NCBI GenBank assembly: GCA_963845755.1
Contig: CAWJTV010000016.1
Coordinates: 1 to 64,000, forward strand
DNA length: 64,000 bases
Origin: an uncultured Planctomycetota bacterium
GTDB taxonomy: Bacteria; Planctomycetota; Planctomycetia; Isosphaerales; Isosphaeraceae
Direction: 5' to 3'
Of the stretch, positions 1 through 64,000 are shown piece after piece. Each line of letters opens with the position of its first letter. The first letter of the stretch is position 1. The position numbers were made by a program, and so were the translations under genes. Below the pieces are notes generated by a model that was not told where the DNA came from, did not search any database, and worked only from the letters and a program-made list of their open reading frames with translations.

Positions 1-605
1 GTGAGCCGATCGGTGCGATGAGTCTGGGGAACCCCTCCCAGTTCCCAAAGGGCGTTCTGGAGCCCCTGGCTGAGGCTCTCGAAACTTTCGGAGAAACAGA
101 CGGTGCCGGTCTCCCAGTTGGAGTAGGTCAGAACGAAGTGATAGACCAGGTGATCGAACGATTGGCCAGCGAGTGTGACCTGCAAATCGTTCAGGGAAGT
201 GAAGTCGGAGGCGCCCAACGCGCCGGGCGTGTGGATCTGATCGAAGAAAACCTCCTTGGGTGGACCGTCGGTGGCCCGCCACGCTTTGATCTTCCGTTGC
301 AAGGTCCGGAGCTGGCCGTCGGGGAACCGGCCCGGGAAGCGATGCTGAAGATCCTCAAACAGGGTCTTGGCTTGGAGCCCCGGGTTGAGCACCAGCCGAT
401 CGTGGAGTTCCGGCCAGACTTCCTGGAACGGATCCTCCCGGGTCCGCCAGGTCTTGGGAGTCCACGATTCACTGGGCAGGCGATCCGAGTCTCGGTACTT
501 TTGAGCGGTCTTGGCGTCCATACCCACCTTCCAAGCCGCACGGTAGAGCGGCATTCCCTCGCCGAGAAGCTGGCGAAGCTTGAGAACCTGGATGTCCTTG
601 GTCAT
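1..605 (-). CDS. istA: IS21-family transposase IstA (N-terminal part, truncated by the window edge)
   Basis: Minus-strand frame missing from the ORF track: MTKDIQVLKLRQ...WRTREDPF...QLRTLQRKIKAWRA...KEVFFDQ...FDHLVYHFVLTYSNWETGTVCFSESFESL. These are IstA-like motifs. Confidence 0.85.
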   Translation of the reverse strand, partial: MTKDIQVLKLRQLLGEGMPLYRAAWKVGMDAKTAQKYRDSDRLPSESWTPKTWRTREDPFQEVWPELHDRLVLNPGLQAKTLFEDLQHRFPGRFPDGQLRTLQRKIKAWRATDGPPKEVFFDQIHTPGALGASDFTSLNDLQVTLAGQSFDHLVYHFVLTYSNWETGTVCFSESFESLSQGLQNALWELGGVPQTHRTDRL

Positions 606-711
606 GGTGGTTGCCTCCTGACCGAGGAGGAAACCACGTAGTGAACAACCAAGCGAGAGGAGGCGGGAATTCTGATTGTCGCTGGGCGGGAATTCTAATT
701 GTCGCTAATCA
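1..711 (-). mobile_element. IS21-family element, left end plus 5' part of istA (runs off the window); inserted into a group II intron ORF
   Basis: Minus-strand end reads TGATTAGCGACAATTAGAATTCCCGCC. The GCGGGAATTCT(G/A)ATTGTCGCT motif is repeated in tandem at 663-706, as is typical of IS21 ends. RT-coding sequence begins immediately at 712. Confidence 0.85.
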
Positions 712-1241
712 GGGCAGGTGGAATAAAGTCAAAGCCCTGGTTTACCTGCTCACTCACTCATATAGTGGCCGGGCTCTGGCCATTCTACGAGTTATCAGCA
801 ATTCGGGTGCAAGAACTCCGGGCGTGGACGGAATCCTCTGGACCACGCCGGAGGCCAAGACGAGGGCCTTCAACGCCTTGCGTCGGCACGGCTATCAGCC
901 GCAACCGCTCCGCAGGGTGTACATTCCCAAGAGCAACGGCCGCCGCCGCGCCCTCGGGATTCCCACCATGGCCGATCGAGCTATGCAGGCCCTCCACCTG
1001 CTCGGTCTCGATCCCATCGCGGAATCTCAAGCCGACGGTCACTCCTATGGCTTTCGGTTGGAACGATGCTGCGCCGATGCTCTGGATCAATGTCACAAGA
1101 TCCTGAGGAATCCCACCGGTCCGAAATGGATTTTGGAAGGGGATATCAAAGCATGCTTTGATCAAATCAGCCATAACTGGCTGCTGGACCACATCCCCAT
1201 GGACAAGGACATGCTCAGGAAATGGTTGAAGGCCGGTTTCC

Positions 1242-2774
1242 GTAGCCGTTCACACCCCGAACAATTTGTACAGTTAGTTCGTATTACTGTATATGAGTCA
1301 GCAGCTTCCGATCCCTGAGCCACTCTGGAGCACCGTGCCCGAGGACGCGCAAGCCGCCCTCCTCGATGCCTGGAATGTGCTCCGGGATGAGATCGCCGAG
1401 TTGAAGACCACCGTGCGCGATCTCCGGGCCCGGCTCGGACTCAACTCGACGAATTCCTCCAAGCCCCCCTCTTCCGACCCGATCGGCCTGAAACGAAAGC
1501 CGCCGACTCCGCCTTCGCGGCGCAAACGCGGCGGACAACCCGGCCATCGCAAGGCGTTCCGCGCCCTGGTCCCTCCCGAGGAGCTCCGATCGTCCACCGA
1601 TCGTCGGCCCGGGGCCTGTCGTCGCTGCGGCCATGCGCTGCACGGCGAGGATCCCACACCCTTGATCCATCAGGTCGCCGACCTGCCCCGGATCGAGCCA
1701 CTCGTGGACGAATACCGGCTGCATCGGCTCGCTTGTCCGGACTGTGGGACGACCACGTGTGCGACCCTCCCCGAGGGGGTCTCCACCAGCCACTTCAGCC
1801 CGTACACTCAGGCCGTGCTGGCGACCCTGGCCGGCGCCTACCGCCTCAGCAAGCGGCAGATCCAGCAACTCGCCGGCGATCTGTTGGGGCTGTCGATCTC
1901 CACCGGGATGATCTCCAAGCTGGAGCGACAATCGGCCGCCGTGCTGGAGGCCCCCTATAACGAGCTGGCCGTCGCCGTCCACACGGCGGAGGTGATCCAT
2001 GCCGACGAGACCTCCTGGCGGGAGGAGCGGCGCAAGGCCTGGCTTTGGGCGGCGGTGACCGCGATGTTCACCGTCTTCACCATCGCCCGCAACCGCACCG
2101 CCAAGGTGGCCCGAGCGGTCCTGGGGACGCACGACGGCTCGATCGCGGTGACCGACCGTTGCAGTTCCTACGACTGGATCGCCGCGGCCGGCCGGCAGAT
2201 CTGCTGGAGCCATCTCCGCCGCGATTTCCAGGCGATGATCGACCGCGGCGGGGCGGCCGAACCGATCGGCCGACGACTGTTGAGGCTGTCGGATCGGTTG
2301 TACCGCTGGTGGCATCGCCTCGAGGCCGAGCGGGTGGATCGGGGGCGATTCCGCGCGACGATGACCCGGGTGAGGCGCGAGGTCAAAGCGGCGCTGGACG
2401 ACGGTGCGCGGTGCGGATGTCCGCGGACGCGCGGGATGTGCGCCGAGATCCTGCGCGTGGAGGGGAGCTTGTGGACCTTCGCGCGGGTCGAGGGGGTGCC
2501 TCCCGACAACAATGCGGCGGAGCGCCGCCGAGCGGCACGCCGTGATCTGGCGGCGGATCAGCGGGGGGACCGACAGGCGCAGGGGAGCCGGTTCGTCGAG
2601 CGGATGTTGACCGTGGTGGCCACGTGCCGGCAGCAGGGACGAGACGTGCTGGGCTACCTGACATCGTGCTTTGAAGCGGCTCGGAGCAACCAATCGATCC
2701 CCTCCCTCGTCCCGGTGACTCCACCAAAGATCGAGGCCGCCTAATTCCAGCTATCACGCCCCATGAACGGGTAC
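1242..2774 (+). mobile_element. IS66-family single-ORF element, copy 1
   Basis: Ends GTAGCCGTTCA...TGAACGGGTAC; 8-bp TSD CGGTTTCC at 1234-1241 and 2775-2782. Confidence 0.95.
1293..2744 (+). CDS. IS66-family transposase
   Basis: NSTNSSKPPSSD, GGQPGH, zinc ribbon, HADETSW, QICWSHLRRDF, PDNNAAER motifs. Confidence 0.93.
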   Translation: MSQQLPIPEPLWSTVPEDAQAALLDAWNVLRDEIAELKTTVRDLRARLGLNSTNSSKPPSSDPIGLKRKPPTPPSRRKRGGQPGHRKAFRALVPPEELRSSTDRRPGACRRCGHALHGEDPTPLIHQVADLPRIEPLVDEYRLHRLACPDCGTTTCATLPEGVSTSHFSPYTQAVLATLAGAYRLSKRQIQQLAGDLLGLSISTGMISKLERQSAAVLEAPYNELAVAVHTAEVIHADETSWREERRKAWLWAAVTAMFTVFTIARNRTAKVARAVLGTHDGSIAVTDRCSSYDWIAAAGRQICWSHLRRDFQAMIDRGGAAEPIGRRLLRLSDRLYRWWHRLEAERVDRGRFRATMTRVRREVKAALDDGARCGCPRTRGMCAEILRVEGSLWTFARVEGVPPDNNAAERRRAARRDLAADQRGDRQAQGSRFVERMLTVVATCRQQGRDVLGYLTSCFEAARSNQSIPSLVPVTPPKIEAA

Positions 2775-2835
2775 CGGTTTCCTGGAGAAGCAAGTTCTCT
2801 TCGCCACCACGGAAGGCACACCTCAAGGAGGGATC

Positions 2836-4479
2836 ATCACGCCCCCAACAATGTTGCAAAGAACCCTGTTGGGGGCCTCCCTCAAAAGGGGACGGACTGA
2901 TCCGATACACGATGCGGACCTCCTGCTCGTCGATCTCGACCTTCTTCACCAAAGCCCGAACGATCGCCCGTCGCGTGGCCCAGTCCGGCTCTTGCAACTC
3001 GTGGGAAACGCGTCTCGCGAACTCCTCCAACTGGCCGATCACCAGCCGCAGTTCGGCTTCCTGGTTGGCCTCGTCAATCTGCTGCCGACACTCATCCTCC
3101 AGTTTGGCCAGGCGCTCGCGCGCTGCCAAGATCCTCGGCTCGAACTCCGACTTGTTAAGTAATCCCTCGCCGTAGGCATCGATCAATCGAGCGATCATCT
3201 TTTTTAGATTCGCAATCAATTTGTTGAGATGCTTCACCTCGCGGTCTGGGCCTGTCTCCGGCCCGTGCAGCCGCCGTTCGTACTCCACTCGAACCCGTTC
3301 GGGCTCGGACAAGAGATGACGCACATCTTCCCAGACGGCGGCGTCCAAGACATCCGTGCGGACCTGCTTGTTCCAACACAGTCGCTGGCCACCGAAACGA
3401 TAGGCGTCGGAGCCGGTGCAGCGGTAGTAGGCGTAGGGGACCTTCCCCTTGGCCGAGGCCCGGCTCACCGGCTTGCCGTAGCAGCCGTAGCCGCACCGTT
3501 TGCAGACAACTAACCCCTGGAGGAGATAGCGGTCGCCACGGAGCCGTTCGCCCGGCGTTGCCGGTTCTCCTCGATTTGAGCTTGAACCATCCCGAAGAGT
3601 TCCTCGCTCACCAAACCGGGGACATCGATGAAGATTTGTTCTTGCGTGGATGTATCGACCCGAGAGACAGGACGCCGGGGCTGCTCAGGACGGCCGCGTT
3701 GCGCGCAGCCGCTTCGGCTTGAGGGCGCCCGCGCGCGTCTTGCCGAAACCGGCCGTCCCCTTGTAGGCAGGGTTCCTGAGATACGACCAGATCACCGAGC
3801 GGTCCCAGGCCGATTTGCCCGTCCGCGTGGGGACGCCGTCGCGTTGCAGACGTCGGCAAACCTCACCGATCGAGCATCGTTCCTGGCCGACCCACCCGAA
3901 GATCTTCCGCACGATCCGCGCCTCGTCGGCCACGACCTGATAACGCGCCGCGCCGCCGCCCTCATGCTTGCCGATGTAGCGGTAGCCATACGGCGCGCCG
4001 CTGAGCACGTTGACCGAGCCGTGGCGGGCGGCGTACTGCTTGCCTCGGCGACACCGCTCCATGATCTTGGCACGCTCGTATTCAGCGATCATGCCCTGGA
4101 CCTGCACAAGCAGGTTCTCTTCGGGTCCGTGACCCAGGGGATTGCGCAGGAAGACGACCTCAACGCCGCACCGGGCCAGTTCCTCGAGTATCAAAACCTG
4201 GTAGGCATATTTGCGCGAAAGTCGATCGGGATCGAGAATGTAGAGGCGATCGATGGTCCCAGCAGCGGCCTGGTCCCGAAGTCGTTCGAGGCCCGGGCGG
4301 ACCAGGGTATCCCCGGTGTAGCCATCGTCCACAAAGCACAGCTCGGGGGAGCATACCAAGCCGTCGCTCGCGACGCGCTGCCTGATCGCCTCAAGCTGGC
4401 TGGCGATCGTGTCCTCCTTGGACTGTTGGTCCCCGGAGACCCGGCCATAGGTCCCCACACAGAGATCGTGATTGAGCAT
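2836..4479 (-). CDS. Large serine recombinase (catalytic, recombinase, zinc-ribbon and coiled-coil domains); apparent frameshifts near 3550-3690
   Basis: YGRVSGDQQ, DDGYTG..RPGLERL, DRLSR, AEYERAKIMER, PYGY, YLLQGLVVCKRCG, YYRC. The reading frame runs out through the att site (LQHCWGRD). Confidence 0.9.
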
Positions 4480-4485
4480 GGCTGG

Positions 4486-4698
4486 TCAAGCTCCTCTGGC
4501 CTTTGATCGGAGTCCCTGCATCGTTGTGGTGGCCTGCTCGTTGTCGTGAGATCGCGATCGCGACCGTTCCAGGTGGCGAGAAACGACCGGGATCAAGGCC
4601 TGGTATGCCAGCGCGATCACCTCATCCTGAAACCGGGTGAACTCGAAATGGCGGGTGACGGGAGGGCTCAGGGCTGACCTCCGTTGAGATGTAATCAT
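4486..4698 (-). CDS. Small hypothetical protein upstream of the recombinase
   Basis: 70-aa ORF with a GGAGAGG RBS-like sequence; its stop lies 6 nt before the recombinase start; it is the only other ORF in the element. Confidence 0.55.
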   Translation of the reverse strand: MITSQRRSALSPPVTRHFEFTRFQDEVIALAYQALIPVVSRHLERSRSRSHDNEQATTTMQGLRSKARGA

Positions 4699-5861
4699 GT
4701 TGACTCATCCTCTCCAAGACCGCGGCTGTCAGCCTGCCTTGGACGGGGATCGAGCCCGGGCTGCCATCCTTGCCCATACTTCGGTCGGAGCCGCGATCTG
4801 GAAATGACAGAGTCAGGGATCAGGGACAGTTTTGCAACATTGTTGGGGGCGTGATCTCTCCTGCGCTGGCGAATCGGACGTTAGATGGGCTCCAGCAGTT
4901 GTTGGAGCAACGCTTTGGCACCCGAGGCCATCGGCGTGACGAAGCCAAGGTCCATCTGGTCCGCTATGCGGATGACTTCATCATCACCAGCACCTCACGA
5001 ATCCTCCTGCAACGCGAAGTCCAACCTCTCGTGGAACACTTCCTACGTCAGCGGGGTCTCGAACTCTCCCACGAGAAAACCAGGATCACGCATTTGGAGA
5101 ACGGCTTCGATTTCCTTGGCCAAACGGTCCGACGTTACCGCAGTGGCAAGGTCTTGACCAAGCCATCAAAACGAAGCGTCAAGACCTTCTTGACCAAGAT
5201 CCAGGAAACGATCGACAACTCGGGGAGCATGACGGCTGGAGACTTGATCCTGCGTTTGAACCAACAGATCAAAGGCTGGACCATGTACCATCGTTATGTC
5301 GCGAGTAAACGCACCTTCGCGACTGTGGACAACCGAATCTTCTGGAAGCTGAAACGATGGTGTCATCGACGCCATCCGCAGAAGAGTTGGAAGTGGATCA
5401 AGACGAAATACTTTCAACAAGTGGGTCACCGAGACTGGGTGTTCACGGGCACAATCCGTGACAGCACGGGCAAGGGCCGACCCATCCAGCTCATGAACGC
5501 CGTGGGAGCCAAAATCCTGCGGTGGGTGAAGATTCGGAGTGCCGCCAACCCCTACGATCCGGAGTGGGAACTCTACTTGGAAGAACGGCTGGCCTGGAAG
5601 CTCAGCCACACTCTGGCGGGTCGAGGACGGATCGAATATCTCTGGAAGGAACAGCAGGGACGTTGCGTGGTGTGCAGGCAAGCGCTTCACGCCGAAGAGC
5701 AACCCTGGCACATCCACCATCGGGTCTGGCGCAGTCACGGTGGCCAGGAGACGTGTGACAACCTGGAAGTGCTCCACGCCAACTGCCATCGACAAGTCCA
5801 CGCCCAGAAGCAATCGCTGAAGAACCCAGCCGCGTCCTGAGAGGGGCGTTAGTGAAGGCTT

Positions 5862-5936
5862 GAGCCGTATGAGGCGCAAGTCTCAAGTACGGTTCTTAGG
5901 GGGCGGGGAGACAGCAATGTCTCCCTGCTACCCGAC
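5862..5936 (+). ncRNA. Group II intron domains V and VI, 3' splice site
   Basis: GAGCCGTATGAG-GCGCAAG-TCTCAAGTACGGTTC (AGC triad) followed by the DVI hairpin, ending in AC. Confidence 0.9.
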
Positions 5937-6133
5937 AGGACCGCCCGCCGGAGCCACGCTGAGGTCGTCGAAGTCCCGCCCGGTCTGGGCCGCGAACCCG
6001 CCGTCCCGGGCGAGATTTTCGGGTAGACTTGAATGGATTCGCTACGCCGGGTCAAGGCGCCCGGATCGGGCCAGCCTCGGCGCCAGCACCCGGGTCCTCG
6101 TGTTCCCTTCCCACGCCCTCAGGAGATCCTACG

Positions 6134-6490
6134 ATGACGACCAAGGCGACCATCCACGTCCCCGGGCTCAAGGTCACGATGCCGCTGGCCGCCGACGCTC
6201 TGCCCCGCGACCTCGTGCCGATGGAGGGGCCGGCCGGTGAGCCCACTCTCGAGCTGGTCCTCGACGGCGGTCCGCTGACGGCGCAGGCGCGGCTCAACGG
6301 CAAGAACTATCGCAAGATGCTCAAGCAGATCGCCGAGCACGACGCCGGCTCCGTCGTGGTGGTCCTGCAAGGGGTCTTGCGGCCGCCGGCGGCCCCGGGT
6401 GGGCCGTTCGTGCTGGAGGGGGCCGGCTTCCAGGTCAACGTCAAGACGCCCCGTCCGGCCGAACCGGCCGGGGAGCCGCCGCCGAGCTGA
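6134..6490 (+). CDS. Hypothetical protein
   Basis: AGGAG RBS then ATG; GC-rich third codon positions. Confidence 0.65.
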   Translation: MTTKATIHVPGLKVTMPLAADALPRDLVPMEGPAGEPTLELVLDGGPLTAQARLNGKNYRKMLKQIAEHDAGSVVVVLQGVLRPPAAPGGPFVLEGAGFQVNVKTPRPAEPAGEPPPS

Positions 6491-6615
6491 GTCGGGTCCG
6501 GCCCGGCCGCTGGCCCGCTCGTCGCTTACGCCGGTTCGCGATTGCGATGCGACTCACGACCGGAGCTCGGGCAGCTCGGATCGGCAAGCCCGGTGTAAAC
6601 GACCCGCTGGGTGAA

Positions 6616-7557
6616 TCAAGGCGAGAGTTCGCCGGGTGGGCTGGGCTGACCTTCCGGCGGCAGGCGGCGGTGGATTGCGAAATCGTAGAGGAAGCTCCCG
6701 GCGAGGGCACCGGCGAGTGGGGCGACGATCGGGATCCAGAAGTATCCGCCGTGCGATCGGAAGACGGCCGGTCCCCAGCCCATGAGGGCCGAGGCGAGTC
6801 GCGGGCCGAGGTCACGCGCCGGGTTGATGGCATAGCCGGTCAGGCCGCCCAGCGACAGGCCGATTACCCAGACCAGTCCGCCCAGCGCCAGCGGCTCGAC
6901 GTAACCACCGGGAGCTGCATTGCGACGATCGGTCAGGGCCCGGACGCCCAATAGCAGGACCGCTGTGCCCAGGAATTCACTGAGGATGTTCCGCCAGGGT
7001 GTGTCAAAGGTCGGGTAGGTCGCGAACACCCCGGCTCCGCCGGCCGCCGGACCGGCCAGCTTACCGTTAACCATCTCCCCACGGGTCACGTGCTCATCGC
7101 GCTCGAAGGCGCGGAACGCCTCGGAATAATCGGCGTAGACCAGGAGCGCCCCGACGAAGGCACCGGCCAGTTGGGCGCCCCAGTAAGGGAACACGCGCGT
7201 GCGCGGGAACGCACCGCGTGCGGCCAGGGCCAGCGTCACGGCCGGGTTGATGTGTCCGCCGCTCAATCGCCCGCAGACATAGACCGCCAGGGCGACGGCC
7301 AGACCCCAGGCCGTGGTGATCATCATCTTGTCGGACGTCTTGTTCAGCAGGACGTCTCCGGCGACCACACCATCTCCGAGCAGGATGAGCAGCGCCGTTC
7401 CGAGGAACTCTCCCATCATCGCGGAACGAAGTGGGGGTCCCTCCGTGGCACTCGGTGATTCCTCGGAAGTGCTGGCGTGTTGGGCCAGGACGTGGGTACC
7501 GCTCATGGGGCGATGGCTCCTTCGAGGACGAATTCCAGCAAGGCGTTCTTCACTCAC
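6616..7557 (-). CDS. MIP-family channel (aquaglyceroporin, GlpF-like)
   Basis: SGGHINPAVT and GYAINPARD motifs; hydrophobic helices. Confidence 0.93.
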   Translation of the reverse strand: MSEERLAGIRPRRSHRPMSGTHVLAQHASTSEESPSATEGPPLRSAMMGEFLGTALLILLGDGVVAGDVLLNKTSDKMMITTAWGLAVALAVYVCGRLSGGHINPAVTLALAARGAFPRTRVFPYWGAQLAGAFVGALLVYADYSEAFRAFERDEHVTRGEMVNGKLAGPAAGGAGVFATYPTFDTPWRNILSEFLGTAVLLLGVRALTDRRNAAPGGYVEPLALGGLVWVIGLSLGGLTGYAINPARDLGPRLASALMGWGPAVFRSHGGYFWIPIVAPLAGALAGSFLYDFAIHRRLPPEGQPSPPGELSP

Positions 7558-10500
7558 CAGCGGAAGAAGCGGTACGGATCATCCCATTCTTCGGGCTGAT
7601 CGAGGTAGAGGCCATCCCGCCATCGTCGTTCGGGGGATGCGGCCACGACCGGGGTCTGGAAGCGGGCCAGGACCGGCGTGGCGCCGTTGACGCCCATGTT
7701 GGCGAGCAATCGGGATACGAGGAACGAGGCGCGTCGATACGTCCGCTTGACGTTGGGCTTCCCGCCGTAATCGTCGAACTGCCAGGGCACGAGTTGACAG
7801 AAGACGGCGGGGACGCCCTCGGCCCGGGCCAGGACGCCGTCGCCGATGATGGTGGCACCCGCCGTGATGAGGGGCAGCTCTCGAGGGTCGCGGTTGTGGA
7901 CGTCCGCCGGCCCCACTCCAGCCAGGAGCGAATGCGCATCGAAGGGATCGAAGCCGGCCGCGATGTGCTCGGCTTTCTTCATGCGGACTTTGAAGGGGAG
8001 GAAGGTGTTTGCCTCGGCTTCATCGAGACCGATCGCCAGCACGTTCCCACCGGCCGGCAACCAGTCGGCGATGGCGGACGCGCGGGCCGCGAGCTTCCGC
8101 CCTCCTCCGGGACCCACCACGAGGACCTGGTGGTCGGTTAACAGGTTCGCCCCCTCGTCGGCATTGACGGAAATGCCCGCGGATTCGAGATGACGGATCC
8201 CGGCCGGATCGCCGGCATAAACGACGGTCCGGCGGGGGGCCGGCTTCCAGCTCGACACGTACTGGAAGAGGTTCCGCGCCAGCGACTCGCCCGCGGGATC
8301 GGCCTCGGAGCGTCCCGTCACGTCGAGCTGGCAGAACAGCACCATCCCCTGCCCTTCGCGGTATTCCAGGAGCGGGCTGTACTGGAGGCCATAGCCGCCG
8401 TCGAGGATCGGCAGGAAATTGCCGCGCGCGGGCTTTTCGATCAGGACCGAGGCCACGTTGCCGCGATTCCCGCAACGCCAGACGCGCGTCACCGGGATGT
8501 CACACCACTGGACCGTCGGGCCGTAGCGTGGCCGCATCTGGTAGCTGAGCCGCGGCGGCAGGATCGTGGCCTCGCCGCGCCAGTCGTGCAGATGCTCCGG
8601 ACCGATCCCGGCCAGGATCGGATGGCCGTCGATCCGGGGAAAGACCTGCCTCAAGCCGTACTCGGTGACGCGAAATCCCAGCCGTTTTTCCAGGACTTCC
8701 GCGGTCTGCTCGAACACGATGACCTTGAGACCGTCGCGCACGCGGCCGATGTCCGGCGCAGGGCCGTTCACGGTCAGGGCCGACTTGCCCACGATGAGCG
8801 TGTCGGCGGTCGACAGATCGGTGTTGGCATCGACGGACCAGCACGCGACATCCATCGCATCCAGGAGCCTACGGGTCTCCCCGTTCGGGTCGAACAGCGC
8901 GATCCTGCCGTTCGTCATCCGTGGCGCCGAGGGCCGGGGCAGGACGTGAAGGGAGAAGGAATCTTGCTGGACCTCGCCGGGGCCGAACGTGACTGTCGCA
9001 TGGAGATTGTATGCGCCCGGCGCCAGAGTGGCCGGTACGCGCAATTCTCAAGAGAATGCGTTCCTGTTGACCTGTCGGCACGTTGACGTTCGTGTGCCCA
9101 GCAGCCGCTTTGGGTAGGTCGAGCGACCACCGGCAGTCGGCTGTCACGGTCGTGCGGGAATTGTTGAGGACAATGATCTGCTTCTTTACCGTCTCGCCCG
9201 GATAGACGTTGTGGTCCTTGCTGGTGAAGTGTGCGGGAGGGCCGCCGATGTAGGCCAGCAGCGGGCGGTTGTTGCGCAACAGGGCCTCGCCGTCTGCCGT
9301 CGCGATCCAGTCCGTTCGGTCGAAGGCCAGGTCCATCCGCTCGTACTGTTGAGCGATGGTGTCCGGACTGAACCCCGGCGCTGGAGGTGGTCCCAGTCCA
9401 CGGGGAGCACTTTGCGGCGCCTCTCGACGCCGTCGCGCAACCTCCAGAAGTGACCGTGCTCCCACGGGGATGTCGCCGAGACGCCCCAGGTTCGAAAGGC
9501 GCGCCAGTTGTCCGAGAGATACCGGCCGATCACCGCGTGCCGGTCGTCGAAGAGGTTGGATCCCAGTTCATAAGGGTAATCCCAGCGGTGCCACAGGTTG
9601 CCGGTGCGGAACTGCCGGGCTTCCCAGGCGCAGGTTGGCCTTCTCCATCGCGCTGATCCGGAAGGCCTGGTCGCCGAGGAATTGCGCGTTCCATTCGGCG
9701 AAACAAACTTCCCACGGGACCCGGGCGCTGCCGAAGGTCCGTTCCCCCTTGTACCAGCCGCGGTACATGGCCCAGTCCCAGGTGAACGGCGCGCCATACT
9801 CGCAGGTGAACATCGGCTTGACGCCCCGGGTTGCCCAGTGTTCGAACCAATCGGACAGTTCCTGGATCGGTGCGAAGTTGGGATAAAAGTTGGTGGTGTG
9901 CATCGAGCCGAGGTTGCCCGATGAGTGGTGGTACACGATGCGGCTGGGGTCCAGGCGCCGGACGATGGCCTCGGCGCGCAGGGCGAGCCTGGTGTTGTTC
10001 AACGCCCAGGTCTCGCGCGGGTCGTGGATGCCATCGATCAGGTCGGGATTCATATCTTCGTTGTAACCGGTCGCGTTGTGGCTCATGGAGTAGAAGACGA
10101 CCGAGGGATGGTTCTGGGCCTGGCGGACGTAGAACTCGGCATGCCGCTGGTAGCCGTTGTCGCGATCGGCGTCGGGCGCCCGCCACTCGTAATGGCTGAA
10201 GTGAGGCTGGGAGAAGGAGACCAGCATGCCGACGTCGTCCGCCGCCCGGAGGATCTCCGCAAAGCTCAAATGGGAACCCGGCTCGCACCCATAGTTGTGG
10301 GTGTAGACGAAGTTGATGCCGAAGCTCTTGAGTCGTTCCAGGCTTTCGCGCGCGGCCGCGTAGCCGGCGGATGCCGCGCCGATTTGGGCATTGTCGAACG
10401 GGACAGCAGACAGGAAGATGCGCGTGCCGTTCAGGTAGAAGTCGCGGCCGTCGATCCAGAACTCGCGGAACCCGAAACGCACGTTCAGAGCAGTATCGAG

Positions 10501-11487
10501 TACCTCGCCTCTCTCGTCGAGCAATGAGAGGCTCAGAGAGTACGCGTTGCCGGGCGTGTGAAGGTCCCATAACCGGTCCGGCTTCCAGTTCCCGGTGAAC
10601 GTGATGCGCCCGCCAGCGAGGTCATTCGTGTCGAGGACCTTGCTCGCGAATTCCGTGACCTCGCGGCCATCCTGTGCGATCCGGGCGCGGAGGGAATACC
10701 GGCCGGCGGCATCGAGCTGCTGCAAGGCGGCATCGACCGAGACCTGCCCCTTGCGCACCGAGGTCTCCACCCGGACGTCGGCGATCCGGGCACCGGCCGG
10801 AGTTCCGACGAGATAGACGTCGCCACACAGGCCACGCCGGGGCACGGTGCCTCTGACCTGCCGGGCCGAGGCGGTGTCGTTGTACGAGAGCATGACACCC
10901 CGTAGCGGCATGGCCAGGACGAGCAGGCCGAGCCGGTGCTTGCCACCGGGACGGCATGCCGATGTCAGGTCCACCTCTCCGCCGGGAAACCGAATCGCGC
11001 CGGCCGACTTTCCATCGACAAACACGGTTGCATAGGAGTTCAGGTATTCGACATAGACGGCGATGCGACGGTTCGCCCAATGGCCAGGGACTGCGAACTC
11101 CCGCTCGTACCAGGCCGAGGTCAAGCCAGCCAGCCTGGCATCCTTCCAGTCGGGATGCGGGTAGATCGTCTGGGAGTCCTTCTGCAGGTAGTCGGTGATT
11201 CCGGGCCAGCACCCGGGAACCTTGAAATAGCCCCAGCCTCTCGCGGGGGGCTGTTCGGTCCTGGATCCAGCGGGCTGCCAGCGCCACAAGCCGTTGATGC
11301 AGATCCGCTCGCGTGTGGGAGTCGTTTCGTGGTGGGCTTGCTCCGGGCTCCAGACGACTTTCACGCCCTCCGGCACGGGCGCGGCGAACTCGTCCGCATG
11401 GGCTCGGAGATCCAGCATCATCAGGACGACCGCGATGGCGACAAGCCTCGATTCAACCCGCAACGGCCGGCACTTCCGCGAAGTCAT
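7554..11487 (-). CDS. Large secreted glycoside hydrolase family 2-like protein (about 3 apparent frameshifts)
   Basis: Signal peptide, CINGLWRWQP, WYEREF, RFGFREFWIDGRDFYLNG, NHPSVVFYS, CEYG. Consecutive ORFs 9568-11487, 9186-9797, 8869-9465 and 7554-9044. Confidence 0.78.
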
Positions 11488-11763
11488 GGCGCCCCTCCGT
11501 CTCCCGATATCTCCGAATACTCAGCTCGTCTTCGGTGTTGCTAAGTGTCCCGGGCGGTAGCGGCGGGCGACCATCGCCGCGGCCTCGTCGAGCCCGACGA
11601 TTGTCTCGGTCCGGGAGAGCCACGCTCATGATCGCTCCGCCTGGTCCTCGACGCAAGGAGACGGTCTCGGAGGGGCCACGAGAAGTCCTGGAGCGTGGGC
11701 GGTGCAAGGCCCGGGGGAGGCCCGCGATTCCGTGACCGCCGGTTTTTTTCACGGAGAAGCCCC

Positions 11764-11804
11764 TTGACAGCGCGCTCAACTGTATTATGATACTTAATAC
11801 AGTT
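11764..11804 (+). promoter_or_regulatory. Sigma70-like promoter overlapped by a YtrA/GntR-type palindromic operator
   Basis: TTGACA (11764)-16 bp-TATGAT (11786); palindrome AACTGTATTA-N7-TAATACAGTT at 11778-11804, directly before the GntR gene. Confidence 0.8.
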
Positions 11805-11819
11805 AACGAAAGCGGTGCC

Positions 11820-12223
11820 ATGCAGTATGAAATAAACAGCACAAGCCGCCTGCCGATTTATCAGCAACTAGTGCAGCAGGTGCGCGAGGCGATCGCCCGG
11901 GGCGCCCTGAAGCCCCAGGAGCAGTTGCCCTCGGTGCGCCAACTGTCGCGCGACCTGGTCGTCAACCCCAACACGGTCGCCCGCGCCTATACCGAGCTCG
12001 AGCGCGAGGGGTTGCTATCCAACCGCCCGGGCGCGGGGTGTTCGTCGCCGAGCCGAAAGACGAGCTGACCAAGGACGCGCGGCGGCGACGGTTGCTCGAG
12101 AGCCTTGACCGGTTGCTCACGGAAGCCGTCCACCTCGGGTTTTCGGAAGAGGAGGTCGCGCGGCTCGTGGCCACCCGGTCTCGGCAGTTCCAGTGGAATC
12201 CGGCGAAGACGGCCCCGAAATGA
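11820..12223 (+). CDS. GntR (YtrA subfamily) regulator, frameshift near 12030
   Basis: PIYQQL...LPSVRQLSRDLVVNPNTVARAYTELERE; continues in the 12038-12223 frame. Confidence 0.9.
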
Positions 12224-12239
12224 GCGGAAAGACCTCCCC

Positions 12240-13196
12240 ATGACTGATGCCATCGTGACAGAGCGGCTGACGAAGTATTACGAATCGCGGTGCGTGGTCA
12301 ACGGTCTGGGCCTGCGCGTTCCGGCCGGGAGCGTCTACGGGTTCCTGGGCCGAAATGGGGCCGGCAAGTCGACGACGATCAAGATGCTCCTGGGGATGGT
12401 CCAGCCCAGTTACGGCCGGGTGGAGCTCCTGGGCTATGAGCTCTCCGCCTTGCCCCCCGCGGTGCGTGGCCGCATCGCCTACCTGGCGGAGGGGCACCCG
12501 CTGTATGGCTGGATGACGGTCGCCGAGGCCGTGCGGTTCGCCCGCGCGTTTCATACCGACCGCTGGAACCAGCCGTTGCTCGACCAGGTTCTCGAACACT
12601 TCGAGATCCCCGCGAGGGCGAAGGTCCGTCGGCTGTCGAACGGCCAGCGCGCCAACGTCGCCTTGGCCCTGGCGATCGCTCCCGACCCCGACCTGCTCGT
12701 CCTCGACGACCCGACGCTGGGGCTCGACACGGTCGCACGCCACGATTTTCTGCTGTCGATGATCCACCTGGTCCAGCGACAGGGGCGGACGATCCTCTTC
12801 AGCTCCCACATCCTGGCCGACGTCGAGCGCGTCGCCGACCGGATCGGCATCCTCGTCGACGGCGTGCTCCGCGTTGACTGCCCCACGGAACGCTTCAAGG
12901 AAGGGGTCAGCAAGATCGTCCTCGAGTTCGCGGGCCGGCCGCCGGCGTTCCCCGGCTGCGCGGGGCTCGTCCAGGCCTGGGAGGTCGGTCGCCGGCTCGA
13001 GCTCGTCGTCGTCGACTTCGGCGCCGAGCAGCGCCGGGTCGTCGAATCGCTCGCGCCGCTCGCCTGGGACGTCGTGGGCCTGAACCTCGAAGACGCCTTC
13101 GTCGCCTACACCCGCGGGCCCAGGCGGTCGTTGCCCGTCTTCGGGGAGGATCTGACCGAGGGGCCAGAGAGCACCAGCGATCGAGGGGCAGCATGA
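12240..13196 (+). CDS. ABC transporter ATP-binding protein
   Basis: GRNGAGKST, LSNGQ, LLVLDDP, SSH motifs. Confidence 0.95.
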   Translation: MTDAIVTERLTKYYESRCVVNGLGLRVPAGSVYGFLGRNGAGKSTTIKMLLGMVQPSYGRVELLGYELSALPPAVRGRIAYLAEGHPLYGWMTVAEAVRFARAFHTDRWNQPLLDQVLEHFEIPARAKVRRLSNGQRANVALALAIAPDPDLLVLDDPTLGLDTVARHDFLLSMIHLVQRQGRTILFSSHILADVERVADRIGILVDGVLRVDCPTERFKEGVSKIVLEFAGRPPAFPGCAGLVQAWEVGRRLELVVVDFGAEQRRVVESLAPLAWDVVGLNLEDAFVAYTRGPRRSLPVFGEDLTEGPESTSDRGAA

Positions 13197-14665
13197 TCAT
13201 GGTTACACACAAAACCTCGCTTTTGCGTCAGTTCCTCCTGGCGGCGACCCTCGCGGTCGGGCTCGGAACGCTTTGGTTCCTGCTCGTGATTTGGCTCGGC
13301 ACCTCGATCCTCGAGGCCTGGCCGGGGAAGATCCGGTCTCACCGAGAAACCCTCGTGGTCACGACCGACGGCACGCCAGTCATCCAGAGTCTTCCGCTCG
13401 ACAACCTGTCGCTGGTGACCCACCGCGACCTGAGCGGCCGCGAGCGCGACGCCGTCGACAGAAAGGACCTGATCCCGGCCGTGTACCTGTACGGCGAGCA
13501 CGAGACCGTCGTCTCCTTCCTCTCGCAATCAGGCTGGCAGAACAGGATCAAAGTGTTCATGGACGAGCGCGAGCCGACCGCCGCCTGGTATTTCGTGCAC
13601 GACGGCAACTCGCAGGGTTCCGGCTACTTCGTCGGCTACGAGCGCACCAGCAACCGGCTCATCGGCTACATCGGACTCTCCGGCTTTCGCGCGCAGCCTG
13701 TTCCACCCGAGGAGCGGCTCCCCGTCCGCGGCGAGCTGGCCCTCGACTTCGCGAACTGGAGCTCGGCGCCGCTGTCGATCTATTCGGGGACCGGGTGGGT
13801 GTTGCGGCCCGATCGCTGGGACGTACCGCCGCGGCTGGTGCACGTGCCGTCCGGAAACCGCCTGCGACTCGTCGACCTCGCCGCGCGGACGGTCACGACC
13901 GCCTTCGAAGCGCCGGCGCCGATCGTGTCTGTGGGTGTTCCCACCCTCTCGTCCTATTCCGGAGGCGGGCTCACGAAGGAACAACCCATCCTTGTCAGGG
14001 CAGGACAGAAGATCTATAAGCTTGATCACAAATATAACATCATCAGCACGTTCACCATCCCGGCGGAGATCGACCGCCACAGCTCGGTGACCTGGTACGA
14101 GGCCGACAGCGGCCGGGCGATCGCCGATTTCGCCCGGCCACCGAAGACCGGGGAGGCTGTCAGCGGCAACGTCACGAGAACGATGGTCTACCGGATCGCG
14201 GACAACGGGGCGATCCAGGACTCGTTCGACCTCGCGCTACAGACCGGGTCGAACTCGTTGAGTGAGCAGGCGGGATTCGCCCTGATGGCTCTGAGCCTTC
14301 CGGCGCCTGTAGTCCTGCTCGCGGGCGAATTATTGATGGCGATGGGGGACCGAGCACCGGACGATGCGAGGGCGCTCGGAGCCTCGCTGGCGGCGGCCCT
14401 GGCGATTTCGTCCGTCCTGGCGGCGGTCGCCTGGCGGCGGGGTCGTGTGTTCGGGCTCTCCCGGCGCGAGCAGGCCGTCTGGGTGGTCTTTGTTCTGCTC
14501 TTCGGTGTGCCCGCGTTCGCAAGCTTTCTGCTCCATCGTCGCTGGCCGGTCCGGGAACCGTGTCCGCAATGCCACTCGCGTTGCGCCCGCGATCGCGACA
14601 CGTGCGCGGAGTGCGGAACACCCTTCCCGGACCCGGCCGTCAAAGGAACCGAGATCTTCGCCTGA
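13193..14665 (+). CDS. Membrane protein, probable ABC permease component
   Basis: N- and C-terminal TM segments, C-terminal CxxC..CxxC; translationally coupled to the ATPase. Confidence 0.7.
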   Translation: MIMVTHKTSLLRQFLLAATLAVGLGTLWFLLVIWLGTSILEAWPGKIRSHRETLVVTTDGTPVIQSLPLDNLSLVTHRDLSGRERDAVDRKDLIPAVYLYGEHETVVSFLSQSGWQNRIKVFMDEREPTAAWYFVHDGNSQGSGYFVGYERTSNRLIGYIGLSGFRAQPVPPEERLPVRGELALDFANWSSAPLSIYSGTGWVLRPDRWDVPPRLVHVPSGNRLRLVDLAARTVTTAFEAPAPIVSVGVPTLSSYSGGGLTKEQPILVRAGQKIYKLDHKYNIISTFTIPAEIDRHSSVTWYEADSGRAIADFARPPKTGEAVSGNVTRTMVYRIADNGAIQDSFDLALQTGSNSLSEQAGFALMALSLPAPVVLLAGELLMAMGDRAPDDARALGASLAAALAISSVLAAVAWRRGRVFGLSRREQAVWVVFVLLFGVPAFASFLLHRRWPVREPCPQCHSRCARDRDTCAECGTPFPDPAVKGTEIFA

Positions 14666-14726
14666 TGCAACGTTAACGTCGGCGACGTGATCGCTGATCT
14701 CTTCGGTGAGTTAGCCTCTGCGGGAG

Positions 14727-15412
14727 ATGACCATGGTCCTGACCCTCGCGAGAAAGGAACTGCGTGAGACACGGGCGTTTGCCGCGCTCGCGGTCGTTCT
14801 TTATCTCGTCTACGTGAGCAACCTGACGGGCCAAGGGGGACCCTTCCTCAGGTCCCTGGTGGGTCTTGTCCCCGGAATGAGCGTGACACCATCCGACGTC
14901 CCGTTTGTTCAGGATAATTTCAAGACCATGCTGTTTTTCATCGGGGGCGTGCTGGCGATCGTCCTGGGTTTCCGGCAGTCGGCCTGGGAGCCCAGCCAGG
15001 GGACGGCCTTGTACCTCCTACACCTGCCACTGGCGCGCCGTACCATCGTCTTGACGAAGCTCCTGACGGGGATCGGCCTCTTGCTCGTGTGCACCCTGTT
15101 GCCGATCCTGATTTATGCGACGTGGGCGGCCCTGCCGCGAACGCACCCCGGCCCCTTCGAGTGGATGATGATCGGCGGGGCATTCCGGATCTGGCTCCTC
15201 TTGCCGCTCGTGTATCTCGGGGCGTTTGCCAGCGGCATTCGCCCGTGCGCTGGTTCGGCTCGCGGCTGCTGCCGCTGGCGGCGGTCGCCGTTCCCGCCGT
15301 GTTCTCGTATATCCTGGCGCACTGGTGGCTGATCGGCCTGCCGCTCCTCTGCCTCACGACGGCGGTGCTTGTGAGTGTTATTCTCTGGGAAACGGAAACA
15401 CGGGATTTCTGA
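14727..15412 (+). CDS. ABC-2 type permease, frameshift near 15245
   Basis: LARKELRE start, LLHLPLAR...TKLL motif, multiple TM helices. Confidence 0.75.
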
Positions 15413-15460
15413 GATCTCGGCCGCCTGAGAGCGCCGCCCGCTTGGTTTGCACGCGGGCCG

Positions 15461-15523
15461 GTAGGGTGCTCTGCGAACACCGACCCTCGTCGTCAAGCCT
15501 GCGCGGTGCTCACAGAGCACCTA
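15461..15523. repeat. GTAG-type REP doublet (REPIN-like)
   Basis: GTAGGGTGCTCTGCGAACACC...GGTGCTCACAGAGCACCTA inverted pair; related to 21645-21708. Confidence 0.65.
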
Positions 15524-15717
15524 GCCGTTCGAACATGCAGGGGTAATTAATGTCTCTGCTTCAGCTCCTTCCCAGAGGCCAGCCCATAGCGGATCGGGTC
15601 AAGACTCCTTAGAATGCTCTGGCCAACGGTGACTGGCTCTCCTCACCAAGTGAGAACCTTTCCCGTATCATCGTCATTTCTCTGCGTTCATCGGGTGCGC
15701 GACGAAAAGAGGCTGCT

Positions 15718-18114
15718 ATGCGCGACGCCGCGAGACGGTCAGTGCCGGTTGTCGTCGGAGTGGGCATCGTGTACGCTTGGTTCGTGGCGGGCGGTCCCTT
15801 CCCGGGTAGACCCGCGGCATCCGCGACTCGCGAGGTGGCGGAAGACCACCTCGATCGCACGGTCCTTCCCATCCCGGAGCCCACATATCCGCCGATCACC
15901 GCACTCGATGTCCGAGACGCGAAGGCCCCGCCCCGATTCGAGGTGAAGGCGCCGGCCGGCGCCCCCAACGTGCTCATCGTCCTGATCGACGATATGGGGT
16001 TCGGACAATCCAGCGCCTTCGGGGGACCCATCCATATGCCGAACGCGGAGCGCCTGGCCGGCAACGGGCTCCGGTACAATCAATTCCACACCACGGCGCT
16101 CTGCTCGCCGACCCGTGCGGCCCTGCTCACCGGCCGCAACCACCACATGTGCAACATGGGCTCGATCACGGAGACCGCCACCGCCTTCCCGGGGCAGACC
16201 GGACAGCGGCCCAACAGTGTGGCCCCGCTGGCCGAGATGCTCCGGCTGAACGGCTTCGCAACCGCGGCCTTCGGCAAGTCGCACGAGACCGCGGCCTGGG
16301 AGGTCAGCACTTCGGGGCCGACCAATCGCTGGCCGACCCGCTCCGGCTTCGACAAGTTCTATGGGTTCATCGGCGGCGAGGCGAACCAGTGGGCGCCGGC
16401 GATCTATGATGGGATGAACCCGGTCGAGGCCCCGAAGAGTCCCGGCTATCATTTCCTGACGGATATGACCGATAAGGCGATCGATTGGACGAAGGCCGTG
16501 AAATCGCTGACACCGGACAAGCCGTTCTTCATCTACTACGCTCCGGGCGCCACACACGCCCCGCACCACGTGCCGCAGGAATGGATCGCCCGGTACAAGG
16601 GCCGGTTCGACCAGGGCTGGGACAAGCTCCGCGAGGAGACGCTGGCGAGGCAGAAGTCGCTGGGCGTGGTCCCGCCCGACACGAAGCTCGCGCCCAAGCC
16701 GGCGGCGATCAAGGCTTGGGACCGGCTCACGCCCGACGAGCGGAGGCTCTTCGCCCGGCAGATGGAGGTGTTCGCCGGCTACGGCGCGTTCGCCGACCAC
16801 GAGGCCGGCCGGCTGCTCCAGGCCGTCGACGACCTGGGCCAGATGAACAATACCCTCATCTTCTACATCCTCGGCGACAACGGCGCGAGCGGCGAAGGGG
16901 GTATGAACGGACTATTTAACGAGGCAACATATTTCAACGGTATCAATGAAAAAGTCGAAGATATTTTGAAGCATTACGACGAGCTGGGCAGCCCCAAGTC
17001 ATACGGTCATTACGCCGCCGGGTGGGCCGTGGCCGGGGATACACCCTTCACCTGGACGAAGCAGGTTGCCGCGAATTACGGCGGGACCCGCAACGGGATG
17101 GTCGTCCACTGGCCCGGGCGTATCAAGGCTCGAGGCGAAATACGATCTCAGTGGCATCACGTCATCGACATCGCTCCAACGATCCTGGAAGCAGCAGGTC
17201 TGCCCGAGCCGAAGGCCGTGAACGGGACTCCCCAGACCCCGATCGAAGGCGTGAGCCTGGTTTACACGTTCGATAACGCCAGGGAGACCAGCCGGCATAC
17301 CACTCAGTACTTCGAGATCTTCGGCAATCGCGCCATCTACCATGAGGGTTGGCTGGCTGGTACTGTCCATCGGGTCCCCTGGGAGGCGAGACCCCGAGCG
17401 ACCCTCTCGAATGACACGTGGGAGTTATACGACACCCGCACGGACTTCAGCCTGGTGAACGATCTGGCCGCGAAGGACCCCGGGAAGCTCAAGGCGATGC
17501 AGGAACTTTTCCTGAAGGAAGGGGTCAAGAACCATGTGCTGCCCATCGACGATCGCGGCGTCGAGCGGGTCAACGCCGCCCTGGCCGGGCGGCCCGACCT
17601 CATGGCTGGTCGAACTTCATTGACTGTCTATGAAGGCATGACCGGGTTGTCGGAGAATGTCTTCATCAATGTGAAGAACCGATCACACACGATCACCGCC
17701 GAGGTCGAGATCTCCAAGGATGGCGGCAATGGCGTCATCCTCTGTCAGGCGGGCCGGTTCGGGGGCTGGAGCCTATATCTCAAGGGCAGCAAGCCGACCT
17801 ACACCTACAACTGGCTGGGACTGGAGCGATACACGATCACGCCCGCGGAGGTCCTGCCGGCCGGGAAGGCGACCATCCGCTTCGAGTTCGCCTACGACGG
17901 CGGCCAGCCGGGCTCGGGCGGAACGGGCGCGATCCTTGTTAACGGCGGGAAAGTCGCGGAAGGTCGGATCGACCAGACACAAGCTTTTGTTTTCTCGGCT
18001 GATGAAGGTGCCGACGTGGGGATCGATGCGGGCACGCCCGTGACCGAAGACTACCCCGCGCACGAGAGCAAGTTCACCGGCAAGATTCACAAGGTGACCA
18101 TCGAGTTGAAGTGA
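15718..18114 (+). CDS. Arylsulfatase
   Basis: PNVLIVLIDDMG, LCSPTRAALLTGR formylglycine motif, GKSH, GDNG. Confidence 0.95.
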   Translation: MRDAARRSVPVVVGVGIVYAWFVAGGPFPGRPAASATREVAEDHLDRTVLPIPEPTYPPITALDVRDAKAPPRFEVKAPAGAPNVLIVLIDDMGFGQSSAFGGPIHMPNAERLAGNGLRYNQFHTTALCSPTRAALLTGRNHHMCNMGSITETATAFPGQTGQRPNSVAPLAEMLRLNGFATAAFGKSHETAAWEVSTSGPTNRWPTRSGFDKFYGFIGGEANQWAPAIYDGMNPVEAPKSPGYHFLTDMTDKAIDWTKAVKSLTPDKPFFIYYAPGATHAPHHVPQEWIARYKGRFDQGWDKLREETLARQKSLGVVPPDTKLAPKPAAIKAWDRLTPDERRLFARQMEVFAGYGAFADHEAGRLLQAVDDLGQMNNTLIFYILGDNGASGEGGMNGLFNEATYFNGINEKVEDILKHYDELGSPKSYGHYAAGWAVAGDTPFTWTKQVAANYGGTRNGMVVHWPGRIKARGEIRSQWHHVIDIAPTILEAAGLPEPKAVNGTPQTPIEGVSLVYTFDNARETSRHTTQYFEIFGNRAIYHEGWLAGTVHRVPWEARPRATLSNDTWELYDTRTDFSLVNDLAAKDPGKLKAMQELFLKEGVKNHVLPIDDRGVERVNAALAGRPDLMAGRTSLTVYEGMTGLSENVFINVKNRSHTITAEVEISKDGGNGVILCQAGRFGGWSLYLKGSKPTYTYNWLGLERYTITPAEVLPAGKATIRFEFAYDGGQPGSGGTGAILVNGGKVAEGRIDQTQAFVFSADEGADVGIDAGTPVTEDYPAHESKFTGKIHKVTIELK

Positions 18115-18276
18115 TCGGAGTCGATCCGCTGAGGCCAAAGGGACTTCACCGGCTTCCCCCGGCGTCCGGAGTTTTATAGCATGGAAGGCCACCCGACCGG
18201 AGCAGGATCGGGGACGAAGGGAAGCGATGCACCCGGGGACGAAGCACGTTCCCCGCTGGATTCTTGAGGAACAGGC

Positions 18277-18507
18277 ATGAAACCAGGTGAACTCGAGCTC
18301 TTCAGCAGCGAGGAGCTCATCAATGAGCTGATGAGACGGACGACCTTCCAGGGAGTGATCGTCCATGCCCGCGATGGGGCGAAGAGCCGCCACTGGAATG
18401 GAGAACGGGTCTTCCGAGTCCGCATCAACGAGAATCTCAACCGGGAGGAGACGAGTCGCTTGCTCGAAGTCGTGAGCCAGCACATCGGCCGGGTTGAAGG
18501 AGGCTGA
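18277..18507 (+). CDS. Small hypothetical protein
   Basis: GAGGA RBS; 76-aa ORF with coding-like codon usage. Confidence 0.6.
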   Translation: MKPGELELFSSEELINELMRRTTFQGVIVHARDGAKSRHWNGERVFRVRINENLNREETSRLLEVVSQHIGRVEGG

Positions 18508-18599
18508 AAGCACGGCGGGCGAAGGTGTTCGTGAGCACCTCCGCCCGTCCGCTCGGAGTCACGTATCCGATGGAAATATCCTTGCCCCGAGCGACTCGC

Positions 18600-19236
18600 T
18601 CAAAGGAGCCGACGGCCATCGGGGTTGAGGATGTCGACATCCTCCTCTAACGGCGTGCCCACCACATCCTCGCTCTTGACAGGGATGTCCAGGGTCTGGG
18701 AGTCCGTGACATCGGCGCGGACGTTCCCGCACGAGTTCATGTCATAAGCGTCGTACGAGCACAGGATGGCCTTCGCCTCGTCGGCTCGGCCTTCCGGGCG
18801 GACCGTCACGATGGCCCGGCCTTCCTCGAATTCATCTTGATAGTATTGGGCCTCGTCCTCGGGAATGCCGGCGCCGATCAGGGTACCAGCCAGTCCCCCG
18901 AGGCCGGCACCCGCCGCGGCATTGGTGAGGATGACGCCGAGGGTCCCGCCGGCGATGGCCGGCCCGATGACGGGGATGATCCCGCTGAGCACTCCCAGGC
19001 CCGCCAGCGCACCCACTCCCAGACCGGCCAGGGCTCCGGTCACGGCCCCGGTCCCCGCGTGGGTTTCATCCGTGTCGGTCACGGTGTCACCGACGCCAGC
19101 ACTCCCCCCGCCGTAACGCAGGGCGACGCCGATCTGATCATCCCGAAATCCGGCCCTGTGGAGCGCGTTCGACTGCGCGGTCAGCTTGCATGCGGTCTTC
19201 GAACACTCCGACGACGGTCGATTGTTGAGCCCTCAT
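18600..19236 (-). CDS. General stress protein-like (YflT-type) membrane protein, frameshift near 19165
   Basis: STVVGVFEDRMQADRAV..., Gly/Ala-rich hairpin, IPVIGPAIAGG, GIPEDEAQYY. Confidence 0.75.
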
Positions 19237-19489
19237 GGAACTCTCCTCGTGTGAGTAACCAGGCGAACGTGATTTTCCGATGGGAATCTGCCGGATCGCT
19301 GCAAACTCGTCTGCAAGGAGAGTTCTGCAAAACTGGTGCCGGGTTTTCCGCGGAGACGGCTCGGGGGCGGCAACGAACGGATCGGGCATCCCGAGGGAAT
19401 ATCGCCCACTCCCCCTTTGACGGAACCGTCCGGCGCTGGTTCGATGGGAGGTGCGCAACAGGTCGAGAACGGACAATGGAGGACCAGTC

Positions 19490-20086
19490 ATGGCGATTCT
19501 TCCCGGCGGGCGCGACCATCGGACCCCCGATTACCCGATCGAGACGCTGTTCCTCGACCGATGGTCGCCGCGATCGATGAGCGGCGAGCCGCTCGCCGAC
19601 GGCGAGCTGATGAGGCTGTTCGAGGCGGCCCGATGGGCGCCGTCGACGTACAACGAGCAGGAATGGCGGTTCCTCTATGCCCGCCGCGACACACCGCACT
19701 GGCCGTCCTTCTTCGGGCTGCTGATGGAAGCAAACCAGGTCTGGTGCGCCAAGGCGTCGGTGTTGATCGTGGTGCTCTCGCACAAGGTCTTCGCGCGGAA
19801 TGGCGAGCCGAATCCCGTGCACACGTTCGACAGTGGTGCGGCCTTCGAGAACCTGGCGCTGCAAGGTGCGGCGATGGGCCTGGTCGTCCACGGCATGGCG
19901 GGCTTCGACCGCGTCAAGACCCGAGCGACGCTCGGGGTGCCCGATGATTACGAGGTCGAGGCCATGGTGGCCGTCGGCCATCCCGGCGACCCTGCCGAGC
20001 TCCCGCCCGAGTTACAAGCGCGCGAGGTACCCTCGGGCCGGAAGGCGGTTGGAGAGATCATCCGCGAGGGACCGTTTGCGTTCTGA
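19490..20086 (+). CDS. Nitroreductase family protein
   Basis: RWSPRSM, EAARWAPSTYNEQEWRF, FDSGAA, HGMAGFD. Confidence 0.93.
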   Translation: MAILPGGRDHRTPDYPIETLFLDRWSPRSMSGEPLADGELMRLFEAARWAPSTYNEQEWRFLYARRDTPHWPSFFGLLMEANQVWCAKASVLIVVLSHKVFARNGEPNPVHTFDSGAAFENLALQGAAMGLVVHGMAGFDRVKTRATLGVPDDYEVEAMVAVGHPGDPAELPPELQAREVPSGRKAVGEIIREGPFAF

Positions 20087-21585
20087 ATCGAAGAACCTGA
20101 AGCACGTGTTGTGAGCGTCCATGCGCTGTCGAGCGCCCGGCGGTGGTGGTATGCCCGCGGCGCGCAAGACTCGATGAAGGGCGGCGATGGCCTCGGGCGA
20201 GGGCTTGAAGTTGCCGGGTCGGTGGCCCTCCGCGATCGAGAGCGGAGTCCATCCGTGCTTGTCCTTATGGTTCCAGACCTCGATCCTGGCGCCCTTGTCG
20301 GCGAGGAGTTGCACGACCTGCGGGAGACTCTTGTAGGCGGCGCCGTGCATGGCGGTCTCGCCCTTGTCGTCGACCGCGTTCACGTCGTTGCCGAGCGCGA
20401 TCGCGAGCTTGACGGCCTCGAGCGCCTCGTCCTCGGTCCCGGCCTCCTCGCCGGGGGCGAGGCATCCCAACCCGGCCGCCGCCATCAGGGGCGTGCTGTG
20501 CTCGGCATTCGGCAGCCGAGGGTCGGCGCCGAGCTTGACCAGCATGCTCATGTAGGGGACGTCGGCCGTCATGCAGGCCAGGAGAAACGGGGTCGCGCCG
20601 CGCCGGCCGAGGACACCTCGCCCCGAGGCACCCCGCTTCAGCCGCGCATTGACGTCCGCCCCGTGCCCCACCAGCTTCTCGACGAGCTGGAGGCTGCTCA
20701 GGGTCCCGGAGCCGGTCGGGGCCGGGTCGCCGCTCTCCTCGTCGCCGCGATTCGGCTTGCGGACCCAGGTCAGCGTGTGGAGCGCCGTGAAGCCGGATCG
20801 CTGGTCGTTCGGGTCGGCTCCGGCCTCGAGCAGGGCGACGGCCAGCTCGAAGTGGCCGTTCTCGACGGCCAGGATCAGCGGCGTGGTCCCCCGGGCGGGT
20901 GCCCGGCCCGCCGCCCTCCTGGGCTGCATGGCCTCGTTCACATCGGCCCCCGCCTTCAGAAGGATGCGCCGACCTCCGTGCGGCCTTCTCGTACGGCGAA
21001 GAACAGGGGCGTGAATCCCGAGGGCAGAGCGGTGCGGAACTCGGCCCCCGCCTGGAGCAGCGCCCGGACAACCCCCGCATGCCCTTCGGCCGCCGCCCAC
21101 ATCAGGGCCGTCTGCCCGCGCCGTTCCTTGGCGTTGACCTCGGCGCCCCGGGCGATCAAGGCCTTCACGGGCCCGAGCTTCCCGGTCCGTGCGGCGGTCA
21201 TCAGGGCCGTCTCGTCGCCGTGCAGCCGGGTGTTCGGGTCGGCGCCTGAGTCGAGCAGCAGTTTGACCATCGCCTCATTCCCGTTCGTGCAGGCGAGCGA
21301 GAGGGGCGTCACGCGGTATCGGTTCGCGACCTTCACGTCGGCCCCGGCGCTCACCAGGAGCTTTGCCGTCTCCAGGTCGTCGCGATGCGCCGCCCAGTGC
21401 AAGGCCGTCATGCCGTCGGGCTGGGCCTGGTTCATGTCGACGTGTCGCTCGATGAGGCCGCGGACACCGGTCCGGTCCGACCGCTCCGCCGCATCGGCCA
21501 CGGGCGCGTCGGCGCCGCGGACCGTCGAGCTAAAGATCAGCAGAACAAGCGTCAGTCCGCATGCGCCGAACCGATACTGATCCAT
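20012..21585 (-). CDS. Secreted ankyrin-repeat protein, frameshift near 20965 (3' end uncertain)
   Basis: Repeated G.TALHWAA, TPLSLAC, TALMWAA, TPLILAV motifs. Confidence 0.88.
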
Positions 21586-21644
21586 CGCTATCGCCTCCTG
21601 ATCCTGCGTCCTTCCCATCCAGACGACGACCGGTCCTCAGTCTC

Positions 21645-21708
21645 GTAGGGTGCTTTGAGCACCAGGTTCGGCAGAGCAAACCAGATCGGTGCTCACTGGG
21701 CACCCTAC
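21645..21708. repeat. GTAG-type REP doublet (REPIN-like)
   Basis: GTAGGGTGCTTTGAGCACC...GGTGCTCACTGGGCACCCTAC. Confidence 0.7.
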
Positions 21709-21758
21709 AAAGCCCTGGCTGGGCGCCTGACTGATGGGTTGCCCACACAATCGCGCGC

Positions 21759-23108
21759 TCAGATCGACAGCGGCTCGAACAACTCGTCGATCTTCCCCTG
21801 GCTGTCGGCGAAGGAGTCGAGGTGGACGCCCACCTTGTCGAGCAACGTCAGGTGGAGGTTCGCCAGCGGCGTCGGCTTCGCGTAGCGAATATGCCGGCCG
21901 CCCCTCATCTTGCCGGCCGCGCCCCCGGCGACGAGGATCGGCAGGTTCACATGGTCGTGCACGTTCGGGTTGCCCATCCCGCTGCCGTAGAGATACAGGC
22001 CGTGGTCCAGGAGCGAGCCGTTCCCCTCCGGCGTGGCCTTCAGCTTGGCGAGGAACTCGGCGAAGAGCGACACGTGGAACTGGTTGATCTTGGCCATCCG
22101 GGCGATCTTGGCGGCGTCGTTCCCATGGTGCGTGAGCGGGTGGTGCGGATCGGACACGCCGATCTCGGGGTAGGTCCGCCCGCTGGTCTCGCGGGCGAGC
22201 TGAAACGTGATGACGCGGGTGACGTCCCCCTGGAGCGCCAGCACCTGGAGGTCGAACATCAGACGGGCGTGATCGGCGTAGGCGGCCGGTACGCCGACGG
22301 GCCGGTCGAGGTCCGGCAGGGCGCCGTCTTTCGAGTCGGCCTCGGCCTTCTGGATGCGGCGCTCGACCTCGCGCACGGTCTCCAGGTACTGGCCGACCCG
22401 GGCGCGATCCGCCGGCCCGAGCTGGTTCTTCAGGCGGGCGATCTCGTCGGTGACCGAGTCGAGGAGGCTGGCCCGCTTCCTCAAGGCGGCGCGGCGATCG
22501 GTGGCGCTTCCACCCTCCCCGAACAGGCGCTCGAAGACGATTCGAGGGTGGGCCTCGGATGGCAAGGGAGTCGTCGGGGACGACCAGGAGAGGTTGTTCT
22601 GGTAGACGCAGGCGTAGCCGTTGTCGCACTGGCCGACGGTCGAGAGCAGGTCCATCGACAGCTCGAGCGACGGCAAGATCGTCTCCTGGCCGATGTGCTG
22701 GGCGGCGATCTGGTCGACGGTCGTGCCGAGATAATAATCCGTGCTCTCGGTCAACTTCGCCCGGGCCGCGCTCAGGAAGGCGCAGTTGGAGGTCGCGTGC
22801 GTGCCGGGGTAAGCGTTCCGCAGCTCGAGGTTCGTGATCGCCGTCACGTGCTGCTTGACCGGGGCCAGCGAGCTCAGGATCGGCGAGAGCTCGTCGAGGG
22901 TCTTATCGCCCGGAGGCGTCCACCGAGGGGTGTCGCACCCCATCGGCATGTAGATGAACCCCAGCCGCCGGAGGCGGGCCGGGGCGGCCGGGGACGCTGC
23001 CGCGGCGGTCATCGAGGGGATCATCGCGTCCAGGAGCGGAAGGGCCAGCGTCGTCCCCAGGCCCCGAAGGAATGTCCGACGCGGCAGGGCCTTCTTCGTG
23101 ACGATCAT
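21759..23108 (-). CDS. DUF1552 family protein
   Basis: LPRRTFLRG..LALPLLDAM, TVDQIAA, YQNNLSW, HHPLTHH, GNPNVHDH. Confidence 0.9.
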   Translation of the reverse strand: MIVTKKALPRRTFLRGLGTTLALPLLDAMIPSMTAAAASPAAPARLRRLGFIYMPMGCDTPRWTPPGDKTLDELSPILSSLAPVKQHVTAITNLELRNAYPGTHATSNCAFLSAARAKLTESTDYYLGTTVDQIAAQHIGQETILPSLELSMDLLSTVGQCDNGYACVYQNNLSWSSPTTPLPSEAHPRIVFERLFGEGGSATDRRAALRKRASLLDSVTDEIARLKNQLGPADRARVGQYLETVREVERRIQKAEADSKDGALPDLDRPVGVPAAYADHARLMFDLQVLALQGDVTRVITFQLARETSGRTYPEIGVSDPHHPLTHHGNDAAKIARMAKINQFHVSLFAEFLAKLKATPEGNGSLLDHGLYLYGSGMGNPNVHDHVNLPILVAGGAAGKMRGGRHIRYAKPTPLANLHLTLLDKVGVHLDSFADSQGKIDELFEPLSI

Positions 23109-25488
23109 TCGGAAGTCCTCATCTGGAACGGGATGCTGGTGGCGATCCCCACGATCAGCGACGAGAAACGATAATCCTTCGCGTGGGCGTGGTGTACGAT
23201 TTGACGGATGGCCGGGGCATCGAAGGACTCGACGCCCCTCCCCAGGGCGAACGTGAGGAGCTTTTCGGCCAGGGTGCGCGCGAACACCTCGGGGCGTTTC
23301 AGGAGGGCCCGTTCGAGGCCGGTCACGCCCACGAACCGGCTCTCATCGGGCAGGCCGCCCGTCGCGTCGATGGGCCGGCCCTCCTCGATCGTGCGCCATC
23401 GGCCGACGGCGTCGAAGTTCTCCAGCGAAAAGCCGACGGGGTCCATCAGCTTGTGGCAGCCCGCGCAGGCGACGTCCGCCCGATGCTGGGCCAGCCGCTC
23501 GCGGACCGAGAGCGACGACAACACCGTGTTGTCCTTGAGCGCCGGCACGGTCGCGGGGGGAGGCGGAGGCGGCGTGCCGAGGATGTTCTCCAGGACCCAC
23601 TTGCCGCGGATCACGGGCGACGTGCGGTTCGCATAGGAGGTCACCGTCAAGATGCTCCCCTGGCGGAGCAGGCCGCCCCGCACGCCGTCGCTGCCGAGCT
23701 CCACGCGGCGAAAGTGGTTGCCGTAGACGTGCGGGATGCCGTAGTGCTTGGCCAGGCGTTCGTTCAGATAAGTGTGGTCCGATTTTAACAGGTCGAGCAC
23801 ACTACGGTCCTCGCGCACGACGTTCTCGAACAGGAGCTCCGTCTCCTGGCGGAATGCCTGACGCAGGTTGTCGTCGAAGTCGGGGAAGAGGCGCAAGTCG
23901 GGGGTGATCGACTCCAGATTGCGCAGGTGCAGCCACTGGTCCGCGAAGTTGCTCACCAGGCTCCGGCGCGCGGGTCGGCCAGCATCCGCCGCACCTGCGC
24001 CTCGAGCACCTCGGGATTATCCAGTTCCGCGCGCTCTGCCAGGTCGAGCAGCTCGTCGTCCGGAATGCTGCTCCAGAGGAAGAACGACAGTCGGGAGGCG
24101 AGCTGGACATCGGGGACGCGGTAAGCCGAGTGCGGCGCCACGCCGGGCGGCTCCGACTCGATGCGAAAGAGGAACTGCGGGTTCACCAGCACGGCGCTCA
24201 GGGCCATCTCGATGCCCGCGTCGAAGTTTCCATCCGCGCGGGCGCTGCGGTACAGCTCCATCGGCCTCCGGAGGTCCGCAACGGTGACCGGCCTCCGGTA
24301 GGCCCTCCGCGTGAGCGTGGCGAGGATCCGTCGGGCACACGCCTCGTCCTCGTTCGCAGCCTTCGGCTCGCAGACGAAGATCCGGCGTCGGCTGGGCGTG
24401 TCCCCGTGCCCTTCCGAAGCATAGGGCCCGGTGATCGAGACCTGATACAGCGCCGGCGTGAGGCGGGGGTGCCGGTGCGCGTTGTAGTGGGCCTGGTATG
24501 GCTGGCGCTTCGTCTCCAGCAGCGAGGAGGCATTCTTCAGGAACGTCACGCCGAGCTGGTGCGGGCCGGCCGTCAGCCGGAGGCGGGCTTTCAGGTGCGC
24601 GTCGGCGGTCTGATGGTCTCTCTCCGATCGGGGCGGATTCACCGCGAACGACGCCTTTTGCTCGCGGTCCAGCAGCACCACCACCTCATGCGGCTCGCGG
24701 AGGCCCTCGACGTGCTCGTTACGGTCGCGCGACAGGCGAAGCTGGACCTCGTACTCGCCGTCTCGAGGGAAGGTATAAGGGATGATCGCCCCGCCGCGAG
24801 TGCCGACCGGCAGGCCCTCGACGTGCTCCTCCTGGGTGAGGTCCGGACGGATGCGGATCGTGTCGCCGCCGGGGGAACGACCGGGATTCCCCACCGCCAG
24901 CCGGCTGATCTTCTGCGCCGCGGTGATGTAGCGGTCCAGGAGCGTCGGCGAGAGGTCGCCCACCGTCACATTGTCGAACCCGTGGCTCGACTCATCCTTC
25001 GGCAGCAGTGCCGTTGCGTCGATATCGAGCGCCAGGAGGTCGCGGATGGCGTTCTGGTACTCGGTCCGGTTCAGCCGCCGGAACGTGTCGGTCCGGCCGG
25101 GATCGGGCCGCTCGGCGGCCGCGCGGTCGAGCGACCCCGCGAGCAAGGACACGAACGAGTCATACGTGCGCCGCGACGGTCGCACCTCCTCTCCCGGAGG
25201 CATCTGGCGTGCGACGAGCTTCCGCACGACTTTTTCCCAGTCGTCCGCGTTCCGGCTCACGTCTTCCGAGCTGATCGCGTCGAGGGCCAAACCCGCCGTC
25301 TGGTCATCGCGGTTATGGCACGCCGTGCAGTACAGATCCACGAACTGACCGATCGCTTCGCGCTCGTTCGGGCTCCCCGGAGTGGACGGAGGAGCGTTTT
25401 TGTTCTGGGCGGCGCTCGAACTCATCAAGCCGCCGACCAGGAACAGAATCGACACCCCGCAGAGGCCGCGAGTTCCCCATCGATTCAT
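23105..25488 (-). CDS. DUF1592/DUF1588-type planctomycete cytochrome c protein, frameshift near 23960
   Basis: CTACH and CAGCH heme motifs; RRLNRTEYQNAIRDLL, LASRLSFFLWSSIPD, TSPVIRGKW. Confidence 0.9.
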
Positions 25489-25752
25489 GAGGCCAAGCTC
25501 CGACATCGATGACCGATGAACGCAGTTAATGAGGATGGCGGTTACGTCGCGAACGAGCGATGCCGGCCTGGGAAGGCGTGACGCGCCGGCAGGAGGTTTG
25601 GCGATTTCCGATTCCCGCGCCCCGCGATTCTCTACCCGACCCTCAAGGATACACGCTGAACCGGGGAAAATCACGCCCTTGCCGGGATCGGAGAAGATGG
25701 TCTTGAGATCCAGGATCGTCCCGGGACGACAGCAGTGCGGTTCGAGAACGGG

Positions 25753-26688
25753 TCAGTCCATGGCGACCAAAGCGCGCTCGGCCAGGATCACGGCGCCGCG
25801 GACGGGGTCGGGGACGAGCGTCAGGGACGGTCGGTAGCCCCGTTGATTCAAGGCATCGACCATCGCCTGGCGCATGGCGGTTGCGGACAGGATGAAGCCG
25901 CCGGCGGCGGCCAGGGGGAGCGATCCGGACGACCAGCCGAGCATGCGGGCGACGGCGGCGACGGTCTCGGCGAGCGCGGCACCGGCGGGTGCCAGCAGCC
26001 GGGCCCCGTCCTCGGGCGATTCGGTACAGGCCGCGAGGACCTCGGGGGCCATCGCGGCGATCCGGGCGCGGGTGAAATCCGGCGCGTAGACCGCGGTCAC
26101 GATCTGAGACGACTGGACCACGCCGAGTGCCCGGCAGAGCCGAGCGGTGAGCGGGTCGGGGCCGGCCGGGCGAGGGTCGCGGCCGTCGTCACGACGGGCC
26201 ACCAGGCGGAGGGCGTCCAGGACGAAAACATAGGCACTGCCTTCATCGCCGATAAGGTGCCCCCAGCCGCCGGCACGCGCGGTCCGACCATCGGGCGCGC
26301 GGCCCACGGCGATCGAGCCGGTGCCCGCGATCACCCCGATGCCCCAACCGTCCGGCGTGCCGGCCGCGACCACCAGGTCGCCGTCATTGACCAGCACCAG
26401 CCGGCGCGCCAGCCGTGACTCGTCGGCCCAGCCGGTGAGGATCTTGCGATCGTCGGGCCGGTCGAAGCCCGCCAGCCCGAGGCATGCCACATCGACCGGG
26501 GCCGGCTCGAGTCCGGCGTCTTCGAACGCGGCGCCGCGCGCCGCGTCGAGCGCCCGGCGCGCGGCCTCCAGGCCCACGGCCTTGGCGTTTGAAGGCCCCG
26601 ACGTACCCCGGCCGAGGACCCGTAAACCCGGCTCGGCGAGCCAGGCCTCCGTCGCCGTACCCCCACCATCGACTCCCAGAAACATCAT
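25753..26688 (-). CDS. BadF/BadG-family N-acetylglucosamine kinase
   Basis: LGVDGGGT, NDG, IAGTGS, GGWGHLIGDEGS. Confidence 0.9.
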   Translation of the reverse strand: MMFLGVDGGGTATEAWLAEPGLRVLGRGTSGPSNAKAVGLEAARRALDAARGAAFEDAGLEPAPVDVACLGLAGFDRPDDRKILTGWADESRLARRLVLVNDGDLVVAAGTPDGWGIGVIAGTGSIAVGRAPDGRTARAGGWGHLIGDEGSAYVFVLDALRLVARRDDGRDPRPAGPDPLTARLCRALGVVQSSQIVTAVYAPDFTRARIAAMAPEVLAACTESPEDGARLLAPAGAALAETVAAVARMLGWSSGSLPLAAAGGFILSATAMRQAMVDALNQRGYRPSLTLVPDPVRGAVILAERALVAMD

Positions 26689-26689
26689 A

Positions 26690-27600
26690 TCAATGACCAA
26701 TGATTAAGGACTCGAGAACCAGGCGGACCTGTCCACCGTGGGCATCGAGAAGCGCCTGGGCCGCATCGGGCTCGACGTTTGCCAGCGCGACGACCAGGGC
26801 GCGTTTCAAGTGCCCCCCACACTGTGCCAGGATCTCGCGGGCTCGGTCGTCGTCGATCTCCGCCAGCTCGCGGAGCATGCGGCGGCTGCGGATCCGCAGC
26901 TTCTCGTTGGTCGGCCGAAGGTCCACCATCCGGTTGCCGAGCGTCTTGCCGATCCGCACCATCGCCCCGGTCGAGATCATGTTCAGGACCATCTTCGTGG
27001 CGGTCCCGGCCTTCAAGCGGGTCGAGCCGGAGATGACCTCGGCACCGACAAGAGGAGCAATCTCGAGATCCACCTCGCCGCCCAGCAAGCTGGGCCGGTT
27101 GCAGGCGATCCCGACCGTGGCCGCCCCACGCCGCCGCGCCTCCCGGACGCCGCCCAGGACGTAAGGCGTCCGCCCGGAGGTGGCGATCCCGAAGACCAGG
27201 TCAATCGCGCCGACTTCCAGCGCGGCGACGTCGGCCGCACCGCGATCGGGGCTATCCTCCGCCCCTTCGACGGCCCGCGTCAGCGCCGTCGCCCCCCCCG
27301 CGATCAGTCCGACCACCATCTCGGGTGGCGTGCTGAAAGTCGGCGGGCACTCGGCGGCATCGAGGACTCCAAGGCGCCGGACGTCCCCGCGCCGATGTAG
27401 ATCAAACGGCCGCCGCGGCGAAACCGGTCCGCCGCCCACTCGATCGCCCGCGCGATCGATTCGGACTCGGCCCCGACGGCCTCTACCACCTTGGCATCCT
27501 CGGCGTTCATCAGCCGGACGATCTCGAGCGGACTCAGCGCATCGATCGAAGCGGAGTGCGGGTTGCGCGCTTCGGTCAGCAGGTGATCTTCAAGGGGCAT
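26690..27600 (-). CDS. murQ: N-acetylmuramic acid 6-phosphate etherase, frameshift near 27385
   Basis: [53 protein letters not shown]. Confidence 0.92.
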
Positions 27601-27831
27601 GATCAATGTTGGCGATTTCCATGGTTGCCTCCTGACTCAACTAAGTCTAGTCTGTTTCGCCCAGAGCAACAATCCGGCTCAAGCCGCCTCACAACCGAGA
27701 ATCCGGAGAATTGATCGGCTGGTCTGGTCGCAGGACCAGCCCAAACGCAAGGCCACGGCACCCAACGACGGTGGGGCCCGCAATACATCGCGAAGCCCCA
27801 CCCCGGCTGTAGAGGCTGATCCCGATGTCCG

Positions 27832-30800
27832 TCACTTTCTCGACGGACGTTCGGGGATGGAGACGGCGAGCATGACGAAGGCACTCAGGCGGGCCTCGGG
27901 AGACTCGATCGACGCAGCCAGATCCATGGCGACGGCGACGTTGCCGCGCCGGGCCAGATTGCCGGCGATCTGCGAGAGGGCGGCATCGCGCCCCACGGGT
28001 GGCAGGGCCTTCGCCTTGCGGACGGCCGCTTCGACGTTGCCCATAGTCGTGAGAGAGTGCCGGAGCATCGACTCGCGATAGAACTGGACTTGCGCCCGGT
28101 CGAGCTCGAGGTCGAAATCGATGAACGTATCGCGACCGATGGACCTCAGGGTCATCACCTTGCCCGGTAACGGTGTCCCGGCTGCCTTCGATTCGAGGCA
28201 GGCCACCGCTTGGCTCAACAACTTCGCGGAGGCCGCCGCATGACCGGCATCCTCTTGCCAGTGCGCCAGGACCGACAGGGCTCGTGCCTTCTCGAGGCCC
28301 GGGTATTCGCGGATGGCATCGATGGTCCGCTGGGCTCCATCGGCATCACCGGCGCGGCCCTGGGCATCCGCGAGCATGGTCAACACCCGGGAGCGCCGCG
28401 GTTCGGGCTGGGTGAGAGCGAGGGGGATTGCCTCGGCGACGATCGACTTCGCGGCATCGCGACGGTTGCATTCGGCGTTCTTCTGGGCGATCACAATCAG
28501 GGCGACGAGCTTCTGGTCCTCGGCCGCGATGGCGCGGGCGAGGGACTCCGCCTCGCCGATCGTGGCGACGGCGGCCGGCGGGTTGCCGGCCTCGGACTGC
28601 ACACCGGCGATAAGGGCGAATGTGACAGGCTTGACGGCATCGTAGAAGCCGTCGCTCGGCCCGGGGAAATCCGACCGTTTCAACTCGGGGATCGACCGGG
28701 CCGTCGCCAGGGCGCCGGCGGAATCACCGGCGCGGGCCTGGAGATGAGCGACAATCGCCAGGGTCCGGGCCTGCATTTTCGCATCGCCCGACGCACGCAC
28801 CGCGGAGACAACCTTCGGCAGGACGACACGAGCCGCAGCCGGGTCCTTGGGCCTCATCGACGGCACGCCAATCTTGATCGCAATGCCGGCCGGGTCGAAC
28901 AAGGGATTACCGTGGTCGTCGGTCGTGATCTGATCGAGGATCCGCTCGATGGCCGCCGGCTGCGCCCGCGGCGACAACTCCCGGACCACCGCGAACGCCT
29001 CATCAAGATCGCCGGCTTCGAAGAGTGATTGTGCGACAATCGGCAGGACGAAATCCCGGGCCTCCGGTTCGGCCAGCGCGCGTGCGGCCTGCCGCGCCCG
29101 CTTGATCAGGTCGCGGCCCCCTTCCGAGTCGCCGGCCTTGATGAGGTATCCGCCCAGGGCCCCGAAATACGCGGTCTTCGCGGGGCCCTTCGGTGACCCG
29201 ACGTTGTCGATCAGTCGATGGATCAGAGCACGTGCTCGGACCAGATCACCCAGGGCGATGTACTGATCGATCAGGTAGACCGCCGCTTCGCCGACGAACG
29301 CGGCTTCCTCGTCGTTCAACCGCCGGGGCCCTTCCTCTTTCTTGGCGAAGGCGTCATCCATCTCCTTGCCCACCTGCTCGATCGCCCCGCGGACCGCGCC
29401 GTGATCGAGCATGTCGAGCTGACGGGTCGCCCGGTCGAGGACCGCGCGGGCGCCATCGAGGTCGCCCGCATCGCGTCGGATCTCGGCGGACTGGGCCAGG
29501 GCGGCGAATCGCGTCCACGTACGGAGGTCCGCTTTCGCCCCCGACTTCGGAAGAGCGGGTTCGGCCAGGCCGTCGAGCCGGCGGACCGTTGCAAGGGCCG
29601 CGGCGCGATCGCCGACCTTGAGCTGGGCCCGCGCGATCTCGATCAGGGCAAAGCCCTTCTCGTCGTAGAGGTGGCTCGCGTCCTTGGCATCCGCGACGCG
29701 ATCCGGCAGCGCGAGGACGCGCTCCGCCAGCCGTTCCAGGGTTTGGCGGGCCGTGCCGTCCGGGGCGGGCTCCGGCGGCCTGGCGTGGGCCGCCAGCGTC
29801 ATCGCCGTACCGGCGATCGCGGCGGCGAGCAGTCCGAGCCCTTCGGTCAGGGTCATCTTCATCGAACGATCCTCCATGTCCAGGATTCGACGGATCCGTG
29901 TCGTGAGCGGGCGCTCGGCCATCGCCAGCGCCATCGATGGCGTCCCGGGGCCTGCCCCGGCCAGGGCCGCGAGCATCCGGGCGTACGCCTGCGGTCGGCC
30001 TGTGTGCTCGACCACGAGCCGGTCGCAACACAATTCGCGCTCGAGGCTCACCCAGGCCGACAGCCACCAGGTCACCGGGTGGAAGAAGAGCAGCGACTCC
30101 GCGAGCCGCTGCAAGAGCGTGATGAGGTTGTCGTGCCGCCGGATGTGGGCCAGCTCATGCAGCAGGGCCATCTCAACCTGCTCGATGGTCCAGCCGCTGA
30201 GTGCCGCCGCCGGCAGGAGGATCATCGGGCGCAAGACGCCGATCAGTACGGGCGCGGTGAGTCGGTCGCAGATGGCCACGCTCACGCGGTGGGCGACCCC
30301 GAGGGAATCCGCCAGGGCGCGACATTGCCGCGCGATTGTCTCGGCTTCCTGGGGCCGGCTCGACCGCCGCAGCCGTTCGACGCCGATCAACCCGGTCGCG
30401 ACCAGGGCGAGCGTCGCCAGCGAGCCGGACAGCCAGACGCCGGGCAGGTAACCGACTAGCGGCTCGAACCGCGCGGAGAGCGGAATGCGTGCCGGCGCGT
30501 CGGGCAATCCGTCGACCGGCCCGTGCAGGTCGAGGGCTGGCAGCGAAGCCGTGACGACCGCCGCCGGTCCGTCCGGCGACGCGATGCGGCCGGCCTGCGC
30601 GCGGGCCAGGCCCGCTGCAATCTCGGGCTGGTAGAGCCATGCGAAGAGCAGGACGGGCGCGGCCGTCAGGCCCAGGAGACAGGCGACGGCCGTTCCATGG
30701 CGGACCTCCGGCCGCGCCGGGCGCAGGAGCCGCGCAAGAGCGCGGCGGCCAGCCCGGCGGCGGCGCCGATCCAGACGAGGTGCAGCATGGTCCAGCCGGC

Positions 30801-30842
30801 CGCGGTCCAGGCGGCGGAGATTGAGATAGAGTATGGGCTCAT
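27832..30842 (-). CDS. BlaR1/M56 peptidase with long helical-repeat C-terminal domain, frameshift near 30745
   Basis: LLHELAHIRRHD, FFHPVTWW, ERELCCD; start overlaps the BlaI stop. Confidence 0.88.
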
Positions 30843-31246
30843 CGCTTGCCCCCCTTCCCCACCGTCGGGTCGGAGTGCGCTTCGAGCAGGGCCCGGATCT
30901 CGGCGCGATCGCGGTCATCGAAGGCGCCCTCCTGGATCAGGTGGGCGACCAGGCGCCGGGCCGAGCCGTCGAAGACGTGCTGAACGAGCTTGCCGAGCAA
31001 GCCCGTGGCTGTGGACCCGCGGCTGGCCGCGGCCGACCAGAGATAACCGCGCGGGCCATCCTCTCGTGCCGCGAGGCCCTTGGCCAGCATCGTCTTGAGC
31101 GTCGTGGCGATCGTTGTCAGCGCCACCTGGCGACGCTCCTGGATCACCGAGTGGATGTGCCCCAGTCCGGTAGGGCCTCGATCCCAGAGGACTCGCAGGA
31201 TCTCCAGCTCGGCGTCGGTCGGCTGAGTGCTGGGCGGTCTGGCCAT
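30839..31246 (-). CDS. BlaI/MecI/CopY family repressor
   Basis: PTDAELEILRVLW, LTTIATTL, VFDGSARRLVAHL. Confidence 0.92.
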   Translation of the reverse strand: MARPPSTQPTDAELEILRVLWDRGPTGLGHIHSVIQERRQVALTTIATTLKTMLAKGLAAREDGPRGYLWSAAASRGSTATGLLGKLVQHVFDGSARRLVAHLIQEGAFDDRDRAEIRALLEAHSDPTVGKGGKR

Positions 31247-31479
31247 GGAAGCTCCTTCTTCCCGGGTTTCCTTAAGGTTTGGCAGATCGGATGCGGTTTC
31301 TACAGAAATCGAACCGATGAGTCAACAGCAGTCCCGCGCGGTCGCCAAGGAGGACGGACGCCTGTGCCCGGACCCGGCCGGATGAAGGGACCGGGCTGTC
31401 GGTACTGGCAGTTCCGTTGTGGAAATTTTATCTTGAGATTGCAGCATCGGTCACAGTCGCTCGGGCGGTGAGAACCCTA

Positions 31480-31695
31480 ATGGACCCCAAGCCCAGGCCC
31501 AATCACCGGATCTACATCCAGATCCTCCGGTCAATGACCCCCGAACAGAAGCTCCTGAAAGTCTTCGAGCTTTCGGAATTCTCGAAGGCTCTCTTCACGG
31601 AGGGCCTGCGGCAGCGGTTCCCCGACGTCACGGAGGAGGAGTTTCGCCGAATCCTGTTCGATCGGCTCGAGAAATGTCACAACAGGAATTACTAA
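31480..31695 (+). CDS. Small protein paired with the nucleotidyltransferase (possible TA-like partner)
   Basis: 71-aa ORF (LRSMTPEQKL...GLRQRFP) overlapping the start of the next gene. Confidence 0.65.
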   Translation: MDPKPRPNHRIYIQILRSMTPEQKLLKVFELSEFSKALFTEGLRQRFPDVTEEEFRRILFDRLEKCHNRNY

Positions 31696-32391
31696 GACGG
31701 GTCGTCCAGACCCTCGAGGATCTGAATGTCGAGTACATGGTGACCGGATCGGTGACATCCGGCATCCAGGGAGAGCCGCGGTCGACCCACGACATCGATC
31801 TCGTCGTCGATCTGTCCGGAGAGGCGGCGGACCGATTGCTGGGGTCGTTCTCCCCGAGCGAGTTCTACATCTCCGACCAGGCGATCCGAGAAGCGTTATC
31901 CCGGCGGACCATGTTCAACCTAACGCGGCCTTCGGCCGCAACCCAATCGGGATTCCCGATTCGCGATTCCGGACTCCCGAAGGGGAATGATCCGGGAATC
32001 CGGAATCGCGAATCCGGAATTCGGAATCCCCAGATGCGCGCAGGGCGCAGGGATCCTACCGAGGAAGACTCTGATCGACCTGGCCAGCGGAGATAAGGTC
32101 AACTTCTGGATCCTGACCGACGAACCGTTCGACCGGTCGCGGTTCGCCCGCAGGCGGATCGCGGATGTCTTGGGGCTGCGTTTCCCGGTTTCGGCCCACG
32201 AGGACACGATCCTCATGAAACTTCGATGGGCCGAGCTGTCGGGAGGGAGCCAGAAACAGTTCACCGACGCCTTGCGAGTCTACGAGGTGCAGCATGGCGT
32301 CCTCGACTTCGACTATCTGAACGAGTGGGCGAGTCGGCTCGGCGTCGAATCGCTCTGGCAACGGCTGCGTGACGAGGCAACACCCCTCTGA
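31674..32391 (+). pseudogene. Minimal nucleotidyltransferase-like protein interrupted by a 151-bp insertion
   Basis: YMVTGS...PRSTHDIDLVV motif; MFN|LIDLASGDKV rejoins in frame on removing 31920-32070. Confidence 0.8.
31920..32070. repeat. Miniature palindromic insertion with inverted heptamer arrays
   Basis: GCGGCC-TTC-GGCCGC hairpin, then (G/C)GA(T/C)TC(C/G) x4 facing (G/C)GAAT(C/T)(C/G) x5. Confidence 0.8.
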
Positions 32392-32402
32392 AAACCCGGG
32401 AG

Positions 32403-34240
32403 ATGATCCCCATGCGACGAGCTATCCGCATACTGATCGTGTTGCTCATGACCGGCGTGCCGGCCTTCGGCGACGAACCGACCCTCCAGGGCGAGTGGCG
32501 AACCAGCCTGGGCGTCGTGACGTTCAAGCCGGAGGGCGATGCGCTGGTCGCAACGTTCACCAACCCCCAGATCTCGCCGGTCAAGTGCACCGTGAAGAGG
32601 AAGACGGCGCCGCCGAATAACGAGGAGGGCCCGAAGCCGGGCGAGGCGAAGCTGACGATCGACGACTCCGGCCTCGCGTTCTCGGGCTCCTGCCAGTTCG
32701 CCAACGGCCGGCGAATCCCCTGGAGCGGCTGGCGCCCCGACCCCGACGCGACCAAGGCCGAGACCGGCCGGTTCGATGGGCTCTGGCTGACGACGATCGG
32801 CCTCATGGAGCTGGAGCAGACCGGCGACAAGGCCAAGGGAAACTACGCGGTGCGCGGCACCTCGAAGATCGAGGGGACGATCACCGGCCGTCAGCTCGAC
32901 TTCCGTTACCAGTGGTTCCGCCCCGGCAAGGGCTGGTTCGACCTGAGCAAGGACGGCAAGACGTTCGAAGGCGCCGCCGTCGGCGACGGGGCGGATCAGT
33001 GGTACGGGTGGAAAGGCCGGCGCGCCCGGAATATCTCCGGCACGTCCCGCTCGTGGCCGGCAAGATCGTCGACGGGTCCACCAAGAACCTCCTCACCTAC
33101 AGCGTCCGCGCGCCCGAAGGCTACAAGGCGGCCGATTCCAAACGATGGCCGGCCATCGTCGTGCTGCACGGCTCGAACATGAACGGCACAGCCTACGTGA
33201 ATACCCTGGCGCAAGCCTGGCCGGAGATCGCCCGCGATTACATCATCCTCGGTATCAACGGCGAGATCGCCTCGGATATCGGCGAAGATCCCCGGTTCAA
33301 CTTCAGCTATGTGAATTACGTCGGCCGCAGCACGTATCGGGGGTTCCCCGGCACCGATCGCGAGAGCCCCGCGCTGGTGGCCGAGGCCCTGACCGATCTG
33401 AAGCAGGCGTACCCGATCGCGCGCTACTTCGTCGGCGGCCATTCCCAGGGCGGCTTCCTCACCTACAGCATCCTCATGAATACCCCGGAACTGATCGCCG
33501 GCGCATTCCCGATCTCGTGCGGCGTGATCTTCCAGTGCGAGCCGTCGGCCTACAAGGACGAGGCTCTGCTCAAGGCCCAGCGGTCCGTGCCGCTGGCGAT
33601 CGTCCACGGCCAGAACGACCCCGTCGTCAATTTCGGCATGGGGAGCTACGCGGCCAACGCCTTCGGCGAATCCCGATGGCCCGCGTTCCACTTCTTCACC
33701 AGCGATACGGCGGGTCACATGTTTGCCCGTCTCCCCGTCGGCGAGGCCATCCGATGGCTCGAGTCGCTCTCCTCCGACGACCCCGAGGTCTTGCTGGGCT
33801 TCGCCGAGAAGCAGCTCGCGGCGGGCCGCTACCGCGACGCCGTCGCCGCGCTCCGCCGCGCGAAGACCCAGGCGCTGACCGACCCTCAAAAGCAGCGAGC
33901 CGACGACCTCGCCAAATCCATCGACGCCAAGGCCAGGGCCGGCGCCGACGAGTTCCTCCCCAAGATCCAGAAGAATGCGGACGGATCCTGGGTCAACGGT
34001 TTCCTGGCCTATCGCGACGAGTTCGAGTTCGCCGACGCGGCCCGCAAGGCCATGGATGCCTTCGAAGCCCTTCGCAAGCAGCATGAACCGCTCGCCGAGA
34101 AAGCCTTCGGCGAGGGCCTCACGGCGTTCCGCCAGGGCAAGCGCGACGAAGGGTTCGCCAGGTACCAGGAGATCGTGGACAAGGATTATGCCTCGGCGCG
34201 CTACCGCAACATCAAGGAGCAGTTGAAGTCGCGGAAGTAG
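32403..34240 (+). CDS. Secreted alpha/beta hydrolase with N-terminal beta-repeat domains, frameshift near 33025
   Basis: Signal peptide; VVLHG, GHSQGG nucleophile, HGQNDPVV, AGH. Confidence 0.8.
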
Positions 34241-34334
34241 TCCAAATCCGTGCTGGACCCGGCCGACACTATCTGATAAAACGTACACGTTGCTGATGGT
34301 GTCGGCGTTGGGGCTACAGCGCGGAGGAATACCG

Positions 34335-35654
34335 ATGGGCGACCTGAACGACGGCGAATCGGTGGAGATGAAGGGCTCGGGGGCGAAACCCTACGTGCTG
34401 AAGAACGTGGGCGGGGTTTACTCCTGCACCTGCCCGGCGTGGCGCAACCAGTCGGTTGCGATCGAGCGCCGGACGTGCAAGCACCTGCGAAAGCTCCGCG
34501 GCGACGCGGCGGAGGAAGTCCGCATCGGCCAGGACCTTCCCCCCAAGCCCGAATTCGAAGGCGAGGACGGCGTGGCTGCGGGGAAGGAGGGCCCTCCCCT
34601 GCTGCTGGCCGAGCGCTGGGACAACGCCCAGGACCTCGCCGGCTGGTGGCTGAGCGAGAAGCTCGACGGCGTTCGCGCGTACTGGGACGGCAAGTCCCTC
34701 ATTTCGCGGCTCGGCAACCGCTTCCACGCGCCCGACTGGTTCCTCGAGCGCCTTCCCGACATCCCGCTCGACGGCGAGCTGTGGATTGGTCGCAAGGCCT
34801 TTCAGCGCACGGTCGGAATCGTCCGCCGCCAGGACAAGACCGACCTGTGGAAGGAGGTGCGCTACGTCGCGTTCGACGCGCCGAGCGTTGATGACGCGTT
34901 CGAAGGCCGTCTGGCCGCCGTCCGCGCGCACATCGAGCGATACCGGCCACCGTACCTGACCGCGCTCGAACACGCGATTTGCCTCAGCCTGGACCACCTC
35001 CGCGCGGAGCTGGCGCGCATCGAAGCACTCGGTGGCGAAGGGCTAATGCTCCGCCAACCGGAATCGCGCTACGAGGTCGGCCGGTCGCTGACGCTCTTGA
35101 AGGTCAAGAGCTTCCAGGACGCCGAAGCCCGGGTGCTGGAGCACCTCAAAGGCGCCGGACGGCACAAGGGCCGGCTCGGCGCGCTGCTCGTGGAGCTGGC
35201 CAACGGAACCCATTTCTCGGTGGGAACCGGCTTCTCCGACGCCGAGCGTGAAGCCCCGCCGCCGGTCGGCTCGGTCATCACCTTCCGCTATCAGGAACTT
35301 TCCGACGGCGGCGTGCCCCGCTTTCCGTCGTATGTCGGCGTCCGGATCGATGCCGCCTTTCCCCCCGCGCCGACGACGCCTCCTTCACGACCCGCGAAGG
35401 TCGCGGCTCCAGCCCCGACGGTGACCTCGGCCTCCCCCGCGGCCCGGCGGTTCGAGCTGGTCGAGGGATCGTCGAGCAAGTTCTGGGAAGTGGCCCACGA
35501 CGGCTGTTCGGTGACCGTTCGTTACGGCCGGATCGGCAGCGACGGCCAAGCCAAGACGAAGGACTTCCCGAGCGAAGAGCAGGCCCGGCGCCACGCCGAC
35601 GGGCTGATCGAGGAGAAGGTCGCCAAGGGCTATCGCGAAAGCGGCGGGGCGTAA
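34335..35654 (+). CDS. ATP-dependent DNA ligase with N-terminal SWIM zinc finger and C-terminal WGR domain
   Basis: YSCTCPAW...TCKH; SEKLDGVRA, LDGELW, EGLMLR, LLKVK; SSKFWEV...YGRIG...EKVAKGY. Confidence 0.93.
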   Translation: MGDLNDGESVEMKGSGAKPYVLKNVGGVYSCTCPAWRNQSVAIERRTCKHLRKLRGDAAEEVRIGQDLPPKPEFEGEDGVAAGKEGPPLLLAERWDNAQDLAGWWLSEKLDGVRAYWDGKSLISRLGNRFHAPDWFLERLPDIPLDGELWIGRKAFQRTVGIVRRQDKTDLWKEVRYVAFDAPSVDDAFEGRLAAVRAHIERYRPPYLTALEHAICLSLDHLRAELARIEALGGEGLMLRQPESRYEVGRSLTLLKVKSFQDAEARVLEHLKGAGRHKGRLGALLVELANGTHFSVGTGFSDAEREAPPPVGSVITFRYQELSDGGVPRFPSYVGVRIDAAFPPAPTTPPSRPAKVAAPAPTVTSASPAARRFELVEGSSSKFWEVAHDGCSVTVRYGRIGSDGQAKTKDFPSEEQARRHADGLIEEKVAKGYRESGGA

Positions 35655-35732
35655 GCGATTCGACGGCGATCTCCCGGCCGGGCCACTTTCGAGATGAAGG
35701 CCCATGGGACATCGAGCTCGGCGGCAAGAACC

Positions 35733-36530
35733 ATGGCTAATCCCTTCAAGGCCGAGTCCGATGGACGTCACCCGATCATCGAAGCCTTGATCACCGAACT
35801 CGGCTCCAGGAAGGGCGACCCTCTGGACCGCCTCGAATACCTGCTCCGGAACTGTGGCTACCTGGCCGAACGGAGGGGCGACCTTGTCGTCCTCAGCGAC
35901 AACGCCCATCGGCTCGATTTCCGCGACCTCGCCCCGTGGCTGCCGTTGCATCCCGAGGCGTTGGAAACGTTCCCATGGGTCAGGGAGTTCTCGCGGCGGG
36001 GGAGCTTCAGTTCCTGGATCTTGCAGGGGCCGGAACGATTCCTCCAGCGGGTTCACGGCCACAAAGTCCCGGCAATCTGCCTCGACGGGTTGGTGGCCTA
36101 TCTCGTCAAGGCCCTATCCGCTGCGGGAGTCATCACGACTTCGTCCTGCGCCGGCCATGTCGGCCTCCTGATCGTCGGCCTGGAGCCTGGATGTAACAGC
36201 GCCTGGGCCGCGATCCTGGTCCGACACGTCGAGACGAAGATGAGGCTCGCCCACCGTTGGGAGGTGCACAACGGCTCCCTGGAAGTCGTTCCTGGTATGG
36301 AGGTCGACTGGGTCCGGTACTTCCTGGAGGTCCTCGACGTGGCCGACCACTTGTACCAGGAGCAAGTCCGCTTGCGCGAGATCCGGAGGGAGATCGTCGC
36401 GCATCTGGACGAACAAGTCTATAATTTTTATTTTAAAAATATATTATTAAATATTGATATTTTACTTCGTGGGATGCCCGTGGGCATGCGACTTCCAATC
36501 GGCCCAGAAGGCGATTTCCTCGTCCGATAG
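35733..36530 (+). CDS. Hypothetical protein
   Basis: Long ORF with coding-like codon usage; LDGLVAYLVKAL...TTSSCAGH motif. Confidence 0.65.
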   Translation: MANPFKAESDGRHPIIEALITELGSRKGDPLDRLEYLLRNCGYLAERRGDLVVLSDNAHRLDFRDLAPWLPLHPEALETFPWVREFSRRGSFSSWILQGPERFLQRVHGHKVPAICLDGLVAYLVKALSAAGVITTSSCAGHVGLLIVGLEPGCNSAWAAILVRHVETKMRLAHRWEVHNGSLEVVPGMEVDWVRYFLEVLDVADHLYQEQVRLREIRREIVAHLDEQVYNFYFKNILLNIDILLRGMPVGMRLPIGPEGDFLVR

Positions 36531-36665
36531 CGACTCCGGCTCGCCGCCCGCCCGTCTCCCCCGACACCGCACGGCCACTGTCCGGTTTTTTCCGGACTAC
36601 CCCCTTCTCCGCCACGATCGCGCCGTCTATACTGATCACAATTCCATAAGGTTCATCCGTATATT

Positions 36666-36941
36666 ATGGAGCATCCTACCATGCCGCCGCTGGAAAGACT
36701 CTTCCGCCTGGAGATCGAATTCCACCGCCGGTTGCGGACGCAGGCCCCCGGTGCCGAAGATATCCGTGCGCTCCATACCAGCTACGCCCTGCAATCCGGC
36801 TATGAGCCGCTGATCCGGACGGTTGGCACCGTCACCGCCCAGGACCTCGACCGTCTTCAAGCACGACTCGTCCTGGCCGGCGACGCCCGCGATATCCTGG
36901 CCGCCCGCGATTCGCTCAAGCAGCTCTTGGGGGGTGAGTAG
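36666..36941 (+). CDS. Hypothetical protein; its stop codon lies inside a Tn3-type IR
   Basis: 91-aa ORF ending TTG GGG GGT GAG TAG. Confidence 0.6.
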   Translation: MEHPTMPPLERLFRLEIEFHRRLRTQAPGAEDIRALHTSYALQSGYEPLIRTVGTVTAQDLDRLQARLVLAGDARDILAARDSLKQLLGGE

Positions 36942-37077
36942 CATCCGGACAGAAAACTGGAATAAGATCGTGATACGACGAGTCTTTCCGGGACTACGGG
37001 GCCGGAATCAGGCTGTTCTACCCCGATTCCTGCTCGAACTCGACGTATCGGCCGACTCCTACGCCCAAGAGGTTGCC

Positions 37078-37587
37078 GTGATCGCACCACGCTTCCGAAT
37101 CGCCTGGGTCATGGTCGCCGTCGCCATCGCCGCACTCGACTTCGGGGCGATACGGGCATTCTCTGGTCACCGAGCGAATGTCCTCGACGAACAGAGGGGT
37201 ATCCTCTTGTTACTGGGTGCCCTGCCGATGGCGCACGTTCTCGCGGTCGGCATGCTGGTTGGTCGACGGCGTCCGGGAAGTCGCCCGTTCTTCACGGGAT
37301 TTGAGGTGTTCGGCGCGATGGCGTTGGCCTTCTTTATCGAATTGGCGATTTGCTTTCCTCGTGAGGTCGTGTTTCCCTACCTCACACCATGTGTCGCGCC
37401 CTTGGAGACGTTCATCGGGCCGGGCCATCCGTTCGTTTCCATCCCAATGTTAGTCTTGGTCGTCGTGGTCATGCTCGTCGGGCCGCAAGTGGTTTTCGCC
37501 TCAGTTGGTGGCCTCTGGTACCGTAAGGCCACGGCCGCGAGGTGTCGCGTGTGCGGCCAGCGGGGGAATTGCGGGCAGGCTCTTTAG
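37078..37587 (+). CDS. Membrane protein (RFRIAWVMVAVAIAALDF-type N-terminus)
   Basis: GAGG RBS with GTG start; four hydrophobic segments. Confidence 0.65.
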   Translation: MIAPRFRIAWVMVAVAIAALDFGAIRAFSGHRANVLDEQRGILLLLGALPMAHVLAVGMLVGRRRPGSRPFFTGFEVFGAMALAFFIELAICFPREVVFPYLTPCVAPLETFIGPGHPFVSIPMLVLVVVVMLVGPQVVFASVGGLWYRKATAARCRVCGQRGNCGQAL

Positions 37588-37638
37588 TTGCCGTAGGGCT
37601 CTAATGGCGCCTTCTTCTCACGCCGCGTGAGAAAACAC

Positions 37639-40600
37639 TCACTTCTTTGGCCGTTCGGCGTCAACCGGTTTGTCCCGCGGCAACTCAAATGACTTTCCGG
37701 ATTGGTGCAGGACCAGCGCCAAGACCTTGCTCCCGCTGTCTTTCTTAAATGAGACTGCGACCGCGTTGGTGAGTACAAACTGCCAGCGCCCCTCCTTGTC
37801 GGGCTCCCTCAGCTCGAACACCAGTTGACTGGGAATATCCAGGGCCAGTTTCCCGCAGCGGAATACCACCTGGAACGGGGTGTTTTTGAATGGCCCGAAG
37901 TTCGCGTAATATGTGCCGATCAGCGGTTTCATCGTAGCCGTTCACACCCCGAACAATTTGTACAGTTAGTTCGTATTACTGTATATGAGTCAGCAGCTTC
38001 CGATCCCTGAGCCACTCTGGAGCACCGTGCCCGAGGACGCGCAAGCCGCCCTCCTCGATGCCTGGAATGTGCTCCGGGATGAGATCGCCGAGTTGAAGAC
38101 CACCGTGCGCGATCTCCGGGCCCGGCTCGGACTCAACTCGACGAATTCCTCCAAGCCCCCCTCTTCCGACCCGATCGGCCTGAAACGAAAGCCGCCGACT
38201 CCGCCTTCGCGGCGCAAACGCGGCGGACAACCCGGCCATCGCAAGGCGTTCCGCGCCCTGGTCCCTCCCGAGGAGCTCCGATCGTCCACCGATCGTCGGC
38301 CCGGGGCCTGTCGTCGCTGCGGCCATGCGCTGCACGGCGAGGATCCCACACCCTTGATCCATCAGGTCGCCGACCTGCCCCGGATCGAGCCACTCGTGGA
38401 CGAATACCGGCTGCATCGGCTCGCTTGTCCGGACTGTGGGACGACCACGTGTGCGACCCTCCCCGAGGGGGTCTCCACCAGCCACTTCAGCCCGTACACT
38501 CAGGCCGTGCTGGCGACCCTGGCCGGCGCCTACCGCCTCAGCAAGCGGCAGATCCAGCAACTCGCCGGCGATCTGTTGGGGCTGTCGATCTCCACCGGGA
38601 TGATCTCCAAGCTGGAGCGACAATCGGCCGCCGTGCTGGAGGCCCCCTATAACGAGCTGGCCGTCGCCGTCCACACGGCGGAGGTGATCCATGCCGACGA
38701 GACCTCCTGGCGGGAGGAGCGGCGCAAGGCCTGGCTTTGGGCGGCGGTGACCGCGATGTTCACCGTCTTCACCATCGCCCGCAACCGCACCGCCAAGGTG
38801 GCCCGAGCGGTCCTGGGGACGCACGACGGCTCGATCGCGGTGACCGACCGTTGCAGTTCCTACGACTGGATCGCCGCGGCCGGCCGGCAGATCTGCTGGA
38901 GCCATCTCCGCCGCGATTTCCAGGCGATGATCGACCGCGGCGGGGCGGCCGAACCGATCGGCCGACGACTGTTGAGGCTGTCGGATCGGTTGTACCGCTG
39001 GTGGCATCGCCTCGAGGCCGAGCGGGTGGATCGGGGGCGATTCGCGCGACGATGACCCGGGTGAGGCGCGAGGTCAAAGCGGCGCTGGACGACGGTGCGC
39101 GGTGCGGATGTCCGCGGACGCGCGGGATGTGCGCCGAGATCCTGCGCGTGGAGGGGAGCTTGTGGACCTTCGCGCGGGTCGAGGGGGTGCCTCCCGACAA
39201 CAATGCGGCGGAGCGCGCCGAGCGGCACGCCGTGATCTGGCGGCGGATCAGCGGGGGGACCGACAGGCGCAGGGGAGCCGGTTCGTCGAGCGGATGTTGA
39301 CCGTGGTGGCCACGTGCCGGCAGCAGGGACGAGACGTGCTGGGCTACCTGACATCGTGCTTTGAAGCGGCTCGGAGCAACCAATCGATCCCCTCCCTCGT
39401 CCCGGTGACTCCACCAAAGATCGAGGCCGCCTAATTCCAGCTATCACGCCCCATGAACGGGTACGTTTCATCTCATCCGGCACTTTGTTAACGCCCTCGC
39501 GCTGGAGCAGCGCATCCTGGATTGTCGTCTCCAACCGGATCGTGCTGACCTGGCCCCGCGATTGTGTGAAGTAACAGACGATCAGATTCTCCGCGGGAAA
39601 TGCCCAAGCACCTGTACCATCCGAACCGCCGTGGCCGATGGCCCTCACTTCCGTCCTGGTAGGACTTTCGCCGGGTGCGTAGAGCATGGACATTTGGCCG
39701 TATTGCGGCTTCATCCCGAAAAACCCGCATGGGTACGGCTCAACGCTTCCGAGTGCTTTCATCGGCGACTTGGGAGTCAGGATGCGGGCGATCGCCTCGT
39801 TTGAGAGCAGTCGTTTGCCACCGGCCATGCCGCTGTCCATCCACATCGCGAGGAAGCGGGCATAATCGGCAGGGGTGGAGTAGAGCGTCTGCGAGCCCCA
39901 CGCGAACGGATACAAGGGTGCTCCGCCCGGCTTCCAGATCCGCGTCCACTTCCCCGGGCTGCCGAAGTAAAGACTCGCAACGCGCTTCTTGCGCGGGTCG
40001 TCGGCCTTCGAGAGATAGAACGAGTCGGCCATCCCCAGCGGCTGCAGGATCCGCTCCGCGACGAAGCGGTCGATCGTCGTGCCGCTGATCCGTTCGACAA
40101 CGGCCGCCGCGGCGTCACTGCCAGCGTCTGAGTACCAGAACTTTTCGCCCGGCTTGAATTGTGGCCCTTTTTCCCCGATGGCTTTCGCCTGGGTTTGCAG
40201 GTCGGAGTACTGATCGATTCTTACCGTCATGATCGTCAGAGGCAATCCGCTCCGGTGTTGCAGGAGTTGCTCGATCGTGATGGCCTTCGATTTGTCGTTG
40301 TCGAATCCGGGTAGGTATTTCGCCACGGGGTCGTCCAGGCGCAGTTTCCCCTCGTCGGCCAGCATCTGCACGGCGACTCCCGTCAGCGGTTTGGTCATCG
40401 AACGGATGTTGAAGATCGTGCCGCGCTCCATGGCTCGTTTGTCTTCGCGATCGCGCGCTCCGTAGACCTCGTGCAAGATCGTCTTGCGGTTCTTGATGAT
40501 CAGGAGCTCGCCTCCGACGATCGTGCCGTTCCTCACGTACTCTTCCACCTCGCCGGCCACTCGGCGCACGGCCGCGGCCGAAACGCCCTGGCTTTCGGGT

Positions 40601-40719
40601 GTGGCGACCGGGAAAGCAGCCTTCTCCTCGGCCGCGGCCGATACACTCATCGGGCCTAACCACACTGCCGCGATCCAGATCGCCGTCCGCTGGCATAAGC
40701 GCGCTCGATTGACTGTCAT
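37639..40719 (-). pseudogene. Serine hydrolase (beta-lactamase class C-like) interrupted by IS66
   Basis: FNIRSMTK (SxxK), LLQHRSG, YSD, HGG; ...VPDEMK | PLIGTY rejoins across the IS. Confidence 0.9.
37934..39464 (+). mobile_element. IS66-family element, copy 2 (transposase 37985-39434, frameshifted)
   Basis: Near-identical to 1242-2774; 8-bp TSD GTTTCATC at 37926-37933 and 39465-39472. Confidence 0.95.
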
Positions 40720-40804
40720 TGGAACTCTCGCTTGGGTGACTCTTGACTGCCGGATCCGGAACCTTCTGCCATCGTGGGTGGCGAGCCTCGAAAGAAAGCC
40801 TGCA

Positions 40805-41188
40805 TTAGACGGCTTTCGCCTCGTCCCGCAGCGACAGGCAATAGCCGAGCGTCACCGCCATCCCGGCCGCGACCGCGCCGGACCCGGCCGTTATCGCCAC
40901 CGGGATCGGCGCGAACGCCCACAGTCCGGCATAGACGAGCCCGCTCAGCACCAAGGACCAACTCGCGACCCGCCTGGCCTGGCGGGCGCCGGCGGGGACC
41001 CGGACCAGGACCATGGCCTTGGGCATCCGGTTGCCGTACCAGGCCATCCAGAGCCCGATAACGGCGGTGACCAACCGTGTGACCGTGTCGCCGTCGATAT
41101 AGCCCAGCTTGTGCGCGAAGGTCGCGCCGAGCGACAGGGCCATCATGCCGCCGGCCCAGACGAGACATGCCGTCAGTTCCTTGTTCAT
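40805..41188 (-). CDS. Small membrane protein, SdpI-like
   Basis: Four TM helices, YGNRMPK motif; coupled to an SdpR-type gene. Confidence 0.7.
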   Translation of the reverse strand: MNKELTACLVWAGGMMALSLGATFAHKLGYIDGDTVTRLVTAVIGLWMAWYGNRMPKAMVLVRVPAGARQARRVASWSLVLSGLVYAGLWAFAPIPVAITAGSGAVAAGMAVTLGYCLSLRDEAKAV

Positions 41189-41481
41189 CGTGCAGTCGCC
41201 TTTTTGGACTCCGGCGCCTCCTCGCCCAGGCCGAACGAATGGACGAAGCCCAGAAGCGCTTCTTCGAGCACCGAGAGCTTCAGGTGATAGATGACGGACT
41301 TGCCAACCTTCTCGGCGTGCACCAGGTCGGCCTCCTTCAGCACCGCGAAGTGCGCCGACATCGTCGGCTTGGAGACGTCGAACTGGTCGCTGAGCTCGCC
41401 CGCGCTCATCGGCCCCTTGCGCAGAAGCAGTAGCACGCGTCGGCGCGTCGGATCGGAAAGGGCTTTGAATACCTGGCTCAT
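41185..41481 (-). CDS. ArsR/SdpR-family autorepressor
   Basis: VFKALSDPTRRRVL...MSAGEL...SKPTMSAHFAVLKEADLV. Confidence 0.9.
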   Translation of the reverse strand: MSQVFKALSDPTRRRVLLLLRKGPMSAGELSDQFDVSKPTMSAHFAVLKEADLVHAEKVGKSVIYHLKLSVLEEALLGFVHSFGLGEEAPESKKATAR

Positions 41482-41700
41482 GATTCGATCTTTAGCTAAT
41501 CGACGAAATTTGTCAAGGGCGGGGGTTCGACCTTGGTGGCAATGGCGCAGGGTGAATCGCTTTCAGCCTTCTTGGTCTTCGACTCGATCGCAAAATTGAA
41601 ACCGGCCTCCTCGGGCGGACTGTGGATGATCTGGCAGCGTGACGACCCTTGCGCCGGTTTTCTGTTCCATTGCTACTCACGCCCCAATCCGGAGACCACC

Positions 41701-42200
41701 ATGACCACCGAAACGATGAGCCTCAACGACTTGGTCCAGCTCGACGTGAGCATCAGCCGTCAGATCGACGAAAGGTTTCTGTCGCCCGCCGTTCAGAAAA
41801 CCCAGTCCAGACACTGCGGAGTTGTCCCGTGGAGCTTCCAGAAATCACATTGTTGCAGTTCTTGGTCTTGAGCCACATACGTAGGAATGGCGAGTTGTCA
41901 GGCCGAGATCTGCGTGGGCTTCTTGCAAGTGGGGGCGTGAAATCTACGGGCCCCCAGTTCTATCGCCTGATGTCCCGGCTCGAAGATGCCGGGCACATTC
42001 ACGGCTGGTATGCACCGAAGGAGATTGAACACCAGGTTGTGAATGAGAGGCGGTATCGCCTCACTGACGGCGGCCGAACAGCCTGGCAACAGACATCGGA
42101 TTTCTTTTCAGCTTGCTCCGGTGGAAGGCCGGTCCCGGCCGATCGTCCTTCGGGTCGGCGAGCCAAGGATATGAAAGGAGGAGCCAAATGCCTCGCGTAA
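41701..42200 (+). CDS. PadR-like winged-helix regulator (start/frame uncertain)
   Basis: LQFLVL...SGRDLR...FYRLMSRLEDAGHI...RRYRLTDGG. Confidence 0.65.
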
Positions 42201-42215
42201 CATAATTAAAGCGAC

Positions 42216-42246
42216 AAGAACCCCGGGGTCCGCCGGGTTCTTTTTT
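42216..42246 (+). terminator. Rho-independent terminator
   Basis: AAGAACCC...GGGTTCTT stem followed by a T-run, between convergent genes. Confidence 0.7.
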
Positions 42247-42376
42247 GCGCCCGCGCGAACACTCGGTTGAACTCGCATTGTGCACTACCCCTGCCCTGCC
42301 CTTCATCGTCTGCCGCTGGCTCTCATCCTCGAGGGCCCGCGGCCGTTCCCATTGGCACAACCGGTATGCTCGGCGC

Positions 42377-42661
42377 TCAAGCCGCTTCATCGTCGGCATC
42401 CGAGTTAACCGAAAACCCCTGCCCTTGCCGATCAGAACTGTCACCGGGATCAGATCCTCTTCCCTTGTCTACCAACACGACCCCACGTAAGCCAGCCCGG
42501 ACGAACTCGGCGGCTAAGGCCGAAGCGTCCACGCCTCTCAGCGCCGCAACCGCGCGGAGCTTGGCGTGCGTGACAACGTCCAGTGGCACGGATGTTCTGA
42601 CGGGCGGGCGGACGGGCACCGTTGCGGGTGCGCGACGTCGAGGGCTGTCCTGATCGCTCAT
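42377..42661 (-). CDS. Small ribbon-helix-helix-like DNA-binding protein
   Basis: RTSVPLDVVTHAKLRAVAALRGVDASALAAEFV pattern; GGAGG RBS. Confidence 0.55.
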   Translation of the reverse strand: MSDQDSPRRRAPATVPVRPPVRTSVPLDVVTHAKLRAVAALRGVDASALAAEFVRAGLRGVVLVDKGRGSDPGDSSDRQGQGFSVNSDADDEAA

Positions 42662-42902
42662 GGGCGGCCTCCAGCAAGATCACGAGTGAGCCCGCGAGGT
42701 CGCTCCCCGCGGGCTTACTCTCTTTCGGCCGTGCGCACGTGCGGCCTTGAGCGTCGGCTTATTCCCGCATGCCGTCGGCCTCCAGCGCCGGCAGCCTATA
42801 CGCGCTAGGCGACGTCGTGCACATGAACTATTGACCAAAGGCCCGGAATCTGCCTCAATGGATGCACAAGCAGCTGACTAAAAACGACCCGGGGCCCCGC
42901 CG

Positions 42903-43133
42903 ATGAGGTCGCGGCATCCTAACAAGCACATCGAGGAAGCCGTCCAATACGCGGAGTCACGGGGCTGGCGCTTCACGAAGTCCGAAGGACACGCTTGGGG
43001 TATCCTCCGATGCCCGGAACGCAGTCGAGAAGGCTGTCAAATTTCCGTGTGGTCAACACCCAAGGTTCCGGAGAATCACGCTGAACAGATCCGAAGGCGG
43101 GTCAACTGGTGTGGTCATGGGCAGGGGACATGA
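42903..43133 (+). CDS. HicA-like putative toxin
   Basis: HPNKHIEEAVQYAESRGW...GHAWG..C...SVWSTP. Confidence 0.65.
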   Translation: MRSRHPNKHIEEAVQYAESRGWRFTKSEGHAWGILRCPERSREGCQISVWSTPKVPENHAEQIRRRVNWCGHGQGT

Positions 43134-43134
43134 G

Positions 43135-43446
43135 ATGAAGGAAACGCACGAATTTACCCTGGTCGTTAACGGAATCTCCGAACTGACTCCCGAGGTCCTG
43201 GACGCACTCTTTGAAGCCGGTTGCGATGATGCTACGGTTTGCCAGCAGAACGACCGCGTTGAGATGGATTTTGCCCGCAGCGCCCCCACGAGGGATGAGG
43301 CTGTCGAAAGCGCGGCTCGCGACGTTGCTAAAGCAAACATCGGCGCGACGGCGACCCTGGTGATTAACGAGCGGCCCGACAAAGGGGCTGTGTCGAGAAT
43401 CCTCCAGAACCATAAAAACCGCCGGATCCGAAAGACGGGCGCCTGA
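43135..43446 (+). CDS. HicB-like putative antitoxin partner
   Basis: HEFTL...DALFEAGCDDA...MDFARSA...AVESA; starts 1 nt after the toxin stop. Confidence 0.6.
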   Translation: MKETHEFTLVVNGISELTPEVLDALFEAGCDDATVCQQNDRVEMDFARSAPTRDEAVESAARDVAKANIGATATLVINERPDKGAVSRILQNHKNRRIRKTGA

Positions 43447-43507
43447 CCCGTCCGCGTCGTGGAAGTGAAAATTGACTTCCACGCCTGGTTGAACCACGAT
43501 CGGTCGG

Positions 43508-43720
43508 TCAGTTCCGCCTGGCCGCCATCCGTTCCCTATGGCGCTTCTTGAGCTTCACGACCAGGTCGTTGGGCGTCGGGCTGGAGTTCATGAACCAGCA
43601 CTCGCGCTCCGCCACCGCTTTCCGGGCCGGACAGCAGCGCGCCGGCCCGGGGCATCGGGTACCGATAGGCGAGCCGTGCCGAGGGCAGGGGAACCGGCTG
43701 ATGATCTCTGGGGAGGTCAT
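43508..43720 (-). CDS. Small Cys-rich hypothetical protein
   Basis: CPRHGSPIGTRC...CC; 70 aa. Confidence 0.4.
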   Translation of the reverse strand: MTSPEIISRFPCPRHGSPIGTRCPGPARCCPARKAVAERECWFMNSSPTPNDLVVKLKKRHRERMAARRN

Positions 43721-43861
43721 GGGAGAATCATACCATAGGTCGCTTATACGGCTCTCTGAGCCCCTGCCGGCCGTTGACGCCCCATCCGTCAGGCCGAGTC
43801 CAGATCGCCCCTCTCAAGCCACGCCTGGCAGCGCAGCGCGGGCTTCTCTCTTTGCCTAGAA

Positions 43862-44195
43862 CGCCGATTTCCGCGGAGGAGAAATCGATTGACATTTGGT
43901 CCACGCCAGGACTGGTTTTCCCGCGATATCTTGGACTTGGTGTCAGTCGGTTTTGTCAGTCAGGGTCTGCGTGGGCCAATCGCCAAGTCACATCGAAGTG
44001 TGGGCCATTGGCGCGGATTTCCGCGGTTTGGCGGACCTTCCCCTTGAGCCACCTGCGATTTGACATTCCCGGTTTCCTGGTCTCTTGCCTCAAAACCATC
44101 TGACATTCCAGGGGACAAGTTGTCGCGAATTCCGGAGAATCTCGCCACCTCCCGCCAGAAGTTGTCAGTCGGTTTCCCCCCCGCGGAAATCGGCG
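43862..44195. mobile_element. MITE-like element
   Basis: 33-bp imperfect terminal inverted repeats (4 mismatches) flanked by direct TAGAA repeats at 43857-43861 and 44196-44200. Confidence 0.6.
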
Positions 44196-44714
44196 TAGAA
44201 GAGAAATTTGAGGAAAAGGGCCGTCGTTATACTAAAGTTCTTCTGGATGCCCCAAAGGTGCGCGGCGGTAGCATCGGCTGATAAACCCGGCGGATGTCGC
44301 TTTTTGGAAACACATCGCCGGAACGCGGGCAAACGTTTCATAATTCCTCTGAGAAGACGCGAGAGCCGGCCCCGGCCCGCATGTCGCGCTCTTCGTGCGC
44401 GCGTTGCGCATGAAAAGCCCGGGGTGACAGCCCCGGGCAATTGGCAAATCCTGGCTTGAGGACCAAAGGTTCGCTATGGGTACACTAGCTTATTCTGAGC
44501 AGAACAAGAACAACGGCAAGAGGCGACGCCTGCCATGGCATGTGATTGCAGCGGTTCTCGCGGCCTTGACGGCGTTCGCCGGCCTGGCCGAGAAACTTCT
44601 CGATCTCTACAGCAATTACCAATGACCAGCCAGGGGCGCCGGCCGCCTCGCCTCTGGGGCGGTCGGCTTCCCGCGGCCGATTCCCCGTCCCGACGGTCGC
44701 CAGGACCAGGACGG

Positions 44715-44752
44715 TGTGTGTGAGTAGCAATGGAACAGAAAACCGGCATAAG
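44715..44752 (+). repeat. Third Tn3-type IR with a degenerate outer end
   Basis: 28 bp (44720-44747) are the exact reverse complement of 41653-41680; ends TAAG. Confidence 0.7.
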
Positions 44753-44828
44753 TCGTCGAGCGACTTCTACTTTGACGACCCAAAGCGGACCTGACGCCCG
44801 GGCGCAATCCGTCGGGCGAGTCGCACGA

Positions 44829-45200
44829 TTAAGCGGGAGCGTACGTCAACCTAATCACGTCCTCGCCAACGAGATCGCTGGTCACGAAGCGGAGCGGCGG
44901 CCGAGGGCCGGAGAAGAATGGCTTGCCGCGACCCAGTACGATGGGATGGAGGTAATGTCGATACTCATCAATAAGACCAAGGTTGGTCAGGCTTCCTGCC
45001 GAGCCTGGTCCGGCAACTTCAAGCTCCCCAACTGGCTGTGCCTTCAGCCCACGTATCACCGCCTCGATGTCATCCTCGACCAGTGTGGCGTTGGGTCCGA
45101 CCGACTTCAACGTGCGCGACACAACCCACTTCGGCTGGCTGCGCCACGCCGCCGCGAACTCGTGTCCCGCCGCGCCCCAACGCCTCTCGTGAAGGGAGGG
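44829..45200 (-). pseudogene. Dihydrofolate reductase/RibD C-terminal family, 5'-truncated
   Basis: PKWVVSRTL...GLIDEYRHYLHPIVLGRGKPFF; no N-terminal half visible. Confidence 0.75.
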
Positions 45201-45231
45201 TCTGCGCACACCACGATTCCCGCTCTCCGTC

Positions 45232-46089
45232 CTACTCGAGTCGAGCCACACCATTCCCCGGCTTCGGGAACCGGACGAACACCTCCGGATCGTGTCCCGG
45301 GATGATCAATCGAGGGTTGGTCGCGAGCTTCTTCATCCGGTCCTGCGCAGCCAGGTTTGACTTGGCGTCGAGCGTAGCCGTGATCGGCACGTGCTTGTCG
45401 AGGTTCTCGTACAGATAGACGTTGTCCGACGCCACCACCATACGGCCCGACTTCGTATTTACGCCCACGTACTGCGACGCGAACGTGTGCTTCCCTCCGG
45501 TGTAAACCGTCACTCCCGGTATGATCTCCTTGGCGTCGCCGTCGACCAGACGAACACGGCCCTCGGTGTTCAGCTTCACCAGGGCCGCGACATCATCCTG
45601 CTCGGTCGCCGCGCCTTTGCCGGCCGGCGGCTTGACCTCGCGCGTGTAATGATTGAATTCATCTTTCTGGATCCAGACTGTTGCCTTCGGAAACAAATCG
45701 ACACCATCGAAGTGATCCGAGTGCATGTGTGTGATGATGACGTCGGTCACCTCTTCCGGCTTGATCCCAAGTCGCCCGACCGCCTTGTCCGGTCGAATGT
45801 AGTCGGCGATCCCTTTGAACTCCTCGAAGAACTGCGGCCGGTAGAACCCGGCATCGACCAGGACCGTCCGCCCGGCTGGGCCTTTCAGTACCCAGAAAGT
45901 CATGGCGAGGTCGACTTTCCGTTGCGGTTCGGCCCCCTGCACGAGAAAAGAGACTGGACAGCCGGTCGCCGTGCCATACCGGACAGCATACACTTCGTAG
46001 CGCGGCGGCTCGTCGGCCCGTGCGTCGAGCCCATAGAGGCCGCTGACTCCAGTCACGACGATGAGGGCGAGGAACCGTTGATGTGGCAT
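45232..46089 (-). CDS. Secreted N-acyl homoserine lactonase family MBL-fold hydrolase
   Basis: VLVDAGF, THMHSDH, GKHT, ASD, IPGHD. Confidence 0.88.
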   Translation of the reverse strand: MPHQRFLALIVVTGVSGLYGLDARADEPPRYEVYAVRYGTATGCPVSFLVQGAEPQRKVDLAMTFWVLKGPAGRTVLVDAGFYRPQFFEEFKGIADYIRPDKAVGRLGIKPEEVTDVIITHMHSDHFDGVDLFPKATVWIQKDEFNHYTREVKPPAGKGAATEQDDVAALVKLNTEGRVRLVDGDAKEIIPGVTVYTGGKHTFASQYVGVNTKSGRMVVASDNVYLYENLDKHVPITATLDAKSNLAAQDRMKKLATNPRLIIPGHDPEVFVRFPKPGNGVARLE

Positions 46090-46442
46090 GAAAAGCTCGC
46101 AAAACAGAACGGGGATAGGCCGAGTAGTCGGACACAGGCTCGACAACGACGCCGCGCCATCGTCAGTGTGACCAATAACCAGGGGTCCGCCTGTGGCCGG
46201 GAGTGAAATTGAACGACTGGTCCGGAGCAAGCATTGCGGTCATTCACATTTTTACCGGATTGGACCATGTTCCGCTGACAGATAAAGTCGTGGCCTTCAC
46301 AAAGGAGCGGCGGTCACGATTTCTTTCCTTGCGACTTTCGATTCTTGCCACCCTCTACGACCCTTGAACCAAGAAGGCGCCTCGAGGCGGAGCATAAGGG
46401 ACTCCGCGACCGAGGTTCGGCCGTCGGAAGTCCGCGGCTTCC

Positions 46443-47030
46443 TTGGGCCCGAATCCAGCGTGCCACAATCCTGGGGCTTGTCAAGGGGGGCGCCGGCCTC
46501 GACAGAGACGCTGTCTGCTCAAGGGGTGTGAAAAGTCGTTCCGACCGACCCATCCCCAGGCCCGGTACTGCAGTCCCGAGTGTCGCGCGGCGGCGCGGCG
46601 ATGGCGGCGGAGACAGGCCAGCCGGCAGTATCGGCGGACGAGCCACGGTCAAGAAAAACGCCGGGATCAGAGCCGGCGGTACCGGTGTCGTTGCGCCGAG
46701 CGCCGGCGGGCGGCCCAAGCCCAGGATACCGCGTGCGGTACGCGACCAGTGCCAAGCTGCTCCAGGACTTCACCGCGGCCCTGGCTGATGGAACCTCGAC
46801 CCTTGTCATCGCCGAATACGCACGTTTCGATCTTCTCTTGATCGACGAATTCGGTTTCGACCGCCTGGAGCACGAGGGCAAGCCCAGGCCAGCACCTCGT
46901 ACTACCGCCTCCTCGACGCCCGCACCGGCCGCCGCTCGACGGCGCTGCGAGCCAACATCGACTTTGCCGCCTGGGCCCTATCGCGACCCACCCTGGCCAC
47001 GGCATTCCTCGACCGCCTGGTCGCCTCTAA
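46443..47030 (+). pseudogene. Degenerate IS21-like remnant: Cys/Arg-rich accessory ORF fused to an istB fragment
   Basis: GYRVRYATSAKLL...FDLLLIDEFGFD (Walker B) and, out of frame, ATAFLDRLV; Walker A and istA are absent. Confidence 0.65.
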
Positions 47031-47558
47031 CCTGCTCCGGGCCCTCCCCCCCCGATCCCACCATCGTCTGGGCGACCGACCAGGTGCCCTCACCCCTCCC
47101 GAAAAGCGCCCACCAACGATTCGCCGCAACCGCTCAGGTGGTACCCGCTGGCCCGAAATCGCCTCACGGACCGAAACCGACACATGTGGTACCTTCGAGT
47201 GGAGAGAGTGCCGAACCAACCGCAGCACACCTGCGTCTTCTTGGGCAGATCGCCACACCTGAACCAACCCAAGACAAGACTCCGGCTTGGCCGCATCCCT
47301 GGCTCGTACTAGAATCGAATTCAGTTCTTTAACGATTCTCGTCGGGAGGCCCCATGCTCGACATCAGCCGCGACATCCATTCGCTGACCGAGTGTCACAC
47401 CGCCCGTGACGAACTGGAACCATGACACCGCCGTGGGCCCTCTCCTTTTATTCCCGTACGCGGCGCGTCAACGCCGATCGAAAACGAAAACCCCGTGGAC
47501 GGACCGTCCGCCATCCGGTACAGTTCGGGTTGAGAAGTTGTTGATCAAAGGTTAAACT

Positions 47559-48974
47559 TTGAGGCCGATGCGATGGATGCTCCGGGGACGGGTCACCGGT
47601 TCGGTTGCCGCGAGTTCCGGCGGCGGGAGCCGTCGCGGCGCGAGGCGCGTGCGCGCCGGGGCGCTGGCAATGGCAGGGCTGGGGTTGCCCGAGCTGTATC
47701 GCAACCGGGCGGGCGCGGCGGGCCCCGGAGGATTCGGGCGGGCGAAATCGTGCCTCCTGATCTTCATGTGGGGCGGTCCGAGTCAGCTCGACACGTGGGA
47801 CCCGAAGCCCGATGCACCGGCGGAGATCCGCGGCAGCTTCCGCACAATCGCGACCCGGACTCCGGGCGTTCGGATCAGCGAGCACTTCCCCAAGCTGGCG
47901 GTGCGGACGGACAAGTTGGCGATCGTGCGGTCGATGAGCCACGACGACGCCGCACATCTCTCGACGGCCCACCGCATCTTGACCGGGCACCTCGCCCCGA
48001 CGCCGAATTCCGACGCGGCCGGTCCGTCGCCCAACGACTGGCCGCACCTGGGTTCGCTGGTCGCGCGCGTCCGGCCGCGACGCGGGGCGCTGCCCCAGTC
48101 GGTGACGATGCCCTGGACGGTCGCCCATCCGGCCGCGCCCGGCGGCAAGGCCCCGGGCCAGCACGGCGGCTGGCTCGGAAAGGCGTACGACCCGTTCCGG
48201 GTCGAAGGGGATCCGAACGCCCACGATTTCCAGGTTGAGGGCCTCGGCTTGCCCGAGGGCGTCTCGGCCGATCGGCTCGGCCGCCGGCGCGCCTTGCGTG
48301 CCGGGATGGATCGCTCATCAGGGCTCTCCGGGACCGGTCCCGCCGCCTGGGATGGTTATTGCGAGCGGGCGCTCGACTCGCTCGGCTCGGCCGAGGCGCA
48401 AGGCGCCTTCACGCTCGACGGAGAGGACCCGCTCATCCGCGACCGATACGGCCGGAACATCCACGGACAATGCCTCTTGCTGGCCCGGCGCCTGATCGAG
48501 GCGGGCGTCCCGCTGGTGACGGTCAATTGGCACGACGACCACAGTAACTTCTGGGACACCCACGGCGACAACTTCAACCAGCTCAAGGACCGGCTGATGC
48601 CTCCCGCCGACCAGGGACTGTCCGCCCTGCTCGACGACCTGGATGCGCGGGGACTTCTCGATGAGACACTGGTCGTCTGGGTCGGCGAATTCGGCCGCCA
48701 GCCGCACATCACCCGCGGCAACGCCGGCCGCGAACACTGGCCGCACTGCTACAGCGCCGTCCTGGCAGGGGCCGGTATTTGCGGCGGGGCGGTCCACGGC
48801 GCCTCCGACCGCTGGGCCGCCTACCCGGCGCACGATCCGGTCAGCCCCGACGACCTCGGCGCCACGATCCTCCACGCCCTCGGCATCAACCCCGCGACCG
48901 AGATTCGCGACCCGGTCGGCCGGCCCATGCGGATCAATAACGGCAACCCACTGACGAGGTTGTTCGTGTCCTGA
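47559..48974 (+). CDS. DUF1501 family protein (true start uncertain)
   Basis: GGPSQLDTWDPKP, CLLARRLIEAGV, WDTH, GEFGR, GREHW. Confidence 0.93.
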   Translation: MRPMRWMLRGRVTGSVAASSGGGSRRGARRVRAGALAMAGLGLPELYRNRAGAAGPGGFGRAKSCLLIFMWGGPSQLDTWDPKPDAPAEIRGSFRTIATRTPGVRISEHFPKLAVRTDKLAIVRSMSHDDAAHLSTAHRILTGHLAPTPNSDAAGPSPNDWPHLGSLVARVRPRRGALPQSVTMPWTVAHPAAPGGKAPGQHGGWLGKAYDPFRVEGDPNAHDFQVEGLGLPEGVSADRLGRRRALRAGMDRSSGLSGTGPAAWDGYCERALDSLGSAEAQGAFTLDGEDPLIRDRYGRNIHGQCLLLARRLIEAGVPLVTVNWHDDHSNFWDTHGDNFNQLKDRLMPPADQGLSALLDDLDARGLLDETLVVWVGEFGRQPHITRGNAGREHWPHCYSAVLAGAGICGGAVHGASDRWAAYPAHDPVSPDDLGATILHALGINPATEIRDPVGRPMRINNGNPLTRLFVS

Positions 48975-49079
48975 ATACGCCGGAGAGACGGCGGCGTCCC
49001 GATGCACATCGCGGCCCAGATTCTCTGAGGGCGACTTGGCCGACCGGCTCAGGAGCGGTCCTTCCAGTCGCGACCTGGT

Positions 49080-49535
49080 TCACCGGCGAGATCCCGCTTC
49101 GATCGGACCGCGCCGAGAGTCTCGCGGAAGAAAGGCCGCCGGTGACAAGTCGAAGAACATGGCGAGCTTGAGGATCTGCCCCTTGGTGAGCGAGCGGGCA
49201 CCGGTCAGCACCGCCGAAATCGTAGACTGAGCGATACCGACGGCCTTCGCCAGCTCCATCTGACTGAACCCGTTGGACCGCATCAGCTCGCGGAGTACGT
49301 CGGCCTCCGAGACATCCGCCATCGCGACATGCTCGTCCTCGTAGGCTGCGACCAGGTCGGTCAAGACGTCCAGGTACCTCTGGATCCCTTCATCCCGGTC
49401 CTGCCGCAACAACCCGTTGAGCACCGCGAGCGCCTCATCCAGGTGGGCCTCGTCCCGGATATGGATGAGCGGGAATCGCTTGACCAGCTTCCAGTAGGTG
49501 TCCGGCACTCTCGGGGTAGCGGCCTTGGCTGCCAT
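49080..49535 (-). CDS. higA: HigA-type antitoxin (HTH)
   Basis: LDVLTDLVAAYEDEH...SQMELAKAVGIAQSTISAVLTGARSLT. Confidence 0.85.
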   Translation of the reverse strand: MAAKAATPRVPDTYWKLVKRFPLIHIRDEAHLDEALAVLNGLLRQDRDEGIQRYLDVLTDLVAAYEDEHVAMADVSEADVLRELMRSNGFSQMELAKAVGIAQSTISAVLTGARSLTKGQILKLAMFFDLSPAAFLPRDSRRGPIEAGSRR

Positions 49536-49541
49536 CGCTCA

Positions 49542-49900
49542 TCATCCTCTCTTCTGCCGGCGGGGCATGGCCGCCCCCGGTGCGGGGGACTTCTTCGCCA
49601 CGGGCGGCCTTCTGGGCGGGGGCTCGTGACACCCGCAGTCATCGATCCAGCGTCCCTTGTCGTATTCCCGGTGATCCATCACCTTGAGGATGTACAGTTT
49701 GCCGGTGGTATAGAACACGCGCCCGATCAGCCGGAAGCGGTTGTTGCCCACGTCGAAAACGACGCAGTTGCCGACCTGATCGGCCGATCCGAAGGTCTGC
49801 CTGAGCGCCCCGAAGTGGTCCCAGTCGGCGCTTTCGGCCATCTTGAACCAGGCTGGCGGTACTTGACCGCTTCAGGCATGCCAGCCCCCTCCCAGAGACC
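49542..49900 (-). CDS. higB: HigB-type toxin, N-terminus frameshifted or degenerate
   Basis: F.SAD.V..CVVFDVGNNRFRLI...HREYDK. Confidence 0.8.
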
Positions 49901-49965
49901 TGTGTGGAGCAATGATCGCTGATTTGATTCTTATGGTACTCGCTCACTTCCACTCCACGCTGTCG

Positions 49966-50538
49966 TTACCCCGGTCTTGAAGGAACGGCCGCGCCCGTTT
50001 CCGTCTCCTCCTGAGCGAAGACGCGCTCGTAGTCCTCTTCCGCCGTCTTGCCCAACCGCTCGGCCATCTTCCGATAGGCGGGCCGTCGATAATCCCATTC
50101 CCGGGACCGGGGCACCTGTTCCAGCCAGTCGAAGAGGTGGACGTGGCACAGGTCGTCGTAGTCGTGCCGCGAGAGCGGGACCTCTTCGCCGGTGATGCGG
50201 TCCACGATCCGATAAGGCTCGGCCACCTGACCGAGGGCCCGGTCGAAAGACGCACGATCCATGGCGCAGTTCAGGTACGCGAGGTGTTCCGCCCGGTCGC
50301 CGATCAAGGTGCGGACCTCGCCCCGGCGCTCGAGGGGCAAGGTGAAACCCTGGAACTTCTCGGTGCCGTAGATCGAGTGGAACATCCCGGCCCGACAAAC
50401 GTCCTCCGGACAGCCCTGCGATTCCAGGAGACGGAACACGGCGATCAAGTGCGCCAGGTACGACTTGTGCGTGTGCGCGACCTGCTCGATGCCCATCCCG
50501 ACCAGGAAATCGGTCATCCGCTTGAAGTCTTTATCCAT
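49966..50538 (-). CDS. HD-like protein (DUF6817-type)
   Basis: HTHKSYLAHL...AGMFHSIYGTE...IGDRAE. Confidence 0.75.
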   Translation of the reverse strand: MDKDFKRMTDFLVGMGIEQVAHTHKSYLAHLIAVFRLLESQGCPEDVCRAGMFHSIYGTEKFQGFTLPLERRGEVRTLIGDRAEHLAYLNCAMDRASFDRALGQVAEPYRIVDRITGEEVPLSRHDYDDLCHVHLFDWLEQVPRSREWDYRRPAYRKMAERLGKTAEEDYERVFAQEETETGAAVPSRPG

Positions 50539-51119
50539 CGTCCACCCCGCGACGTTCCAGGAGAGAGACTACACGCCACACCCTGAAGATTATCCCCAAC
50601 GCGGCGGAGACCGCAACCCAACGAGGATTCCGGATTTCCGGATGCCCCAGGCCCCTCTTCAAACCACGGATCCCGGCCGCGCAGTCTCCCTGTTTTCTTT
50701 TTTTTCGGATTTTCGCATCTACTGCCGCGGTCGAAAGTTCGGGAGGCCAGCAGCCTGAAATCCGCACTAGGTGCATTAACGAAATTTCCAAGTTGCGGCA
50801 TACTGAATATAGAGGATCTCGAAACCCGTACCTGGTCGCGAAAGACCTGAGAATTCCGCCTTCCCAATGCCGCCCGCGACTCGATTGCTCCGACCTTTTC
50901 GGGACGTGCACCGAACTCGCTTCGGGTTAAAGAGATCGGCGACGGCGACTCGCCGAAATGGTGATCACCAGTGCCTATTTGTGCCACGATCCCGGGCTGG
51001 CGCGGCCCCACCCAACCCCGGCGCCCGTGGGAATGAAGCTAACCCGCGGAGGAGCTTCCGGTGGGCGGCTGATGGCGCGGGGCGTCGGCTGAATTGCTGG
51101 TCGGTGAGGGGCACGGCCG

Positions 51120-52611
51120 ATGTCCGGAGAGAACGCGAACACAGCCGATCCGAATCCGTCCATGAGTCATACCTCGACCGTTCGGCGATACCTCCCGAGG
51201 TTCCTTCCTCTCACCGCGATCCTGGTATTGGCCTCGATGCTGCGGATGTTTCATCTGGGCCAGAGCAGTCTCTGGTACGACGAGATCGTCACGATGCGAC
51301 TGGCCCGTACGGAGGACCCCTCCGCCCTTCTCCGGCTCCTCGATCAGATCGATGCGACCCGTGCTCCCCTTCAACCGTGTCTCCTTCAAGGCTGGGTCTC
51401 CCTCTTCGGACCCTCCGATCTCTCGGGTCGGAGCTTCAGTGGCGCTCTGCGGCATCCTCACGGTCGCCGTCGTGTACTGGGTCGGCCTCAGGGCCTTCGA
51501 TGCGACGACTGGACTCTGGGCCTCCTGGCTTTGTGCGATCAGCCCCCTGCTGGTGTATTACTCGCGGGAAGTGCGCATGTACGCGTGGCTGGTCCTGGTC
51601 ACATGCCTGGGTTGGGGCCTGTTGTTCTCGCAGAGGCGCTCGCCGCGAATCGGGAATCTCGTGCTCTATGGACTCGCCCTGATGGCCATCGCTTACTCGC
51701 ACCCACTCGGCTTGTTGATGGTCGGCGCCCTCGGTTTGGCCTCGTTCCTGCATCGCCGGGCGTTCCAGGTTTCCTGGCGGAGCTGGCTCATCACGCATCT
51801 CGCCGTCGCGGCGGCCGTCATGCCGTGGGTGGGCAAGTACCTGGACCACGCCCCGGAATCGACCACCGGTCTGCTGTCACTCCGGTTCTTGCTCGGGATG
51901 CCGATCGGATTCATCGGTGGAAACTTCGTCACTCTGCTCGCTTGCTCGCTGTTGATCGCGTGTGGTCTGTGTGGGCTTCAACGACGAGACAACGGCGGTT
52001 TCCGGATCGTGCCGGAACCCGCCGCTCCGTCCATATCTCTCTTGATCTGGCTGTTGGTTCCTCCCGTTGTCCTTTACGTTTACTCGCGCGTCGCGCATCC
52101 GATTTTCGGCCCGGCGCGCTATACGCTATTCGTCGGCCCGGCCTACCTGATTCTGGTGGCCCGAGGGCTGAGCAAGCTGGTCTGGCCCCTGGGCCTCGCG
52201 GTCGCGGCGGGTGGTGTCGTCCTTTCCGGCGTCATGATGCGGAACGACGTCTATCGCCCCGACCTGAAAGCCGACTGGAGGGGAGCCGCCGCTTACCTCA
52301 ACCGCCGCGACCCGGGCGCGCCGGTCGCGATCCTCTCGGCGGACGCTTCCGGAGATACGGAGCTCGAGACCGCCCGCTATTACCTCGGACCGGATCGGCG
52401 GCTGATCTCCTGGGCCGATCGGCCCGGCGATGTCATCCCGAGCCGGGATCCCACCTGGGTTGCAATCAGTCTCCGGGACGGCCGGCCAGCCAGCACGCTG
52501 CCGGCGGCGTTGACCGACGAGGAATTCGTCCGAGAAACCGTCGATTTCCCGGGGCTTCGACTGATGTGGGTCGGTTCCAAGGGGGTTCACTCCGAGGGGC
52601 CAGACCGATGA
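51120..52611 (+). CDS. GT39/PMT-like membrane glycosyltransferase, frameshift near 51450
   Basis: SLWYDE, SPLLVYYSREVRMYA, ARY, KADWR. Confidence 0.85.
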
Positions 52612-54197
52612 GACCGATTCGAAGGAAGCTGGGGTCTGGCCTGGGTTCCGGTTTAGTCCTGGCGATCGTTGCGGTGGCTTCCGTCGGGCTGAACACCGAC
52701 CTCCAGGCACCCCCGCGGTTCGACGGAGCGGGTTACGCCGTGCTCGGCGAAGCCCTGGCAACGGGGCGGGGCTATCGGGAGATCAGCGATCCGGCAACGC
52801 CCCGACACGCCCACTTCCCGCCGGGATATCCGGCCGCGCTCGCCGTCCTCTGGTGGTCCACGGGCCGCTCGGTCGCGGCGGCCCACGTCTTCTCCGTCGC
52901 TTGCATCGTGGCCGCGGTCCTTCTGGCCTGGCGGTGGTTCCTCGCGATCTACTCGCGAAGGGTGGCCCTGCTACTCGGACTGGCCCTGGCGGTCAACTGG
53001 ACCTGGGGACGGGTCGGGGGCTCGATCCAGTCGGAGCCGCTCTATATCTTCTCCGAGCTACTGGCCGTGCTCGTGGCGGTTCAGGCGGGACGGCGGGACG
53101 GTATCGCCATCGGCATGGTCCTGGGACTCGTCCTGGCTGTATGCGTCTTGACCCGGCACGTTGGTGGATGCCTTATTGCGGCGGTGTTCCTCGATCTCGG
53201 GCTGCGCCGCCGATGGCGAACGTTGTGGCCGGCAGGGCTGACAGCGCTTGTGCTGATTCTTCCCTGGGTCGGTTGGCAGGCGGCCGTTCGCCACCACACC
53301 CAGGCCGGCCTGTTCGTGCAAGAGGAGTTGGCCGCCCGGATGGCCGGACAGGCGGTGTTTTACCTTCAGAGACTTCCCGATCAAATCACCGGCCCCATCG
53401 TCGAAGTCGGGACGGCGTTCTCCCGCTCTGCGGCCGTCGCCGTGTGGGTCAATTCCTGGGTGGCCGCGGCGACTCGCTGGCTTCTCCGTGGCCGCCGGAT
53501 CGACGCCGTTGCCGTGCTGGTCAATCTCTGGGCGGTTGCGGCGACATGCGTCTTGGTTTGGGGATGGACAACGACTTTGCGAAATCCTCGCCGCCGGTTG
53601 GCCGGGCTGATCGCCTTCCTGACGCTCGCACTGCTCCTGGTCTGGCCGTTCCTGGAAGCGGGCCGGTTCCTGATCCCGCTCGTGCCCTTCTTGCTCGCGG
53701 GTGCGACCGAGGGCCTCGCACGCCTGATGTCCTTGATGGGAATGAGACGGCCCCGCAACTGGGCGGCGGGCATGATCCTCGCGATCTCAATCCCCTACGC
53801 GGCCTACGCCGTCGCGACCGGCCGCGCCGCGGCCCAGCAGCGGATCCACGCCGATTTCGATGGCGCCTGCCGGTGGATCGCCCACGACGCGACGCGACCC
53901 GGACTCATCCTGACCAGCCACCCCGGCGAGGTGTTCTGGCAGACGAGCCGTCAAGCCGTCGGCTGGGATTCCTCCGACCCCGAAGCCATCGGCCAGCTCA
54001 TCGATCGCCGTGGGATCGCCTACCTCCTGATCGACGAGGATCGCTATGCCAACGCTGCCGAGGACCCCTTGGTGCAGTATCTGAGACGGTATCCCGAGCG
54101 GGTGACCCTGGTCTGGAGCCCGAGCCGTGGCATGGCATCGATTCAGATCTGGGAGATATCACCGACCAGGGGTCACTCCTCGGAACGGACAAAATAG
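52608..54197 (+). CDS. GT39/ArnT-like membrane glycosyltransferase
   Basis: DGAGYAVLGEALATGRGY...FPPGYP, QSEPLY, RFLIPL; the ORF track fuses it artificially to the upstream frame. Confidence 0.8.
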   Translation: MRPIRRKLGSGLGSGLVLAIVAVASVGLNTDLQAPPRFDGAGYAVLGEALATGRGYREISDPATPRHAHFPPGYPAALAVLWWSTGRSVAAAHVFSVACIVAAVLLAWRWFLAIYSRRVALLLGLALAVNWTWGRVGGSIQSEPLYIFSELLAVLVAVQAGRRDGIAIGMVLGLVLAVCVLTRHVGGCLIAAVFLDLGLRRRWRTLWPAGLTALVLILPWVGWQAAVRHHTQAGLFVQEELAARMAGQAVFYLQRLPDQITGPIVEVGTAFSRSAAVAVWVNSWVAAATRWLLRGRRIDAVAVLVNLWAVAATCVLVWGWTTTLRNPRRRLAGLIAFLTLALLLVWPFLEAGRFLIPLVPFLLAGATEGLARLMSLMGMRRPRNWAAGMILAISIPYAAYAVATGRAAAQQRIHADFDGACRWIAHDATRPGLILTSHPGEVFWQTSRQAVGWDSSDPEAIGQLIDRRGIAYLLIDEDRYANAAEDPLVQYLRRYPERVTLVWSPSRGMASIQIWEISPTRGHSSERTK

Positions 54198-54305
54198 CAT
54201 GCCAAGGGTTGGACTCGCCTTCGCTGATGAGTATCCTTTGACAATCGTGAGAGGATTGACGCCCGTTGTTCTACCCGATCGCGTGGATGACACGAGACCC
54301 GTGCC

Positions 54306-54950
54306 ATGTCCACCAAGCGGGTCTCGATCAGCCAGGTGATGATGGTCGTTGCGCTGGCCGCCGTGAACTTGGCCGTGACGCGCACCGCACCGGGGGATAT
54401 AGCCAGATACCCTACACTCTGGGTTCTCGTGGGATCCATCGACTTCCTGATCATCTGGAAGCTGATCCTGACCCGATCACTTCGAGCCTTTCACTACACG
54501 TGCCTGATCGTCTTTGTCATTACGTACGTCGTCACGGCGAACTTCGTCGCGATGGAGCGGCTCCATCCTCTGGGCCTCCTGGTCCGTTGGTACCAACACC
54601 TCACGGGAGAGCAGACAACCAGCGTCTCGCCTGGATTCCTCTGGATCGGCGAGTTCTGGATGGCTTGTTTCTTGAGCTTTTCGCTGGGGTGCGCGATTGG
54701 ATTGGTTGCGGCGCGGCTAGAAAGGCGTCGAGGTTGGGACATCGCAGCATTCTTCCGTGGGGCGCTCATTGGGGTCGGGATTACAAGTCTATTGTCGATC
54801 GTTGCCCACGCGGCATGGGGAGGGGCGGAACCATCGTACGTTCTCTGGATTGAGAGGGTCGTCGGGTGGGTCTGTCTGATCCTGGGCGGCTTGTTGGGGT
54901 TGTCCAGGCTGAAGTCGAAGAGACCTGCCGGAGAGGGTCGCAACGGATAA
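54306..54950 (+). CDS. Membrane protein
   Basis: About six TM segments; N-terminus RVSISQVMMVVALAAVNL resembles that of 37078-37587. Confidence 0.7.
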   Translation: MSTKRVSISQVMMVVALAAVNLAVTRTAPGDIARYPTLWVLVGSIDFLIIWKLILTRSLRAFHYTCLIVFVITYVVTANFVAMERLHPLGLLVRWYQHLTGEQTTSVSPGFLWIGEFWMACFLSFSLGCAIGLVAARLERRRGWDIAAFFRGALIGVGITSLLSIVAHAAWGGAEPSYVLWIERVVGWVCLILGGLLGLSRLKSKRPAGEGRNG

Positions 54951-54984
54951 ATCACACAGCGTCGACAAACACCTCAATTTTTGA

Positions 54985-55806
54985 CTACAGGGCACCGCCG
55001 AGGACGCCCTGCGCGACCGCAATGAGGATGTAGGGCCGTTCGCGGCTGTGCTCCGAGCGCGGCCGGACGATGTAGGGATTGAACAATGAAGCCAGGAACG
55101 TGTCACGGCCCAGGATGATCTCGTCGGCCTTCGCGCGGATCGCCGGACTGACATGCGTCCGAATCGCGGGGCAGAACCAGGACGACAACCGCCAGAAGCC
55201 CCGGATGTGGAGCCAGGGCGACCGTTCGGCCGCGAGCGACCGGTGACTCCACCAGGCGGCCGATTGGGGAAACTGGGTGTAGAGGCGTACGGCTCGGAAC
55301 CTCGAGTGGAGCAAGCTGACGAACTCCTCCTCGTCGAGCTCGATGCGATGGAACGGATTTTGAGTCCCTTCGCCGCTGTAGACCGGGCGGTTCGGGGTCG
55401 AGACGATGAGCATCCCTTCGGAGACGAGGACTCGAGCACATTCCGCGAGGAAGGCGGCCGGGTCGTCGACGTGTTCGATCGTCTCGAACGAGACGACCAC
55501 ATCGATCGACCGATCCGGCAGCGGGATGGCCTGAGCATCACCGGGGCGGGCGTCGAGGCCGTATTTCCGCCGCGCGTGCTCGCAGACCTCGGCCGACAGG
55601 TCGATTCCGACGGTGCTCGACGCCCCGGCCCTGGTGAGGGCCGCCGCCCCGTAGCCCTCGCCGCAGGCGACGTCGAGCACACGCCTGCCGCAGACGAAGT
55701 CCTTCGCGAAACGGTAACGGGCGACGTGCTCCCAGAAGGTCCGGGCATGGGCCTCCTCGGGCACCATGCGTTCCGTGTAGTGGAGGGCCTCGCGATCGTC
55801 AATCAT
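54985..55806 (-). CDS. Class I SAM-dependent methyltransferase
   Basis: EHVARY, VLDVACGEGYG, VVSFETIEH, STPN. Confidence 0.92.
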   Translation of the reverse strand: MIDDREALHYTERMVPEEAHARTFWEHVARYRFAKDFVCGRRVLDVACGEGYGAAALTRAGASSTVGIDLSAEVCEHARRKYGLDARPGDAQAIPLPDRSIDVVVSFETIEHVDDPAAFLAECARVLVSEGMLIVSTPNRPVYSGEGTQNPFHRIELDEEEFVSLLHSRFRAVRLYTQFPQSAAWWSHRSLAAERSPWLHIRGFWRLSSWFCPAIRTHVSPAIRAKADEIILGRDTFLASLFNPYIVRPRSEHSRERPYILIAVAQGVLGGAL

Positions 55807-57106
55807 GCCGACGGCTCCTGTCGTACCCGGCCAACGATCGATCGGAATCCGATCGCAGCCAGCGGCATCGCCGCGATCTCGCCGGGGATTCGATACCGGA
55901 TCGAGCTGACGAAGACGCTATGAACCGCGCAGAAGTAGAGCACAGGACCCGCCAGCAGCACCAGGGCGCACAGGTCGCGCCGCCGATCCCAGCCGCCGGC
56001 GACCATCAGCAGATACAGCGGGATCACCACCACCGCGCCGGCCGCCGACAGCCAGGGCGATCGGTAGTCCTCGGCATTGGGCCACGGGCTCCAGTAGCGG
56101 CCGACCTTGATGAGGGCCAGCTCCAGGACACGCGACGGATTCGACCTGGCGAAGTCGAGAGCGCGACGCGTGAGCGTCGCGTCCTGATCGAGTTCGGAGA
56201 GCGTCCGGAATTCGGGCGTGTCGCGGAATCTCATGTCGCTGGCGCCGGTCGCGCCGGGGTTCAGTCCATCGTAGAGGCTGGCTCCCATCCAGAGCGACGT
56301 GGGGACGAACCGGCCGTAGATCCGCGCGTTGCGGACCCACCAGGGACTCATCACCAGGACCGCTCCAACCAGCACCAGCGCGGCGCAACGCATTACCGCA
56401 CGACGCCGATAGCGATCGCGCACAACGAGGCAAGCCATGACCCAGGCCAGCAAGGCCCCCGGCAAGAACAGCCCCCACGACGGCCGCGTCAGGACGACCG
56501 TCCCGCCGGTCATGCCGGTCCCCACCGCCACCAGGGCGGTGCGCCAGGACTCGCGATGACCGCCTGCCGGTCTCGGCTCCTCGGAAGTCCGCCAGAGCGT
56601 TGCAAGGCCCCAGAGTGTCAAGAGCATCAAGGGCATGAACAAGGCTTCGGAAAGAATCAACTCCGAGATGGCGACATCATAGGGATAGAAGGCGGCCAGG
56701 ACGGCGGCGATCAGGGGCACGGTCCAGAATCGGCGTTCGGAAAGAGGATCGAGTTCCGAGCGCGCGTTCGACCCGTCGGGCCAGGCGGTAAACCAGCCAG
56801 GCGCTCGCAGTCCCCAGGACAGCCTGGACCAGTCGGACCGCCATCGGCGACTCGCCGAAGACGACCTGGCAGGCCGCCAGGAACAGCGGATAAACCGGGG
56901 TGCGCATGGCCCGGTACGAGACATTACCCCACTCCACGATCTCATAGGGGTTCCCCGCGAATCGTCCGGGCCAGGAGCCAGTAATAACGGGCGTCGGGGA
57001 AGACGCACAACCGATAAGGATCGTTCCGATCCACGAACCGCTGCACCCCGACGGCGGCCAGGACTCGCAAGCCCAAGGCGGCCAGAAGCACCACGATCAA
57101 CGGCAT
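55803..57106 (-). CDS. GT39-like membrane glycosyltransferase, two apparent frameshifts
   Basis: PDARYY, RTPVYPLFLA, LSEALF, LTRP, PWWVRN, RYRIP. Confidence 0.8.
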
Positions 57107-57323
57107 GAGCCGTGCGCGGGCGACGGATCGCCACGTCCGTTCGATACTCCTCTGCCCGATCGTGTGTTTCACGGTTTGAGGGGACCCTCGAAGCGTCTTC
57201 GTCCCGTGGTTTCCATCGTTTCGCAATCAGCTTGATGATACCGGAAGCGGCGCCACCCCACCCACGCGAAAGTGCGGCGGCTTCCCGGGCCAACCGACGG
57301 GAACATAAGCAAGGACCTGATGA

Positions 57324-60300
57324 TCACCCGTGAGCGAGGAATTCCTCCAGGACAGCCGGTAGGTTGCGGATCGAGGATTCCTCCGACGCCAGTCTCGAAG
57401 CCAGTCGCGAGGCGAGCCCCGGCAGGTCGGGGAGCAGGCGGACGGCCTGGACGAGGTTGGGGTGTGTCGATTCGAGAGTATCCAGGTAGTGCTCCACTAG
57501 CTCCGTGCTCAGCAGTTCCGGCGCCCTGTCCCAGAGCTCCTTGCCGATCCGGAATAGGGCGTGATCGACCGCCCCAGGCGGGGTACCGGAGGAACGGAGT
57601 CTTTGGGTGAGTTCACGAACCTTTTTCGAGTCGATCTCCTGGAGCGAAGCCGGATCCACGTCGGCAGGCAGACGGTCAGGAGGCAGCCTGATCCGATCGG
57701 CGCGCTGGTTGATCGCGAGCTCGATCGCATCAACCGAGAGGCGTTCGTCGGACTGGATCGCGATCTTGGGCGGGATCACCCCGCGACATTGGAAGAGGAT
57801 CGATTGGAGGCGAACGAACCCTTGTTCCAGCGCATCGCGATCGAGGGAGGACGATCGGCTGAGGAAGAGCGTCAGCGAGGCCGTCTCGAGGCTCATGGTC
57901 GGCACGTCGGCATCTCCTTCAGTTCTGCCGTGGGTGAGCGAGTTGCTCGACGATCGCGTCTTCGGCCATCCCGCGCCGCCGCATCGGGTCGAACGCTTCG
58001 ACGATCGCATTCAAGTTCCCGATCGAGATGCGCCGGGCCAGCAAGCCCTTGAGGACCCGCGTCAGCGCGACGACCTTCTCGGGCTTCTTGGGGATGTCGG
58101 CTCGCGAGCCGACGGACGACTCCTTCAACAGGGCTACGGTCGCCTCGTAATGAATCAGGTCGGCCATGCTGGACTCGAGCACGGCTTGCAGCCGATCCAG
58201 GAGGAACTCGGTCGGGGCCAGCAGGGGCAGCCCCTTATCACGAGCGCACGCGGCCTGGCTTTCGTCGAGCCAGAGTCCGTTTGGCGCTGGAACCTCGCCG
58301 GTGAGCTTCCGTCGGTTCGCCGGTGAGACCCAACGTCTTCCGATCCTCGGCCGGGACGAACGTCTTCTCAGGTGGGATGCGGCCCTCTTCTTTGAGTTTT
58401 CCCATCACCATTAAAAAATACGTTCCGGGTCGGGACGAGCCCTCCGCGATATCGGTGAACGACACGCCCGGGATTGTCAGGCCGAATCGGTCCCGGAAGT
58501 GCCCGCGCATCGCGGCAATCTTCTCGAGAATCGCGTCGCGGAGTGCATCCCTCGACTCGGTCAGGATGGGGCTGAGGAGTGCGGCCTCGAGCACGGGCTG
58601 GATCGGCGTGACGACCGGGATCAACTCGAGTGATGGTTCGCCGTAATGCAGGAGAAATCGCTTCCGATGCTCGTACTTGGCAAGTTTGCCGGCATACTCG
58701 GCATTCTCCGGCATGAGCCGGCTCGCCTGCTGTAGCGCCTCTGATAATCTCGTCGTATCGGCCGGATCGGTCAGATGCCGACATCTGCTCGAGCGCCCCG
58801 GCGAGGTTCGAGTGGATTACGGCGTTCTTCGGGGCCTTTTCGAGGGCCTTCCGGTACGCCTTGGCGGCTTCCGCATATTCCCTGAAATAATAGTGCAAGT
58901 TACCGATGAGATTGTCGTAATCGGCCTCGAAGGTCTCGCGCCGGCTGTCGAGCGCGAGATCGTAGAGGCCGAGTGCGGCCTCGCGATCCCCTCGCTTGGT
59001 AGTAGACGTCGGCCAGCGCCATCATGGCCTGGACCGGTTCGCCGCCCGTATGGTCAGCGACGAGGGCGCGTTCCACCTCGGTCTCGGCCTCGGAGTGCCT
59101 TTTGAGCATCCGCAGGAAGTCCGCCATCTTCGACCGGAAGCGGCCCTCGAGTCGGGGCTCGAGTCGCAGGGATTCCTTGCAGAATTCCAGGCCTTCCTCG
59201 TACCGGCCCTCGCGTTCGCAGAGCACGGCCATGAACCAGTATCCGTCGTAGGCCGCGGGGGCGATCTCAATGGCCTTCGCGAATGCGGACCGGGCCTCTG
59301 CCAGGGCCTCCGTGGTCCGGTCCGGCCGATCGGCCATGCCGAGGCTGCGCGTTTCCCAACTCGAGGTATCCCCGGAGCCGCGTAGGGTCCAGGGCGATCG
59401 CCTGGGCATAGCAGGCGAGGGCCTCGCGGTCGAGGTTGTTTTGCAGGTCGATCGACGCTTCCGTCAACAGGAGGTTGTACTCGGCCGATGGGTCCACGGC
59501 ACGGGCCTTGGCTTTGAGCGCCGGGATCCGCTCCCGGCGGTCGGCGAACAGCTTAGGGTGGCCGTAGAGCCGGATGAGCCGCAGATAGGCCGCGGACGAG
59601 CCGCAGGCGGCCGAGATGGCATCTTGATAGTGGGTCTCGGCCCCGTCGAGGTTCTCCACCGTTTCATCACACTCGGCCAGGGCCAGGTAACCGTCTTGCC
59701 GGCGTGGATCGAACGCAACGGCGCGACGGGCGAAGTCGGCGGCTTTCTCCAGTTCCCCCTTGTACAACCAGAGGCGAGTCCAGCCGACGAAGACCGCGAG
59801 CGAGTTCGTATCTCCGGTCAACTCGTCGGCCTTTTTCAGCCAACCCTCGGCACCGTCAACGTCGCCGAAAACCGAGAGATGGATCTGAGCGAGAACGCCC
59901 ATGAGCGAGGCGTGCTGGAGGTCATCGAGGCCCGGCTCTTTCGAGAGCATGACGAGGCCGTCACGGCACTCCGCCCATCGCTCGTGCGCCATGAGCACAG
60001 AGTACCGTTTCATGGCTTCGAGCCGTCCGGCGAATTCTTCCGGGGCCGGCATCGGAGCCTTCGCCAATGCGGTGCAGAGCGCATCGCAGTCCCACATCGC
60101 GCGGACGTAGACCCAGACCCAGAGGGCCCACCCGGCTCCGGCGTCGCGGCAAAACGCCTCGGCCACCCGCTCGATCAGGCGATCGCAGATGAGCTTGGTG
60201 CACTCGTCGCGCAACTGCCGGAGGACCGGCAGGAGGCGGTCGACCTCGGCACGGCCCACCTGGTTGTCGAGCAGGATCCAAAGGGAAAACGGGTCGTCCT

Positions 60301-60499
60301 CGGCCAGCAGGGCCTCGCGCAGGCGTTCCAGGACGTCGGTCGCGGTGCGCATGTCGGCGTCGCGGCCCGCCGCGGCGCCGTAGGCGCGGGCGAGGATCGC
60401 AACGACTTCGTCCCGCTGGAACAGCCGCACGGCTCCGAACAGCGATGTGCCCGGCGGAGAGGGGACCGTGGTCGCCGTTTGTTGCAAGGCCTGGCCCAT
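57324..60499 (-). CDS. TPR-repeat protein with two C-terminal FlhA/FHIPEP-like cytoplasmic domains (about 5 apparent frameshifts)
   Basis: TPR motifs (ARRAVAFDP, YAQAIALDP, AKAIEIAP, YRKALEKAP). RFGLTIPGVSF, LTRVLKGLLARRISIGNLNAIVE, and a second GVIPPKI...LASEESSIRNLPAVLE resemble the FlhA C-terminal domain. Confidence 0.7.
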
Positions 60500-60511
60500 G
60501 GAATGGCTTCC

Positions 60512-61884
60512 TCACGATTTCGAGTCGAAGCGGTCCATGGTTGCAGTCGCGGGGGCCCCGGGCGACGGCGACGCCGCCGACAGATTGGACGCCGCCCCGG
60601 CGGCCATCCTCCCCCCAGCCGGAATACTGACCGGAGTGGTTCCTGGCCGGATCGACGGCGCTGGCCCGGGTGTTCCGGTCGAAGGCGACGACCCCGTCGT
60701 CTCCTTCTCCGTCGGAAGGATGATCGAGTCCCGGCAATGCATGTAGACCACCGGGGTCCCGAAACGGCGGAAGTCCAAGGAGCCGCGCCTTGCCCCAACT
60801 CGTAACGCGCGACCTTCACAGCTTCGTCGACTTCCATGCCCGCGCCGATCTGCTCGTAGAACGTCTTCACGAATTTCCTCGCTTCCTGATTCTGGATCTT
60901 GTATTGCATCGCGATCACAACCGGCACGTCCGCCTCGATGGCTATCGTCCGCGCCATATCCCGGAAGCTGTTGAGCGAGGTGATGGTCGTCGTCGAGGTG
61001 CTCGACGCGCTGTTGCAGGCATGCAGGAAGACCATGCGAAGATCCGGACGGTCGAACAGACCCATGATACCGGCGGTAGAGATCCAATCCGCCGTCGGAC
61101 GCTTCTCTCCCGGCGTCTCGTCATTCAGGTCGATATCCGTCGCTTCCTTGAGAAAGGCGAGCTCGCCCTTCAGGCCGTGTCCGATGAAGTGGAAGACGTG
61201 CGGTCGCCACTCCATCTCCTTGCGGACCTTCGAGAAGGTCGGGTCCTTGACTTGCCGGACTTGGACACGCTGGGCTGTGCCATCCTCGAGCTCCTTGATG
61301 GCCTTGATCGCATCCTGGGCCGAGGTCTCGATGTCCTCGAGATCGCGGGGCTGGCAGCAGACAACGAGGATCTTGAGTGCCTCACGGTCGGGGTCGATCA
61401 ACTGGTCCTTGTCGGACAGGCGGCGCGTCAGGATCAGGTCCTTCGAGTGGCCGGTGAGGAAGTAGCCGCCCAGGCCGGTACTGTTCGCGAGCGGCATGAA
61501 GAGGAATTCCCAGGGGAGGTGCGTCAGTTTGCTGTCCCGATCGGCGAAGAACAGGTTGAGGCGGAAGCGGAGGTCGGAGACTCCCCCGCTCTTCCTGTGC
61601 AACTGGTCTTCCCGGGAAACCTCCGCGGCGAAACCCTTGTAAGCCTCCTCGAACGCTTCGCGCACGTCCTTCGAACCGAAGAGGATGCCGTAGAGGTGCA
61701 GCCCGAGCAGCTTCAGCAGATCCAAGCCGCAGTTGTTGTTCTGACCGACCAGGGTGTTGAGGTGTTCGATGGTCAAAGCCGCGACGTCTGAATAATACAG
61801 CTCCCCCGACACCCCTTTGCCATAGGGCGGCTTGAATTCCACGATCTTCTCGCGGATCGTGATCGTACAATCCACGTAGCGCAT
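60512..61884 (-). CDS. CHAT (caspase-like) domain protein, frameshift near 60785
   Basis: LPWEFL, LKILVVCCQP, HVFHFIGHG (His), VFLHAC (Cys), VIAMQY, FVKTFYE, FGTPVVY. Confidence 0.88.
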
Positions 61885-61905
61885 CCCAGGTCCTCCGGCG
61901 GGACA

Positions 61906-63072
61906 TTACATGTCGAGGATCGAGACGGCGCTCGGGCGCACGACGTCGAGGGGGCCGGGTTTGACGGCCGCCTCGGGGCCCATCGTGGCCAGGCCCACCG
62001 CCTTGTCATGGATGGCCTTCATCCGTGTCCTGTAGAACTCCTTCAGCTCGTCGCACTGGGGCGCGGTGAGGTCGGGGCTCAACTCGATGGTCTCGTAGAG
62101 GCTCAGCATGTTGGCCTTGGCGCTGGCCCACTTCTCGAGGTTGGCGCTGTTGGCCTCGCCCTTGATCCGCTCCCAGAGCGGGTAGAACGGCAAGGTGGTC
62201 AGGTCGTCGCGGCGGTCGTCCGGCGGACGGACGATGCTGAACAGGACGAAGTCGGCCGCGGTGTACTTGGTGGAACTTTCCAGGCTCGGCCCCTGGTAAA
62301 GCTGATTGTTGCGCACCCAGAGCGTCTTGGGATCGACGTTCGGCGCGTCGATGAGGGCATAGAACCCCGGAGTGAACGGGTCGCCGGACGCGGAGTCGAA
62401 CTCGCGGCGCAGTCCGACCAGCGGCGTGGTGACGTCCAGCCCCAGCAGGCCCTCGAACCCATCGAGGACGACGTCCGCCAGGTGGAGATACGATCCGAGC
62501 GACGACGCGACGCCCAGTGGTCCCGAGGCTTTCTCGATCACGCCCAGCAGCCGCCGCGCGTAGTCCTTGACCTGCACCGAACAGAGGACGACCGACACGA
62601 TCAGCCGGCCCCCGCGGAACGGGTGCAGGCCCGATACGCGGGTATCCTGCAAGATCGTGCCGTGGGGCACGGTCAGGTTCTGTTGCTTGATCAGCGCGGG
62701 GCCGACCACGAAGGGAACCGCTTGCTCCGCCTTGTCGTAGATGAACTCGGAGACGACGAAGACGGTCGGGTCGATGGCGTGGAACCACTGGCGGGCCTGG
62801 GTCAGATACATCTCGTTGACGCGGACCTGGAAATAATCCTCATCGGCCGCGAAGACCGCTTGCAACGGCTTGCCGATCGTGATGTCGTCGCCGGAAGGCT
62901 TGCCCGTACCGGGCTTCGGTACCGGTGACGGGGGCGTCGGCACCGTCGGCCGGGGCGTCGGTTGTGGGCCCTGGACCTGATTGATGGGGATCTCCACCGC
63001 GGTGGGCATCACCCGCGGCGCATTGATGATCCGTGTCTTGATGGTGTTCCAGACGTCGGCGAATCGCGACAT
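61906..63072 (-). CDS. Hypothetical protein, first gene of the CHAT operon
   Basis: Intact 388-aa ORF with GAGGA RBS and strong GC3 bias; Pro-rich N-terminal linker. Confidence 0.8.
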   Translation of the reverse strand: MSRFADVWNTIKTRIINAPRVMPTAVEIPINQVQGPQPTPRPTVPTPPSPVPKPGTGKPSGDDITIGKPLQAVFAADEDYFQVRVNEMYLTQARQWFHAIDPTVFVVSEFIYDKAEQAVPFVVGPALIKQQNLTVPHGTILQDTRVSGLHPFRGGRLIVSVVLCSVQVKDYARRLLGVIEKASGPLGVASSLGSYLHLADVVLDGFEGLLGLDVTTPLVGLRREFDSASGDPFTPGFYALIDAPNVDPKTLWVRNNQLYQGPSLESSTKYTAADFVLFSIVRPPDDRRDDLTTLPFYPLWERIKGEANSANLEKWASAKANMLSLYETIELSPDLTAPQCDELKEFYRTRMKAIHDKAVGLATMGPEAAVKPGPLDVVRPSAVSILDM

Positions 63073-63298
63073 GGGATCCTCGTCTCTGGACAGCTCATGA
63101 CCGGCTGGCAACATCCCAGCCATGTGGGGACTTGTCGAGACGTTCACAGTACACATCCGATTCCTCTACCGCAAGCATTCAGCCGGCGACGGCGGAGGTT
63201 CGCAAACAGTGCTCTTGGGCGTGCTACGACTCTTGTGATAGGATGGTGCGGATATGGACTGGCACTCCCCATCGAATCCCGCTCCGCGAGGCCCGACG

Positions 63299-64000
63299 AT
63301 GATGATTCCCGGCTGCTTGTCAATCCTGCTCACGACGATGCTCGCCGGGTCGCCGCCGGTCGAACGCGACCGAGGCTCGCGCGCTCACGTTCAAGCTCCA
63401 GGACTTCCGCGGCGGCTGGCATGCCCTCGATGATACCCGCGAGAAGAAGCTGGTCGTACTGGCTTTCCTGGGTGCCGAATGTCCGCTGGCGAGCCTCTAT
63501 GCCCCCAGGCTTGCCGAGCTGGCGCGGGCCTATGACAAGAAAGGGGTGGCGTTCTTCGGCGTCGACTCCAACCAGCAGGATGCCCCGTCGTCGATGTCGC
63601 GGTTTGCCCAGGCGCACGACCTGCCGTTCCCCTTCTTGAAGGATGTGGGGAACGAGCTGGCCGACCGGCTCGACGTCGATCGGACGCCGGAGGTCTTCGT
63701 CCTCGACGCGCGGCACGTGGTGCGCTATCGCGGCCGGGTTGACGATCAGTTCGGATTCGGCGTCCACCGGCCGGCACCGAGCCGTCGCGACCTGACCGAC
63801 GCGCTCGACAACCTGCTGGCCGGCCACCCCGTCACCACGCCGCGGACCGAAGCCGTCGGCTGCCGGATCGGACGGATTGCCAAGGCCAAAGCAGAGGGGT
63901 CCGTCACCTACTCGAAAGAGGTGGCGCGGATCCTCCGCGATCGCTGCGTGGCCTGCCACCGTGAGGGGGAGATCGCGCCGTTCTCGCTGGCGAGGTACCC
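63299..64000 (+). CDS. Redoxin (AhpC/TSA) plus cytochrome c domain protein; frameshift near 63385; runs off the window
   Basis: FKLQDF, FLGAECPL, RTPEVFVLD, YRGRVDDQ, VTYSKEVARILRDRCVACH. Confidence 0.85.

Follow-up and report, generated by a model that had tools for sequence, protein, structure and literature searches.

The window analyzed here, a stretch of 64,000 nucleotides from an uncultured planctomycete, contains a 2-kb segment inserted at PQGGI|ISP in the reverse transcriptase (RT) gene of a group II intron, and it raises the question of what moves such a segment and how it comes to lie within this motif. Taken as a whole, the data are best explained by an insertion sequence-like transposon that encodes the large serine recombinase (LSR) responsible for its movement and inserts conservatively at the intron RT motif, a reading that we hold to be probable.

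The host sequence is a real group II intron, as evidenced by a domain V/VI structure and by RT, maturase, and HNH domains in the downstream intron piece (Pfam RVT_1, 9.9e-14; GIIM, 4.6e-22; HNH, 3.2e-8). The intron is also disrupted by two further elements, with an IS66-family insertion inside it and an IS21-like end adjoining it. An initial reading of the window, made without database searches (the sequence-only reading), had proposed an in-frame empty site, and joining the two flanks by script indeed produced an open RT frame (GFLEKQVLFATTEGTPQGGIISPALANRTLDG...YADD). The corresponding empty-site DNA, CCTCAAGGAGGGATC AT CTCTCCT, occurs in intact form at three places in this genome (C13, C17, and C45), where the centers of the empty sites were AT (3 sites), GT (5), GC (6), and AC (1). 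The coordinates of the features are given in Table 1.

Table 1. Features of the element and of its host intron in the window
Feature	Position	Strand	Description
Intron, 5' part	711..1241	plus	Same intron; contains the RT N-terminal region
IS66-family insertion	1242-2774		Splits the 5' intron part from the rest
Target, upstream half	2775..2835	plus	RT codons ..GFLEKQVLFATTEGTPQGGI
Mobile element	2836-4855		2,020 bp; 25-nt perfect inverted ends
Left terminal inverted repeat (IRL)	2836..2860		Putative AT crossover dinucleotide (2836-2837) and 23-nt arm (2838-2860)
Third copy of the end motif	2841..2876		Inner arm 2862-2876 inverted relative to 2841-2855 (87% pair); kept in relatives
LSR gene body	2836..4479	minus	RVS motif; recombinase, zinc-ribbon, and coiled-coil regions
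Small ORF	4486..4698	minus	70 aa; conserved; core FEFTRLQ.QLIALAYQALIPVV
Putative tail segment	4695..4853	minus	52 codons (HAPNNVAK..SLIPDSVISRSRLRPKYGQGWQP..) and a TGA overlapping the small-ORF ATG
Right terminal inverted repeat (IRR)	4831..4855		Arm 4831-4853 and putative AT crossover dinucleotide (4854-4855)
Target, downstream half, and remaining intron-encoded protein	4856..5840	plus	(I)SPALANRTLDG..YADD.., then maturase and HNH
Group II intron domain V/VI	5860..5936	plus	Rfam Intron_gpII (RF00029), 62.8 bits (gathering score, 40)

The arms of the two ends were 100% complementary over 25 nt, as originally described, and they formed the only perfect pair among seven inverted pairs in positions 2600 to 5100, the remaining pairs matching at 76 to 92%. 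Among relatives with 70 to 100% recombinase identity, the 23-mer of the IRL was nearly invariant. The palindrome generated by joining the ends was likewise perfect in the window copy, but this part of the description did not extend to the many relatives that have one mismatch in the outer arm. The third copy of the end motif forms a hairpin (RNA or DNA) at the 3' end of the recombinase coding sequence, with a calculated energy of -27.6 kcal/mol (z, -2.67). The element contains nothing beyond the LSR gene and the 70-aa ORF. The LSR matched Resolvase (PF00239, 7e-27, residues 10 to 154), Recombinase (PF07508, 4.9e-12 and 1.4e-15), and Zn_ribbon_recom (PF13408, 1.6e-10), and its catalytic motif, R13-V14-S15..Q18-Q19, was invariant in all five aligned relatives. 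In an AlphaFold2 model of protein P0022, a homolog described below, long helices (residues 283 to 363) were located downstream of the zinc ribbon. With a nucleophile-serine catalytic domain, recombinase and zinc-ribbon domains, and an embedded coiled coil, the protein belongs to the LSR class.

Six full-length copies of the element were present in the assembly, probably representing five loci, with identities of 95 to 100% for the full-length matches and 99.6 to 100% for four of them; a further comparison of the copies gave 98 to 100%. Examination of all 12 ends of these copies revealed no solo ends, and every flank (12 of 12) was either a PQG(G/S)x upstream half or an (I)SPxLAN downstream half of an RT gene. 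The element is a multicopy transposon. At least one break of the recombinase frame was present in each of the six assembled copies, and, given that the host intron is itself broken by two other elements, the window copy, or the family in this genome, might be regarded as a dead relic with a frameshifted recombinase in a junkyard intron. We consider this unlikely. The breaks differ among near-identical copies and are located in G/C runs; moreover, a second assembly of the first 5.1 kb of the contig is present at the end of a different contig, and these two versions of one locus (99.79% identity) differ in their indels, including those at the breaks. Contigs derived from short reads of public soil runs carried an extra G behind position 3551 in four of four runs and an extra GC behind position 3700 in three of four. 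Because these bases together restore the frame, the recombinase "frameshifts" are not real, and the two in the window, near 3551 and 3700, are assembly errors. The near identity of four of the copies also argues against a relic. The frameshift-corrected LSR for which the sequence-only reading had called was unnecessary, since the public-run contigs already carry the frame-restoring bases.

A close LSR was present in 7 of the 61 related genomes searched, and 80 related loci were recovered from other genome records. The 103 junctions of these loci comprised 41 RT upstream halves, 39 RT downstream halves, and 23 other sequences; RT genes split at PQGGxxSP thus accounted for 80 of 103 junctions elsewhere, in addition to all 12 ends in this genome. 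The dinucleotide at the element end was AT in 80 of the 103 junctions. Forty-nine elements were complete, and 33 were clean RT insertions (32 identified by regular expression and one by eye), with 19 in one orientation and 14 in the other. These 33 insertions represented 23 distinct target contexts, which differed in codon usage, were cut at the same codon, and came from records of Planctomycetota, Desulfobacterota, Gemmatimonadota, and Pseudomonadota. The target was unchanged down to 40% recombinase identity (an alphaproteobacterial metagenome-assembled genome [MAG]), and LSRs with 40 to 55% identity and diverged ends inserted at the same RT codon. Both the flank census and the occurrence of the two orientations, which had been predicted, support the proposal of a hyperparasite that uses a conserved RT motif as its target. 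Because it inserts into group II intron RT genes, the element is a parasite of another mobile element.

The specificity for RT genes is a strong preference and is not absolute, since 10 of the 49 complete elements were located in non-RT sites and one more had a weak RT-like half alone. Two upstream or two downstream halves flanked 5 of the 49 elements; three of these five, on short MAG contigs, may be chimeric. A sister LSR clade inserts into the istB gene of IS21 (the DRLLHH..SYR region of IstB), and a palindromic repeat was a further landing site observed in the wider clade. The LSR tree was a quick tree in which frameshifted rows give long branches, and its target labels were crude assignments by regular expression, two of which (L079, "IstB," and L119, "RT") are probably wrong.

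The insertion counts do not represent independent events, because many copies per genome share one intron type; for example, ten loci of a single long-read MAG share GMGTPQGAP|ISPLLSNIYMRR. Such sharing is compatible with an association by inheritance, in which one or a few chance insertions were multiplied by retrohoming of the composite intron with RT supplied in trans. However, the 23 RT contexts are spread over several phyla and cut at one codon, both orientations were found within one intron type, and empty and occupied intron copies coexist. The two occupied type-B introns were also not mutual nearest relatives in a crude distance table, which is blurred by non-intron flanks and weakly informative. 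We regard inheritance, in place of target choice, as a very unlikely source of the RT association; that the element may hitchhike inside the intron was a suggestion of the sequence-only reading. The presence of intact copies of an intron beside occupied ones indicates that RT can be supplied in trans, and it also speaks against the idea that the insertion has become a domesticated switch by which intron mobility is reversibly turned on and off to the advantage of the host or of the intron itself. The insertion does destroy the RT frame, which precise excision would restore, as a switch would demand; nonetheless, the family shows selfish multicopy behavior with pseudosites and rearrangements, its sister clade uses IS21 istB likewise, and we find domestication very improbable indeed.

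Comparison of occupied and empty sites showed that the former consist of the empty-site sequence and a single element, overlapping by 2 bp. In an intron type with five empty copies, all reading ATC GTC TCC, both occupied copies had GT upstream and AT downstream of the element. The reciprocal arrangement, AT upstream and GT downstream, was observed for both occupied copies in a Desulfamplus MAG with the empty site GTT GTT TCA. Among 32 clean pairs of junctions, none was GT/GT, and 8 included at least one non-AT junction; the two dinucleotides differed in 6 of these 8. The flanking dinucleotides fit a conservative 2-bp exchange and not a target duplication, which also favors a crossover at the center of the palindrome as first suggested. 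Canonical serine integrases are not known to finish recombination when the central dinucleotides mismatch, and the GT/AT, GC/AT, and AA/AT pairs (7 of 32) consequently need either an unusual tolerance or a change after insertion. A TC crossover one base off center, which would yield GT/AT without a mismatch, was considered and rejected: a perfect palindrome has to be cleaved symmetrically, and the junctions at C6, L050, L087, and L089 (AC and GT) are not consistent with it.

Perfect terminal inverted repeats and an AT on both sides of the window copy are also what a conventional inverted-repeat or MITE-like element would display, if it were moved by a DDE transposase in trans with a 2-bp AT/TA duplication and carried the LSR as cargo or as a resolvase. 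Yet none of the 49 complete elements contained a DDE gene, their conserved genes being the LSR and the small ORF only. Targets other than AT gave unlike dinucleotides (GT/AT, AT/GT, and GC/AT), which is impossible by duplication; furthermore, LSR codons run through the end repeats, and the element has three copies of the half-site motif. This explanation is hardly credible.

The preferred reading, transposition by the element's own LSR, suggests the following course of events. The LSR would excise the element as a circle, in which the joined ends would form a palindromic attP centered on AT. LSR dimers would bind this attP and the quasi-palindromic RT motif GG.AC.CC.CA.GG....-NN-...CC..T..T.GC.AA, both sites would be cut with a 2-nt stagger, and the halves would be exchanged. 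The insertions are indeed conservative, consisting of the empty site and one element, and they fall on the first two nucleotides of the Ile/Val codon that separates PQGG from SP. Since attP and its AT center are symmetric, orientation would be random. A one-base mismatch in the overlap (GT in the target versus AT in the element) would be tolerated, with replication giving GT/AT or AT/GT pairs. Circle formation and activity of the element are predictions from sequence comparison. No back-joint (circle junction) of the window element was reported in contigs of the four best public runs, and one skip joint from 2835 to 4854 (one contig) may derive from the three intact intron copies. The joined-end junction pattern was found in none of 121 genomes of the host's family. 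One match to this pattern in a viral collection (L131) was discarded as a chance GC-box palindrome; inspection of 420 nt and the ORF list showed that the start of this contig resembles an adenovirus terminal repeat.

The sequence-only reading overlooked the position of attP with respect to the recombinase gene. The minus strand of the IRL encodes the final in-element residues of the recombinase (..LQHCWGRD), and the LSR frame, which contains no in-element stop, continues open across the joined IRL-IRR ends, which places the putative attP inside the LSR gene. The in-element stop was absent from members of fam1, fam2, Desulfamplus, Pirellulaceae, SH139, the alphaproteobacterial group, and Vicinamibacterales. 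Of nine loci examined, eight lacked it, and it was missing from all groups with 33 to 100% identity except an Alteromonadaceae pair. In 17 of 18 fam1 sequences, the junction frame was open for 52 codons (50 in the remaining one) and ended at the small-ORF ATGA. The tail has no in-frame ATG, GTG, or TTG and enters the recombinase frame only across the IRL-IRR junction. A motif, LRPxYGxGW, was retained across groups with diverged DNA and was absent from the alphaproteobacterial and L130 tails, and an LIPD(S/T)VI..SRLR block was common to the fam1 tail and fam2, with four of five DNA differences at third codon positions (by eye). Protein P0022, encoded on a 1,509-nt metagenome contig, reads ..QHCWGRD-HAPNNVAK..RLRPKYGQGWQP.. 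as one ORF over the junction and was the only junction-spanning protein among 113 homologs listed. The sole metagenome match to the junction pattern, on contig L130, belongs to a related element (not the window element) with the palindrome inside its LSR ORF.

We tentatively suggest that, with attP inside the LSR gene, the end of the recombinase made by an integrated copy is arbitrary and supplied by the flank, and that a conserved tail of 26 to 67 aa is encoded by the circle alone. Alternatively, the open frame over the ends may be incidental, the LSR ending at the first stop in the flank, the conserved sequence within the IRR being a promoter or subterminal binding site, and no circle-specific protein existing. 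The excess of synonymous changes in the fam1 tail is small (0.36, versus 0.27 and 0.28 in the other frames; a modest coding signal), and high G+C content favors long open frames, with an estimated chance of approximately 20% for 52 codons. The tail had no match in Pfam or NCBIfam, its motif is missing from two groups, and in the P0022 model (mixed alignment; mean pLDDT, 62.8) its pLDDT was 22 to 42, so that the model is uninformative about the tail. Nevertheless, the in-element stop is missing over nearly the whole range of identities, stops over 17 sequences numbered 1 in the junction frame versus 20 and 25 in the other two, and 67 codons are open in the Desulfamplus copies, where the DNA looks A+T rich by eye. 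Amino acid motifs also persist despite DNA divergence in a tail without its own start codon. We consider an incidental frame a somewhat unlikely but serious alternative.

The small ORF is preceded by a ribosome-binding site (AGGAGGAG), and its stop is found 6 nt upstream of the ATG of the recombinase. Its variable sites were distributed over the three codon positions as 60/42/81. No match was found in Pfam or NCBIfam, and a search of the ESM Atlas returned unnamed clusters (best score, 0.88). A model of the complex of the small protein with the LSR scored 0.63, compared with 0.00 for the best of three controls; among solved complexes, 116 of 157 attained this mark, as did 2 of 215 mismatched pairs. 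Three runs shared at least 70% of contacts, and the pLDDT of the partner was at least 53. The small protein is a candidate accessory or directionality factor. Presumably co-transcribed with the LSR, it may dock on the C-terminal region of this enzyme at the base of the coiled coil, in the manner of directionality factors. The tail directly follows the beta-strand where this directionality factor-like protein is modeled to dock. An integrated copy would produce a tail-less enzyme, and the tail and the small protein may jointly set the direction of the reaction. If attP truly lies inside the recombinase gene, the element would sense its own state and would be a two-gene transposon with built-in control of excision versus integration. 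We propose, as a possibility that falls just short of probable, that the element is a bacterial serine counterpart of the archaeal "suicidal" integrases, with attP in its own gene, and that its clade consists of specialized hyperparasites for which conserved coding motifs of other mobile elements serve as landing sites.

Our literature search turned up no account of LSR elements that insert into the RT genes of introns or into istB. Next to IS607, the element would be a second kind of insertion sequence moved by a serine recombinase, in this case an LSR, and it represents a family of DNA transposons that live on retroelements via the DNA encoding their most conserved protein motif. A target of this sort can hardly be lost by mutation, and its use does no harm to the host. 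The natural target variants (at least 23), the symmetric attP, and the apparent tolerance of mismatches bear on the way in which LSRs recognize DNA and determine polarity. With its 48-bp site and its 70-aa partner, this compact recombinase is an obvious candidate for the recombinase toolbox, and a recombinase gene that is complete in the circle alone, if real, would represent, for bacteria, a new means of controlling directionality.

Among known systems, Tn4451/Tn4453 (TnpX) and Tn5397 (TndX) use an LSR alone to excise a circle and reinsert it; the overlap is 2 bp, and the target is not duplicated. These clostridial LSR transposons are several kilobases to tens of kilobases long, carry resistance, mobilization, or conjugation cargo, and have GA ends. 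A PDB search with our LSR matched the TnpX N-terminal domain (4e-5); in contrast, the element described here is 2 kb, cargo-free, and bounded by long near-perfect inverted ends with an AT center, targets a coding motif of another mobile element, and has a gene that appears to cross the element end. An LSR "transposase" clade has been described, and, in the sections of that survey used here, DUF4368 is reported for 63% of the LSRs of a multi-targeting clade to which the TndX-like subfamily belongs (PMC10083194). Pfam searches of the two pieces of our LSR revealed no DUF4368.

The IS607 family resembles our element in consisting of minimal serine-recombinase insertion sequences, for which the portions of the reports consulted describe a circular intermediate, no target duplication, and a small serine recombinase, TnpA, whose DNA-binding domain is N-terminal; terminal inverted repeats are lacking, and target specificity is low (PMC6188088, PMC4058570). 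Our element differs in its 25-nt perfect inverted repeats and in the LSR recombinase and zinc-ribbon domains, and its score against NCBIfam NF033518 was 21.1 bits (cutoff, 110). Insertion sequences that target repeats or other mobile elements, such as those of the IS110/IS1111 family in REP or attC sites, likewise land in sequences that are multicopy and selectively "safe," but they use DEDD enzymes and noncoding repeats, and not a coding motif common to a class of retroelements.

Phage and integrative and conjugative element (ICE) integrases typically serve a large element that is present once per genome, act unidirectionally without a directionality factor, and recombine at an asymmetric central dinucleotide that must match. 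Known directionality factors act at the C-terminal region of large serine integrases, which is also where the small partner of our LSR is modeled, and the use of a conserved coding site as attB is a further likeness. Our element differs in being multicopy, in its symmetric AT center and two orientations, in the apparent tolerance of mismatches, and in a target inside another mobile element. The domain set is shared with Bxb1, PhiC31, SPbeta SprA, and A118 as covered in the parts of the survey considered here, the main text of which contains no occurrence of "Reverse transcriptase" (PMC10083194). PDB matches of our LSR included TP901-1 (4.7e-8), SPbeta SprA (2e-7), and the C-terminal domain of A118 (2e-4).

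A parallel to the proposed gene arrangement is that of the SSV1-type "suicidal" tyrosine integrases of archaeal viruses and plasmids, whose recombination site lies in their own gene. According to the relevant passages of the source, these integrases occur only in Archaea; integration splits the gene, parting the N-terminal portion from the catalytic domain and inactivating it, and the circle alone encodes the whole protein (PMC8371274). Our element appears to share an att site inside the recombinase coding sequence, whereas its enzyme is a bacterial serine recombinase and not an archaeal tyrosine recombinase of the Phage_integr_3 type, and upon integration it would lose only its last 26 to 67 residues.

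The reverse transcriptase (RT) gene of a group II intron is split in the window by an element encoding a large serine recombinase (LSR) and a small ORF. The end repeats of this element are the only perfect pair among seven inverted pairs reported in 2600-5100, and the downstream piece of the RT gene carries RVT_1, GIIM, and HNH domains. Removal of the element together with one AT copy yields an open RT frame (..GTPQGGIISPALAN..YADD), and an uninterrupted version of the target DNA is present three times in the same genome; the sequence-only reading, which had described a minimal LSR element inserted in frame within the conserved RT motif, was thus right in all details that can be checked in the sequence. 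Because the end of an IS21-like element also adjoins the intron, this intron copy has been struck by three different mobile elements. The IS66-family element among them has further copies at 99.7 to 99.9% identity, including one at window positions 37924-39464.

Features of the window and copies of the second LSR element family in the source genome
Feature	Location	Strand	Description
LSR element	2836-4855		2,020 bp; 25-nt perfect inverted repeats at ends
LSR gene of the element		Minus	Resolvase, Recombinase, and Zn_ribbon_recom domains
70-aa ORF of the element		Minus	Upstream of the LSR gene
Intron domain V/VI	5860-5936		Downstream of the RT piece; Rfam, 62.8 bits
IS66-family element	1242-2774		DDE_Tnp_IS66, DUF6444, zf-IS66; inside the RT gene of the same intron
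IS21-like element end	1-711		Adjoins the intron; multicopy (9 or more others, 98-100% identity)
Second-family copy	C42:185878-187483
Second-family copy	C11:827481-829086
Second-family copy	C11:819791-821395
Second-family copy	C18:9665-11271
Second-family copy	C20:3537-5093
Second-family copy	C13:234826-236434

The element is a transposon that occurs in multiple copies and has a defined target. The 14.3-Mb genome (49 contigs) contains six full-length matches (95 to 100% identity); these account for all 12 end repeats, none of which occurs alone. All 12 flanks are halves of the RT motif, upstream (..PQG[GS]x) or downstream ((I)SPxLAN..), and represent four or more intron types, in one of which two element copies have opposite orientations. 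Fifteen motif sites are intact, with the centers AT (3), GT (5), GC (6), and AC (1). One copy (C6:31937-33955) lies between two upstream halves, which belong to different RT genes and point toward each other. Recombination between copies is expected to leave such flanks, and the locus results either from an event of this kind or from misassembly. At C47:6600-20400, four introns of a single type follow one another at intervals of about 3.8 kb, and one of them holds the element. The end of contig C29 (460272) and the start of C38 both terminate exactly at the RT-motif insertion point; the assembly graph probably branches there into occupied and empty versions, so that more copies may exist than were assembled.

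A close LSR was found in 7 of the 61 related genomes searched (source genome counted), and a scan of genome records yielded 80 related loci. LSRs with 70 to 100% identity came from records titled Singulisphaera, Isosphaeraceae, and Planctomycetaceae, with many copies per long-read MAG; those with 49 to 55% identity from Desulfamplus, Planctomycetaceae SH139, Pirellulaceae, and Gemmatimonadaceae; and those with 33 to 40% identity from Alphaproteobacteria, Vicinamibacterales, and others. In the first group the 23-nt end repeat was almost invariant, and in the second it was recognizable. Junctions with enough flank (n = 103) comprised 41 RT-upstream halves, 39 RT-downstream halves, and 23 other sequences. 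Clean RT insertions accounted for 33 of 49 complete elements (32 identified by regular expression and 1, with its motif hidden by an indel, by eye); the others had two halves of the same kind (5), had a single weak RT-like half (1), or were located elsewhere (10). The clean insertions represent 23 distinct target sequences (consensus, ga.GG.AC.CC.CAaGGcGg.gtg-NN-ctc.CC..TgcTggC.AAcaTctt), with the LSR running in the same direction as the RT in 19 cases and antisense to it in 14, and because the insertion and orientation counts take in many copies per genome, which are not independent events, it is the variety of target contexts, not the counts, that bears the argument. An alphaproteobacterial element with 40% LSR identity and different end repeats was inserted at the same codon (..GTPQGGV | I SPILSNIFLHH) in both orientations, and the SH139 elements likewise occupy this RT codon. 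The sequence-only reading had proposed examining homologous LSRs for split RT genes as flanks and for both orientations; 80 of the 103 junctions are RT halves and both orientations occur (19 versus 14), and its central interpretation, an LSR element with an RT motif as its target, is supported by these sequence comparisons.

Some of the insertion sites outside RT genes are similar to half of the consensus or to the half-site of the element. One of them, GGGCTGACGCCCCAGGCTAATGCA-AT-GACGCCCCCTCCGGGGGCTC, recurs at four loci of one MAG (L079, L099, L109, and L110), where it is occupied in both orientations; the right half of this site mimics the half-site of the element itself. Two inverted copies located 15 kb apart on one MAG contig (L069 and L085) have RT flanks reciprocally swapped relative to those of L063/L065 and L083, which indicates an inversion between two element copies. 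At another locus (L084, 4623-4668), the recombinase-side end repeat occurs twice in tandem.

The junctions also bear on the crossover. Of the 103 junctions, 80 have AT as the dinucleotide beside the end repeat, and the 32 clean junction pairs include 24 AT/AT, 7 with one non-AT side (GT, GC, or AA), and 1 CT/CT, with no GT/GT pair among them. In an intron type with five empty copies reading ATC GTC TCC, both occupied copies have GT upstream and AT downstream; in a Desulfamplus MAG with the empty site GTT GTT TCA, the order is reversed in the two occupied copies (upstream AT, downstream GT). Target duplication was rejected as an explanation, since the two sides would then always agree. A conservative exchange with a 2-nt stagger would instead join the AT overlap of the element to the GT overlap of the target, and replication would then separate the two strands into GT/AT and AT/GT products; the observed pairs fit this expectation of a mismatched overlap segregating at replication. 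Canonical serine integrases are not known to carry recombination through when the overlaps are mismatched, and the tolerance suggested by these junctions would therefore be unusual. The random orientation is explained by the symmetry of attP (the joined element ends) and of its AT center.

The LSR frame is broken in all six assembled copies, but the breaks differ in position from copy to copy and fall in G/C runs, the DNA being near-identical elsewhere. A second, inverted assembly of the first 5.1 kb of the window contig forms the beginning of another contig (99.79% identity); this duplicate looks like a dovetail overlap, so the copies on C16 (the window contig) and C24 are probably one locus. 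An extra G behind 3551 is present in contigs of four of four public soil metagenome runs, and an extra GC behind 3700 in three of the four. Jointly these restore the LSR frame, and the frameshifts in the window are therefore not real. The transposase of the IS66-family element has compensating frameshifts that look like the same sort of assembly error.

Inside the element, the LSR frame has no stop in its own family, a second family from the same genome, or the Desulfamplus, Pirellulaceae, SH139, alphaproteobacterial, and Vicinamibacterales members; an Alteromonadaceae pair is the sole exception. Database homologs consequently have variable ends, extending 2 to 373 residues (median, 40) beyond the repeat-encoded HCWGR and read from whichever flank follows. 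In the public-collection homolog P0049 (423 aa), the recombinase C terminus continues in frame into the downstream part of an RT (..HCWGRD-FSPLLANIVL..), an example of the flank supplying the protein end in integrated copies. Just inside the recombinase-side end (2841-2876), the end motif occurs a third time, inverted; this copy, kept in relatives, may serve as an additional binding site or form an mRNA hairpin that closes the stop-less coding sequence.

With the ends joined, the LSR frame runs on through the other repeat. In the window element's family, 17 of 18 sequences keep this junction frame open for 52 codons and the remaining one for 50; it ends at a TGA overlapping the ATG of the small ORF. 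The resulting tail, a stretch without a start codon of its own, has a modest coding signal in this family (synonymous fraction, 0.36 versus 0.27 and 0.28 in the other frames), with 1 stop in the junction frame versus 20 and 25 in the others. The motif LRPxYGxGW is kept in this family and in Desulfamplus, Pirellulaceae, and Gemmatimonadaceae although the DNA differs, and LIPD(S/T)VI..SRLR is common to the two families of the source genome. The public-collection homolog P0022 (472 aa, on a 1,509-nt metagenome contig), 1 of 113 listed homologs with the motif, is a single ORF (..QHCWGRD-HAPNNVAK..RLRPKYGQGWQP..) that spans the junction; DNA with joined ends therefore exists. In its AlphaFold2 model, the tail was not confidently structured. 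In a related element on a metagenome contig, the palindrome (center, AG) lies inside the LSR ORF and is followed by a small ORF and the LSR start; the ends of this contig overlap with mismatches, which points to circular permutation or a tandem. None of 121 genome assemblies of the family contained the junction, which is thus not a normal chromosomal arrangement.

Both the core of the small ORF and its ribosome-binding site are conserved, its variable sites fall mostly in third codon positions (60/42/81), and the second family has a counterpart; protein family searches gave no match. A complex model placed residues 9-37 of the small protein on residues 376-406 and 493-534 of the LSR and paired one strand with the last LSR strand before the repeat. 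The model scored 0.63, versus 0.00 for the best of three controls. Among solved complexes, 116 of 157 reach this mark, as do 2 of 215 mismatched pairs; three runs had at least 70% of contacts in common, with a partner pLDDT of at least 53. The modeling supports, short of showing, binding of the small protein to the LSR, at the site where directionality factors act on solved integrases. The finding of the element is real; from it we infer excision, activity, and the roles of the tail and small protein.

The second family (six copies) has about 67% nucleotide and 48% LSR amino acid identity to the first and a related end motif (..CCCCAACAG.GTGGCAT). Each copy lies within a palindromic REP/MITE-like repeat, of which four empty sites were found. 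The Vicinamibacterales elements (L114-L126, from MAG records; 2.86 kb, about 35% LSR identity, several copies per genome) split istB of IS21 at profile position 222-224 of 238, between ..DRLLHH.. and ..SYR.. (IstB_IS21 matches, 3.6e-72 and 1.2e-70). They carry an extra 1.2 kb upstream of the LSR. In a quick midpoint-rooted tree, to which we give low weight, this IstB-targeting group was surrounded by RT-targeting groups.

The LSR is remote from characterized integrases (best PDB match, 4.7e-8), and its XisF, CcrB, and CcrC profile scores are far below their cutoffs. The main text of a large LSR survey (PMC10083194) makes no mention of reverse transcriptase, and full-text literature searches found no description of such an element. 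The closest published parallel to an LSR gene running across the element end is the SSV1-type "suicidal" tyrosine integrases, exclusive to Archaea according to a review (PMC8371274). The element resembles clostridial LSR transposons in its mode of working but has no DUF4368 and no cargo, and its ends are AT rather than GA; it is similar to IS607 in size, but its enzyme is not of the IS607 type and inverted repeats are present. The element thus fails the defining features of both.

Follow-up and report, generated by a model that had tools for sequence, protein, structure and literature searches.

A caspase-type protease cluster with membrane-free FlhA/SctV-like domains in an uncultured Planctomycetota bacterium looks like an undescribed cell-death or immunity module

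The cytoplasmic domain of FlhA/SctV, part of the type III export gate, forms rings, and its SD1-SD3 portion includes the chaperone-docking region. In bacterial gasdermin systems, a protease gene lies beside a pro-effector that acts once cleaved. In Craspase (type III-E, TPR-CHAT/Csx29, substrate Csx30), going by the part of its description available to us, CHAT and TPR parts are combined with a dedicated neighbouring substrate, leading to downstream effects. Loci of the VMAP-C / MoxR / caspase type are conflict systems of the class that Kaur et al. 2020 (PMC7159879) described, and the VMAP / MoxR-vWA ternary systems presented in the accessible sections of that paper pair a caspase with a fixed partner gene. 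Protease and pro-enzyme pairs have moreover been re-acquired by unrelated immune systems, according to the available portion of PMC12799240.

The gene cluster analysed here lies in a stretch of 64,000 nucleotides from an uncultured Planctomycetota bacterium (GCA_963845755.1, CAWJTV010000016.1:1-64000; hereafter the window) and has the appearance of an as yet undescribed bacterial module for cell death or immunity. It shares SD1-SD3 sequence and fold with FlhA/SctV (InvA, MxiA, YscV, CdsV); unlike these, the module has no membrane domain and no SD4, carries two unlike copies with a TPR fusion, has no secretion genes nearby and is fixed beside a caspase-type protease. With Craspase it has a logic in common, but TPR and CHAT are separate proteins here and the control part is FlhA-like instead of RNA-guided; in a neighbour survey of 45 window ORFs no Cas family (so no Cas7-11) was present, and an Rfam scan found no CRISPR repeat family. 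The VMAP / MoxR-vWA systems likewise have a caspase with a fixed partner, and the family of the first gene (gene A) occurs in one such locus, whereas MoxR, vWA and VMAP-C are absent from the window and from the five strong metagenome loci described below (L009-L013). FlhA, FHIPEP and SctV have no mention in the main text of PMC7159879. The likeness to gasdermin and caspase-like protease systems is one of logic only, with gene A upstream of the protease. The pairs of PMC12799240 are two-gene cassettes under varied sensors, as gene A and a caspase would be here, but in the portion of that source available to us the protease is trypsin-like and the effector a nuclease, and gene A shows no nuclease features. 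The principle that we propose to be shared with apoptosomes and inflammasomes is a repeat sensor with an oligomerising platform activating a caspase-type protease; unlike those platforms and the STAND/NLR-like sensors (Avs-type), the TPR-FlhAc proteins lack an NTPase domain, no NTPase family being found on the window pieces, on P0013, P0020, P0024, P0031, P0033 and P0044, or on the L009 and L012 proteins. In the published literature we found neither FlhA/SctV-C outside secretion machines nor a description of this module.

All genes of the cluster are on the minus strand in the order gene A, CHAT, TPR-FlhAc1 and FlhAc2 (Table 1). The gene A stop (61906) and the CHAT ATG (61884) are separated by 21 nt, and the CHAT TGA (60512) and the ATG of the TPR gene (60499) by 12 nt. 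The preliminary description, which spoke of three co-oriented genes, was right in orientation and gaps, but the gene number is probably four, with FlhAc2 separate. FlhAc2 is most likely a gene of its own, following a TPR-FlhAc1 gene of ~859 aa, because a stop, AGGAG and GTG precede it: between the two copies lie TGA, AGGAGA, 7 nt and GTG (frame change 57921/57905), the AGGAG sitting 8 nt upstream of the GTG. FlhAc2 is identical to database protein P0001, and its start position is that of the relatives P0002 and P0003 and of many stand-alone proteins of ~215 aa. Intact homologues of 1,079-1,401 aa have both FlhA-like copies fused; thus, of the ~1,050-aa TPR protein with two FlhA-C-like domains proposed at first, the domains stand and the fusion exists in homologues, but a single protein here does not agree with the TGA/AGGAGA/GTG boundary. 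A single CHAT-TPR protein split by error was also considered and rejected, since the TGA, GAGGAAG and ATG between them make up an ordinary gene junction and the two genes are separate in relatives as well.

Table 1. Features of the gene cluster in the window
Feature	Coordinates	Strand	Remarks
Gene A	61906..63072	-	intact ORF, 388-aa, unnamed family
CHAT protease	60512..61884	-	~457 aa; one frame break near 60776; Pfam CHAT 1.2e-17
Helical N-terminal region and TPR array of the TPR-FlhAc1 gene	58712..60499	-	TPR Pfam matches
FlhAc1, first FlhA/SctV cytoplasmic-domain-like copy (SD1-SD3)	57919..58711	-	ends TGA 57921-57919
FlhAc2, second FlhA/SctV-C-like copy (most likely a separate gene)	57324..57905	-	193-aa; GTG start

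The reading of CHAT and TPR-FlhAc1 rests on five frame corrections: the one in CHAT, three in the TPR part (near 59335, 58990 and 58760) and one in FlhAc1 (near 58300). Assembly error is the likelier cause, since rpoB of the same assembly lies in two frames and rpoC has two frame changes; in addition, ~35 of the ~85 DUF1501 copies of the assembly are split by an eye count. No in-frame stop occurs within any piece, GC3 within the frame of each piece is 0.77-0.95, and a one-base shift bridges each break. Short soil-metagenome contigs match at a level of at least 99% but span none of the five break sites. For the break near 58300, a 22-nt duplication (a real mutation) was considered and dropped, as it is accounted for just as well by a shift of one base between two LTGE-coding repeats. 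The same module could nevertheless be a decaying remnant here, its breaks being genuine mutations, with gene A and FlhAc2 alone still intact. The five breaks fall within ~4.3 kb of CHAT and TPR-FlhAc1 while the rest of the window is less broken (a clear split in a PSD4 domain near 24000 and a likely one in an ankyrin gene), and the locus is missing from a sister-genus genome. Against this weigh the broken essential genes and the many split DUF1501 copies, the coding quality of the pieces and the expected number of breaks, which at a rate of 3 per 7.8 kb is ~2.2 in 5.75 kb against the five seen (Poisson P ~0.07). We consider decay a real possibility, albeit one that we lean against; given the five breaks, the window CHAT and TPR genes may still be inactive in this organism.

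The FlhA-C-like domains first described were recovered by both profile search and Foldseek, with FHIPEP, PDB-sequence and fold matches. Three FHIPEP-like pieces (PF00771) are present in the window: FlhAc1 matches at model positions 348-429 and 465-546, the piece 57946-58281 reaches 32.9 bits, above the cut-off, and FlhAc2 scores 25.7 bits. FlhAc2 also matches MxiA (4a5p, 1.5e-4) and InvA (9.7e-4) by phmmer. By tblastn, FlhAc1 matches P0006, P0007 and P0024, and five proteins (P0013, P0020, P0024, P0031 and P0044) align collinearly across frames -2, -3, -1 and -2 in the TPR region. FHIPEP was found in 15 of the 16 homologues tested (2.4e-34 in P0013), and P0007 matches FlhA 3mix at 1.6e-10 (phmmer), with 2x49 and 7qij also matched. 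With an AF2 model of the FlhA-like part (pLDDT 88), all Foldseek matches listed are FlhA or SctV C domains (E ~1e-11). Profile, PDB sequence and predicted fold all agree on the homology of both copies to FlhA/SctV-C (SD1-SD3). The best FHIPEP stretches in the family members tested lie within model positions 326-548 of 657, and SD4 is absent, the FHIPEP matches ending at ~536-548 of 657 and the 3mix alignment covering 16-248 of 382; the matches of P0033 and P0036 extend to 655-656, and among the long matches a copy that goes as far as position 655 is seen, once, in P0033 alone. As stated earlier for the TPR protein, there is no sign of a transmembrane region: no 19-residue stretch of P0013, P0044 or the window pieces reaches a Kyte-Doolittle value of 1.6. 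A search for longer homologues with the 410-aa N-terminal piece gave no match, nor did P0007, a tandem FlhAc protein, when searched against plasmids, and the matches listed in a scan of the genome contigs with P0013 alone were two irrelevant zinc-ribbon/TPR ones.

The window CHAT protein scores 64.8 bits against the CHAT profile (PF12770; cut-off 24), compared with 53-79 bits for its relatives, and its His/Cys dyad is intact, as initially reported. The His of HFIGHG aligns with H246, invariant in 65 relatives, as is the first His of the same motif, and the Cys of FLHACNSA aligns with C298, kept in at least 90% of them. The C-terminal tail is Pro/Ser/Thr/Gly-rich in the window protein, at a place occupied in most relatives by a double zinc ribbon, the cysteines of which are kept in at least 90% of the CHAT relatives. 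In L009, this C-terminal ribbon and the N-terminal ribbon of the TPR protein are 40% identical (5e-14). These matching double zinc ribbons probably serve, in most relatives, to tether the protease to the TPR protein, a pairing that follows the logic of the effector-associated domains in the accessible sections of PMC7159879. The window TPR protein does not have the N-terminal double zinc ribbon seen in relatives either; the window version, as read here, has lost both, so that such a tether cannot apply to it.

Gene A starts at 63072, in agreement with the starts of its homologues, and the 388-aa product remains as anonymous as it was first presented, with no Pfam, PADLOC or NCBIfam match. Its homologues form 92 clusters, none with a Pfam domain, and the named ones are all 'hypothetical'. 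An AF2 model (pLDDT 86, pTM 0.83) predicts an N-terminal Trp-bearing helix, a beta-sandwich with an inserted helical hairpin and a C-terminal helical bundle. Foldseek against the PDB gave nothing meaningful for this model, and a profile search against PDB sequences gave no match (best E 0.61); weak C2-like fold matches (Z ~7) were rated middling by the tool, and the Atlas matches are to unnamed clusters alone, with low recognition. Gasdermin is absent from the Foldseek and VIA lists, an absence that does not exclude the fold, and PADLOC gave no gasdermin match for gene A. Among 70 relatives, eight reach KD 1.6 and none 1.9; gene A does not have the sequence of a classical membrane protein. We considered whether it could be EACC1 (Kaur et al., PMC7159879), and rejected this, EACC1 being a small single-TM domain in the accessible sections of that paper. 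The caspase partner presented there is an alpha/beta-hydrolase, whereas the gene A model is a beta-sandwich with helices.

A homologue of gene A (45% identity, 7e-96) is present on the mobilizable Pseudanabaena plasmid ABRG53a, 16 nt upstream of a Peptidase_C14 caspase. This pair (locus L025) lies within a locus bearing VMAP-C, MoxR and caspase genes and flanked by transposases. Because the plasmid copy adjoins a C14 caspase in a MoxR/VMAP system, gene A and a caspase-type protease together look like a portable cassette. Gene A homologues hold the same position in L009-L013 and on the plasmid, and gene A adjoins a caspase-type protease at each locus found. Moreover, 13 gene A clusters are likely co-located with a CHAT cluster, their longest contigs being identical in size.

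A metagenome scan with a four-sequence alignment returned 11 loci, six of which were left out as weak TPR-only matches (E 7e-13 to 6e-4). In all five strong loci the order is gene A, CHAT and TPR-2xFlhAc, which argues for more than chance and bears out the conserved three-gene neighbourhood expected at the outset. None of their flanks contains flagellar or T3SS genes; together with the lack of any such family among the 45 window ORFs, this agrees with the initial view that the genes stand outside secretion loci. The proposed association with defence genes was seen only in part: conflict- or defence-type genes are present in both long loci, namely an nSTAND1-TPR gene and a DUF4062 gene in L009, and an integrase and an AriA/GajA/Old-like ATPase in L011, and the window contains HigB/HigA and IS66 copies, whereas the neighbours in L010 and L013 are housekeeping genes, e.g. 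EF-P and phosphoribosyltransferase. The spread of the module is sporadic, across phyla: gene A is found in none of 400 other genomes of the phylum, no close FlhAc2 relative occurs in 40 relatives, and the named gene A homologues belong to Acidobacteriota, Cyanobacteria, Planctomycetota, Streptomyces and an archaeal MAG.

Since the gene order is conserved, the catalytic residues are kept, the cassette occurs in a VMAP/MoxR locus, the spread is sporadic and defence-type genes lie nearby, we read the cluster as a conserved module of the conflict type (abortive infection or cell death), moving horizontally, in which an NTPase-free sensor/scaffold controls a protease-plus-pro-effector pair; we would put the chances of this reading at about even. 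One half would be the cassette of gene A and the caspase-superfamily protease, gene A being the partner of the protease and most likely a pro-effector cleaved by CHAT. The other half would be the control part, made of the TPR protein and the two membrane-free FlhA/SctV-C copies, with no NTPase. The TPR array would sense a trigger and the FlhA-like domains would assemble or dock partners as in the export gate, thereby bringing CHAT molecules together or releasing them. We infer for the module the functions of sensing, assembly, gene A cleavage, cell death and defence. In a bolder version, which we hold only tentatively and think doubtful, the ring domain of the type III export gate would be reused without a membrane or nucleotide switch as a caspase-activating platform (an NTPase-free 'inflammasome'), with the zinc ribbons as death-fold-like adaptors and the C2-like gene A as a cleaved, membrane-directed executioner whose cassette is shared with MoxR/VMAP systems.

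Alternatively, the FlhA-like domains could be docking receptors and not ring scaffolds, retaining either the product of gene A or the tail of CHAT up to its release by a trigger. The retained SD1-SD3 with its chaperone-docking region, the presence of two unlike copies per system and the missing SD4 are consistent with such a role, as are the Foldseek matches to 6ch2, 6ch3 and 7qij, which we take to be solved complexes illustrating FlhA/SctV chaperone docking; however, the GYXLI motif of FlhA is, by reading, not retained in the 3mix-aligned stretch, and we rate this alternative as unlikely. Still less probable is a regulated-proteolysis or developmental/signalling unit similar to HetF, where TPR-FlhAc would direct CHAT to a cellular substrate outside immunity. 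HetF is the nearest named NCBIfam family for CHAT, albeit a weak match at 27.5 bits (cut-off 1200), the neighbours in two loci are of the housekeeping kind, and neither gene A nor the TPR-FlhAc protein fits a PADLOC family; the patchy distribution, the cassette inside a transposase-flanked VMAP/MoxR system on a mobilizable plasmid and the neighbours in L009 and L011 argue instead for a conflict-type module. Finally, a role as accessory to flagellar or type III export, such as that of a soluble FlhA decoy or regulator, is highly improbable: the genome does carry a true FlhA (769.8 bits, 842-aa frame, contig C5) and the TPR part weakly resembles the T3SS chaperones LcrH/SycD (57.9 bits against a cut-off of 104.8), but flagellar and T3SS genes are absent from the window and the five loci, the module was not found in the 40 relatives and 400 phylum genomes searched and is fixed to a caspase-type protease, and CHAT relatives, like those of gene A, occur in Streptomyces and cyanobacteria, which to our knowledge have no flagella.

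If true, the conflict-type reading would give prokaryotic immunity and cell death a new building block and a caspase control platform with no need of an NTPase. It would also give a function to the unnamed gene A family, with at least 92 protein clusters accompanying CHAT and C14 caspases, and bear on the evolution and reuse of secretion-gate parts.

The minus-strand cluster encodes an unnamed-family protein (gene A), a caspase-like CHAT protease, a TPR protein carrying a domain like the cytoplasmic part of FlhA/SctV (FlhAc1) and a second such copy, probably as a gene of its own (FlhAc2), and judged from sequence it represents a real, conserved and mobile module, a putative member of the protease-centred conflict-system kind. 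The preliminary description had read it as a three-gene operon ending in a single TPR protein of roughly 1,050 aa. The co-orientation, the two short gaps and the TPR and FlhA-like parts stand, but four genes are read here and the single protein is divided in two. This division follows from the sixth frame change of the region (57921/57905), which is unlike the other five in consisting of TGA, AGGAGA, seven bases and GTG, from the identity of the resulting product to a database protein (P0001), and from the same start position in the closest FlhAc2 relatives (P0002 and P0003) and in numerous stand-alone proteins about 215 aa long. A broken fusion of CHAT and TPR was rejected, their junction (TGA, GAGGAAG, ATG) being of the normal coupled type.

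Genes of the module and other features of the window
Feature	Position	Strand	Remarks
Gene A	start 63072	-	388 aa; intact ORF; start agrees with homologue starts
CHAT gene	61884-60512	-	about 457 aa; 21-nt gap after gene A
TPR-FlhAc1 gene	start 60499	-	about 859 aa; 12-nt gap after CHAT
FlhAc2 gene	from 57905	-	193 aa; GTG start
IS66-family transposase	1278-2741
IS66-family transposase, truncated	3688-4485
Group II intron match	5860-5936	+	Rfam 62.8 bits, full model; just downstream of 356-aa ORF 4770-5840
PSD3-PSD5-PSD4-PSCyt3-PSD2 planctomycete protein	23108-25752	-	two overlapping frames
Serine recombinase/resolvase	37970-39052
Weakly coding stretch	41600-45200		about 3.5 kb; no ORF of at least 200 aa
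HigB-like toxin and HTH antitoxin	49083-49871	-	toxin also matches PADLOC PD-Lambda-2_A
Adjacent stretches	50690-51010		two, each about 110 nt

The second gene encodes a predicted CHAT protease (64.8 bits; cut-off 24), in which both catalytic residues of the His/Cys dyad described earlier are in place. Most relatives have a CHAT protein with a C-terminal double zinc ribbon, whose cysteines show at least 90% conservation, and a TPR protein that starts with a similar one; in the metagenome locus L009 the two ribbons are 40% identical (5e-14). These paired ribbons resemble the homotypic adaptor logic described in conflict systems. Both are missing from the window's version.

The FlhA-C-like assignment of the two C-terminal copies was borne out. 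Single window pieces score 17-26 bits with the FHIPEP profile, rising to 32.9 bits for 57946-58281, and FlhAc2 itself matches MxiA and InvA by sequence. A full HMMER search with FlhAc2 against 1.84 billion representatives recovered only 44 proteins at E 1e-3 or better, and FHIPEP was found in 15 of the 16 matches scanned. TPR repeats and FHIPEP matches occur together in six proteins of 1,079-1,401 aa, some of which start with a double zinc ribbon; in five of the six the best stretch covers about positions 326-548 of the 657-position model. One homologue (P0007) is a tandem of two copies with sequence matches to solved FlhA, InvA and YscV; when its predicted structure (pLDDT 88) was submitted to the Foldseek comparison proposed earlier, each match listed was an FlhA or SctV cytoplasmic domain (E about 1e-11, about 210-226 columns). 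The copies lack the C-terminal subdomain SD4. In agreement with the preliminary description no membrane segment was found in the FlhA-like proteins, and no NTPase domain was found on the TPR/FlhA-like proteins scanned.

Gene A, already singled out as an unknown protein, belongs to no Pfam, NCBIfam or PADLOC family and gave no solved relative by sequence. In its confidently predicted model (pLDDT 86, pTM 0.83) a beta-sandwich (77-286) lies between an N-terminal helix and a C-terminal helical bundle and is interrupted by a moderately hydrophobic helical hairpin. Of 70 relatives, 63 have their most hydrophobic stretch in this hairpin; a KD of 1.6 is reached in only 8. The sole fold likeness of the model is to C2 domains (Z about 7, rated middling by the tool), which may serve as a lead, not an assignment. 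The most telling result comes from genomic context. On the Pseudanabaena plasmid ABRG53a, a gene A homologue (45% identity) precedes a Peptidase_C14 caspase by 16 nt. This caspase resembles the CHAT clade only remotely, and the locus that holds the pair is flanked by transposases and encodes a VMAP-C protein, a MoxR ATPase, a caspase-bearing giant protein, an EAD10-STAND protein and a WD40 protein. Gene A thus accompanies two caspase-superfamily proteases that differ from each other and are placed under unrelated control modules. According to Kaur et al. (2020, PMC7159879), a caspase in a MoxR/VMAP-type system is always accompanied by a partner gene next to it, called alpha/beta-hydrolase; gene A sits in the corresponding place. 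A distant relative (23% identity) is present on the Prosthecochloris aestuarii plasmid pPAES01 (8956-11503); the two proteins encoded after it (310 and 114 aa), for which Pfam and PADLOC gave no match, may represent a third partner kind.

A metagenome scan gave 11 loci, six of which had weak TPR-only matches and were excluded. Conservation of the neighbourhood, proposed earlier as a check, held in all five strong loci (L009-L013), which share the order gene A, CHAT, and zinc ribbon-TPR-two FlhAc copies, and none contains flagellar or T3SS genes, as had been noted for the window. Gene A is 303-382 aa long in these loci as called, and some contigs are themselves frame-broken, L011 in its CHAT gene and L010 in its TPR gene. 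Moreover, 13 gene A clusters have a longest contig identical in length to that of a CHAT cluster, suggesting co-location of the two genes. Named homologues belong to Acidobacteriota, a cyanobacterium, Planctomycetota, Streptomyces and an archaeal MAG. The module is rare within the window's own lineage: gene A turned up in none of 400 further genomes sampled across the phylum, a search of 40 relatives gave no close FlhAc2 relative, and the sister-genus genome lacks the locus. About 5 kb from the module, L009 also harbors an nSTAND1-TPR protein (1,421 aa) and a DUF4062 gene (18753-23960, minus strand), a second conflict-type system on the same contig.

Third-position GC and tblastn with intact relatives support one collinear reading with five frame changes, in CHAT near 60776 and in the TPR gene near 59335, 58990, 58760 and 58300; the correction called for earlier bridged each by a one-base shift. 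Real decay of this copy is the minority reading, although with an appreciable chance. The locus appears more frame-broken than the remainder of the window, and the rpoB/rpoC rate predicts about 2.2 breaks in 5.75 kb where five are observed (Poisson P about 0.07). However, no piece of the CHAT/TPR reading contains an in-frame stop, GC3 is high in each piece when read in the frame of that piece, and essential genes of the same assembly (14.27 Mb, 49 contigs, 87.9% complete) are broken as well: on contig C34, rpoB lies in two frames (79366-83015) and rpoC has two frame changes (567489-571586). Indel errors are therefore numerous in the assembly, and pseudogene calls in this genome need read-level support. 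By an eye count over 125 matches, about 35 of about 85 DUF1501 copies are split into adjacent out-of-frame pieces. Public short-read contigs leave the break sites uncovered, and the copy in the window may be either intact or broken.

With the observed parts, their order, catalytic residues and homologies, and the portable pair of gene A and protease, a mechanism may be proposed in which the TPR array would sense a trigger, the FlhA-like pair would assemble or dock partners, and CHAT, activated in this way, would cleave the gene A product, which would then act, perhaps at the membrane. In the chief competing mechanism, the FlhA-like domains would be docking receptors and not ring scaffolds. Given the distribution (gene A in none of the 400 phylum genomes) and the neighbours, non-immune proteolysis and a part in flagellar export have a lower probability. 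In literature available in full text, subscription journals and recent papers aside, we found no soluble FlhA/FHIPEP/SctV-like domains joined with CHAT, caspase, TIR or defence, and the main text of two conflict-system surveys, one of them PMC7159879, mentions none of the three names. The new elements would be a soluble FlhA-C domain, undescribed in a protease-centred conflict role, and the unnamed partner family of gene A.

Mobile elements are abundant in the window. The planctomycete protein is split mid-PSD4 near 24000, probably by another assembly frameshift. The weakly coding stretch matches no Rfam family. Finally, the two adjacent stretches at 50690-51010 have about 60 scattered matches in the sister-genus genome (67-79% identity) and may either belong to a dispersed repeat or encode a conserved N-terminal module shared by a large paralogue family.
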